A DNA stretch of 64,000 bases, from NCBI GenBank assembly GCA_030704615.1, contig CM060732.1, positions 42,408,001-42,472,000 on the forward strand. The letters run 5' to 3'. The notes below the pieces were generated by a model. That model ran no database searches and was not told where the DNA came from. It was given only the letters and a program-made list of their open reading frames with translations. This document shows positions 1 through 64,000 of the stretch, piece by piece. How positions within the stretch are numbered: the first letter of the stretch is position 1; every line of letters begins with the position of its first letter. This stretch comes from Takakia lepidozioides. Lineage: Eukaryota > Plantae > Bryophyta. Position numbers and translations under genes: made by a program.

Positions 1-2245
1 AGTGTGTGTGCCTTATGGTGTAATAGGGGTTTTAAGATTTTCCAGACAATATTTTACAATAAATTCAGGGCTTCAAATCCCTATTTAAAAAAAAATGGAA
101 TTCATTTCAGGCTTTGCACCAAATTACAAATGTATTGTGGGTCTTCAGACCATCAAAATGGAGACAAAGATGATGGGAATTCATAGTATCATTAGAGGGC
201 ACTGTACTACATGCAGTGATAAAACATTACAAAGATCATCCATGCATAGAGGTAATATGAGCAAGAATCATCCATATAGAGAGTTGATATGAGAGAAATC
301 ACAACTGATATGCAAAGGCTACTCATAATGCCGGACACTCCAACGAAATAACTCCACTCCTCTCTTCGTCCAAAACCTAGGCACATTCTTTCGATACCCT
401 ACAAGATCCCTATGAAGTTTCACTTTAAACACGACACCGTGCACCTACTCAGCACAACATGTCACACATGTAACTTATAAAACTATTCATCCAATTTATA
501 TATGGATGAAATCAACTAAAAGGCCAATATTCACAATATTCGCAAGTCTTATTTGCATTAAAAAACAATTTGCATTTATTTGGGTTGGCGTGGACGGGCG
601 GGAAGGAGGGCGGCTCGGCGGGGCCGATGCCTTGGTCCAGGGGGCCTCGCGCGCGTGCTTCAAGCCCCCCAATATGAATACCACACAATGGCGGTTAGAA
701 GCTTTAATACGGCAGGTGCAGGTTTTGGTGGAGTGGAGAGTTGATCATGGTGGTACATTGTACATAGTGCAGCAAGAGGGAGAAGGTGTGTGTGTGTTTT
801 GGGGACTGAGTGGATCGGAAGATCGCACACACTCAGACAATACACTAACCTGCAATGAAGAAGAAGAGTACTCTGTGAAAGCTCGCTCATGATACTAGCA
901 AGATGCAAGTTGCTATATTATTAACGGTTTCCAAATCCCAGCAGCGCGAGGATCCCGGAAGGTTGACTTGCTCAATTAGAAGCTGATTCATGCAACTTCG
1001 CGGACCTGCACCTGTACAGAAAGTTGAATAAGCTTGTCACTTATTACTATAGATGTATTCAGGGGAGCGACCAGCTCCCTCCAGTAGCTATCTCTATCTA
1101 GAACATTATAATGTAAATAACAGCTAAAGAAGGCCACAGGTCTGCAGATAAAGTGGGAATGATGAAGGGCTGATATCGATAATATTGGGGAGGGCTCCAT
1201 GCATGCCTGGTTGGCAGTGCACACTCTGAATGCGTCGAACAAGTATAGAGAAGCATAAATGGATCACGCTACTATAGCTATGAGGCAAGGGGAATACAAG
1301 CGAGATAAAAGCACGGGTGGTAGGGAGTTCTAACCAGCACCGTCCACACTGATCATGTCTAGATGTCAGATGCAGCTCATGTTCACGCTTAGCCATAGGA
1401 TCTACTTGTGCCTCGCAAAGTGCGGATGGTCAGCATCTCTATGGGAAGCAAAAGTAAGCGATTTTGTGACGTTCCAGCTCCACGTCTGAAGTCTGAACCT
1501 TTTGAAAACGTTTACAAGTGGAATTCTCGTCTGAGCCTTGAGCGAGATCCAGTACATGACCGCTGATCATTGTCTCTCTCTCTCTCTTTCTTCTCAGTTG
1601 AGGAGCCGAGTACTCCACGCGCTACAAACATATGACCTGCTCAGGTCTCCAGCATGGGCAGCTGCCCGAGAAAGATGTTTATTTTAAAAATTCATTCATT
1701 TAATATCACACTAATTAGGCTCGGCGACTAGCGACTAGCGACCCGGAATTACTTCCCGTGATTTATGACACAAGATGGGTTTCATCCAATAATCATTCGT
1801 TGATATACCGCATCCCGTAACACATTCATCCACAACCTATTCGTTAGATGCACACAATCCAGTACGGCGCCTGTCCTCCGGGCGTGTGCCGGCGACATTG
1901 ACCGGTGTTATCCAGTTACCGACCCCCGGAAGGGCGGGTCCCTCCGGCGGGCCGTTGGTTCTCTCTCTCGGTTTCGCGCTCGCCCTTAGTCTTGTGTGGG
2001 TCCCGTCTCTGCTCGGATCTCTCTGTGGACAACGTGCTGCAAGCAGCTCACAGATTTTCTCCTGTTTTCATGGTCATAACTGTGTACGTTTGTTTCATCA
2101 TCTCTCTGTTTCTGTCGTTTTTTTGCTTCAGTCCCCGTCTGCTTTGCCTGGCTGTTGTCTCCCCCTGCACCTGTTGAACTCTGTGTATTCTGTGCTGTAG
2201 CGTCAGAGCTTCTCTCCTGCATTGCTCGTACTTGTTACTACGTTG

Positions 2246-2249
<4 letters not shown>

Positions 2250-2279
<30 letters not shown>
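2250..2279. repeat. (CT)n microsatellite in the presumed 5' UTR or intron of the 3042 gene
   Basis: About 15 CT units. Confidence 0.9.
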
Positions 2280-2283
<4 letters not shown>

Positions 2284-3041
2284 GCGTATTTGTGCGTACA
2301 CCCGTGTGTGGGTCAGAGTGTTGAGGAAGGTCTGAGAGGGGATCAACGTTGAGTTAGTGGATGTCTTGCATTGTTTTCCCATAGTCCCATTCCTTTCCCA
2401 CCCCCCCGTGGTCGCTCGCTCATGTTCTACTTCAGCCTGACTCGGATGCTGTAATTGTATTATTTGGCGACTGTCCGGGTCGTGCAGCATTTCGTTTGAC
2501 CTATCGAGCGCTTGAAGAAGCTGATTTATTTATTTCATCTCTGTGTTTCCGTCCATATCTCTATTGCTATATGTGGGTGACTCTCTGATGAAGAATCCAC
2601 TCGCACCTCATGTGCGGTTAGCAGCTTCGAAGACAAAATCCGTCGCAGTCAAGGGAATGCTCGTAACAGACGGTAGCATGGAGACGGGCATCATCAGAAA
2701 GTCTGAAGGCAATAGCTTTGTACAATGTTCTGAGCTTTCAAGCTGGTGCCGTATCGCCAACATTGTGTGGATCTGACATATGCATAACAAAGAGTGGTGT
2801 GGGCAGACGGGGTCGGTCCCCGAGTGTGGTCACAGAATGAAGAAATGGAATGCTGGACTGGCGGACAATCAAAGGGGTAGAGGTAGGGTTCCTTTGTCTG
2901 AAATTTAGTGTCTTCTACTCTCCCGCTTCCATTACATGCGTAGCTCGTTGACATTTATTGGAGAAAAGAGAAAGTTGGAAGGAGGTATAGACAGACGTCA
3001 AGATAGAGCAGAAAGGAAGGAGAGTCGGTCGGGGAGACGGA

Positions 3042-5808
3042 ATGGAAATTCAGAGCTTGGAGGCGGATCTGTGGGGAGGAAGGCACGTGCGGAGCAACAG
3101 CAATGTGCAGCCACCGTGGGAGAGCGAGACCCCTTCCCCACTTGGAACACCGTTGTGGAGTCCAACAAGCAATGGGAATGGATATGGCCATGCTAACTAT
3201 GATAACAGTGCTAGCTCATCTCCGGTGGAGCCCGTGCACAGTCATAGTAACTCCTTTTCAGGCACCTTTCCGACACACTCCTACCATTACCGGAACCCAT
3301 CCCTTTCTGGCATTTCTTCTGATGAGAAACGCCTCTCTTTCTCTGGCCCTTTGCCATATCCCAAATCCTTTGATAATGGTTATGCAAGTCCTATGGGGTA
3401 TCGAAGGCAACCCTCCTCTCTCTCTGGCCCTCTCCCTGGAACCAATCCGTATGTGACAAATTACCAGGGCCTGAGCCCCTCCTACAGCGGGCCTACTTTG
3501 TCCAATGAGTATCATGCATCCATCTCGCCTCTCTCTTCCACTCTAGATTCAATACCTCCTCTCAAGACCCCCCCACCTTGGATTGATAGCCCCGATACAA
3601 CTAGCACAAGAAACCCTTATCTAAACCCTCTTTATGATGCTAGTGGAGCAGATAGCCCTCATCTCAGTGTCTCTCAAAGCAGCCTGCCACAGACCCTGGC
3701 CAAAGGCCACTACATTTCGAGCTCCACTAATGCCAGTCCCAGTCGGTCGGCCAATGGGTATCATGTACATCAGAACCATAATAGGGATCAAGGTCGCACC
3801 CAGCACCTCCATGGATACAGGCAACCAGACTCCTCTCTTGCTGCAATGGCATCCTCTTCTCCCCAAAGCAACCCAAAGGCAGCATCCCATCTGGAGCATT
3901 GGGCGTCGTTTGCTAATGGCTACAGAGGGGTTAACCACAGCTCCAAGTTCACCCTGATGACTGGATCTTCATCACCCTCAGAGTTGATTGGTTTTGGCCC
4001 TGCCAGGGACAGCATCAATGGCCCCAACCTGCACTGTGGCAGCTTGGTGACATCCAGGATGCCTGCGAGTCCTGGGTTAAGCAGAAGTACTAGTGTGAGG
4101 AGTACACAGAGTGTTGGAGGTTGCAGCAATGCAACTGCTCGCACCTTCAGCAGAACCTCTAGTGGCAATAGCCTTGGAAGTGGGGATGGGGTGCCTTCAG
4201 TCCAGTTCACAAAGGGACGAGGTAGGTTGGTTGACTCGGTTGTGGAGACGCTCGCCAGGCGTCTGTCAATAGACCATGACAGGCCCAACATTCTGTCAGC
4301 CATGATTTTTGGCACCTCAAAACTATTGCCTTCCCAGTCATCTGCATCAGCACGTGACCTGGTTGAACGAATTTTGCTTGTGCAGCTCTATTCTTTGAAA
4401 TGCTACATGGTGCCGATAGCAGTCGAGCCTGGTGTCTTTGAGCGTCTGAACTGGATTCGTAAACCGGCTCTGAAGCATGGGAATGTGGAGGAGCAGTATC
4501 CGAACGAGGGGTTTCGACTTCTACGGTTGCAGCACCAATACCTAGAGCGTGGCTTGGAGACCTTTGATATGCTGAGTAGGATTGGAAAGCAATCTTCTCT
4601 GCTCATGGCACAGGAAGGGGGGAATACCACGGGGCTTCTCCGGATCGCAAGCTTTGGCGGGGGGCCTGGCTGTGAGGCACTTGTTCTTTGCCTCTACTTC
4701 ATGCGGATGTGTCCAAAATTACAAACACAGGTGCTGTTCAATCCAAATTTGTTGCCTAGTAACACTAAGAAACATAACCATGGAAGGGTGGTACTTTTAA
4801 GCTGTGGCTGCTTTTTTCCTTCAGCTTTTGATACATGGCTGCTCGTTGACCTTGGGTACTTTGGAGTTAAACAAATGACTCTATTTCAAGAGTAGACATG
4901 AAGTCAGATCATCTTAATGTATTGACCTAGATGATTATCTTTTGAGTGGGTCACCATCTGGGAAGTAAAGAAATTCCCAGGCTCTTTTGTCCTCTTTTGG
5001 AGTGACATTGCAGTCAGTACTTGTCACCAACCCTTTGGTGAGTTTAGTGCACCAAAGCTCAGTTTAGGGGAGCTTGTAAATGCTCTCGAATTTAATTTAT
5101 GTTAGAGCATGTTAAGTCTAGGAAGGGGAATCATTTCCAGGGTGTTACAGGCTAACATAGCCATGCAGCACACCCTCTAATAAGTTCTGTAAGTGCTTGG
5201 GTGCTTGGGTGTCTAAAAATCACCTCCCTCCTGTTTGAGATGATGTCTTTTACAATAACTGCAATCTTATGCCATCTATGTAGCCTTCACCAATTTCTCT
5301 GGAAATCTTCCCACCACCACATGGATGGGCATGCCTGAGCATTCTATCTCATTTGCTTAAACTTAGCCATATGCATCAGCCAAGTCATGATTGGCGGTCA
5401 CTGAAGCATTTGAAGTTCCAGTTCCCAAAATTTTCCCTTGTTTGGTGTTGCCAGGTCGACATATTTGATGGCGAACCGGAATGGGAGGTCATGATTGATG
5501 CATTATCTTTGAAAAACATTGGGATTGTCAATGTTGATCTCTTTGATCTTGTGCAGCACCCGACATGGCTGCGCTCCTATCGATTGCTAGTGTTTCTTGA
5601 CAGCTTGGGCAAAAACATGCAGGCCCGGGCCAACAGCCAATGGGATGCCTTTTGGCAAATTCTGCACCAAAACACCAGTGCAAGTGTTTTTGTCATTGTG
5701 AATGAGCACCTGGTTCAGTGGGAGGCTATGAAGCCTAAAAAGGGGTCCCGATGGTGGTGTTCTGCCGTGGCTGAGCAAGAGAGTGTGTATATTGCCCGGA
5801 AAGTGTAG
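3042..5808 (+). CDS. Uncharacterised protein of about 680 aa: long Ser/Pro-rich low-complexity N-terminus and a C-terminal class I SAM-methyltransferase-like fold; 2 coding exons (3042-4730, 5455-5808)
   Basis: The 617-aa ORF 3042..4895 joins ORF 5353..5808 in frame through GT (4731) and CAG (5452-5454) splice sites. Gly-rich motif IASFGGGPGCEAL followed by VDIFD resembles the SAM-binding loop and the acidic residue after beta2. Confidence 0.7.
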
Positions 5809-7222
5809 TGTAGTTTTGTACTGAGTCTCGTCGTCTTCCCCTCTCTCCTCCCCCCCCCCCCTCCGTTAGGTGGGTGTGTGTTCCTGGCTGTCACTCATAC
5901 TGGAACCAGGCAACAATGCTGCAACTAAGGTCACTAAGAAATTTCATTAGTCGGACAGGTTGTCTCAACCATTCTTGCCCCCCTGTCCCCCTCTCCCTCA
6001 ACATCTCATCCACTTCCTCATGGTGACATTGGATTGACCTGATTATTTGGAAGCAGCCATGTCGTTTTACACCGTAGTGAGACTCCATCATGCCAGCTAA
6101 TGCCCACATACTGAAATTGATGTACCCTCAGGTGAGTACACAATGAGCAGCTACATAAATGTGTCTGGCGGGCATGAGGTTGAGCTTCCCCTGTAGGAGA
6201 TGATGCTTCAGGTTTAGTTTTAATTTCAGAAAGCATAGCATCGAGTTAGAATTTCTCGGCAAATTTTAAGGTGTGTTCACCTTTGTAAAGTAAGCCATGT
6301 GAGGTTTATTGCTGCTGGTCAGCTTTGAATGTTCAAATGAATTCTGAAGTTCACCGAGGCTCCTTAGATTCAATTCCACTACGAAGCTTTTATCAGTTTT
6401 CCACCTGCGCCCACCCAGCCAGATATCTTATTGGAAGCGGATCTCTGTGGCCTTCTTGTTGTGTGCCTCATGGGGTCACTTATTCTGTTCGGGATACTAA
6501 ATGAAAGCTTGCCATATTCTTTGGATGGACATAAGCCTCTTCCCTTCTAGACTCTTTCTAGCAGTGGTGGATTAGAGCAGACTTGCATTCTATATTTTCT
6601 GCTGTGGCAACAAGCCTGAAGGAGATAGTGTGTAGCCTTAACGCACGTATTCGTGTTGGGTTGTAGCAGATGACACTGTACTTCAGGTGAGTCTGTGATT
6701 GGGAGCAGACTCTGTCTCTCTCTCACATTCTACAATGTGCCATGGACCCCATGGATTTTAGTAACCTCCATTGTCTTTTTACCTGCTTTTCTTTTGTCTC
6801 ATAAACTCTTTGAGCTTTCGTCTACTACCCAATCTCTCACGAAGGTCTTCCATTACGAGAATCAGAAATGCTTGACTCTTAGGCAATCCCTTCAGCTTTA
6901 GTTGCTTTTGGGCTGTTTGTGGCCCCTCTCTCTTCTGGTTTCTTTCTTCCTTGTCCAATAAGCTCTTTGAGCTTCCCGCGGACATTATAAAGTACCATTT
7001 CATTTCTCTTCAACAAACACCTTGTTCCTTCAACCTCATAACAGGCTCAAAGAAGTATCACATTGCTGGATGCACGCATGCAACATTCTTACCTCTAGAT
7101 TCTTTCCTTTCTTTCTTGTCGAGGGCAGCTGGGCCTCTCTCTTTCTTGTTTTATGTATTCTCTTGTCCCACAAGCTCTTTTTTCATATCTCTCATGATCA
7201 TTCAACGTTGGGGCAAACCCGA

Positions 7223-8145
7223 TCAAGGCCAGCGATGTACGAAAAATCCTTTTGACCGAAGGCCAGCAAAAAGCTGGGAAGCTTGCTCACGGGTGTGGCC
7301 CTGAAACATTTCGGGCCAGTGCCAATCTGACATAGAGGGATGACTGTAGTGGATCTCCACAAACAACTCATCAACCATCTCCACCATCTCTGGGTCCTGC
7401 ATACACAGCTTAAGGATCGGCCACTCGTTCCCCTCTATGTCCATCTTAATTACAAGGGCATCTTCTACTGTGAGTTGCAATCTCTCTTTGATGAACTGTG
7501 TGATGTCTATTTTATTTGAATACACATCTTCAGAATCAGCAACAATCATGTTGTAAATTTCCACCCTGTTGACCATCCACTAGGGGATGGTTGGCTTCTC
7601 TTTCACTCGAATCATGGGCGCTGGCTTCTCCGCCCTCCAGTTGTTTTCTTCCTCAAGGGCTACTTCAGGAAAGCGCAGCAAGTCAACACCCGCTTCAAAA
7701 ACATGAACCTCAGTGAAGTCATAGGGGTACATCTGCATGAACCACTGAATGCTCGTGTTGAACGAGTTAGCTCCTAACTCAAGATACACACGGCGTCTTC
7801 TTATGTTGAGATCTACCTTACTTCCTAGAAGCCAAGGAAGAATGTGTGTTTCATCTGAATCATCATACATGGAGAACTTCAGAGCCGATCCTCTTCTGAA
7901 GTTTTGGCTTCGTCCAGAATGCCCCTTTACTTTGCACTTGGGTGGTAAAAAAAATGAGGTCACCACAGCTGTTCTTGTGGCAGGCCACGTTGTGGACCTG
8001 TGTCCGCCGTGGACCTGCTTCATTGACATAATACCATTCAGTCCAATCCGAACGGAAAGGGTACTTGATTGAAAACATCACTTCGAGTGACGTTTGTAGA
8101 CGGACTGAATGTCGAACTTTGTCTTGAAGACATGGATGATCGAAG
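7223..8145 (-). pseudogene. 3' half of an FkbM/Methyltransf_21-type methyltransferase pseudogene
   Basis: Motifs VYLELGANSFNTSIQWF, EVHVFEA, VIKMDIEGNEWPIL and VDELFVEIHY. In-frame TAG at 7580-7582 and a probable frameshift in the A-run near 7950. Confidence 0.7.
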
Positions 8146-8216
8146 ACTCGAAGTGATGTTTTCGATCAGGCACCCTTTCCGTTCGGACTAGAATGAATGG
8201 TATTATGTAAATGAAG
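8018..8216. repeat. Imperfect inverted repeat with 71-bp arms (8018-8088 / 8146-8216) at the gene/transposon junction
   Basis: CTTCATTGACATAATACCATTC...CATCACTTCGAGT pairs with ACTCGAAGTGATG...GAATGGTATTATGTAAATGAAG. Confidence 0.9.
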
Positions 8217-8249
8217 AGGAAATGTTTACATGTGAACGGAATGTGAAGA

Positions 8250-11200
8250 GCGTGCATCGAGCTACACGGGAAGAATGAACACTCGTAAGTCATCCTCGTA
8301 GGGCAAGGTAGTCTTGTTGACATTAGGCGGTCCATGTTGAGTTTGCCCTTTCAACTTCATGTCCACCATACGTTGCATTTCCAACCTCTTGTGAAGCGCA
8401 TCTTCCACAGGAAACTAGGTCTTTGTCGAACTGTGCATTTGCAAACAAACACGAAGACGGTTATAGGAATTAGGGCCCCAGCAGATATGACATCGCCGAA
8501 AATATTGTGGCGGCAGAAATCCGAGAGGTCTTACCGGACCCGCCCCATTTGGACGGGGGTCGACAAACGTTTGATGGAGGTAGAGGTCGATGTAATGGGT
8601 GCAAAAGTATCCACATTCCCAATCCGAAAGCTGTTGGGGCACATGAGGCCGTGACCACCGGGCTTTGGATGTTGTCCATGTCCATTCAGGCGATGGAAGA
8701 AACATGTCGCGTAGCTCGGCCCACAATTTACCAACATGACAGTGCAGGCGTTGATCATTATGTGAGTTCCGGGCCGAGTTCAGGTGCAGGAACCTGTGAG
8801 CCTCCATAATAATCACGCTCCAGTGGGAACTACAAAACAACTTGCAATATGTGAGCATCTTAAGGAAAAAAAAAACATGAATGTTGAGACGTACGCACCA
8901 TAAATGGAAGGGACTAAGTTAGGAACGAATATGTAAGGCTGGAAACAACAAATGGAGGTAAAGAGTACTTCCCCATAAAAGACGGGTACAATGAGAGCGT
9001 GGATGCCAGAAACTATCATATCCCGAAAACGAGCCTCCTTCCACATTCTAATGGTTTGAGTTGTGCAACCAATGCTTTGCACAATGCTCTCGAAGTGAAA
9101 TCCAAGTAAACGAATGCAAAGCTAAATATTTACACGTAACTTGGTCGGGAAGAGATGAGCCCTTGCATGTAATCCAAAAATCCATCATCCTATCACTGGT
9201 CCAACCCGTTGGATTTTGAAGATTATCCATGTCTTCAAGGCGCAAAGGGCACATGCTTGGCTGGCACTTTTGTGAAGAACCACACATCCGTGCTGTGGTT
9301 TCCGCCTTGTCCATGTCGCCTCCTGATAAACAAATCCCTTGAACTGCATGAATGTTAAATGTTTTGGAGCAGTCTGAATTAACTGATATGGAAAAGAAAA
9401 AATACCTTTTTAATTCAAACCCTGATTAGTATAAAGAATAGGAAAAAAAAATCGCGTTGCTTACTTACATGATCCACCTGCCATATACACTAACAAAAGC
9501 AATACAAATGGTATGTAAAGGTTTGCATTTCAACACCCTACCCTGAAATGGCTGGTATTAAAAAAAACACTGACATCCGAGATGTACACGACAATTCAGA
9601 AAAAAATGCGAACCGGGAACAAGATTACTACTAGTATGATGTAGGTTACTAATTGTATTGTTAGTATTGGAAGTGCGAACAATGACACCAATTTTCGCAA
9701 ATTTGAACGAGGTTGATAGTACGAAGATTTCTGAAACATAGCATGCCCCTCGACAGAGCATGGCATGAGAAAGCATTGGAGAGGACCACGCAAATAATGG
9801 GTTGTTAATTTGTGACCAATGTTGGCGTCCCTATGCGGCGTTGTACCATGTAAATGGAAAAGACTAAAAAAAAGAGGGGTTGATTGCATTGTCGAACTCA
9901 CAGTACGTCCTCCATGGCCGCACTATCAGGTCACGAGTGAACAAGTACCTGCTATACGGTGGTTCCGGTTTTTTCCCTTGAGTACTCTTCTCAATCTTGA
10001 TGCTATTTTGCGCATCCTCCAAAGCCAATTGAGAACCTTCTTTGGTTGATGCTGGTGGAGATGTGGCAGCTGCGGGCAATGAAAGATCCAGGAAGGGTAA
10101 TGGTTGCGGCCGATTTGGAAGGCTTCGCGCACCCTTGGGCCCCCCTTGGGGACGCTTCCAAGAGTGTCCCCGTCAAATCGCCTCTTGGCCAACTTGCTGG
10201 ATGTCTGCTTCAAACCATGCGCGCGCACTTCTTCTCGCATCACATGCACCTGTGCAGTAGAATTTGCATTGGGGGCATGGGGGTGTTCAAGTACAGTGGC
10301 TGGAGAGGGGTTCGATTTGTTGCGAGCCAGTCGACGTCGCTGCCTTCCAACCACCGCCGTCACGTGTGCATCACGAAAATCATATGGTTGTTCTTCTGCT
10401 GCAGTAGGTGGATCGGCCTGGACTATGCAATCGTCTCGTTGCCCGATATCGTCGTGCCCATCCACATATGCAGGTTGTACAACGCTGAAGGACAGATCAT
10501 CCCCTTCGCACACATTACTCCACAATGCCCGCAGGTTGTTCCAGTCCAGGGTCGTGGATGCATATGGAATCATTCATGAATATGTAATATTGGTCACCTG
10601 CACGGCAGTGCAACGTTGAGAATGAAGAACGAAATCGCATGAAGAGCCATGTCACCAAGGAAAAAAAAAAAAAAAAAAAAACGAAAGAAGGGGAAAAAAG
10701 TTGGACGGAGCGTACCAGGCATCCAATCGATCCATAAATCCTCCCGCTATTTGAGGCATTTATGAAATTGATCCAGGGCCGCTTCTCTGGCATCACGATT
10801 TGTTGTGGTCCCACACCACAGTGTGTGAAAGTGTTCGGGAAACGCAATTGCCATGTCCCCGACTGTTCTTATTCTGATGAGAGAAACATTTGCGTGTATT
10901 TTCTCCGATGCATACTTGCGTTGGGCAGGGCTGTTTCTTGTGAGAGCATCGACGATGTCGTCCAGCTCAGACTTGGCATGAATAGGGTCTGGCATATTGC
11001 CAAACACGAAAGACCCCAAACTGAGTAGCATTGTAGCAGATGCTCGGACAACTCTGCGTCTAGTTCCAGATCCAGGTAGTATTTTAAGCATGTCTGTGAA
11101 CGGGTTATCAAAAATGGTGGAAACAGGCAAGTTCGTGTCTACTTGGCGATAGCCTTAAACACTCTGGCCTCCAGAAGTTTGATGTAACCAATGACCAATC

Positions 11201-12030
11201 CTTCTGTGACAGTTGCTCTTATCCTATACAGTGGCTCAAAATCTGTTTCTTCCAAGTGAAACTGTAACGGGGTAAACTCCATGAAGTCCTCGCCATAATA
11301 CACCTTCACTCCGGGTACCCCAGGAGGATTCGACGCCGTTTTGAATTTCACGTCAACGTAAGAGACCCCTCCATTTGTCCTTTTCGATTTGGTTCGTTGT
11401 TTTTTGGGTGCCACGAGAGGAGGTACTTGTTTGTCAGCGCTAGGGGGTTTAGACAACCACTTTCTTTGAACATGAGTCCGTATGGACCTCCTGGGATTCT
11501 CTGCAACGACAGGGTTCACGATGCTCCCGGTACGGGGGTTTTCCGAGGTAGAGGTGGTTTGTTCTGAGTTTCTTGCACGTGCTGGAACCTGCGGTCCTTC
11601 CTCGTCTGAGGCTGGGGAGCCGATTCGTCATGGGAAGAAGTGTCGCCCTTCACAGCGTCGCCCCGGACTGCAGCCTGAAACTCACTGTTGTCCTTGTCGG
11701 TGTCGCCCTTCTCTTCGACACCCTTCTTAGAGTCACTCTTATCGGTGTTACCTTTCGTGTTGTCTCCCTCGTCGGTGACAATCACTTCTAAGTCGCCCTT
11801 CTCTACGACACCCTTCCCAGTTTCACTCCTGTCAGTGTTACCCTTCGTTATGTCACCCTCGCCAGTGGCAACCCTCTCTGTATCACCCTTGGCAGTGTCA
11901 CCCTGCTCAGTAATAACCTTCTCTTCCTGACCCTCTGCAATGCAACCTTTCTCGGTGTAACCCTCTTTTGTGTCGCCCATCTCAATGTCGCTCTTTTCTG
12001 CACCAACCTTCTCAATGTCATCCTTCACTG
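8250..12030 (-). pseudogene. TE-borne multi-exon gene ending in a Ulp1/C48 SUMO-protease-like domain; N-terminus of acidic KGDT-type repeats
   Basis: GWTSDRMMDFW, VPVF..., SHWSVII and VPQQLSDWECGYF match Ulp1 motifs (His, Gln, Cys). Repeats such as EKGDTDK and KGNTD in ORF 11516..12028. Confidence 0.65.
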
Positions 12031-12280
12031 TGTCACCCTTCTCTGGTATAATGGAGGTTAGTTATTTCATGAGCATGAGCGACACGAGCGGAGTAGTAAG
12101 ACAATCGGTTTTCATGAGCAGAAGTATAAATTCTGGAAATAAAAAACATAAAAAAACATAATTTTAATGGAATGTGTCAGAAAAAAACCAAAATAATATT
12201 CATTGTTTGAAGTAGTAGTTTTGAGAGCCGTGCTCATGATATTTCATCTTCCGCTCATGCGAATTCTGAGCAACATCTGC

Positions 12281-12510
12281 AAAAATGGCGCCGAATTTCG
12301 CGGTAATAGGTTCTGCAACCGGAGAAATCTGCGACGTATTTCGCGGTAATAGGTGTCTCCGGCGAAAAATGGTACCGAATTTCGCGGCTATAGGTCTCAA
12401 CATGGCAAGTATGTAAGCCCAATGTGGCGCCGAATTTTGGTACATGGTGCCGGGGATTGCACAGATGTTGGGCAGTTCTGGGCCATGTAACTGGAAATTC
12501 GGCGCCATTT
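12281..12510. repeat. Cluster of GGCGCCGAATTT-type motifs upstream of the Ulp1 gene
   Basis: About 5 degenerate copies, e.g. AAAATGGCGCCGAATTTCGCGGTAATAGG; the last is inverted (AAATTCGGCGCCATTTT). Confidence 0.8.
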
Positions 12511-12725
12511 TTCCAGAAATGGCCCCCACAACTGCTACTGTTGGAACTCAGTTTTCTGGAAGATTTGCAAATTTTTCCTGCCACCATCTTAGTACTGTTT
12601 CGACATTGAATTGCCACTGGACGTCAATGGATATCCAGCAGTCCATAGTGTTTAAAATAGATTACAAAGTCTAATGCATAAAAATGCAATTGCAAATATC
12701 CATATGGTGGATTCCCTTTGCCCCA

Positions 12726-15700
12726 TCAATGATTTCTGGAATCCTGGCGGAGGAGTTTGTGCAGCTCGTTCACGCTCAATGCTAGTACATGAATAAAGTC
12801 ATCAATAGTCAAGTTCATCCTCAACCTCTTCAGGTAAATGTAATACAGATGCTTGCACGGATAATACTTTGACCTCTTCTTTGCTTCCATCAACGAGAAG
12901 TCCGTACAATTGCAAGTCGGCTCCACTCCGATCGTAATTGTGTAAACGTCGTCGCGTACAGCTGAGCCGGCCGTTGCCATCCGATAAACACGCCCAAGGC
13001 CGGGTGGGGGTACATCCACGGAGCTCTGAATAGTGCAAGCCATCCCAAGAGCATTGGCAATCTGAGTCTCATTCAACTTGTTGGGAGGATGTCGTCTCTT
13101 CACTCTTCCGAATCGCATTGTGGGATGTGCAGAATTGTCCAATCCGTCTCTACTGGACCGAACAGTCTGTAATGGCTGAGTCTGAGGAACTGAAAATGAG
13201 TGGGCTGGGACGTCTGTGCGTTGCACCATTCAAAATCCTGCTGCAGAAAGAGCATCAGCAGAGAGGTTGCAATCCGGTGCAACAGGCCAGACGCCCGGAG
13301 GCTCTGGCATTCCCTGAATCCCGTACTTGGGCTTGCCAAATACACAGGTCATTATGTCGTGTCTACAGAACCAAAACGTCTGCGTTGTGGCGTGAGAAAA
13401 TGTGGGAGTCAAAAATCTGTCGCTGAAACAAGGTGCAGGTATAGCACCGTGTGGGTTCCTCCGAATCATCTCACCACAGCGTGCTCTCGTATCCACCCGG
13501 ATGGCGCAGTACTTCCCTCGAAATGCCGGCAATGTCCTTGCAATTCTCCACTGTGACTCCGACACTTTTGTCTCCACAATGGGTATGTTGTACTGCGTTA
13601 CTACAGATGGCTCGTTATGTTCCTTGGGCACGTGCCCTGTGCTCAAAGGAGATGGCGATCTTGAACGTGTAGGACTTGCGGAGCTCGACGCGACCTCCTT
13701 GGGCAACATCACGGGACTACGAGGGAGCGTGCAAATATTCTTGTTAGCTCGCCATGAATCTTCTTCTCCGCCAGGTGCCTCGTCAAGTCTTCGTCTCACT
13801 GGACGGGTGTGAACATCTTCTTCCAAGTGTTGGCCTCTTCGAAGCAATGGCGTGTCCCGAAGGCCCTCTCGCAAGGCTGCCGCCCACTTCCAAGGATTCT
13901 TCGATCTGGAGGCAGTCCGCATCAGCATTTCCTGCCTGTCTGGCCCCAAGCCCCACTGTTTCCCTTTCAAGAACTTGTTGTGCCTGCATTGCTGTATAAT
14001 TGACCTCACAATGTCCTCCGTTGTGGCAGTGAGGATGTCCACCAGATGCGCCGCAGAGGAGGCACGCCAGGAAGAATGTACTGATTCGGCCATGTTTGTT
14101 GTCGGCATGTCGGTGTCGGAGTCGAGACACATTTCTTGCACATGCACATGTTGAGGTTACAAGCAAGTTACAAATAATGAGTAGCATAATATTCAACGGG
14201 ACGCGAATTCGTCCAACTCACCTCCCGCATATAGTCACCGAACTGGAGGAAACGATAATGCCACCATGCTAGCCAACTGACCATTGCTTCCTCATCTGAT
14301 TTCTTTACAACACCTGACGTTGTCCACCAAGCCCGTATACATGCAAACTGTGTCTCTGCATCATCCAAGGTGTGAGCACGCTTCCACGCAAGACACATGG
14401 AACGGTGCTCCTCTCTGAAATCTGGCGCCACGAGCCTGGTTGTGTACTGCGACAAGCTCTGCAGAAAATGGAACCCACAAGATCTCTCCTTGCCTTCCAT
14501 CAGAACATTGGGGTCTTCCCCGTACACCTTTCGGATGGCAGTCCAATTTGCTTGTGCGTTGTCCGCCCTGAAACCACGGAAATTGGGAGGGGGCAATCCC
14601 GCCCTGGCCATCTGTTCGTTTATTCCCTGTCAAAGAAGCATCTTCGATTGTGTGTCCTCTCCTTTCATCTCACAAATATCAATTGTCATGAGCATCCTGC
14701 AGTGGGTGTTGTAGACATGTGCACCCATTGTCACCCACTGGTGATTTGTAATTCGCTTGATATGGTCGAACATGACCCAACTGTTTGACAAGTCCCCACT
14801 CGTCATCCGGTGGACCAGTTCGAGCCGCTGCCAGGCCCACACGTGGACATTTTGAATACGAAACAACAATCTGCCTCAGTCCCTTGTCCTGGAAACCTAC
14901 TTCCATGAATGTAGTCATATCCACATCGTCGCTTCACCTCCAGAATGGAGTGCATATCCGAGCCACGCCCAATTTTCTGTTTGCAGGAGACAATGTGGTT
15001 TCTAACATTTGGTGAATAGACGTGGGACATTGACTCCAGCAATGCCTCCATTTCCTTCTCATCGAGAGGAACTCTGTCAGAGCCGTCTTCCAACATAATT
15101 CTGGCCAATGCCATCTTATGGGCGGCCTGCAGCTGTATCTGTTTGGGTTTGGCACCAAGTCTCAACTTAACCTCCTCCTGAACAAGCTGCTCTGCCTCGT
15201 GGGCAGCCTCCCGCGAGTTCCCCCTCGCCAATTTGTGACAATGGGAACCAATGTGTATGCAAGCTTGTGTGAGGTCACGAAAACGGTGCAACACATAGAA
15301 CTGCTTGGCATTACAAACAGACATGCAATGTGGTGGTTCTTTGCAATGCACACACTTAAATGTGGAGTTTGGAACCTTCTCCTGAGCTCGAAATGGTTGA
15401 TGAGCTGTGCCTGTCCAATCTGTCTCGTTCCTGTGATCTCTGGATTTAAAGTGGAAGCAAGTTGGGGAGAAACACCGCAACGCGCCTGCGCAAACAACGT
15501 AGCGCACCCGCACACCATCGAGCATCTTCATGCTGGTGGTTTTGGTGACGCACCAAGAATGACCGTCATGTTTCCTATCCTATCCATATCTGTCAACATT
15601 CCGGACGCCCTCGAATAGTCCGTTCGAGGAGGGAACTCAAAGAAGATATTACCGTCGACGTCTGCGGGAAGGCATGTCACGGATTTAATTGCGAACTTGC

Positions 15701-16354
15701 TGTAGTCCAGCCTAGCCAGCTCCGAGCGGTGTCTCTCCATGTGAAGCCCTCGCAGAATTTCAAGAATGGATCGAATTGTTGAGCTCGTGCTGGGAATATG
15801 ACTCCCTCGTCTGCTGATGTCCATTGAGGACTAGCTTGATCTGCAGGATGATCTTGGAACTTCCATGACCTCGTCTGAGTCGGGCAGGTTGTGAACAACC
15901 CAGTTCTTGCTCATCTTCATTGATGGGGTCGGCTCTGGATTTACTTCGTTGCGGACTTCTCTCTTTGAGGTACCCACTTTCTGATTCGCGGATTGTTTCG
16001 TGGAAGGCGCCAGGATAGAAGGCGCATTTGGCGGGCAAATGAAATCCCAACAGCCCTGTATATGACGCTGTCCGATGGTGGAACTCGCCATTTCTTGCCG
16101 TCACCGAAATCATCGTGGAGCACAACAATACTTTCGACTACAACTCCGTTTGAATCATTCCTTTCCTCCTCCAAAAATACCGACCCCGGTTTCAGGTGGT
16201 ATTGAACGTAGAGATATTTCTCCATTACCTGGCAGATCTCCCCTCTGCACGGAAATGTAGCTCTATGCTCGTGAGGAGGGCAGTACACTATAGCGCTCGG
16301 GTTTTCTACCATGGGAGATGTGCACACAAGACTGCCAGGACGACGTTCGGGCAA
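12726..16354 (-). pseudogene. MULE transposase with GCM-like DNA-binding domain, DDE core and SWIM zinc finger; frameshifted
   Basis: GCM-like Cys/His pattern (VVCAGALRC...CVHCKEPP...VCNAK...IHIGSHCH). Core MFDHIKR...FRADNAQA...CGFHFLQS...TTNMAESVH. SWIM CNCTDF...PCKHLYY. Split over several ORFs by frameshifts and a TGA at 13230. Confidence 0.8.
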
Positions 16355-17730
16355 CGCCCTGGGAGAAGGGGGGATGCAGCGAGGGGAAGGAATGCAGGGC
16401 CGTTTTTTCCGAGCGACGAAGCCTATTCATGAATCCAAAGAGCCCACTCTCCCAAAATTCCACTGTCAAAGTGTTAATGAACCTTGTCTCCGGAATGCGG
16501 CCCCTAGCATTTGCGCAATAACTACCAACAGTATGCAGTCAGAAGGTATATGACCTGTGAAGATGCGCTGCGCAAACCAATAATTACGGCGTCTGACAAG
16601 AAGCGTGGGGGGACGAGCGTGCAAGCACCTTCCCCATGGACAGAGGGAACTGACAGAGGTGGCATTCCAGTGGGTCTGATTGCAAGATTGAGTGCCAGAC
16701 CCTCGCTGCCAAAAGTCAACATTCAACAAAATGCAACATTGCACAAAAAGTGGAACTTTGGTTCAAATGAGACATTTTTATTAATAATGAACTGTGACAA
16801 GTATGCATGCCCTCACAAGGCGAGGGAAGCCAAAAATATGTATGCCATCCATGCTCAGGTAAGTTGGGAATTTTCTCCCGTGTTGCACTATTCTCACCAA
16901 GAAGTTGGAACCTCGATTGGCCTCTCAACAAGCTCATGACTGACAGGGTGTCGGTAAGTGAAGACAATGGATGCAGCCCGTTCTCCTTTCGTGTAGTGGA
17001 CAACGGTGTCATGTCCTCCGATATATGCACCATCGTAAATCGAGATCTTTGTTGTGGAGACTCTGTGTCCATAGGACTCATCCTCGTAGCTTATGAGAAT
17101 GTCCCCATAGACTGTTTGCGATGGAATCCTCTCTGGCATGTACGTACACCCGATGCAATCCTCGTAGGCCCACTGGCAGCACCTCCAATGATGTAAGAAG
17201 GCCGTGCGGCTTTTGGGGATGTTCCATGTAGGCGGATACTGTAGATCAACGATTCGCAGGCACCAAAGCCGCGCAAGCCCATCCCCGCGAGGCTAATCGT
17301 GGAAGCCATGAAGGTACTCAAGAGCGGACAGGTGCACCTTCCTTTGCTGAGAGTGGTCTATCCAATCCTGCAGGTATATGAGAATATCCCCTGACTTGGG
17401 CGAGAAGTCCCACGGGGTGAGATGCTTGTTTGGGCAGTTGTTGGGTTCCCGGCACGCCATCGCCGACTATTGAAAGGGCTGCCAGGAAGCAAAGAGGGCG
17501 CGCAGGGAAGGGGGAGTGTGGGGAAGATGAATTGAGAGGAGCTCGGAGCGAGGAAGTGTTGTTGTTGTCTCGGTTTGAAACGCGTGGGTCACGAGCGAAG
17601 GTCAGGCAAGTGGTAAAGAAAAAGAGCAGCATTTAATATAACCGTACCCAGGAATGAGGCGCAACATTTACTTCGACATAACGTCCAATCGAAGGGTGAC
17701 GGCCCCACGTGACTACTAGAGAACACCCCC

Positions 17731-18154
17731 GGATGGAAAACCGGCGCCGAATTTCCATCCGAGGCCGGTCGGATGAAGTCGTCTCGGGGGGAGAGGCCGA
17801 CACCCGGCCGACTGAGAACATCCCCCATATGGAAAAACGGCGCCGAATTTCCATCTGAGGCCGTTCAGATGAAGTCGTCTAGGGGGGAGAGGCCGACAGA
17901 GATCATCTGCAGGATGGAAAAACGGCGCCGAATATCCATCCACAGACGCCCGTATCGACCCTTCATCAACAAATTTCAGTCGTTGCATCAAGTTTTTCGC
18001 GTTTTTTTGTCTAATCCGACACTCAACTTAGAGTTTTTTGCCTGTGGGCCACTTTTTGGCGCGTTATTCCCACCAATGTCGTCCGCTGGAGACAAATTCA
18101 GCGCCGGTTTTCCATCCGTAGGTGGACCGACTTACTTGCAGGATGGAAATTCGG
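17731..18154. repeat. Second cluster of GGCGCCGAATTT motifs inside quasi-palindromes (GGATGGAAA...TTTCCATCC), upstream of the transposase gene
   Basis: Three direct copies (about 17731, 17829, 17912) and two inverted copies (about 18092, 18141). Confidence 0.8.
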
Positions 18155-20349
18155 CTCCTCCACCATGTTGAGCTCAATCCGCTCAGCCAGCAGAAACACA
18201 TCTGCTAATGTGGGTTGGGCTGCTTGTAACAGGGTTGCATCTCGCACCCTTCTCTTGAGCTCCTTGTCCAGAATTCCATACCAAAACTGGATTGCCTAAG
18301 CTTCAGTAACCCCTTGGGTCACACTTATCAAGCGCCTCATACGAGTGTACGCCTCTCGCAGGAGTTGTTACCATTGGATTTGGCAAGGACATGCCTGCAC
18401 AAGGCGCAGCTGCCAGCCCACAGGCACAAGGTACTACCCAACAGCGTGGTCAGGGGGGCAAGGTTTCCCAACCCAAGTTCCATGGAGCTTACAGGGGACC
18501 TCAGGTGCAGAGGCCCGTGGCATCTTTTGCAGGCCAACAGCAACCAGGGGTGGTATGTTGGACATGTGGAGGACCCCATGTCAAGAAAGATTGCCCAGAG
18601 AGTGGCAGAAGGCCGGCACAAGCACAGCCTGCACAGTTGCAGTATGGGCATTGTGGCAAGTATGGGCATGGAGATGCCCAGTGTTATGACTTGCATCCTG
18701 AGTTGCGCCCAGGCCAGTTCCAAGGGAACAATGGTGGCCGGGGGCGAGGTGGACCAGCCCAGAGAGGACGAGGTGGTCGGGCACGAGGTGCAGGCCAAGG
18801 GCAAGCTCAACATGGCCAAGGACGCGGAGGTCAGGGTATTGACCAAGGCATGGCCAACCGGCTTCAGCAGCTAGAGCAGAGGCTTGCTGCCATGGCTATA
18901 GCTTAGGCGGTACCGGCTCCCAGGCGGGATGGTCCACCTCCTGCTCCTGAGGGAGGAGATATGGGAGGCATGGGATTCATGTGCGGAGTAGCGCTACCAC
19001 TAGAGCAGGTGGAGTCTGCTGCAGCCGTGACTCGAGGAGCATCACGAGTTCCTGAGCCACGAGGTGCAGAGGTGGAATTGGATCCACAGCGTGGGGAGGC
19101 AAGCCGTTAGGCGAGGCTTCCTCAGTCATTCACATTGGCGGAGACTGTGTCGACGCCATCCATGGCACCTAGTTCTCGCCCGACTGTTACCGAGGCGGAG
19201 GTTACTATGCCATTGGGGAGAGCTACATGTGCAACACTGACACCTGCTACCAATGCTAGTGCAGTCGGTGTGTTATTGGGGGCAGCCACCTCTGTGTGTC
19301 AATCCCCACTGTTCTCGGCAACCATGATTGCGACGCCGGGGGTAAGACCAGCTGCAGTGTTTAGACTAGCAGCAACACTCTGTGAGAGTGGGGAGGTCAC
19401 TTCATCTTCTGCGGAGTTAGTGGAAGGTGTAGTGGCAGAGGGATCCTCGGATTTGAGGGTCAAGACTGCCACGGCTGCGCCATGGCAAGCTGCAGCTGCC
19501 AGGTTGATGGAGTTGCCAGCTAGGCCAGCCTTTGAGCGCGCCAAGGTGACACCTAGAGTTGTCTTGTTAGACAACCAGGATGGCATTTTCTCTTTGAGTG
19601 GACCGGCAGGCAAGAAGTACCGGCCACTTCGGGTCTTGTTGGACTCGGGAGCTCAGCCACTGATGTTGGGCAGAGCTGCTATTGCAGGTTTGGGCCTCAT
19701 GGAGGCGGATATGGAGCCTTGTCCTTTCCAGATACAGACATCTCTGGGAGGATCAGAGCAGGCTCGGGGCATAACACGGCATCAGTTGGCCATTAGACTG
19801 CAGCCGGATCATCCTATAGATGGCTCAGTGATGCGAGCCAAGGCCATTGTGACAGACGCGGTCTCTTACGATGTCCTCGTTGGTGGGGCAGTGTTATACC
19901 CCATAGGCTTCACCCTGGACTTCTGGGAGGAGTCAGCATCCTACAGGCCTGGATGGCAGTCAGGGGATGGTCGCCATGCACAGCTCCCTGTGACATTCAT
20001 TGGGGGTATTGCGGCGGCCCAACGGGGTAAGATGCCAACACTAGCCGCCTTTACAGCTGCAGTTAGTTAGCCTGAAGAGTTGCTGGAAGGCAATGCCCAT
20101 GCAGAGGATGTGCCACCTCCAGCAGAGCAGGATGACATGCATGGTACGGCGGAATTGCCTGCCATGGTTGCTCACATTCCATTATGGGGTACGAGCAAGG
20201 ATTTGCAGCAGGCTGCTGATGGACGGCTGCAACAAGCTTGGGTAGAAGCTTTCGTACCGTCAGGAGAGGGGGAGAGTGCGGTGATTGCACCAGGACCACC
20301 CCAGTTGTCGCCATTGGACACCACACCTCTTGTGTGGCAGCGGCCGGAT

Positions 20350-21300
20350 GAAGGCATATGCCTTCTGGACTTGTTTGGCGGGATCAGCACTGGATTGGTT
20401 GCAGTGCTGCAGGCAGGTGTACGAGTTCGATGTTACCTGTATGTGGAGAAGGATGAGACTGCACAACGCGTCTCACTGCGCCATGTTGCTCAGATGGTGC
20501 AGCAGTACCCTGAGTTGTTGCCGGTGTCTGCAGTTCGTGGATATCAGCAGGCCTTGCCAGCAGACATTGCGTTGCTGGGGGCGCATGATTTGGAGCAGGT
20601 TGGCTCCATTGATCTGGTAGTGGCAGGTTGGCCCTGCCAAGGGCATTCATCAGCCGGGCATGACAATGGATTGCGAGACTCAAGGACGGGTCTGTTTTGG
20701 GAGATGGTGCGGGTTTTGCGCCACTTGCAGCTTCATCAAGCTGTATCTCCAGCATACATCTTGGAGAATGTGCCACTGATGGGCGATTCTCGGGCCAGGG
20801 TGATGGCCAGTGTGCATCAAGTCCGGTCGTGGCTTGGGTCAGCAGTGTTGCTGGATGCAGCTGCAGTGGGGTCACGGGCTCATCGTCCACGGCTATGGTG
20901 GACTAACTTGATGCCACCCGCACTGCTCAAGCGTGCATTTGATGGGGTGCAGCGGCCAGCACACCTCACAGTGGATAGCATTTTGGACACAGGGAGGTAG
21001 TCTCAACGTGTGAGACACGATGACCGTTCGCCTTTGGCAGTGGTCAACAGGGTGGGTCAACCACGAGCAGCATTACCTACACTGCTCAGCTTCCCAGGAT
21101 CCCATGCTTTTCGGGATGGTGGACCTGGCCTCTTGTGGGATAGCCAGTTGCAACAATTAGTGGAGCCCAATGCTAACGAGCGCGAGCGGGCGATGGGTTT
21201 TACCACTGGTACCACGGCGGTGCCATCTCTTTCTGAGGCATCACGTCATCAGGTGTTGGGGCAAGCAATGGATTTCAATTGCTTGACCTAGATTATCAGC
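20350..21300 (+). pseudogene. DNMT3-like C5 cytosine methyltransferase domain embedded in the Gypsy polyprotein
   Basis: Motif I LDLFGGISTG, II YVEKD, IV AGWPCQG (20632-20640), GLFWEMVRVL, VI ILENV (20764-20772), VIII AHRPRLWWTN, IX ERERAMGF..GTT, X RHQVLGQAMD, in canonical non-permuted order. TAG stops at 20998 and 21289. Confidence 0.93.
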
Positions 21301-24300
21301 TTGGCTATGGCTGAGCAGCCCAGAGTGCAAAGTACACTTCCTTTCATGGTCTCCCTGCCTACCGAGATGGTACAGGCAGCGAGTGGGGGCGAGCAAGTGA
21401 GGACCACGAGGTGCAGGCCGCATCCATGGCACATGTGGGAGGTGCTCGAGGTTCAGAAGGAGTTGGTAGCCAAGGCGGCGGTGATGGATCAGGTTGGGGA
21501 TTTTTCTCGGGTTGAGGAGGTCCTCAAGGATGGGATGATGGGGCAGGATGAGACATTGTCACTGACAGAAGAGGCAGTGGTCACTACTCAAGAGGTTGGA
21601 GCATAGCAACCACGGGACGCGTCTTCTACCTCTAAGCCTGCTGGACTCAAGGTTGCAATCACGGAGGACAATTGGGAGCCTGACGTTGGACCCATTGTCA
21701 CCGGAGGATAGAGACGACGTATACGGCGGTTCCTGAGGGCTTACATGAATTGCTTTGCCTTCAGTTTGAAGGACTTAGGAGCACTGAAGGGTCAAGAGAT
21801 TCGCATTGAATTGGCTACTGACACGCCAATCTTTCGAAGACCCTATAGATATAGTGACATGGAGAGGTCCTTGATTCAGATGAGAACTCAGGACCTTTGG
21901 GAGGTTGGTTTGGTGGAGCTATCTGGGGGAGAGTATGCTTCAGCCACAGTGATGCCAGCCAAGAAGGATGTCTATGGCAATTGGATGGAGAGACGTATGT
22001 GCGGTGATTACCGGCCTGTAAATCGTCAGACCAAGTCCGATAGGTATGCCATGCCGACACCAAAGGAGATCTTTGATGCCATTGGGCATGCCAAGGTCTT
22101 TAGCACATTGGATTTACGATCCGGATATCACCAGTTGCCGATCAAGGAGGCGGATAAGCAAAAGACGGCATTCTGGGGGATCAATGAGCACGGGAAGGAT
22201 TGCCTATACCAGTGGCGATTATTACCATTTGGGCTTAAAAACGCTCCTGCTGAGTTTCAAAGAGTCATGGACAGGATTCTAGCAGGGGTGGAGTTTGCTC
22301 GGTGCTACATAGATGACATCATCATCTTTAGTGCTACAGTGGAGGAGCATGAGAGACACCTTCAGGGGGTATTTGAGCGCTTGAGGGCGCACGGATTGAA
22401 GTTATATCCGGGAAAGTGCAAGTTTTTCCACAACCAGATTGAGTATCTGGGTCACATGATATATCCTGGAGGATTGGGGGTACAGCAGACTAAGGTAGAG
22501 TCCATTGCACAGGTTCCACGCCCCACGGATGTGAGCCGAGTTCAAGCTTTCATGGGGTTAGCAAACTATTATAGACGGTTTGTTAAGGAATTTAGTGCCA
22601 TTGCAAAGGCTCTAACCAAGCTGACCAAGGTGGACCAGGAGTGGCAGTGGGAAGATGAGAAAGAACAAGCTTTTCAAAAGCTCAAGGCGAGGTTGACCTC
22701 GGCGCCCATCTTGAGACGGCCTATTAGGGGGCGTCCTTTACAGCTGCATACAGATTGGAGCATGCTGGGGCTTGGAGCGGTGCTCACACAGGTGGATGAT
22801 GAGGGAAGAGAGTTCGTAGTGGCTTATGCTAGCTGCTCGAACAACGTTGCAGAGTCTAAGTATAGCTCATATGAGGGAGAATGCTTAGCTGCAGTGTGGG
22901 CCGTGGCACACTTCAGGTGCTGTCTATACGGCAATCTCTTCACCCTTGTCACGGATCACCAACCACTCAAGTGGTTGATGGAGTCAGACAAGCTTACGGG
23001 GAAGCTTGCACGGTGGGCACTCATCCTTCAAGAATATGACTTTCAGGTTGTGCATCGACCGGGTTTGGTCAATCGCAATGTAGATGGGTTGAGTCGCAAT
23101 CCATGCACGAGCCAGTAGGATGACACTGGAGCTCGGTGGCATGGTGAGACGGACGAGGAGATGGTGCCCGGATGGCATGCATCTGCATTTCTGTGTATCT
23201 TGGCAGCGGAAGGCCAGGTTGGACCTGCAACAGGGATGACTGTAGATCAAGTGTCTGAGGACCCTGAGGCCAGCAATGAGCAAGGTGACGCTAAAGATAT
23301 ACATGAGGATTCAGTTGTATTGGACTACCTCCGCACTGGAGACACTGCAACCACTGTGACTGCCAAGGAGAGGGATCGGATCCTACAACGAGCCAAGAGG
23401 TTCAAGTGGGAGGGGACACACTTGCTCCGAGTGTGGGAGGATGGTCGAGTAAGGATTGTGCCTCACCCAACACAGCGGGCACGGTTAGTGCGGCATGCCC
23501 ACAAGGAGTTGGGGCATTTTGGAGTGCGACGCACTCATAGGCTACTGCAGGGGCAGTATTGGTGGCGTGGTATGCACACAGAGGTGCAACAATTTGTGGC
23601 TAGGTGCATGGTGTATGACAGGGTGCGTGCTTCATTCAACGCCCCTACTCCACAATTGCACCCTCTTCCGATCATGGGATTGGGCTACAGGTGGAGTCTT
23701 GACTTCGCAGGGCCGTTGCTACTGACCATGCGCCACAACAAGTACGTGTTGGTGATGGTGGAGCACTTCTCCAAGTGGATTGAGTTGGTTCCATTGCCTG
23801 ATAAGGCTAGTGAGGGAGCTGCGTATGCATTCTTGGATTGTGTGCTTAGCCGATTCTGTGCTCCAGCTGAGGTACTCACGGACCAAGGGAGAGAGTTCTT
23901 GGGGGAGTTTCAGGCTTTGTGTGACAAGGCCTTGATAGACCACCGCACCACTTCTCGGGATCATCCTGAGGCCGATGGCTTGGCAGAGAGAGTTGTTCAG
24001 ACAGTAAAGAGGGGTTGCGCAAGTATGGCTTGCAGAAGGGACACCTAGGAGATTGGGACCTTCAGTTATCCTGGTTAGCCATGGCTACAGGTTCAGCAAG
24101 CAAGCATCACTTGCCTCCTTCTCACCATACTTTCTTCTCTTTGGCCGAGAGCCGGATTTGCCTACATCCATTCGCAGGGAAGCTGCTACAGTTCTTAACC
24201 TTGACGATCCAGACGTGTGGGCACGTGCATGTGAGCAGCGTGCAGAGTTGTTCAAGAAAGTCATGCCCATGGCTTTCGAGAACCTTGCCATTGCACAACA

Positions 24301-24595
24301 CCGTGATACGTTGAGGTATGCTACCATACGTGGTGGGGGCTATCGTCCTGGGGTTCGGAGATTCAACCCTGGTGACTATGTCTATCTGCAGCAGACTGCT
24401 CCTACGACCTTGGATGTGACTGCAGAACGTGTTATTTTGAGGGTTCGAGAGGTCTTGCCCTCAGGCGTCTTGGTCTTGGAGGGTCGGGATGGCATAACTT
24501 GGAAGGACCATGTGTGTAATTGTGCGCCATGTCACCTTTCGAATGTTGATGGCAGGATTGACCCAAACCTGGCAGTGGTATCTGCAAGTTTGAGG

Positions 24596-24730
24596 TGCAT
24601 GTTGTGTGGGTCTGCTAAAGGGGCAGCCACCATGCTGGTGTGTGATCGATGCTCTAGAGGTTGGCATATGGGATGCTTGACTCCACCTCTTGAGATGGTT
24701 CCGGATGGGGATTGGTTATGTCCACAATGC
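24596..24730 (+). other. PHD finger at the C-terminus of the integrase
   Basis: C4HC3 pattern CMLC...MLVCDRCSRGWHMGCLTPPLEMVPDGDWLCPQC. The same domain is in copy 3 (about 41144-41281, minus). Confidence 0.93.
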
Positions 24731-24999
24731 ATTGGATAGTGGGAGTGGATACAACCATGGGAGGCTAACAAGAAATGCAAGGCCAAGCTACTAGGAGACC
24801 TTGAACACACGAGATCCGGGCTCAAGTTCACAGATTGCAAGACGGCGACTAACGATGGGGCTATTCTTGTACCCGGCCTCTTGGTCTACAGAGTTTGAGT
24901 ACAACAGGGCCAGTGATAGAGGACTTAGTACGGCTGTGGCTATTACATCTTGTAGCTATCTGGAGTTAGAGGGACCTATCCACCAGCTAGGGGGGCGAT

Positions 25000-25535
25000 T
25001 GTGGCAGATTACTTTATTGTGCATATATGTGTGGTGTGGTTTAGGGTTTAGGGTTTAGGGATGTAGTTGTGTAGTGATACGTATGCGCACGACAGCTGTC
25101 AAGTTAAATAAGCACAGTGTGAAACTAACTAGAATAAGCTAGTTATTTGTATTTAACACTTGGATTTAGATCAAGTGTTAAATCAGGTGTCAAGTTTAGT
25201 TTGACACCTGAACCGTCTTATCTTCACGAGAGCGTCAGTTGCGCAGCTCATCTCTCTCGAGTTGAGCCTGCGCGACCGAGCTCCTTCATCGTTTAGAACT
25301 GAGTGTACTTATGATGGGAGGATAGGTTGTTGTGGGGTGGAGTCCCCATAGCTTGGGGTGCCCCTGGCTCGACTATTATCTGAAAGAGTGATGATGAGAT
25401 GGATTTCATGTTTCTTGTGTTAAGAGTGTGTTCTTAGCTTTTCTTATCATTGTGGCAGACTACTTTATTGTGCATATATGTGTGGTGTGGTTTGGACAGC
25501 GATGTAGTTGTGTAGCGATACGTATGCGCATGACA
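25000..25535 (+). repeat. 3' terminal repeat of Gypsy copy 1 with A-B-A structure (A 25000-25094, B 25097-25450, A' 25451-25535)
   Basis: Starts TGTGG right after the PPT and ends TGACA. TGTGGCAGA(T/C)TACTTTATTGTGCATATATGTGTGGTGTGG occurs at both 25000 and 25451. Confidence 0.85.
25040..25060 (+). repeat. Interstitial plant telomere repeat (TTTAGGG)3
   Basis: Three perfect units, absent from the paralogous A' segment. Confidence 0.9.
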
Positions 25536-26800
25536 CATTCTTCAACCCAAACGGTAGGAACTTCCCATGTTGGTCAATCCCCCAGAATGCCGTCTTTTGC
25601 TTGTCAGTCTCTTTGATTGGCAACTGGTGGTAACGGATCGCAAGTCCAATGCGTTAAACATCTTTGCATGCCCAATGACATCAAAGATCTCCTCTAGAGT
25701 TGACATGACATATCTATCAGACTTAGTCTGACAATTCACAGGCTGATAGTCCCCACACATCATTCTTTCTGTCCAATTGCCATAGATATCCTTCTTAGCC
25801 GGCATCACCATTGCCAAGGCATACTCCCCGCCTGACAACTCCACCAATCCAACTTCGAACAACTCCATAGTCCGTGATTGGATCAATGACCTCTCCATGT
25901 CAATATACCGGTAGGGCATTCGAAAAATTGGTGTGTCACTTGCCAAATCAATACGAATTTTTTGGCCCTTCAAACTCTCTAAATCCTTCAAACCAAAGAC
26001 AAAGCAATTTCTATAAGCCCTTCGAAATTGTTGGATTCTCCGTCTCTCTCCTCCGGTGACTGTAGGTCCAACATCTGGTTCCCAGTTGCCCTCAGTGACT
26101 GCAACCTTGGGTACACCAGGCTTGGAGGTAGGAGACGCATCCTTTGGCGTAGCCTCCACTTGCTCCGCCATAGCCACATTGAGAACATCCTCCGCAAAAG
26201 AAACATCCTCAACCTCTTCAAGAGCCTTGGCCACCTTGGCCTCCAACTGATCCTCCGTGTATGGCTCTCCTCACTCTTCATACTGCTGCTTGAGAGATCC
26301 AATGACTCTCTCTTTCCGCATCTCATCCCAAATCTGCCATGGGTGTTTGCACTCCATGATCATGTGCTCGCCCCCACTCACTGCCTCAACCGTCCCGGTT
26401 GGGAGAGATGATGCAATACCAAATTGGAGTGCAGAAGTAGCCACCACTGTCTGCAACCTCCGTTGCTCAGCCATGCACAAGCTAATGATCCATGTCAAGC
26501 AATTTAGATCCATTGTTTGACCCAACACATGTCGGCGTGATGCCTCTGACAGAGCTGACACAGCTGTAGTACCTGTGACAAATCTCATTGCCCGCTCTCG
26601 TTCATCCGTATTGGGCTCCACCAATTGTTGTAGCACACTGTCCCAAATCAACCCAGGATCATTGTCTCGAAAAGCATGAGATGAAGGAAAACTCATGAGC
26701 GTAAGTAATGTCGCACGTGGCTGCCCCACTTGATTGACCACTAGAGGTGGACGGTCATCATGTCGCACCCTCTGTGGTTGCCTCCCTTGGTCCAAAATGC
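25536..26800 (-). mobile_element. DNMT-Gypsy copy 2 fragment (methyltransferase C-terminus, linker, RT N-terminus)
   Basis: ORFs 26271..26795 (ERERAMRF...RHVLGQTMDLNCL) and 25542..26246 (TPIFRMPYRY...CGDYQPVN) are colinear with 21010-22240. Confidence 0.92.
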
Positions 26801-26803
26801 CCT

Positions 26804-29188
26804 TGTCATGGTTTTAGTCATGGTTAACTAGAATTATCAACTTCTAGTTAACCAGGACATTTTGGATATTTATATTTGTATTTTGTGTATTGGGACTTCA
26901 TTTGGTTTCACATGCCAAGTGAGGTGTCAAACCTCACTTGGGACATGGGGATGGGTTTTTCCCTTGTGAGTGTTGAGGAGGGCTCATCTTCTTGTAATTG
27001 AGCCTCCATGAGCCTCTCTCACCTCCATAGCTCTAGGTATTGAGAGGGAGTGTGTTGAGGGCTTTGTAGGGTGGATTCCCTTAGCAAGGGTCCCTTTGGC
27101 TTGACTTAATTTATGTGATTGAGTGGATTCATGAGTGGAGTGTTCTATTGTGTTCACTTTCATTATCACTACAAAAAGATGACCATATGCTTGTGAGTGC
27201 GGAGTGTAAGGATTAGTTTTGCACTTGTGTTGGTGTACATCAAGGAGTGAGAGAGCTAGGAAAAGCTCAAGTATCTCACAAGGCTTGCAAGGTGTTGTAA
27301 GGAAAGGTGTTTGGTGAAGTTGCATGCACCAAGAAATTGGAGAGCTAGGAGAATTTAGCTCTTGTATCATAAGGCTTGAAAGGCTTGCAAGGAAAGGTAC
27401 TTGTGGTGTTACACCAAGGTGTTGGAAAGCTCAAGAAAGAGCTTGTTTGCCACAAGATTTGCAAGGATTGCAAGAGGGAAGTCTTGTGTGTGTGGAAGTA
27501 TAGATTCTAGGGTTTGAGAATCATTTCTATGCGTTATGGAGTCAATGGTGTATGCCATGGCATGTGGAGAGCAACTAAGGGATTGTTAGTGCTCATTTCA
27601 CTATCAATCTAGGATTAAACAAGTTCGAGGACGGTGTTGGGCAGTTTCGGGGGCGGCTACCGGAAGGGAAGGGAAAGTAGTCTCATACCTTGGAAATGGG
27701 TGAAAAATAAGTTTTAAATGCTGTGAAATGCAGAAAGTGCAAACCATCCACAAGCCTGCGATTTTGATGATTTCAATGTATTAACACGTGAGAACTCGTT
27801 CTCACGTGTGAAAATCATGTCAGAGGTGCAGAATGGATGACAATGGCAAGAGTACAAAAAAGACGTCATATGTAACTCCATTATGTGTAACCCCTAGTGG
27901 AGTTACACACCTCATCATGTAACCCGATGTAACCCCGAGTGGAATTACACACCTCGTCGTGTAACCCGATGTAACCCCGAGTGAAGTTACGCACCTTGTC
28001 GTGTAACCTAGTGTAACCTCGACTAGAGTTCACCATCATTCGGTTCTATGTCACTCTCAAGAGGCTCCAATTGCCGTTTTACGGAGTCTAGACGAGGAAA
28101 TACGCGTCGCCTTGGTGGTCTATCGTCTCGAGGGCGTCGGCATGATGCTGAAGGTTGTGAGAGTCGGAACAGCTGGTCTGGTAGTTGGGTAAGCGACAAC
28201 TCTAATGCATCCGCTTCCTCCATGCTGCCAATACAAGATGCAAGAGTGCTAGAAGTGTAGCTATATACTGATGTGTGGTGCTTCTCCCTCCTTAGCGTGT
28301 ATCAGGTACACTGAATGTGAAGTCTTCACCTTGAAGCTAACTTGGTTGACATCATTGTTGTGACGTCTTATTGACGTGTAGCTCGGGGCTTATCTGGATA
28401 TCTTTGATGGAACTCTTGGACTTTGTCAGATGCATTGGCGATTGGATGAAGGTTCTCATCTTCGTTCACTGATGTCATAGTCAATGTACGAAATACTCAA
28501 GACGTTTATATTTGATGCGAGAGTCTAGGACTTCGTCGACTTTATACTCAATTTCCTGATTGACTTCAATCGTGGAGGTGGTACAGAAACTCGTCCGGGG
28601 ATACTTGAGTGATGATACAACTCTAATAATGAGACATGGAAGACTGGGTGGATGCGCATACTTTGTGGAAGTTCAAGCCAAAAACTGACCGGATTTATTT
28701 GTCGAATAATTTTGAATGGTCCCAGGGGTTGATAATCCAACTTCCTTGATGGTCGCGAGGTTTGTGTGTCCCGTCGAAGAAGCCATACACGATCTCTGAT
28801 CTTGAACTGGGGTTGGAGTTGGCAATGTTGATCTGCATACTCCTTGTATTATTTTTGAGCTTCTGCGAGGTGGAATGTAAGCTCCTTCTGAATCGTAGCA
28901 AGATGAGTAGCAAGGTTTTCTGCAGCAGGGCTTCCAACAGTCTTCATGTGGAAAGGGTTTGCTTGAGGATGATGACCATAATTGGAGAAAAATGAAGTTT
29001 GTTTGGTCGAAGAATGTATAGTGTTGCTGTAGACAAACTTAGCTAATGGCAGAAGGTCCGTCCAATTATTTTGGTGATAATTTATCATACAACGAAGATA
29101 CTGCTCCAAAATCTGGTTTACGCATTCGGTTTGATCATCAGTATGTGGATGATTAGATGTAGAAAGGTTGATCTTAGTATCCAATATG
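26804..29188 (-). mobile_element. Chromovirus-type (possibly Tcn1-like) Ty3/Gypsy remnant: integrase core, GPF motif, chromodomain and probable long terminal region ending ...CATGACA at 26804
   Basis: [35 protein letters not shown]...[11 protein letters not shown], and [11 protein letters not shown]...LEYFVH...FHQRYP (about 28385-28560). About 41-bp tandem repeats at 27880-28020. Confidence 0.8.
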
Positions 29189-29189
29189 T

Positions 29190-29940
29190 GAAATAATCCC
29201 CTCCAAAAATTTGATATAAATTGTGGCTCGCCCCTGCCCTCGTGACAAAGGGCTCACATTCGTGAAGCACCTCGCGTGGATTGCTCACCCTACGTAAAGA
29301 ATTGAAAAAGAAAGAAAAAGAAAAAAATGCCTTATCAGGCTGGCGAGTAGCGTTACGGAATGTAAGCCACTCGCGCTCCATGACGCTACTCACCACTTGG
29401 CGCTTTATTCCACGAAATAAGCCCACTCGAAATACAAAGGAGTTTTGTTGAAAATTCTTTACGATACTCATTGCGTTGCACTTGGCTGGCTCATTTGGAA
29501 TGACTCAAAGATGTGCGGTTGGCATCCAGCTCCCCAATCCATTTCACCTGATTCCATGGATTCGCATTGTATTCTTGTGCTTCATGAGACGTAACATGGT
29601 GCCCCTTCACCGACTTACAGAGCTTGTCAGCTTCCTGGTCCGATTTGGACAAAGCCTCCTTCCTGTTAATATTGTCTTCTTTTGTTTCTGGAGCATCGAA
29701 CAATGAGTCGGTGGAGACTGAATACCCTGAATAGGGTGACAAGATATCCAGGACAATGTAGCCAAGGAGGATTACTATGGTACACAAATATACTCGTGGA
29801 AGCGTGCCTCGATTTGCCCCCGGAAACTCACGAAAGTAGGTCTTCATTCTGATTTCCTTGTGCTGCTTTTGCTTGCCTTCCAGTGGATTAAACTCGATAT
29901 TTCCATCTCTCCCAGGAGAGCGTCCTGGTCTGTATTCCAT
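29190..29940 (-). pseudogene. Probable 5' half of the same FkbM-type gene (type II membrane anchor and stem), disrupted
   Basis: ORF 29491..29940 has a TM segment (VYLCTIVILLGYIVLDIL), then a stop, and coding-like sequence continues in ORF 29118..29471 to ...YQIFGGDYF, where chromovirus sequence starts. Same strand as the 3' half; the linkage is inferred. Confidence 0.45.
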
Positions 29941-30698
29941 GTCGAGACAATCTGTAATCTATGGAGGTGATAGACCAAGCATACATAATATTGTGGGTTC
30001 CAATTGTACTCTCTGATGCTTGGAAGTTCTTTCGTGTTACATTCCTACACCTATCTTGGAAGCCAAATGCTAATGGAGCTCCGTCCGGAACTCGACAAAT
30101 AAAAGTATGAGTACTACGCCGCAGGGGCACCGTGACTGTCTTTGAAACTGTAATCAGAATGTGGTTGCTAACTTACGTGAGAAGAATTCATCAAACTGTG
30201 ATCGCCTGCTCAAAATGCACCTAGCACGTCAAGCACCGTACTTGAGCTCTTACACTACGGGTCACCGATCTTATTCTTTGAGAAGGAAACCATTGGCGGC
30301 CCGTGTGCTCGCCTGCGGTTAGGGGAAAGCTTCCAGTTACTTGATGAATGGGCGAAGGATCCTCTTACGATCCATCCTTTGAGGTCCTACGGTAATCACC
30401 ATTCTTATGTGGCTGTCTCTTGTCGGCCAGTAAGTTTTCGAACTCTCTCTCACATCCACTGGCATGCATCCTTCTCTCTGCTCCAGGAAAGTACTGCTGT
30501 TATTTGCTTCAGTGTGTAGTCTCTGCAGGGAAAGTACTGTAGCATTCTAGGAGAACTTGAGTTAGAAAAACTGCCTCACCATGTTTCAGGGAAGACCAAT
30601 ATTTGAAGCCTTCATAGATCCGTTTGGCATGTTAGGCTGTTGGCTTGGAGTGGACTTGGGTGTGAACAGCAGTGCACTAGAGCATCACAACAAGCCAC

Positions 30699-30994
30699 AA
30701 GGACAGTAGTGTAACTCTACCCACAGAACGGCATAAGAGTACTTCGTGCCTTTTAATCCTTGGGAAGTCAATGTCTGGAGCACACCATCCGTGTGTTGAG
30801 AATATTGGACCCAACTCAATCAATCATGAGATTGTGAATGGTACAGAAGGACAGTAGTGTAACTCTACCCACAGAACGGCATAAGAGTACTTCGTGCCTT
30901 TTAATCCTTGGGAAGTCAATGTCTGGAGCACACCATCCGTGTGTTGAGAATATTGGACCCAACTCAATCAATCATGAGATTGTGAATGGTACAG
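30699..30994. repeat. Tandem duplication of 148 bp just downstream of the ABCD stop codon
   Basis: 30699-30846 repeats at 30847-30994 with no differences that I could see. Confidence 0.92.
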
Positions 30995-31086
30995 ATTGTA
31001 TTTTATTTAAAGGTGATTAGATGTTTTCAATCATTTGGAAGAAAAAATCAGGAGGGAAACAGACACTGGATACGAGAGTCAGACAA

Positions 31087-34000
31087 TCACACAATCCGGG
31101 TGCCATCAGACCTTTCAAACTCCTTGCGGGTATATACTCGCCAGCTGGTATCCATAAACTCTAAGACATGAGTGTGATATTTGAGTAGAGATGTCCTATG
31201 TCCGACTGATACATAGGTCTCAATTTTGTCTTCTAAAAGGGAGTACAGGCGTGACTCATTAGCAGCATCAAGAGCACTGCTTGCCTCATCCAAAAAGGCC
31301 ACTTTTGGCCGATGCAAAATAAGCCGGGCGAAAGCCATTCGCTGCTGTTCTCCGGAGCTCAACACATTGGACCAATCGCAGACTGCAGATAGCCCTCCAA
31401 TGCGTGAGGGAAGGTCCTTTAATGACACCTCTTCCAAGACATTCAAGAGATCCGTGTCAGTCAGGTTGTAATTTGATGGAGAATTCTCTGCTGATGGGAA
31501 AAGAAGCTGTTCCCGGAGAGATCCCAGTGGCATGTAAGGCTTCTGGGGGAGGAAGAAACCATCATCAAGAGGAGCTTGCACAATTCCACTGCCACGGTTC
31601 CACAGGCCAGCTATGGCTCGCAACAGTGATGACTTGCCGCAGCCTGAAGGGCCCATTACCAGTAAAGACTCTCCTGGTGCCAAATGAATGTTGAGGTCAC
31701 GGAATAGCACGCAATGTCCATTTGGGGTCACCAGTGACAGGTCTTTCAAGAGTAGGCCTGGTCCTTCCTCTCGAGTAATACGTCCTGCACGAGGCATCAG
31801 ACAGTGAGTTTGAGTGTCATGGACACTGTAAGATGATGTTTTGCACTCCACAGCACTCTCCATACCTTATGACATCGAATTAATACAGAGTGTTCCAAAG
31901 GATACCAGAGTCAGTTGCATTCACCAATATAGTCTTCTCCACTACTAGAGCCGGCGTTCACCAATGGGTAGTGGCCCCATCCTGCTTTACCTGGGGTCCC
32001 TGTTCACTACTGCCTCTATATTAATGTGACTCAATTGTAGGGCCTAGCCACAAGTCTTATGAGTACATTTTCTCTCTCAGCAAAGGCAGTCCGTTCCCTC
32101 TTGTTCTGCCCAAACTGGGCGCAGGGTCTATGCCCACAATGCTACAGCAAACAAGGTCTTAAGATAACCTTCTCTCTCTCAGGCAAGAGATAACACATGT
32201 AGTGCTCCAATTACGGAGCAAAGGAGCCAAACAGGCAGGGACATTGTGAACAGACCAGAGGGGATGGTGCCTGCCACAAGGCTCAAAAGGGGACTGGCCC
32301 CGTCATCACCCTCAATAGAAAGCGATACCCCTGAGTTAGAACGCAATGTTTCTCCATTCCTCAAGCCAAGGTCCCCACTGTGGTCCTCCAAAGCTCCCAG
32401 CAGACTATCCAGCCTCTCTGTCTGAGCTGCAAGACCACTGCAACACACCAACATGAGTTATCTTAGCTTATGAGTATGCCTTGCAGACTCGTGCGTTGTT
32501 CCATGAGAACCACTTCTATACACGAAACTTGGGATTACTAGCTTTTTTCATGGGCACCTTCCCAGTTTAAAAATTATCACCAGAGAGGAGGCAAGTTAGC
32601 ACAACAAAAAGGGAATAGGAGGAGGGGGCGAGGGGCAGGAGGATAGATGCTTAAAGCTTACATGGGTGCTGTTGCCTTCAAACTTGAGGAATAGGCACCC
32701 TTGTGTAGATGAGATTTGCAGCATGCAGCTGCTGACTATGACTTAAGTTTCAGAAAATGAAGGTGGGCTAGGTACTACCATTTACTACATTTGGACACGA
32801 GGTGTTAACTTATCTTTATAGATTGAGGGTATTTAGAAGCACAAGATCCTTCAGGGTTTTCACAAGTTCTAATGTACGGCGGGTAGATTCCTAAATCCAT
32901 TGAGGATAGACCCTCTAGAAAAACCCGAGAGATTCCTACCTTAGGCCATCAAACTTGAGCACAATCACTGAGAGAGCTGCCAAAATTCTGTGGAAAGCAA
33001 AGCCGGTTTGTGAGATCACACCAAACTCCACCTGCCCAGTGCAACCACAGCAACATATGACTCGTCTGTGTGAAGCTACAGGAGTACTATACCAACTTCT
33101 GCAATGAATACTATGTTCCCTAGATAATATCAAAGCCAGCCATTACATCAATCTTCAGTTCCATGCAGCCAGATTCTAGTAGGTTGCATGGAGGTTACGA
33201 TCACAACAGGCTGATCATACCCTGATAGATAGTTAGCCTGTCAGGGATATCCTCGTGGATGTGTTTGCTAGGAAATCATCACCCAAAACCCTCTGATTTT
33301 CTGTGTCTACAGTGTCTGTGGGCCCTCTGGGAGAGATGGGAAGGGTACCTGGCCAGAAAAGTAGCGGGGCGCAATGATAATGGACGGAACCATTATAATG
33401 GAGAACTCGTAGGCATTGCTGAACAATGAAAGGTGGCGGTTCCACGTTATAAGCTCCCTCACATTTGCCACCAAGGCCGCCAAAAAGGTCTAAACCACAG
33501 TATTTAAGGAAACACAACACACCATGAAACAAACTCTGGAAAGATGGCAGTAAGGATTCAAATGAACCTCTTTTAAGAGCTGGAGAATGGTCCAGCCACT
33601 CAACTGTAGATAAGGAGAAAACAAATTCTCTATATTGCACACCCTCAGAGACAAGCTCTTCCTGTCCTAAGTTTCTCTCTCTCTGCTCTTTGCTCTTGCT
33701 CTCAGAATTTCTTTGAAATTGGGAAGATATGTGTGTTCAACATGTCGCTCTCTCCACTCTCATTCTCTCTTGTCGATGGGCCCTCGGGGGTCCATGTAGA
33801 CATTATGAGGTTTCTTTTTGTGTGTGTGAGTGTGTGTATTGTACCTTTATGGTCACAGCCTCATGTCCCTCACCACGATAGAACGCAATGGATTCCACAT
33901 TGTCACGCACGCGAACGAGCGAGTAACGGAGATCTGCCTCCTTTTGCAGTGCCTGCAACAAAAAAGATGTACATCTAGAAGATTCAATCTGAGCCCATGA

Positions 34001-37000
34001 TAGTCCCACAGTACATGACCCTCATCCAATGCCCCAGAGGCATGAGGATACAAAATGGGATGCATGTTAGGTTCTAGCCTGGAGCATACAAAGATGAAGG
34101 GTTGACAGTGGCCAAGTCTAAAGATGTTGAAGAGACGAAACACTCACCTGGAACTTGAGACGCATAAGGCGCTTGCCAAATACGCGTACTGTGACCAGGG
34201 TACCAATTGCTGAATATGCAACCAGGAAGTACACCAACTCCGGCGCGATGGACCTGTAACACCATGAGACCGTGTTAAGAAGGAAATGAAGCCTTCCTTC
34301 CCCGAACAGCACAAAATACAATTCACTTACCAAACATTACCCACATACTGTTGCATGGTCATGATCTGTTGACCAATGCATCTCACATGTGCAAAAAAGA
34401 AAACCTCTTATGCCAGAGGTCGCACATACTCAATTCCTAGAACTGAACATCTTCTTGCCAAATGAACAGACCCAACAGCATAAGAGTGACAAACTCAGAC
34501 TGTCCAATGTCAAAAGACTCAAATACTACATCATGGATAGAGATGACTGTGCGTATGTGCTCAGTTTCCCTCCCCTTTGCTTTTCTCCTACATTGTTGGA
34601 TAAACGTTGGTCTAAGCAATAGAAATCTACCAGAGAACTCCACTGAAGCCAAGAATGTTGAGGAGTTTGCTGCCAAGCAAGGCAATGATGTCCACTGAAT
34701 TGCGCACAAAGCTTGCCACATCCTCACAAATTCGTTGGTCAGGGTTGTCAAGTTTGCCCTGCATTTTTAAATCAAAGTATGCCCGGTTGGCTTCAAACAC
34801 CACCCACCACCACACCCATTACCAAAAAATATTCATGCTTGTTCGCTAACCCATGACTATTGGTCAAAAGTTACCAGTCTACCAACAAAGCTAACACCCA
34901 GTGAGTGGTGGGACGAGGGTTCGGTGTATATTTTCAGCTATCCAGCTTAGTGCATGTTACGGCATAGCATTATGTAAGTTACTTGAGCACATTTGAAAAC
35001 TGTGTGTGGGGATGGCTTCCACCTAATGAAAAATATACCTCTTTCTTCCTTGATAATAAAACTGCATCCTCATCACTTCTTTCCACCATAGTTTCCCTAT
35101 ATCTGTGATAAATCCTTAGTGTTGACTCAGATGAAGCGTTCAAAGACATCAAGCTGGACTGTGCTAAGTACCTCACCAAAGGCCACGTGGTCTTGTTAGG
35201 AAACTTTAACGCCCAGGTGGCAAGGGTCTATAACAAGACAATGTCATAGGGCTTTTTGGTGAGGATGAGCAGAATGCCAAAGGAAAAAGACTTGTCAACT
35301 GATGGTAGAACTTCAGCGTCTGACCTTGAGCAATAGGTCCATAGAAGACCCTTTTCTGTGGACCTGTGAAAAAGCCCAAACTGGGGAACAGTCCATTGTG
35401 GATTATCTCTTAGTGAATAAGGAGTTGTTTGCCCAATGTGCCAAAGTGGCGTTAGACAGAACAGATATTGGGTCTTCTGACCACTTTCTTGTATGGACTG
35501 CGATCAAAAGGTGTTTTCTTAACACCAAGAGATCTGTGAAACATTCGATTCGAAAGTGGCACATAGAAAAATACCAGAAGGAAAAGGACCAGACAGAATA
35601 TGTCCAGACCTTAAATGAGGCTCTCCCACACTTGATCCAATCACTCCAAGACCTCTCTTCTTGCTTAGGTGATGCAAGAAGCAAGTTGAGATTCTTGGGA
35701 GAGTCTCGTCACCTCTATGGCTGATAAGATCATTGAGAGGGAACTAATTATCTGGGGTAGAGCAGTAGATTGCTGGACCAATGAGGTCAAGCTCAAGAAT
35801 GCTGAGAGAGGGGCACTTTACATAGACTGCTGTAGTATAAACAAAGTCTGAGGTCTCAATACTACCAATTGAACAAAGATGTTAACCAGCTTGGAAGGGC
35901 TCAGAAGAAAGTTTATTGGGAAAAGTTGTACCAAGACATTAACTTGAATCACCATGGTGGTAATGATTCTGGTTGGCCTTACAGTGTTTGTACAAGCCGA
36001 ACAATGGCCAGCAAGTACAGGCTTTAAGGAAGAATACGGGTGCAGTGGTAACTCAACGGTTGACATCGTCAAATCTACAGCCCTCTTGGCCATGAATCTA
36101 ACGCTAACAGTGAGGGGCCTTCTAAAGAATGGAAGGACACAGTAGAAAAATGTTCCTATATTCCAAGGCAGCCCTGATAAACTGGAGTGTATCTCAAAGG
36201 GTTATAACGCACCATTTAGTTCTTCTGAGGTCTTGGAAGCTGTAAAGCATCTAACCCCCTATAAAGCAAGGGGACTTGATGGCATTGTCAATGAGCTAAT
36301 TAAGTATGGTCGTGACCCTATGGTACAGGCCCCTCCCCTTCTCTTTAACCTTATTTGGCAGACTGAAGTATTCCCATTTGTTTAAGGCAGGGAGACATTG
36401 TCAACCTGTATAAGAAAGCTCATGATATCATGCTTCGTAGCACATGGCAAGCTATTTTGTAGGATAATACACATCCGTCTCGAGATTGATCTGGAGTCTA
36501 GAGGTGGCTTTCATGGGCTTTCAAGTATCTGCTATTAGTCCAGAAGAATTGACCCTCCTAGATGAAGCTGACCTGGAGGGGGCAAGAGGGGCAAGAGCAC
36601 TTACAGAAATACTTGGAGAGAAGCAGCTCAGTTAGCCAAATTCGCCATTCAATCACAAGAAGCTCCTGCAACCCAACAAATCTCACCAGCTCAGCAATTT
36701 TTTACAACTTCATAAGATAACAGGTGCACAGTAACCTGCCTGATCTGGCCTACTTCCTACTTGTTCACCAATGAGAAAGAAAGAAAGCAACTGCTCATGA
36801 AATGATGACTCAAAAATATTGGCAAGCAGAGGAAAAGGAGAGAGGACAAGAACCTGCACATAATTGTAGAAAGCAAACAAAGGGGTTGCAATGATCACGA
36901 TGATGACAAATCTCCAGATGGCCTTATGGAACCCAGCCACATCCTTGCCAGAAAGGGCTGTTGAGAAGTCTCTTTGGATGAAGGACAGGAGCACAAACAT

Positions 37001-37940
37001 TCCTGCCATATACCAACATTCTTGACTTAGTCCAAGTGGACTTATCTCTAGGCAAAAATTGAACCTGCTTTCTTTGGCACATTGACAGAATCAGACCGGG
37101 GCATCTGGTCAGTCTTGCTTTTGATTAAAATTTTGTCAGCTTCTATTGCATTATATAGATTTGCTACCAACACAGCCCAATGGTTGCTCAAGGCCCTCTA
37201 GCACAGTTCTAGGCACAACCCTTGGTTGGACACTACATTATCTTTTCCATCCAGCTGAAGGTCCAAAAGTAACAGAACCTTTCTGTCTTTGAAATTGAGC
37301 CATGTTCACACGCCCAACAAGTCATTAAGTCATTAGGTGTGAGTCCTGCAGATGGCTGACCCCCAAGTCCATGTGGGAGAACTGAATCTGGGGTGGCAGC
37401 AAAATGGAAGGAGATGCTCACCCCAGCCCAAATAAACTCGCCCTGAAAGCAGGCCTAAACGGTTTAGCACTTTGTTTTTAAGTTCATGTATCTGATCCTA
37501 GAGAGCTGACACCGCAGTAGGGATGTGTGATGGCTTTCTGTATTGTGGGTTTCATGCCAGCAGTCTGGAAGTGTAATTATGCTTGCAGGAACCCCCCGCA
37601 GTCCAGCTACGGGGTGTCTTTCCGATTCATGTGAGGGTGGGCATTGCCATCATACTAGGTATCGGATCAAATAGTATCGAGTCCCAGAGACCCAAGTGGG
37701 CTACAGCCGAAAACAGTCGCTGCACAATGAAAAGAAGAAAAATGTCTCACCTGCACAGATTGCACAGAGGAGGAGGACGACCGCCAACAACCCGCGGGCT
37801 TTGACTTTACGGTCGCCCTTGAAAAAGATGATTGCCACTCGCCATAGTTTTTTCAGTAGTAGCCATGATGGTGTCGGACTTGCTTGCCCCGTGCTATCAG
37901 CTGTGGCTGCCTTGGGCGATGCCCCTCCTACCGCTGTCAT
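31087..37940 (-). CDS. ABC transporter subfamily D half-transporter (ABCD2-like), 623 aa; exons 37940-37751, 37002-36854, 36665-36605, 34790-34631, 34253-34148, 33952-33845, 33489-33349, 33031-32940, 32437-32271, 31784-31087
   Basis: The exons splice in frame (1872 nt). Motifs: WRIWLT, DNPDQRI, EADLRYSLVRVRDNVESIAFY, Walker A GPSGCGKS, LSSGEQQR, FLDEASSALD. Confidence 0.9.
35100..36520 (+). mobile_element. Degenerate LINE fragment (APE endonuclease and start of RT) in ABCD intron 3, antisense to the gene
   Basis: VVLLGNFNA, SIVDYLLV, SSDHFLV, then PFSSSEVLEAVKHL..YKARGLDGIVNELIKYG and LFNLIW. Many stops and frameshifts. Confidence 0.85.
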
Positions 37941-39273
37941 CTTTATGGCTCTCCTCTCTCTCTCTCTCCTTTCTAGCTCACGCTCATGCAATGAGCAGCG
38001 ATCTCTCTCTCTCCCTCTTCTTTCTTGATCACGCTCATGCAATGAGAAGCTCTCTCCCTCTCTCTTTCTGTGAACAGACAAACCAATTCCTTAAGCTTTG
38101 GATCTTCCCTTATTCCTCTCGCCCAGTACTAGTAGGCAGCTGCTGGACCTACGCGTTTTCTAACTTGTAGAAAATCTCTCCCTCTATCTCACTCTCCTAG
38201 TGCTGCCACCGAGAAGAACAGCAAACAGTGCAGCCTAAGCAGCGAACAGCCAGCCTGCTTCCTCTCTCTCTCTCGCTCTCTCTTTCTCTCTCTCCATTTC
38301 GCAGTCAATACAAATGTGACAAGCTGGCACATGAGGCCGCGTCGTGTGGATGTAACTAGAATCTACAGTTGGAATTTCATCAGTACCGTCAACTCATCCA
38401 ACGTGGGTTTCTTTTCTACTCTGCCCCATGAAGTTGCCCAAAAATATGAGGAAACCCTAATGGACGTGGAAGGAGATGCCAGACGGGAAGTAAAAGAACT
38501 CCCCTCAAGTACTAACTACTAACATCTATTCCAGAAATATTAATGTCATTGAAGGATTCTTGAAGGGCAACCCTCAGCAGCCTAAGAATACTAACGTCAT
38601 ACGATTTCATATGCAATTTGACCCGCACTATCATTGCCGCTACATGTTTTTTTCTATTTTAGATTTATATAAAGGGAATCACCTGGGAGCGACAGCTCAC
38701 AAATCAGGCCCCTTCATCTATGTTCCATTGCAAATGAACAAGCCTACCGTGTAGATTTCTATGATTGTTCTGGAGCACTTTGTATTTCGGGAAGCCTGTA
38801 AATTTCCGTTAGCATAAATTCTTCTGGACACATTGCAAAATTTCATTTGGTCATGTCCAAAGAATGGGCTATTGTGCACAGGGTTCCCAAGCCTGGAGGT
38901 CCTGGAATTTGCTTGGCCTTTGCTTTTTGCTTTTGCAAAAAATGCCTACCTTCTTCGACTGGGTTTAGGTACCGCGTGGGCATGTGCACAGAAGCGGAGA
39001 TTAATAGTATATATACTCCTGAACGATTTTGAGAATCTTCTACAACGAGTCGAAAATACGCTCCCATGACAAAAATGCCAAAATTATTTAAAAATTAGTT
39101 CTGAATATACTACAGCAAAACAAAAATACGATGACGCAAAAAAACTTGCACAGGGGGTTGGTATACTGCATGCTCACGTGAGCACGCTCACGCTCGCGTG
39201 ATCACAACCCACGGTCATGGGAGTTTTATGTTTTTAAACCTCGGGCATATGAGTTCTATGTTTTCGAAACGGA

Positions 39274-40871
39274 TGTCATGCATCTAAGCATCGTGCCACA
39301 ACATACATTGTTGTCCACCACACAATCCTAGAAAGCTATACCACAATGATAAGAGATGAGAAATGAGAGAAGTAGAAGACAATGAAAGCTCTCAAAGCAT
39401 GAAGCAATCACATGAAGAACAAGCCCTAGTCCTTCCAAGTGAAATCCACTCTATCACATAAACTAAATCAAGCCAAGGGCACCTTTGCTAAAAGAATCCA
39501 CACTACAAAGCCCTCAACACACTCCCTCTCAATACCTAGAGCTATGGAGGTGAGAGAAGCTCATGGAGGCTCAACTACAAGAAGATGAGCCTCTTAACAC
39601 TCACAAAGGGAAAACCTATCCCCTTGTCCCATGTGAGGCTCAACACCTCACTTGGCATGTGAGACCAAATGAAATCCCAACACACAAAATATAAATATAA
39701 ATATCTAAAATATCCTAGTTAACTAGAAATAGGTAATTCTAGATAACCATGACTAAAACCATGACAGTTGTCGTGCACCTAAGCATCGTGCCACAACATA
39801 CATCGTTGTCCACCACACAATCTAAGCACACAATCCTATAAAGCTATACCACAATGATAAGAGATGAGAAATGAGAGAAGTAGAAGACAATGAAAGCTCT
39901 CAAAGCATGAAGCAATCACATGAAGAACAAACCCTAGTCCTTCCAAGTGAAATCCACTCTATCACATAAACTAAATCAAGCCAAGGGCACCTTTGCTAAA
40001 GGAATCCACATTACAAAGCCCTCAACATACTCCCTCTCAATACCTAGAGCTATGGAGGTGAGAGAAGTTCATGGAGGCTCAACTACAAGAAGATGAGCCT
40101 CCTCAACACTCACAAAGGGAAAACCTATCCCCTTGTCCCATGTGAGGCTCGACACCTCACTTGGCATGTGAGACCAAATGAAGTCCCAACATATAAAATA
40201 TAAATATAAATATCTAAAATGTCCTAGTTAACTAGAAATAGGTAATTCTAGATAACCATGACTAAAACCATGACAGTTGTCGTGCACCTAAGCATAGTGC
40301 CACAACATACATCGCTGTCCACCACACAATCTAAGCACACAATCCTATAAAGCTATACCACAATGATAAGAGATGAGAAATGAGAGAAGTAGAAGACAAT
40401 GAAAGCTCTCAAAGCATGAAGCAATCACATGAAGAACAAACCCTAGTCCTTCCAAGTGAAATCCACTCTATCACATAAACTAAATCAAGCCAAGGGCACC
40501 TTTGCTAAAGGAATCCACACTACAAAGCCCTCAACATACTCCCTCTCAATACCTAGAGCTATGGAGGTGAGAGAAGCTCATGGAGGCTCAACTACAAGAA
40601 GATGAGCCTCCTCAACACTCACAAAGGGAAAACCTATCCCCATGTCCCAAGTGAGGCTCGACACCTCACTTGGCATGTGAGACCAAATGAAGTCCCAACA
40701 CATAAAATATAAATATAAATATCTAAAATGTCCTAGTTAACTAGAAATAGGTAATTCTAGATAACCATGACTAAAACCATGACAGCTGTCGTGCACCTAA
40801 GCATCGTGCCACAACATACATCGTTGTCCACCACACAATCTAAGCACACAATCCTAGAAAGCTATACCACA
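39274..40871 (-). repeat. Terminal repeat array of Gypsy copy 3: A-(B-A)3 with 509-bp period
   Basis: Unit junctions ATGACAG(T/C)TGTCGTGC at 39761, 40270 and 40779. On the minus strand it begins TGTGG after the PPT (40873-40882) and ends TGACA at 39274. Confidence 0.92.
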
Positions 40872-42740
40872 ATCGCCCCCCTAACTGTTGATTAGATCCC
40901 TCTAACACCGGATAGCTGACAAGTATCCATCCCAATAAGATCATCGCTTGGTCATCAATAGCCCAAGTCCCAGTATCTAAATGCAATAGATCAAGAGGTC
41001 GGGTGCAAAAGTAGCCCCATCGTTACTCGCCTTCCTACAATCCATGGCTTCAATTCGGTGTCCATGGCATCGAACTCCCGTTAGCTAGACCTTGGATCAC
41101 TTGTCAACCTCGCCACTGTCATGCCCCACTACCTCTATCCAATGCATCGTGGACACAACCATTCTCCACTAGGAACATCCTCAAGTGGCGGTGTCAAGCA
41201 TCCCATGTGCCACCCCCTTGAACATTTGTCACACACCAACATGGTCGCGACACCACCCGCATGCCCACATAGCATGCAACGCAACCCTGCAGGTACCACT
41301 GCAAGGTTGGGATCTATCCTCCCATCCACATGTGGAAGGTGACATGGCGCACAATTGCGCACATGGTCCTTCCATACCATGCCATCTCGACCCTCCAGAA
41401 TCAACACTCCTGAATGCAACACCTCCCGGACCCTTAGAATCACACGACCTGCTGTGACATCCAAGGTCGTAGGCGCTGTCTGTTGCAGATACACATAGTC
41501 CCCAGGATGGAAACGCCGAACACCTGGCCGATATCCCTTTCCACGTATAGTGGCGTACCTCAATGTGTCTCGGTGTTGGGCAATAGCAAGGTTCTCAAAA
41601 ACTATAGGCATGACTCTCTTGAACAAATCTGCCCGTTGGGCACATGTTTGTGTCCACACATCCGGATCATCAAGGTTGAGGACTACTGCAGTCTCCCTGC
41701 GAATAGATGCAGGCGAATTTGGCTCTCGGCCAAAGAGAAGGAAATAAGGCGAGAACGAGGCAAGTGATGCTTGTTTGCTAAACCTGTAGCCCATGGCCAA
41801 CCAAGGTAGCTGAAGGTCCCAATCTCCCAAGTATCCCTTCTGCAAACCATACTTGCGCAAACCTCGCTTGACTGTTTGCACAACCCTCTCGGCCAAACCA
41901 TCAGGCTCGGGATGATCCCGAGAAGTAGTGCGGTGATCTATCAAGGCTTGCTCACACAAAGCCTGAAACTCCCCCAAGAACTTTCTCCCCTGGTCCGTGA
42001 GTACCTCGGCTGGAGCACCAAATTGGCTAAGCACTCGATCTAAGAATGCATACGCAGCCCCCTCACTTGCCTTGTCAGGCAATGCCACCAGTTCAATCCA
42101 TTTGGAGAAATGTTCCACCATCACCAGCACATACTAGTTATGGCGAATAGTTAGTGGCAATGAGCCTGCGAAGTCAAGACTCCAACGATAGCCCAAACTC
42201 ATAATGGGTAAATGATGCAATTATGGAGTAGGGGCGTTGAAAAAAGCCCGCACTCTATCACACATTTATAATCATGAGCTACGAGGTGACACATACGACT
42301 ATTTGGCCTCCCTGTTTTGTCGAGACAGGATGTCCGCTGTCAACATCTTTGGAGGCGTCATGTTCACGTACGCCCTTCATGTAAGTGTAAAAATTGTTTG
42401 CATTTTAAATACTTTTTTTACATTTTTGTTCGATCACGTCCTCTGTTTTACCGACTGGCTTTATCTGCAGGCAAGAAACATTCGAGTGCTTGACATCAAC
42501 CACTCAACCAAAAAAACTTTTTGCAAAGAAAAAGTTGAAGCGAATTTTAAGAAGCTTCAAATTGAGAATGACAATGTTGCTGAAGAGGTTGACGGCGGAG
42601 ACGATGCATCTTGCCACTAACTGCTGCACATCCGTGTGCATACCTCGCCACCAATACTGTCCTTGTAGCAAACTATGAGTGCGCCGCACCCCAAAATGTC
42701 CCAACTCCTCATGGGCATGGCGTACCAATCGCGCTCGTTG
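40872..42740 (-). mobile_element. Gypsy copy 3 fragment: integrase-PHD and 3' UTR
   Basis: The 331-aa ORF 41135..42130 is highly similar to 23750-24739. The upstream zinc-finger piece lies at 42603-42740, displaced by 42266-42602. Confidence 0.92.
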
Positions 42741-43065
42741 TGAGGATGGGGAAGTGGAGGATGAAGATTTGGAAGAAGGAGGAGGACATTCCGAACACAG
42801 GGAGGAGGACGAGGGCATCGAGGGTAACGAGGACAACGAGGGCCACGATGGAAACAATGCAGACCCTTGGGTGGCTGGACACATTGATGTGATTCAGCAC
42901 TTCAGAACTCAATCATTGGATGGACTTGAGAACACCATGCAAGACGTTGCGGTCCACAAGGTCGTGATTTTGGACGGGGATTCGTTGAGTTCAAGCGAGA
43001 GAACTGCGAGTAATCTTCCTCAAGGGGTGGCGGGGCCAGCTCAATCGAGGTGGGCGGCAATCTAG
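42266..43065 (+). pseudogene. 3' end of an unidentified gene with an acidic tail, possibly a hAT transposase C-terminus
   Basis: TYDYLASLFCRDRMS, an intron, then ARNIRVLD and a D/E-rich tract. Weak resemblance to the hAT dimerisation region. Confidence 0.3.
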
Positions 43066-43548
43066 TTCGGAGTACATAAGACTAGTTCAAACCTGTAGAA
43101 GGGGACGAGCCGGCGCCAATGTCCCCGTCTCCTGCCAAAGACAGGGTAGAGAGAGCGAGCACAAAGAGCCCTTGTCCCACAAAAGACAGCGGACACAGAG
43201 CGAGGACTAAGAGCCCGTCTCCCGCAAAAAGTCAGTGGAGACAGAACCAGGACTAAAAGCCCGTCTCCTAGAAAAGACAGGGGAGGCAGAGGCATGACTC
43301 AAAGCCCAACTGACTCTCACAGTGTCTCCCAGCATGTCAATGTGGATGTAGGTAACGAATGACACCTGGAGATTTGTGGTGTCTTTAAGTATCTTAAATG
43401 GAACAAATTGTGTGTATTGCATCTGGTTGTGTTCTGGTTGTGTTTTTGTCAATAGCTTATTTGTATTTTGATTTTTGTTTGGCGTCATATTCCCACCCCA
43501 TTCAACTCTTCATGTGACTGATGATTACGAAAACTCATATAAATCCAT

Positions 43549-46500
43549 GAATGGAAATTGGAGGAAATTACACAAACTCGGACAGAATCCATCGCGACTC
43601 AAACAGTGAGGAGGCAAGTGGACTTAACAATCAGGGTCAGCCCACCTGATCCGGTCATACAAGCAATCTCCATTGCCCAGTCGACATTGCGAGATGGAGG
43701 AAATGAGTCGGAGATGGTCGTTGCTCAGCGCGAAGAAAAAGAGATCGAGCAGCCACAGCAACAAATTCAGAATCCCTCCCCGAAACGGGTATACACTTCA
43801 TAATCATCTTAGAAATGTTCTTCTTTGTCCTTCTTCTAGTTCTGAAAATGAATTAATTGTTTTCTTATTCCACATGATGATATGATTCACCCTCCAATCG
43901 ACTATCACCAATCTGTGAACCCACAGGATTGGTATCGCCTCTCTGAGGGACCGAATGGATATCGACCAGGATACTACGTCTTGGTTCTTGACGTCGGTTA
44001 CCTTGGTGAGGTTTACCTCTGAGATGGCCCGGGATCCCCTCCCGTAACCCATCCTTGTGTGTGCGCTGGAAAATTCAAGGTTGCAGTCCGAAATGGGTTG
44101 GACGACTTCCTGAAATGGGTCCTTAAGCATTTTAAGGTCTACTTTTGGAACACTGGACCGTTAGAAAATATCCTGGATATAGGGCTGGCTTTGTTTGGAA
44201 GAAGGTTTTACAAGGTCAGGGAATTCAGCAATGAGAACTGCGTGAAGCATAGACAGACTTTTAGTGACGAATGGCCCAAATATCCGAAAGCGCCAATATA
44301 TCTTAAACGTCTTTACGACATTATCACTGTAGACGACACTGTAGCGTACAGATCAAACACACTTCTCATTGACACTGTAGAAAATATGTATAAGTCCTAC
44401 TTGAACCCAAAGTCGATTGGTATCTTCTTTCCAAAATATAAAGCGCTCGTCGACCCATACAATGACAGGTTTCTTCTGGATGAACTCAAACCGTGTGAAG
44501 GGGATTTCGTGGACCTCACTCTAAAATCCTCACCCTCCCTGTTAAGTGTCAAGGGTTTGAAATCTACCTCGAGGATGTCAGCCATTGAGGACGCAGCTGA
44601 GGCTGCGGCTCCGCAACATACTGTTGCCTCTCTTCCATCCTTCTCTCCCCAGCACGAGGGTTGGACAGCCAAAATCAGAAGGAGTCAGGTAAATTTACTT
44701 ATATCTGAATTCTTACTCGTCCTTTTGTTTTCCTTAGTACTGGGTCTGATGTTCTTGTTTTACTCAAACCCAGAAAATCTGCGGATTATGACCTTCCTGT
44801 CAAACGACGTCTTCATTGGAATTCTGTTCCTAGGTAATCCCTTCCTTACGTGTGAATTCCATTCAGGATGTGGAGTGCTCAAGGGACAATTTCCATTCCG
44901 TTCCTCTTCTCTGCAACCCTTTGGACGAGGACAAGGACGAAACAAATGCAACTTCTCGGCTTCCCGACCCTGCAGTGTTGGCGCAATGTTCTGCACCGAG
45001 GAAGCGGAATAGAGCCCCCAAACCATTTCCATCTCTTTTACAAATCGGTTCCACCAGAGAGAAGTCTGTCTTCCGAGACAAAACAGACTCGCGGAAGATA
45101 AGAATTACCTCGGACATACCGGGGTCTCGTCAAAACACGTCCGTTGGGATCCCAAGTACGCCAGCGAGACTTTCCAATAAGGCGACATCGGTATCATTCT
45201 ATATCATTTCTCCATTTTCTTTTCTTTTGTGTTCGTTTGGTTCTGCACTAATTTATTCCATCTTTTCTCAACAGGCGGGGATGCAGCACGATACCTTCCT
45301 CAATTTCCCTCCGTACAAGGTATTTTTTTGAACCTCCACTTGGCAGTCGACGTTCATCTTCTTCGCAATATTAACCCTCTTCTCGAAACATTCCAAGCCC
45401 ACAACATGTACATGATTTTGCCACTTTTTGCACAATCGTATTGATCTTCCATACACTCAATCATTCTGGGTCATGGGTATTTTCATGGCAGAAACACTAA
45501 TGTCAGTGTGTGATTAACTTGCTTAGGATAACTTTGTCTCTCATCCTTTACATGCAACAACGGGGAAGAGGAAACATATGTTGTTAATTTTGAGTGTCAA
45601 CGGACTCCTCTGCTACCGGCCACCCCCAACCGGCGGTGAAATGTTTAAGGAGAAATTTTGTTTCAGGAATGTGACACTTCAAGTTCCTAACAGACCGTTT
45701 GTGGTGCCTCGGCCTGGAGTCTTGGAGTTTCTGGACCTTGCATTGAAGCATTTTCACGTGGCCATTTGGTCATGCGCTGATAGAGGTGTTCTTTGTAGGA
45801 TGTTGGAGAACTTCGTCCCCACGAAAATAGCGAAGAAGTTTGCTTCATATGGTCTGCTGAGGATTGTAAGGATACCACCGGTTATATCAGGCCTGGGATG
45901 AAATATCTCGTGAAGGATATTCGCAGTGTTATTGCCCAGTACCCTGGTAGACCGTTTGCTACGCAGGGGCAAATACTTCTTGTAGATGATGAGCCATCAA
46001 AGGGGCTGCGAAACCCACAAAATATTGGATTCTTCCCTTTCTCATTCAAGCCATCACCAAACGGCTTGTGTGACCGGGATGATATGACAAAGGCAGTGTG
46101 GCCATATATATCGGAGATGGCTGGAGCTTCAACAGTCGTTGCTTACATTAGCGAGAACCGGACAAAATGTTCTCATAAGCCTATTGGTCGAGACCATGCC
46201 TGCTGGCCCTGGTATGGAAGATATCTTGATCCTCGTGTTTGGATCCCACAACAAAAGGAACTTGATTACCTCGGTAGGCACGTGGATCCCACTGTTATGT
46301 TGTTTGTTCAAAATTTGATTTTCCAATTCTTTTGCATTTGCATTTGCACTCTTACCTCAACAAATCCTCATTATGCAAAACCTCCACTTTGGGCCTAACA
46401 TTTGTCATTTCAACCGCGTATCCCCAGTTACATTCAAGGAACGAATTCTAAAAGAGGAACAAGAGCTGCGTGATTGGGAAGAATGGCAGGCGTGCCGGGA

Positions 46501-46651
46501 GGCTTCAAGGGCATCAAGTAGAGTTGGTAGTAACATTTCAGATGACAATGTCAACCGGTTTCACCTTCCAGAAAGTATCTCCGTTTCCTCTGTGCGGAGA
46601 CCGTTGCAAATGGCTGTGATAACCGGAGGCGTCTTCAGACACATGCCTTGA
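43549..46651 (+). pseudogene. Gene with two tandem FCP1/NIF (HAD phosphatase)-like domains and degenerate catalytic motifs; frameshifted
   Basis: Domain 1: LVLDVGYL...VRNGLDDFLKWVLKHFKVYFWNTG...NTLLIDT...KSYLNP. Domain 2: LLILSVNGLL...RPGVLEFLDLALKHFHVAIWS...VKDI...QILLVDDEPSKGLRNP. Confidence 0.7.
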
Positions 46652-47229
46652 CTGCGAGCCGTTTGGGAGGAGGCTCAGTATTATTAATGAGTAAGTACAA
46701 GCCGTTACGGTTCTATGGCTTCAGAATCTATGGCTTGTATGGAATTAAGTCCATGAACGGATGGACAGTTGACGTTCATTTTTCTGTTGGTTAATCGCCT
46801 TGAATGATACAATCTCAAATAAAATATGAATGTTTCATATCATCAATCAGCTCCCGGCAGACTCGTTTTTCCATGTTGTCCTCTTTATCACATGCCATCA
46901 TTGTTTCATATTTGGTTCTGCCATTGTTCCATGTTTGTTTGTGTATGTCATTTTGGATACCGGAGCTCTCATCATTGTTTGATTCATTGCATCCTCCCAT
47001 TCCTTTTAATGAACGTCAACTTGGTAGTGGTTGTTCCTCTAAGACCACAATACATACTTGTATTTCTGCGTAGAATGTATGGAGGATTATATAATTCGTT
47101 GTTATATAGTGTACAAATAGCCAAATAATTATAGATATATATCTTTATTTCTATTATAGATTATTTTAATTCATATAACTAATATTATTTTTGGACCAAA
47201 CAAAAGTCCAGAATTAGTTAAAATAGTGT

Positions 47230-48771
47230 TAGGTGGGTCCAGGAGTGGCAGTGGGAGGAGGAGCAAGAGGAAGCCTTTGAGGAACTCAAGGCTCGATTGA
47301 CTTCTGCACCTATTCTGAGGAGGCATATTCGGAGGCGGCCTTTCCAGCTACATACGGATTGGAGTATGCTGGGGATTGGAGTAGTGCTCACACAGGTGGA
47401 TGACGAGGGAATAGAGTTCGTAGGCATATGTCAGCCGCTCGAACAATGATGTCGAGGCGAACTATAGCTCATATGAAGGGGAGTGTCTAGTTGCGGTATG
47501 GGCAGTGACACATTTCAGATGCTACCTCTATGACAACCTCTTCACCCTTATCACGGATCACCAACCATTGAAGTGGTTGATGGAGTCAGACAAGTTTACA
47601 ATGAAGCTTGCACGGTGGGCACTTATGCTTCAAAAATACGACTTCCAGGTGGTACATCGAGCCGATATAGTCAATCGGGATGCAGATATGTTGAGTTGTA
47701 ATCCATGCACGAGCGACCATGATGATACTGGAGCTCGGTGACATGGTGAGACAGATGAGGAGATGGTGCCAGAATGACATGCATCTGCCTTTTTGTGCAT
47801 CCTAGCAATGAGAGCTCAAGCTAGTCTATCCCATAGGATTGGTCATGTAGATAGTGTGCATGACGATTCGGAGATCAGTGAGGAGCTTGGTGGTGCTAAG
47901 GATGTGCATGAAGATACAACAGTGTTGGTTTACCTTTGTACATGAGAGACAGCAGCCAGTGTGACTACTAAAGAGAGAGATCGGATCCTACAACGAGTCA
48001 AGAGGTTTAAGTGGGAGGGGACTCACCTACTCTGAGTATGGGAGGATCGACGAGTGAGGATTGTGCCTCATCCAACTCAACGAGTGCGATTGGTACGCCA
48101 TGCCCATGAGGAGTTGGGTGTGGCGCACTCATAGTTTGCTGCAAGGACAGCACTGGTGGCGAGGCATGCACACAGATGTGCAACAATTAGTGGCAAGGTG
48201 CATGGTGTGTGATAGAGTGCGGGTTTTTTCCAATGCAACTACTCCACAATTGCATCATTTATCCATTATGGGTTTGGGCTATCGTTGGAGTCTTGACTTC
48301 GCAGGCCCATTGCCACTAATGATTCGCCATAACAAGTATGTGCTAGTGCTAGTGATGGTGGAACACTTCTCCAAATGGATTGAACTGGTTGCATTGCCTG
48401 ACAATGCAAGTGAGGGGGCTGCTTATGCATTTTTAGATCAAGTTCTTAACCGATTTGGTGCTCCAGCCGAGGTACTCACGGACCAGGGGAGAGAGTTCTT
48501 GGGGGAGTTTCAGGCTTTGTTGTGAGCAAGCCTTGATAGACCACCGCACTACTTCTCGGGATCATCCCAAGGCTGATGGCTTGGCGGAGAGAGTTGTTCA
48601 GACAGTTAAGAGAGGCTTACGCAAGTATGGCTTGCAGAAGCGACACTTAGGAGATTGGGACCTCCAGCTACCTTGGTTGGCCATGGGCTGCAGGTCTAGC
48701 AAGCAAGCATCACTTACCTCGTTCTCACCTTATTTTCTTCTCTTTGGCCAAGAGCCAGATTTGCCTACATC
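47230..48771 (+). mobile_element. Gypsy copy 4, part 1 (RNase H to integrase core), degenerate
   Basis: Colinear with 22630-24168 (LHTDWS, TDHQPLKWL, SLDFAGPLP, LAERVVQT). Many stops. Confidence 0.92.
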
Positions 48772-48799
48772 GATGTAGGCAAATCTGGCTCTTGGCCAT

Positions 48800-50070
48800 C
48801 ATATTCAAATATGCATTCTTAGTACATTTCTTGGATGAATCTGGATCCAAACTTTTTTTCTGCACCTTTAGCTATCCATGCTCTGCAGAAATCATGCATA
48901 CATGCTTGCCTTGGTGCTAGCAGCTAACAATGACTGCCTTCATTTGTTCTAGGAAAAACCCAATTCAGACTCATCACACTAGTTCCTATGCTCAATTGCA
49001 TCTGCTACTCTCTGTATTTCAACGTGCATTTACCCTTTTGCCTCGGTTGACCCATCGTTGCCTGCTAGGGTCAGAAAAGCAGTCATTCCACAGCTTCGAC
49101 GACGTCTGTGTTTCCCCTCACTTTCCTGTTGTCACATTGGCATCATCACTTCAAAATCACTCCAAACTATCAAAGATTAACTGAAGTAGCAAACTTGCAG
49201 AATTGAACATGAAATTTTAGGGCCAATTTTGATAAGAGGGGAAAAGCGCCTGAAATGTGTTGAACGCGGTACCTTCATTAGCAGTGCCTAATTTCCAGAT
49301 ATGAGCCGGCTGCGGTTGCGCTTCCACTTGACCACCTACCCATGCAGGTTTGTTGCCGCTATTGATCCACAAAGAATCATAGGTAATCTTGTGCTTGAAA
49401 TCTGGCCCTCTTGGATGAATGTGGACCCACACTCCATCCCTGCTCCTTCAGGTATCATTGCCTCTACAGAAAAGATGCGTACATCATTGCCTTGCAGCTG
49501 ATAAGGGTAGCCTAGATTTGTTCTAGGAAACACCGAACACAACTTATCACACTAGTTCCTATGCTGTCTTGCATCTGGTACTATCTGCAATCCAACAGGC
49601 ATACACCATTTGCCTCGATTGTCCCACTATTGATTGCCAGGGTCACAAAAGTGATCATTCCACCGCTTTGCCTCGTATGTGTCACCTGTTTCTGGATACT
49701 TTCCTGTTGACTCATTGGAAGCATCATGTCAAAGTCACTCCAAACCATCAAAGGTTCACTCAACCAGCTAACTTGCAGAATTGAACCATAAAATTTAGGG
49801 CAGGATCTGACAAGAAGGAAAAACATGGTGAATTTGGTCTCGAAGGAGGTGTCTGCATTAGCAGCGCCTGATTTTGCTCAATTGTGCCGCAGCTGCTGCA
49901 GATTCCAGTTGAGCATGTACCCATGCAGGTTTCTTGTAGCTAAAACCAACAGAGAATCAAAGGTAATTTGGAGCTTGAAGGCCGGCTTTGTTGGAAGAAT
50001 CTGGACCCACACTGTATCCCTACTCCTTCAGCTAGGCATGCCTCTGCACAAATCATGCATACAGGGTTGG
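48800..50070. repeat. Diverged tandem repeat, period about 575-580 bp, about 2.2 copies
   Basis: CACACTAGTTCCTATGCT at 48975 and 49548; ACCCATGCAGGTTT at 49338 and 49919. Confidence 0.8.
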
Positions 50071-51330
50071 ATGACAACTCAAAATCACAGTTTGGAGAAA
50101 ACGAGATGAATACATGACTATCTGGCAAGTTTCAACTTTTTTGGCGGTAGGTTCCACCTTCTCTGGTGTCACAACTACCTTCAAGTCATCCAAATTAAGT
50201 CCACCTACTCCCAAATGCAGAATGTCTCATGAGACCATCAGCGACGGGAAAAGCTGGTTTGGCATGATATGGTTGTAGTTCACAACCTTAATGAATGCCT
50301 TCAGCCTTGACCTCTTTGCGATCTTTTTCTGTGACGCCTTCTCCAAAACCTGTGAAATGGAAAAGCAGCTACACATCAAATTGCGAGAAAGTAAAAGGGG
50401 TACTCAGGCCTCCTTGGGAGAAAGAGTGCCATAAACACAGAGACCTCCTTAAATGCAAAAATTTGAGAAGCCAACGTGTGGTGGCAAGAAATGCCTAACC
50501 CAGAATTATACTCTATCCAGTCCGAATCCAAAGGGTCAGATGATAACTCGGAATCGCTGGAGATGACGAGATTGATACACGACTACCTTGCGAGTTTCAA
50601 CTTTGTTGGAGGTAGTTTCTAGTTTCTCTGGTGTCACAACTGCCTTCAAGTCAGCATCGAAATTAAGTCCACCTACGTGCAAATCGCAGAATGTCTCATG
50701 ACACCATATGTGTCAGGAAAAGCTGGTTTGGCATGATATGGTTGTAGTTCACAACCTTAATGAACGCCTTCGGCCTTGACCTCTTTGCGATCTTCTTCTG
50801 TGACTACTTCTTCATAACTTATGAAAGGAAAAAGCAGCTACACATCAAATTCTTGCAAGTACAGGGGGGTACTTAGGCCTCCTTGGGAGAAAGAGTGCCA
50901 TAAACACAGACACATCCTTAAATGTAAAAATTGGAGAAATGAACGTCTGGTGGCAGGGAATGCCTAAACCAGAATTATACTCCATCCAGCGCACATGTAA
51001 AGGGTCGGATGATAACTCGGAATCCCAGTTTGGAGATAATGAGACGACTACATGACTATCTTGCGAGTTTCAACTTTCTTGGAGGTAGTTTCCAGTTTCT
51101 TTGGTGTCACAACTGCTTTCAAGTCAACATCGGAATTAAGTCCCACTACTCGCAAATGCAGAATGCCTCCCTCATCTGCGTGGGGAAAATGGGGTTTGGC
51201 ATGATATGATTGTAGTTCACAACCAAAGGGCATATCCTTCAGCCTTGACGTCTTTGCGATCTTCTTTTGTGACGCCTTCTTCATAACTTGTGAAATGGAA
51301 AAGCAGCTACACATCAAATTATTGCAAGGC
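50070..51330. repeat. Diverged tandem repeat, period about 465-473 bp, about 2.7 copies
   Basis: GTTTCAACTT...TGGTGTCACAACT at 50129, 50594 and 51067; AAAAGCAGCTACACATCAAATT recurs three times. Confidence 0.85.
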
Positions 51331-52103
51331 CATTCAATGGCACTATGAACGTTTCGAGCATGCTGTCAGAAAACTAGACGGGCAAAAACCCAATTCAGCA
51401 GCCTCACCTTGCGTGGATACTTGGGAATTGATGCCAGAAGAGCATGCCCGTATGCGCGCTTCATCGTGCCTCCATCCAGCACATTCTGCAAATGTTGAAT
51501 GACCAAGACCCCGATGTCACACCTTTTTGGGAAGCCACTACACGCGCTCACAGTATACGAAGGCCTTGCCATGTCAAGATTCGCATTCCCACGTCCCGCC
51601 ATGTCCGACGCAGTACTTGCATCCCCGTCTCTGCCAGGTGGAGGCAACTCGTATTAAAATATCTATTCCTCCAAGGCCACATTTTGTTTACCTCTTTTTG
51701 TGAAAGCCACGTCAGTAAATGTGCTGTCGAATCACGGGTGCAATGAATGCGCAGTGGTTCATGGAGTCGTTGAGTCGACTACATATTCATTTTAATGAAT
51801 AAATATCTTTATTCCATTAATCGAATGAGAAATGAAAATTTGTAGTCACATGTGCAATAATTACAACCACTTGTAATTTTGGTTTTTTCAAATTTTATGT
51901 ATTTACGCAATTCGTTAAATAGCCCAGAATTCTGCTACGACTCCGGAGTCGTTGACCCCACTTCCATCCGCCATCCGAAATGCCCCCGTGGGCCCACATT
52001 GTCTGTTTCGACTCTCCAGTAGTCATGTTTACTACCAAGTGGTTCCTGGAAGTGGTGACGGACATGCAATCGATTCGGAAAAGACACGAATGCTTCTAGA
52101 TAT

Positions 52104-52477
52104 CTATTCGCAGGGAGACTACAGTAGTCCTCAACCTTCATGATCCGGATGTGTGGACACAAGCATGTGCCCAGCGGGTAGAGTTGTTCAAGAGAGTCAT
52201 GCCTATGGCTTTTGATAACCTTGCTATTGCACAACATCGAGACACATTGAGGTACGTCACTATACGTGGAGGGGGATATCGGCCATGTATTCGGCATTTC
52301 CACCCTGGGGACTATGTGTATCTGCAGCAGACAGGTGAAAGGTGACATGACGCACAATTGCGCACATGGTCCTTCCATATCATGCCATCTCGACCCTCCA
52401 GAATCAACACTCCTGAAGGCAACACCTCCCGGACCCTTAGAATTACACGTCCTGTTGTGACATCCAAGGTTGTAGGT
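52104..52477 (+). mobile_element. Gypsy copy 4, part 2 (integrase C-terminal region; last 143 bp or so inverted)
   Basis: Resumes where part 1 stops (ATTCGCAGGGA...). 52335-52477 is the reverse complement of the expected continuation. Confidence 0.88.
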
Positions 52478-53915
52478 GAGTTCTTGCTTTTGTCTTGTTG
52501 TTAGTAGCTTGAGCTTAGTTCTTTTTTAGTTGATTGCTTAGAGCTTGCTAGAATAGCAAAGCTTGGTGGAGGTGATCAAAGAGAAGGAGCTTAAAAGTCA
52601 TAGTGCTTGAGGCTTAGAGCTTAGCTAGAAGTTTAGCAAGCTCAGAGGAGGCACTAGTTGTGTGTTGAGAAGACTAGGGAAGTGAGCCAGAGCTCATACC
52701 CTAGGTGCTCAACTTTGTTTTGGCCAAGAGCCTTGTTTATAGTGAAAAAATGAGAATTATTCCCCAAAAGAGAGTGGATTTGCAATTTGGAGTGTGGTGA
52801 GCCCCTAGAAGAGAGAGTGGAGGTAATAAGCAACAAACCTCGTAGGAGAGGTGAGCTACTACCCCATCCCCTAGGTTTTGGTAGCCCCTTAGCAAGTTGG
52901 GACATTCCAAAAAGCGGGGAGAGTTCTTGTTCTTATTTAATTTTTCATGTCATTTGCGTCTTTTTGTTGTGATGTGGATGATACTCTAACTTGGTGACAA
53001 GGTCTACTAACCCAAGAGTGGTGGAGAAAGCTTGTGAAGAAGAATACTAACCCCCCATAGAGGCCAAGTGGCCCATGGGGTTGTTACTTGTTTTGTTTTG
53101 TTGTTGATTTTGCTCAAGAGGGATCTTACCATTGGGGTTCCAGCATGGGTGTTCATCTCTAACATGGTTTGTGGTTTCATTTATGTTTGCCACTAGGCCT
53201 CCTCTTTTTGTTTGACTAACTTGGGAAGTGGGGGAAGCTAACGAAGCCAAGAGGGGCGCTTGACTAGATGCTCGTAGTTTTCTATTTAAGCTTTATTGTG
53301 TTTGTTTTATGAGTGGATTGAAGTGAGAGTGGGTGGGTTCAAACTACTTACTATGCTTGGCCACTAGGCCCCTACTACTAAGTACCAAGTCCCTCAAAGA
53401 ATAGGGAAGAAGAGGAAAGGAGAGGGAGAGCCTTACATATTTTTTGGCAAATATTATTTGCTGGTATTTTATTTATTGCGCTAAGATTTAATTTTCAGGC
53501 TCAAAATTCCATTGCATTAGGCCCCCATGAGCTCTAGGAGCTATGGGGGACCTCTACTAACTAAATGCATGCACTACTGCATTTAGGGGGGATTAGCGAC
53601 GCCCATAGCCACCCCCGCGCCGGACGCGCCAACCCCACGACGACTGCAGTGCCGCGTAGGGGATCCGCCCTGGGCTTGCGACAACGGGGTGTCGCCCCTC
53701 CAGCGCTCGGGTGACGTTGTGGCATCTTACAATGCCACGCCATCGCCGGAAAAGGGGGCGTGATCCCATTCCCCGCGCCAGCGCGCTGGGAGGTTGCAAC
53801 GCCCTGGCGTCGCAGAAATGTTTTGCTACGACCATTATTCTTCTTGAGTTTTCCCGTCTACAACAACTGTTGGAGTTCTATTTTGAATATATGCTGCTGT
53901 ATTTATTGCCTCTCC

Positions 53916-54625
53916 CTAAAAGTTATCAAGAGCAATCCCATATTCTGAACAAAATGAGTTAAAAGCTTTTGAGGCATATTCAATCCCGTTGTCAGTTCTT
54001 AGGGTTTTCAACCTCTTTCTTGTTTGATTTTTAGCCATGGCTTTGTATTTCTTAAATGTTTCAAAAACTTCACTTTTGAGTTTAAGCAAATACACTGTCG
54101 CCCTTCGGCTATAATCATCTATGAACGTGACATGAAAATATCTGGATCCTCCAAAAGAATTTGTTTGCATAGGGCTACATATATCTGAGTGTACCAATTC
54201 TAATACCTCATATGCACGTTTTCCTCCACTTGTAGGAAATTGGTTTCGTTGTTGTTTCCCATGCATACAACTCTCACTTAAATGTAGATGTATGCTTGAT
54301 TGCATGGTCATACCCTCAACCAGATTCTCCTTTTGCATCAACTTCATCTTTTGAATGCTTATATGCCCAAGCTATGATGCCATACATCATCATTCATTTT
54401 ACTAGTTGAAATAGATGCCATACTTACCTCTTGACTTGGAGTCGTGAGAGAAGTACCCAATACATATAAATTGTACTTCCTTTCTCCCGTGGCAATTATT
54501 TTCTCTCCACTTTTATCCTTAAGTTTGAAGGACAACATTAGTAGTTTTACTTCCTGACACAAGGTTTCTCTTCAACCTGGGAACATGAAGTAGATCCTCG
54601 ATGTGCTTTACTTCTCCAATTGACA
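53916..54625 (-). mobile_element. Ty1/Copia fragment (GAG-pre-integrase and integrase core)
   Basis: VWHHSLG, LELVHSDICSPM, FIDDYSR, KSEVF, LKTLRTDNGIEY. Confidence 0.9.
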
Positions 54626-56118
54626 CAGTTGGAGGATCCACATATTTTGTCATGTTCATAGATAATTATAGCCGAAGGGCGACAGTGTATTTGCTTAAAC
54701 TCAAAAATAAACTCTGATAACTAAAAAATGTGCGAAACTATCTTTAACTGCCCACATAGGCCCTCACAGCAACGCTTAAGAAACAAGTACCCCTATACGT
54801 GATAAACATGTTACCCTATAGGCGTGGATTTCCTTACGCTATGCTCACCCGATACTATGCCCTTTACATGATAGACTTGAGAAAAGGGCGCTGGGGCTCC
54901 AAGAGACTACCACTTGATTTTAATTTCTCACTGCGAAATTAAAACTCTCACTCCCGAAACTACCACTTAATTTTAATTTCTCACTGCGAAATTGAAAGAT
55001 AGATCAAATAATTTATTGATTTGGTGCAACTGCACCCTATAAATGCACGGTGCCTCAAAACATGTAACTCCTATGACCGCAGTTTAAGAACATACAACCC
55101 CCATGCCCGTGGGTTGTGCTCACGAGATACCAACCCCCTGAAATTTAGAACTATCTAGCAATTATTGTCTAAATTAATTGGCTATAGCCTGAAAGGACAT
55201 AACACTTAAGCAACCAATCAAATGTTAGGTACATCTAGTGACTCATGGAATCTAGGTGAGAGTTGGGGCGAGAAGAACCACAGTTATTATGGTGTCTTCA
55301 CAGTTATTATGGTGTCTTCGTGGTTGGGAGGAGAGCTCCTAATAAATAAAGTCAAAGGATTGGGAAGGCCATTATATGTGAGGGTGATAACTGCATAATT
55401 TGCATGACCATTCATCATACATACTACAAATTTTATCCTGGATTCCAGTGTATACAAAGAGTGCGTTCATGGTGTGAATTTGGATACTATTTTGTCAAAC
55501 TTTTGACTCAATTTGTATACTTTCAGCAGTCGCGTCGTCAATTCTGCAAGTTGTATCTGCAAAAGCAAGATGGACTGTACAACAAAAAAATAAGCTGTAA
55601 CATAAACAAACAAAAATAACTTGTGCAAAGGGGGTAACCATATGTTCCATACACAGCTGCTGGGTTTGGGCGTGTTATTGCTCTAATGATAATCCCAAAT
55701 TGTAAGTTCCTATTGTAATGAGAGGCCAATTGGGCCTCCTTTGGAGTCAGAAACACTTCCTATCCTAACCTTTACAACTCATCTGTAATGGAAACTAGAG
55801 CGGTGATGTGAAAGTAAAGTTATCTGCACCTGACCTCGCCATCTCCTCGTCTCTGTAGCCCAACAGGAAGCTTAGCATAGCCCTCTCGTGACCTTTTAGT
55901 CACCCCCAGCATGCTGTTTGTGTGTGTGTATACAATGTCCATCAGTCTGTCTGTATGTTTCTCTTCCACCATGAAGTAGTGGAAGAGTCATCCTCTCCAT
56001 TTTAGGCTAGCCACCCCCCTTGGCTTTTTTCCAATTCAATACAGATGAGCCAACTGACATGGGTGAAATTAATCCTCTATTGTAAGAAGCTCTTGCATCA
56101 GTGTGAAGCTTTTCTCTA

Positions 56119-59100
56119 TTAAGAAAGCTGGTCAGGCTCATGACCTGAGCGATTTTGTAGGTTGATGAGCTGTGCATAAACACCGGCATTGGATATGAGT
56201 GTTCTATGACTCCCCTGTTCAACAATTTTCCCCTCCTGGACAACTGCTATGGTGTGGGCATGTCGAATGGTGGAGAGCCTGCGGACATGGACATTCTATA
56301 TTAGAATGCAGCAGAGAGTTACTGGCAATTCAACAGCAGCCAAGTCAAGAGCTCAGGGACAAATTGACAGCTTAATGAGGGAAGAGAATACCTATGAGCA
56401 ATAACAACAGTTGTGCGTCCACGCATCAAACGGTCTAGTGCCTCCTGAACAATCTTCTCTGACTGGGCATCCAGAGCACTTGTTGCTTCATCAAGCAACA
56501 AAATTGCAGGGTCCTTGAGAACAGCACGAGCGATTGCTACACGCTGTTTTTGTCCACCCGACAGTTGGACACCCCTTTCACCAACTTCTGTCCGGTATCC
56601 CTCGGTCAATCCGCTGATGAAATTGTGCGCATTTGCAGCTTTTGCCGCATCAATGACTTCACTCTCTGTTGCCCCATCCCTGCCATACAGAATGTTCTCA
56701 TAGATAGTACCAGAAAACAGAGCAGGCTCCTGTGAGACAAGCCCTATGTGACGCCGCAATGACCGCAGCTTCATCCTCCGGATGTCTTTGCCATCTATCA
56801 TGACCTTACCAGACAGAGGGTCATAAAACCGTGCAATCAGTGCAATCACAGAGCTCTTACCTGCACAAAACCATGGAAATGTTCTTAGCTTGTGAGTAAG
56901 ACTAGTTTGGCATTCAGTGCAAAGAACAGCTCCTTTGAAGTTCCGAGGAGATTTGTTATTTGTGAAAGTGCAGAATAATGCTGAAAACTGCCAGCCCAAC
57001 TGTGAACTGCCCAACTGCCGCTGTATCCTGCTGTGAGTGGAACCCTGCATCATGGGAACATGACCTCCAGGACAGCCAAATGGCCCCATAGCACATCAAG
57101 GCAGACAAGGCAAGAGGAAAGGTGGTCTGTTTACCTGACCCACTGGCCCCCACTAGTGCAAGACTCTTGCCTGCCCTGACTTGCAAGTTGAAATCCTTGA
57201 AGATGTGCAAGTCAGGTCTTGCTGGATATGCAAAGTCCACCTGTTTCAACTCTATTTCCCCATTCACACTGCTGACCTCCTCCCCGACTGGATCATCAGG
57301 GTTAATCGCTGTCTCGCGGTCCAGAATCTCAAAGAGGGATCCCAGGGCCTGTGAACCCTTGACAATGTCAGGTGCAAGAGCAAGTGTCTCAGCTACCCCA
57401 AAAGCAGTAATGATAAGGACCATGAAGGTTTTTATCACGTCACCAAACTGGGCCTTGCCCTCTTTTACCAGCTTAGATGCATACCACAGAGCGAGCCCAT
57501 AAGAACTGTACATGCAGAACTGAGAAAGACCATAGCCAAAGCCAGAGAGCTGCCCCCGCACGAAAGTCTGCTTCTTGGGCTCCTCGAGCTCCCGCACAAA
57601 GAGGTCCAGCACTTTATCTTCTGCACAAAATGCTGCCACTGTACGGATGTTGCCAACTGCTTCACCAGCCACCATGCTAGCTCTTGAGTAAGCCTTCGCC
57701 AGGTCTCCACCAAAACCTTTAAGAAAAAGTTGCTGCAAGCAAGCAGTGACACTTGGTTCAGTAAAGATTCGTGATGCAGGACCTCGCTGGAAATTTGGAC
57801 TCTTTGATGTAGGCTTCACGCAACTCCCAGACGAGAGCTTCACTAGGAGACCTTGAGCACCCTTCTGGCAAGCAGCCATCAGCCATCACAAGGTACTGAA
57901 TGTGGAATAAGAAATCACTAACAAGCAACTAAGCTTAGATACTACATGAATGCCATACCTCACCCACGGCTGCACCAATCAGGAGCGGGAAAGTGGCCAG
58001 GATAACGCCTGCAACCTGCCACTGCAGGTAGAATGCGATGCAGAAGGCAGTCACCGTGAGGGCCAAATTCTGTATGATAGTCGACATTCTGTCCCCAACT
58101 GCAGCCCTGACCAGTGTGGCATCTGATGCTAGGCGCGCTGACACCAGGCTGCTATTGTTGTTTTCATCATCAAACCAGCCCACCTCCTGTCGGAGTATTG
58201 CTGTTACACAAAAGGCCTTTCTCAGTAACTCCCATCAGAATAAGCAGGCATTGTCTTTAGAAGTAAAACATAACACAAGTGGTGTCTATTGTCAGCACTA
58301 CGATGATTGCAACTTAGTTGAGGGTCGAGGGTAAGTAGTTGAGCAATGTTGCCAAGAAGCACACAGTGTGGAGTAGCAAAGAGGTCCTTGCTTGGTGCGA
58401 CTTGGTGTGACACAATAGGTGGAACAAGAAGAAGTCAAAGGACGAAAGAAAGGGGAGAAATGAAATGAAACAAAGATAAGTATTGTTTATGAGAAGCTCA
58501 AAGGGCCCAAGGGACACCAGTAGAGAACGAGATAGCAAATGTACTATTAAGATGTCGTTTGCCGGTAGCCCTGTGGACAACGACCCCACGCCCAGTTCGG
58601 GTGGACTAAAAGGGAACAGACACTAGCTTTGTGAGGGGCTCACTCTGGTAGTGGTACTTACCTTGGTATGAACAATTAGTTCAGGCTTTCCAGATCTAGA
58701 AAGCCCTTCACACAAGCATCCATCTGCTGTGTGTGAGCTGCCCAGCAATTAGATCCCAACAGGGCCAGGGCTTCAGGCTAAGCCTCAAGATTTTCGAAGT
58801 TGGTGTAAAACTAAGACAAAGAAAACAAGAAACTCGGGAAGCTCAAAGTGCTTATGGTCAAGAGAGAAAACCAGAAGGAGATAGAACTACTGGTCCACAT
58901 GATTCAAGATCCTTACATGTGAACATCAGCGTCCGTACACGCATTGTGAGGCGCTCCCCCATTATTCCGTAAAAATAGTGCTGCAGCACGTAAATAAGGA
59001 CAGTGACCACAGTTGCCGCACTAAAAATGAAGCAGATCTTGTGTACTTCGCGGCGGACATAGGCATGGTCGGGGTTATAAAATGTCACAAGCATCTGGCT

Positions 59101-62100
59101 GATTGCCAGTGCAAAGAGAGGTGTCTCACATCCTGCCAGAATTGCGCCGAGGGAGCCAAGAAGGGCATAGGGCCATTCAGGAGAATTCAGCTTCAATAAC
59201 CTCCATATTGAAGGAGGTGGGTAGACCTTTGGCGGTTTCTTGGGACCTTCATCTTCTGATCCCAGCCAGGACTCTGTCTCAGGATCAGGTCCAGCCATTC
59301 GGAAACTACCATTCATGCGGCCGCCTTCGCGGAAACTTTCACTAAGTCTGAAGCTCCAGTGTTGGCTCCATCGTTGGGAGAGAGAAGAGCCCCGCGAGTG
59401 TCTGCAGTAACATTGACAACATAATGAATAGGGAGGGAACCTTTCCATGAGAACCTTGACGAAGAGGCCCATGCATTTCAGCTTGTAATGATCATGGATT
59501 GGGTTTAAGTATGGGGCAACAGCATGTCAGTTTCTGGGTGAAACATGCATTCAGGCTGAAAAAAGTTGGGCAAATGTGAGCTTTGAAAGGGCTAATAGCA
59601 AACTGAAGTCCTCAGGCCGAGAAGAGACTTGCTAGCATAGCTGGTTTCTGAACTATCTTGCAACTCTCCTTTCTCTCCTTTCTCTCTTAGACAACCCCTT
59701 GATCAATAATTGTTTTTGGGCTACTTGTGAACAGTCCCAATCTCTTTCTTGTTTCATGCTTTCTCGTCCCATATTATCTTTGAGCTTTCCATGGACTTTA
59801 CAACACATCATTTCATTCTCTGTGAGATTCTACAGTTCTTTTGTTTCCATGTCTACTACGTCCCTGTGGTGTCCTTGACCTACTGCAGAAAACCACCTAG
59901 CAGTCAATAGATGTCCATCATTCGAACTGATTGTTCCCAACTATGGACGATTAATCATAAACGTTCATCCCGCTGTTGAGGACACAAGAAAGAAGGGTCA
60001 CTAACCTGGACTGTCTGTCAATCTTGGCACTGTCAACAAGTTCCGGTTTGACTTCTGCAGGCTTAGTCTGTGTGGCAGTTTCTTGCAGCTTCACAAGTTG
60101 GAAATATGCCCCCGTCTCCCCCTTGGTGAGCAACTCATCATGAGTTCCCATTTCTACCACGCGGCCTTGCTGGATGACAGCAATCATATCTGCATTTCTG
60201 ATGGTAGAAAGCCTGTGGGCCACAACTACAGTGGTGCGCCCCACCATCAGCCGGTCAAGAGCTTCTTGCACAATTTGCTCGGACCCAGCATCAAGGGCAC
60301 TCGTAGCTTCATCAAGGAGGAGGATGCTGGGATTCTTGAGCATTGCGCGAGCAATAGCAACACGTTGCTTCTGGCCACCAGATAATTGCACGCCCCTTTC
60401 GCCCACCTGGCAAAAGAAGCACCCATTAATTTCTGCTTGCTTGTAGAGAAGTTTAGAGATGAACAAACTCTGAGATTCTGTTCCAAGAAGAAAGCAGAAG
60501 AAAATAAGGGGCTAGAAACACAAAGACTGTATTGGAGTAGCTCCTAAGGATTTTGCCAGAGTACGGACCTGAGTTTCATAACGATTGGGGAGTCCCTCAA
60601 TAAAGGAGTGGGCATTTGAGGCTTTAGCAGCTTCCTGAATCTCCTGCAAGGTCGCCCCATCCTTGCCATAGAGAATATTCTCAAGGATGCTGGTAGCAAA
60701 CAAGGCAGGCTCCTGGTTCACCAACCCTATCTGTTCGCGTAACCACTGCAGCTCAATGTTCTTGATGTTGAACCCATCTAGCAGCACCTCCCCTGCACAA
60801 GAGCGAGAAAAAATTTCTCCTTAGTTTTTAACATTTACCAGTAATAGATCATGTTTAGATATCGTGGGCTGAGCATTAATCGTAAGACATCTATCTCAGG
60901 TTGTACCTGAAGTGGGGTCGTAGAATCGCTCAATTAGAGAGATCACAGTGCTTTTCCCTGAGCCTGAGCCACCAACAATGGCTATGGTCTTCCCTGCAGG
61001 GATGGTAAGACTAAGATTTTGGAATATAGGCATGTCCTTCCTGGAAGGGTAGCTGAAAGAGACATTCTGCAGCTGAATTTGGCCTCGCACTTGACAGAGA
61101 ATGACCCCCTCTGCCCTGCGGTCTATGAGCGGTTTCCGGTTTATCATCTCCAGTATGTTATATCCTGCCGCCTTGCCCTTCCCAAAGGTTGTTAAATTTG
61201 GAGCAGCCTGACCTAGGGCACTGCAGACACCAACATTACACTTCTCAGCATCCAAGGTTTCATGGAGAAGATGAGTTCACAGACATCCATTTAAATAAAA
61301 TAGAGAAGGCCAATAAAATTATAAAACGTGTAATAAGAGCTTAGACGCATAACTGGCAATAGTCACACTTTTCTGTTCACACAGGACCCAACCAGTGGCC
61401 CTCACATTTCAACGTGGAGAGATCAATTGCTACAAAGTGGATGACCTCAAGATAAAATGCTGAAATGACAGAGAAAACATGAGTGCAGAAGTACAAGCCC
61501 ATACATGCCACTGATGATGACATTTAGAATGGTTGTGAACGCTTGCCCTCCATTGGTGACCTTATGCATCACCAAAATGCTCGCATACCAAAGAAGCAGT
61601 GCCCAAGCTCCAAAGAGAAGCCCATACGTGAACCCCACACCCAGGCCTTTAGCCATGCCTCCCTTCTTACCGAGACTCAGCGTGGTCTCAAGTGACTTAT
61701 TGTAGGCAATTACAGCCTTTGTCTCTCCAACAAATGAATACACAGTTCGCACTTGAGCAATTGCCTGGTGGCCACAGTAAAATGCGTTCATTAGCACGTA
61801 GATAGTTCTTGGGAAACAATGTGGAGAGGGATTTCAGGAACAGTATTTTCACGGATCAAATTTGAACAGAAATTCAATTTATCACAGGACTGTTTTGGGT
61901 CATCCGCAAATGTTGCACAAAGACGCCCTCAAGCTTGCTGATAGAGTGGGGCTGGTTGGTATGCACTCCAGGGTAAAGTTTGGCAATGGCTGGCAATTGT
62001 TTCCATGATATGCCCTACCCCAACCACAATTCCAGTTAATTAAAGACACTTTAATGGCAGAGTCTCACCTTCCAACAACACACGACATTGGCCCAATTTG

Positions 62101-64000
62101 ATCTGATTCATATCCCTCATAATTGGCATCAGTTTGCCTATGCTCTTTAGGGTAAGGGTCACCTCATGAGTATATTACCTCTTCAGCAATCTCTCCGGCC
62201 TTAGCATAGGCTTTTTGACCACGGCTTGTAATGCCAATCATAATCACAGCATATGCACCCCCTGCAACTGCAATCAGAGGCACCACTGCTAGTGTAACAA
62301 GTGTGAGCTGCCACACAGATGTGAAGCCCACCGCAAAACCAGCGACAAATCTTGCCATGTAATGTACATAATTTCCAGCCTGCATTCAGATATTTCAGAC
62401 AACATTAGCCATAATGAACATTCTTACATGAAATCTAACTCCCTGTGACATCCTTTTCAATATCCACATAATGATTCCATGTGAAATATGGCAATATCAA
62501 GATCCAACTTGAGAAGCTCAATGTATGTAGGGCTCCATTTGGTGACCTTCCAGGGCGACAGGCTGTGGACCTGCTACTATCAAACTTAACAGTGTGTGCT
62601 GGCCCTTCACCCCTGAAGTTTATGTCATTTTCATACCAGCATACAAATTGATCCACAACTAACAAATGCAGAAACGCATGTGCATAATCAGTGACTATTC
62701 AGTATCAAATTCTGGCAGATGTTTACAGACCATTCCACAGACACTACTTGGGCGAATAACCTATTTTCTGCCCAGTTTTTCTTATCAAGCCCCCTGTATT
62801 GATTTAAAAAGCAGGTGACACTTGTATCCTCCATCCAAACTTGTGTCTACCCCTTCTCTCTCTACATCTCTCTCTGGGGTAAACCCTGGTGGGTGCGAAT
62901 CCAACAAAAGGCTCTGGGAGGGTTAGTTTCCCGCAGGGTCAACGGCCGTAAGGCTATGGCAAGGCAACGTTCACAGGGCACGGCAGGAGTACATTCAGTG
63001 GCATACCTTTTCACTAATTGCCTCCTGCACTAGCAGGGTGTCACTGGAAATCCGGCTCACGATTTCCCCTGTGCTGGCATCTGTGTCAAAAAACCCCACA
63101 TCCTGGGAAAGCATTGCTTTCAAGTACTGTGTCCGCATTCGAGCTGATTGCCTTTCCCCTGTCTGCATCCAGCATGACACCTCTGCACATGGAAATGACA
63201 CTTGAATTGGATGTGTGGATTGCTACCAGCAAGGGCCTATGACTACTTAAACCAACAATTTATGGTGAAATTTGCCAAAACTGGTGGTTTTGGCCAAGCA
63301 CAAGCAATTCCCTCTTTGCAATCTGAACACTTATACATACATGCTGATTCATGGATAGGTGAGAATTCTATTAGTGGTCTTTGAGTGAGAATCGAGCACA
63401 AAGGACCAAAAGCCATCTGAACCACAATGGACCAAGCCCTCAACAGGTGAAGAGACCAGTAACAACCACTGTCTCAAGTCACATTAGAGGAAAACTCACC
63501 TAGCCATGCAGATGCCATGACAATTATTGCCAAGTAGAAGAAATACAGCGCATTCTGCATTGTCATGAGGAGAAATGTAGTCAGCTTCTCTCAAATGATC
63601 CCAGCTTACAGCTCTACTGTAATGTGTCTCCCTCCCTCCTGTCTCGCAAGAAATAGTCAAACAACGCAGTGTGATACCTCTCTGCTGCAACCAGATGACA
63701 CAAGAGCTGCACTCTTAGTCTGACTACTTGTCTAGATTTGCAGCTTCAATTCCAACTCTCTGAACGATTGACCGATTTGGTAGAGAAGTGTCTGGATGCA
63801 CTAAACCTCTCCAAACTTAATTGATGCGTGCAGGAGATTGATATCTGATTTTGTCACGATTGGTGTACGTCATGGACATGCGCTTCCCCACCTTCCCAAC
63901 CTTATCCTGTAAACCTGAAGCATGTGCTTGTATGCAGGCCATACTTCTGGTCCAGACTACATCTGATGTTGAAGCGAAAACTGTGGACTTACCACTCAGC
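56119..64000 (-). CDS. Full-size ABCB (P-glycoprotein/MDR) transporter, 5' end outside the window; approximate exons 63555-63499, 63183-63007, 62379-62179, 61764-61505, 61221-60907, 60793-60569, 60405-60006, 59402-58916, 58201-57959, 57733-57135, 56860-56392, 56278-56119
   Basis: [17 protein letters not shown]; two NBDs with GGSGSGKS and GASGSGKS; [14 protein letters not shown] twice; [11 protein letters not shown] twice. The last exon reads LSTIRHAH...YAQLINLQ...TAA. Confidence 0.93.

Follow-up and report, generated by a model that had tools for sequence, protein, structure and literature searches.

A decayed moss retrotransposon of a Ty3/Gypsy family that carries a DNMT3-type methyltransferase ahead of a conserved, probably leaky stop codon

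Here, we describe a Ty3/Gypsy retrotransposon of the moss Takakia lepidozioides that carries a DNMT3-type cytosine methyltransferase. All coordinates refer to the window, the 64,000-nucleotide stretch of DNA that was analyzed. The Takakia copy itself is dead: its 5' end is truncated, and seven decay stops and two frameshifts interrupt its coding region. Alignments with its relatives show two predicted ORFs in one frame, with Gag, protease and DNMT in ORF1 and reverse transcriptase (RT), RNase H, integrase and a PHD finger in ORF2, separated by one CAR-YYA stop. The overall reading that we lean towards is that this stop is leaky and that the enzyme, made at Gag level and packaged, methylates the cDNA of its own element before integration. 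The Gypsy-DNMT3 kind itself is already known from the alga Klebsormidium (PMC5890265). New within the literature that we searched are the range in land plants and, above all, the recoding site behind the methyltransferase.

Frame +1 of the window copy runs from 18310 to about 24010 through the gag knuckle region, a protease (DSG), the C5-methyltransferase (MTase), RT, RNase H and the integrase core. Pfam searches of this copy matched DNA_methylase (E-value 3.4e-14), RVT_1 (9.5e-32), RT_RNaseH (1.3e-33), rve (1.5e-12), Integrase_H2C2 (5.7e-15) and PHD (2.3e-11). The Ty3/Gypsy domain order gag-PR-RT-RH-INT is present here and in the relatives. The initial annotation had read the locus as a land-plant Ty3/Gypsy element with an MTase between protease and RT and had named DNA_methylase, RVT_1, rve and PHD as the families to look for; the domains and their order bear this out, and all four families were matched. 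It had placed the end of the element at 24739, which is too early, as the element reaches 25535 with repeats B1-A2-B2 included. The features are:

18155..18361, minus strand: inverted gag piece (tblastn, 76% to Marchantia P0002 gag; tblastx to L063 and L027)
18362..18903, plus strand: C-terminal part of gag, with a CCHC-type knuckle CWTCGGPHVKKDC at about 18556-18597 (Marchantia gag similarity)
19582..19989, plus strand: aspartic protease, LLDSGAQ at 19636 (Pfam gag-asp_proteas, E 0.02)
20353..21294, plus strand: predicted DNMT3-type C5 cytosine methyltransferase domain (PF00145, E 3.4e-14; PDB profile; fold; dN/dS)
21604..21612, plus strand: in-frame amber stop TAG CAA CCA, predicted readthrough site closing ORF1 (Gag-PR-DNMT) (conservation, CAR-YYA context)
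21727..22569, plus strand: reverse transcriptase, YIDD (PF00078, E 9.5e-32)
22627..23109, plus strand: RNase H (PF17917, E 1.3e-33)
23467..24570, plus strand: DDE integrase with HHCC, core and C-terminal tail (PF17921, PF00665)
24596..24730, plus strand: PHD finger at the integrase C-terminus (PF00628, E 2.3e-11)
24989..24998, plus strand: polypurine tract-like run immediately 5' of repeat B1 (sequence; likewise placed in L058, L063, L038 and L076)
24999..25094, plus strand: repeat B1, GACA at its end (82% to B2; junction GACA-GC-TGTC)
25097..25449, plus strand: repeat A2, TGTC at its start, flanked by B1 and B2 (likewise in four full-length relatives)
25450..25535, plus strand: repeat B2, right element end (...GACA) (repeat comparison)
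25522..26800, minus strand: second, diverged copy, a fragment from the DNMT C-terminus to the RT N-terminus (tblastn, 61%)
39269..42742, minus strand: 3' portion of a further copy (integrase, PHD), with tandem repeats B-A-B-A-B-A-B at its end
47231..48774, plus strand: RNase H-integrase fragment of another copy

The gag knuckle region is 50-54% identical to those of Marchantia; zf-CCHC gave no Pfam match in the window copy, and PF00098 matches were obtained in relatives. The protease match (E 0.02 here) reaches 2e-4 in the intact relative L070 and 1e-8 in P0021. Frame +1 is broken by eight TAG stops. Seven of these are ascribed to decay because most alignable relatives have sense codons there, one of the seven being checkable in only 4 loci. 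The remaining stop at 21604-21606 is conserved in the family, and the architecture is therefore two ORFs in one frame and not one polyprotein. The single polyprotein frame originally proposed thus holds for the shared frame from gag to the integrase core and fails as one uninterrupted reading. The integrase tail and PHD finger lie behind two frameshifts at about 24010-24085; in relatives L069 and L070, unlike in the window copy, the integrase is in one frame. The copy lacks the remainder of the gag N-terminus as well as the 5' repeat A (A1), and no second copy of repeat A turned up in the window.

By its best sequence and predicted fold matches (21-23% identity) the enzyme is of DNMT3 type (DNMT3A/B), and not DRM, DNMT1, DNMT2 or bacterial. 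A profile built from 20 family sequences retrieved DNMT3A/B/C from the PDB with 83-69 bits (DNMT3A 83), ahead of DRM with 55-43 bits, DNMT2 and bacterial enzymes with at most 35 and HhaI with 30. For the fold we used P0069, an uninterrupted relative that is 69% identical to the aligned window stretch and stands in for the window enzyme. All listed Foldseek matches of its predicted structure (pLDDT 83) are DNMT3A/B/C, with a best E-value of 8e-17 and 20-23% identity. Landmarks in the window copy are motif I at 20365, PCQ at 20632 and ENV at 20764, with two decay stops inside the domain. The motifs follow the order I-IV (PCQ)-VI (ENV)-VIII-IX, with all five there, and the circular permutation of DRM is absent, which rules out a DRM identity. 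The domain has no intron, since it is collinear with uninterrupted relatives. Thus, the earlier description of an intronless DNMT3-like enzyme, distinct from the permuted DRM and with its catalytic motifs retained, agrees with profile, fold and motif order. The ESM Atlas comparison was uninformative, since the best-placed cluster, a streptophyte one for PF00145, shared its score of 0.96 with clusters from phages.

Substitution rates place the DNMT under purifying selection, with an estimated dN/dS of about 0.1. The dN/dS analysis that the initial annotation had suggested gave 0.07-0.22 between subfamilies where dS was defined. Against two Sphagnum-type copies (L018, L009) the value was 0.07; of the further comparisons between subfamilies or intact copies, three gave 0.11-0.13 and one gave 0.22. 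Five comparisons were saturated at synonymous sites, and the figures hold where dS is defined. Among decayed copies of one subfamily dN/dS was 0.53-0.89. The MTase tree and the RT tree of family sequences agree, and the MTase diverges faster than the RT (dN 0.21-0.26 versus 0.15-0.19). The faster divergence would suit a rather improbable alternative, in which the particle retains the DNMT fold for its structure or for binding nucleic acids, or the fold serves to decoy silencing proteins of the host, and hardly any catalysis, if any, is needed. That ORF1 normally codes for structural proteins points the same way, as does the behavior of the Klebsormidium enzyme, which produced no methylation in yeast, a result that its authors call inconclusive (PMC5890265). 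However, yeast assays of the same study showed activity for two SymbioDIRS Dnmt3 domains (PMC5890265), and both architectures of our family retain the cysteine of motif IV along with the residues of SAM binding, ENV and motif VIII. An active enzyme remains our preferred reading.

The stop behind the enzyme was followed in DNA from the best 80 of 153 metagenome loci, picked by their MTase match. The junction between MTase and RT is spanned in 55 of the 80, and both domains lie in one frame in 40 of these 55. A stop stands at the junction in all 40 in-frame loci, and the remaining 15 carry frameshifts, as counted by hand. A DNA alignment of the commonest, Sphagnum-type subfamily gave the same picture, with a stop at 55 of 55 junctions (36 TAG, 19 TAA) and a sense codon at none. 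The clearest single cases are L070, which is open from 976 to 8227 with TAG CAG TTA at 5083 as its sole stop (ORFs of 1369 and 1047 codons), and L069, open from 2477 save for a single TAG CAA TCA. The spacer between MTase and RT measures 288, 333, 354, 405 or 414 nt depending on the subfamily and differs only in whole codons. Many homologous proteins end at one place, about 80-130 residues past the last MTase motif. The stop-bearing elements form one clade (support 0.99) among relatives in which DNMT and RT share a single ORF. Because this stop splits Gag-PR-DNMT from RT-RH-INT-PHD, the enzyme belongs to ORF1 and not to Pol. On the other hand, the junction of L065 reads TAG TAG CCA, and the second copy in the window has no stop at the homologous place, with a TGA further upstream.

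The conserved stop is likely leaky, judging from its sequence context and by analogy to known sites. The strict CAR-YYA that follows it in the window copy, L027, L069 and L070/L071 is the readthrough consensus of the TMV type (PMC2194720), and its background is 5 among 1423 window TAGs and 93 among 17,889 in the loci. In the Sphagnum-type subfamily, however, nearly all stops are followed by CAA CCC, one letter off this consensus. RNA folding 3' of the stop gave no signal in the four sequences tested (z -0.39 to -1.45). A conserved downstream fold is likewise lacking at TMV-type UAG CAR-YYA sites (PMC2194720). In-frame stops between ORFs are also found in MuLV, where readthrough is 5%, and in Tca2 and SIRE1; those stops lie at gag/pol or pol/env, whereas the stop here lies behind the protease and a captured enzyme, directly 5' of RT (PMC2194720).

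ORF2 could in principle be reached by re-initiation, or by splicing that uses the TAG as its 3' splice site, but we judge this quite improbable. A TAG can serve as acceptor, and in Sphagnum-type copies a U-rich run lies upstream of it and an ATG two codons past the CAA. The window copy, L027, L069 and L070 have neither a U-rich tract nor a close ATG, and whole-codon spacers in five length classes together with a conserved CAR are what would be expected for readthrough instead. Within the stop clade, only five proteins, all of them NCBI gene models, continue into RT or RNase H; these look spliced around the junction, but they bypass it in differing ways. TAA junctions were considered as a mark of an active sublineage, and this was rejected because a TAG copy is the nearest neighbor of 13 of the 19 TAA copies; C-to-T change at CTA sites averages 0.136. 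The TAA variants look like decay and therefore do not decide between readthrough and splicing. The DNMT would sit in an abundant first ORF under splicing or re-initiation as well.

Under readthrough, ribosomes would very probably pass the stop a few percent of the time, yielding many-fold more DNMT than RT and integrase. The protease would then probably release active enzyme within the particle. Whether the many enzyme copies would methylate the new cDNA before integration we consider evenly balanced. The insertion, as we propose, would in that case arrive marked like host transposon DNA. A cDNA substrate for such a DNMT, also raised in the initial annotation, was already proposed for Klebsormidium (PMC5890265). 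Against such self-methylation, CG depletion beyond the host level was found in none of the three copies analyzed, with observed/expected ratios of 0.50 in the window copy, 0.55 in L070 and 0.70 in L069; coding stretches of the host, three in number, gave 0.31-0.46. A mutation spectrum that fits host methylation after insertion (CTG 0.29, CAG 0.23, CCG 0.21, CG 0.20) also speaks against it, as does the negative yeast result for the Klebsormidium enzyme.

Intact copies without a CG footprint are also what one might see if the readthrough were the same and the DNMT acted outside the particle, entering the nucleus to methylate chromatin of the host, the target site or copies already resident, and so controlling copy number or damping rival elements. 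We regard this as unlikely, though it is the rival to be taken most seriously. Gag-level output would be far above what one cDNA seems to need, and in a second architecture the DNMT lies beside the integrase (65 of 88 proteins), an arrangement that would suit a function close to integration. On the other hand, proteins of the Gag precursor of LTR elements are normally packaged, and the PHD finger sits on the integrase and not on the DNMT, which leaves the enzyme without a recognizable targeting module. We still favor methylation of the cDNA within the particle.

Integration itself would proceed by the DDE integrase with 4-bp duplications at TG...CA ends, as shown for relatives. Four of four full-length relatives have the layout A-coding-B-A-B (A about 339 nt, B about 113 nt), and ordinary paired identical LTRs around an internal region are absent, the repeats being split in all four. 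The window copy has B-A-B at 24999-25535 and lacks the A1 partner. Target duplications were read in these four relatives, as the window copy has lost its 5' end; together with TG...CA ends they are clear in L063, L076 and L038 and probable in L058. The comparison of these sequences shows that the A-coding-B-A-B layout here goes together with a DDE type of integration. An assignment to DIRS/PAT tyrosine recombinase elements was rejected, given the rve and H2C2 matches and no recombinase match in an intact copy. The nearest solved structures to the PHD finger are CHD4, PHF12, KDM5A/B, ATXR5, DPF3 and PHF21A. The PHD fingers of CHD4, KDM5 and PHF21A bind H3 tails that are unmethylated at K4. The element's finger might perhaps steer the integrase to chromatin without H3K4 methylation.

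A quick tree of 30 rows, chosen out of 120 matches, places the ABCB gene of the window among mosses (support 98) and outside Sphagnum plus Ceratodon (85). Relatives of the element were taken from 67 matches in one search and the best 120 of 266 in another. The gene models with a species name that match the MTase region come from Marchantia polymorpha (up to 72-76%), M. paleacea, Calypogeia fissa, Riccia sorocarpa, Sphagnum fallax, S. troendelagicum and, with 35-36%, Haematococcus lacustris. Vascular plants are absent among the matches listed by name, which does not prove their absence from the family's range, and no match listed carries the name Klebsormidium. A profile search returned 534 clusters at an E-value of 1e-30 or better. 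DNMT lies upstream of RT in 59 of 60 RT matches, in loci that were selected by MTase and are thus biased in their DNMT content. Viral contigs gave only 13 weak matches (24-53% over short stretches). Contigs from four sequencing runs cover the element; their depth gives no copy number. M. polymorpha contributes 5 of the 15 members listed (18 in all) of the P0002 cluster, with proteins of 1278-1281 aa that end 85 residues past the MTase and are known here as annotated proteins.

The closest known system is KnitGypsy-Dnmt3 of Klebsormidium nitens, a Gypsy element with a Dnmt3 (de Mendoza et al. 2018, PMC5890265), which confirms the algal precedent named in the initial annotation. As far as the available part of that paper goes, both share the Gypsy domain set, an unpermuted, intronless Dnmt3-type domain, purifying selection and DIRS-like repeats in the order A-coding-B-A-B, the last compared with the legends of Fig. 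1e and 4c. Here, however, the host is a land plant and the DNMT lies in ORF1, in the frame of RT but cut off from it by the stop, while for KnitGypsy-Dnmt3 the paper places it in the Pol ORF; a stop, readthrough or a PHD finger are not mentioned in that part of the account. Kinship of the two rests on architecture. SymbioDIRS-Dnmt3 of Symbiodinium is likewise a retrotransposon Dnmt3 with split repeats and two domain orders, but it uses a tyrosine recombinase, in contrast to the DDE integrase and 4-bp target duplications found here (PMC5890265). In EpiLTRs, too, an LTR element encodes both a cytosine methyltransferase and a chromatin reader; those of Cymbomonas and Euglena have a DNMT4-related enzyme, DAM and a chromodomain, and the preprint, in its available part, sets them apart from streptophyte Gypsy-DNMT3 (bioRxiv 10.64898/2026.05.21.726589). 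An EpiLTR identity was rejected, as our element gave no DAM or chromodomain match and its enzyme is DNMT3-like. Host PpDNMT3a/b have an unpermuted DNMT3-type catalytic domain as well, but plant DNMT3 carries a C-terminal DUF3444 (PMC6453930), for which the element gave no Pfam match.

In line with the initial annotation, which knew of no such element in an embryophyte, our search of the openly available literature found neither a land-plant description nor an account of the stop. The available portions of PMC6317226, PMC6453930, 10.1101/2021.02.12.428880, PMC11982613, PMC8226300 and PMC5009743 contain no such element, and the text of the REXdb paper mentions neither a PHD nor a methyltransferase. 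PMC12344493 and the EpiLTR preprint, in the parts available, name the hosts only as 'streptophytes', and their supplementary trees could include land plants.

What a transposon gains from carrying its own silencing enzyme is a question that dates from 2018, and the algae that host such elements do not lend themselves easily to experiments. The conserved stop offers a clue, in that selection appears to hold the enzyme at the level of the structural proteins and not of RT. A bolder version, possible but on the doubtful side, is that in this clade the recoding site shifted to a place past a captured DNMT3, and that the enzyme, active and as abundant as the capsid, thereby delivers fully methylated copies; the family would be ancient in green plants, with two domain orders (streptophyte-type and chlorophyte-type), would have full-length first ORFs in M. 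polymorpha and would integrate via a palindromic site in its own LTR. Since several full-length first ORFs are annotated in M. polymorpha, the function is testable in a genetic model. Counts of bryophyte DNMTs may include transposon gene models, some of which are annotated as DNA (cytosine-5)-methyltransferase.

Among the 88 proteins that carry both a DNMT-type methyltransferase and a reverse transcriptase (RT), 65 place the DNMT between RNase H and integrase. This order (e.g. the proteins P0061, P0062 and P0064; Haematococcus lacustris) defines a larger group than the one with the DNMT before the RT. Its named members are chlorophyte only, and in the related literature examined we found no published account of it. 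The 23 DNMT-before-RT elements form a single clade in the methyltransferase and RT trees alike (support 1.0 and 0.997). The stop clade comprises the relatives that share a conserved in-frame stop between DNMT and RT. Motif IV of the methyltransferase reads ECQ, not PCQ, in many elements outside this clade (P0021, P0030, P0062 and others); within the clade it is PCQG in every member where the motif was read. All eight in-frame stops of the window copy (18904-23118) are TAG, which for the seven non-conserved ones would be consistent with decay through C-to-T changes where cytosines are methylated.

The 3' end consists of the split terminal repeats A and B, arranged B-A-B in all seven copies with a complete 3' end. 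A polypurine tract lies 5' of B in the window copy (tract and repeats at 24989-25535) and in the full-length relatives L058, L063, L038 and L076, so that reverse transcription would define B+A as the LTR. However, the integrated ends and target duplications fall at an internal palindrome, GACA-NN-TGTC. This arrangement resembles a two-LTR molecule that has been circularly permuted. Another copy of the family has, as its 3' repeat, the 509-bp tandem array on the reverse strand (39269-40910), which reads B-A-B-A-B-A-B. Three units of the plant telomere-type TTTAGGG are found within the first B repeat of the window copy (25040-25060), and none in the second.

The window contains the following further features.

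2991-4892, +, 634-codon ORF, no Pfam match
8418-16500, -, series of ORFs, including the next two entries
8418-8918, -, Ulp1-like protease
13230-15579, -, unclassified transposase-like frames, no convincing Pfam match
31090-31866, -, ABC transporter exon
44023-46395, +, two ORFs with weak similarity to NIF (FCP1-like phosphatase)
48829-51328, tandem repeats of 469-580 bp, close to the NIF-like ORFs
53919-54371, -, copia-type integrase fragment
56137-63557, -, host ABCB transporter gene with introns

The reverse-strand ORF series is possibly a decayed DNA transposon, and the NIF-like ORFs are perhaps transposon-borne. In a quick tree of 30 sequences picked from 120 matches, the ABCB transporter falls among mosses (SH-aLRT 98), outside a grouping of Sphagnum with Ceratodon (85).
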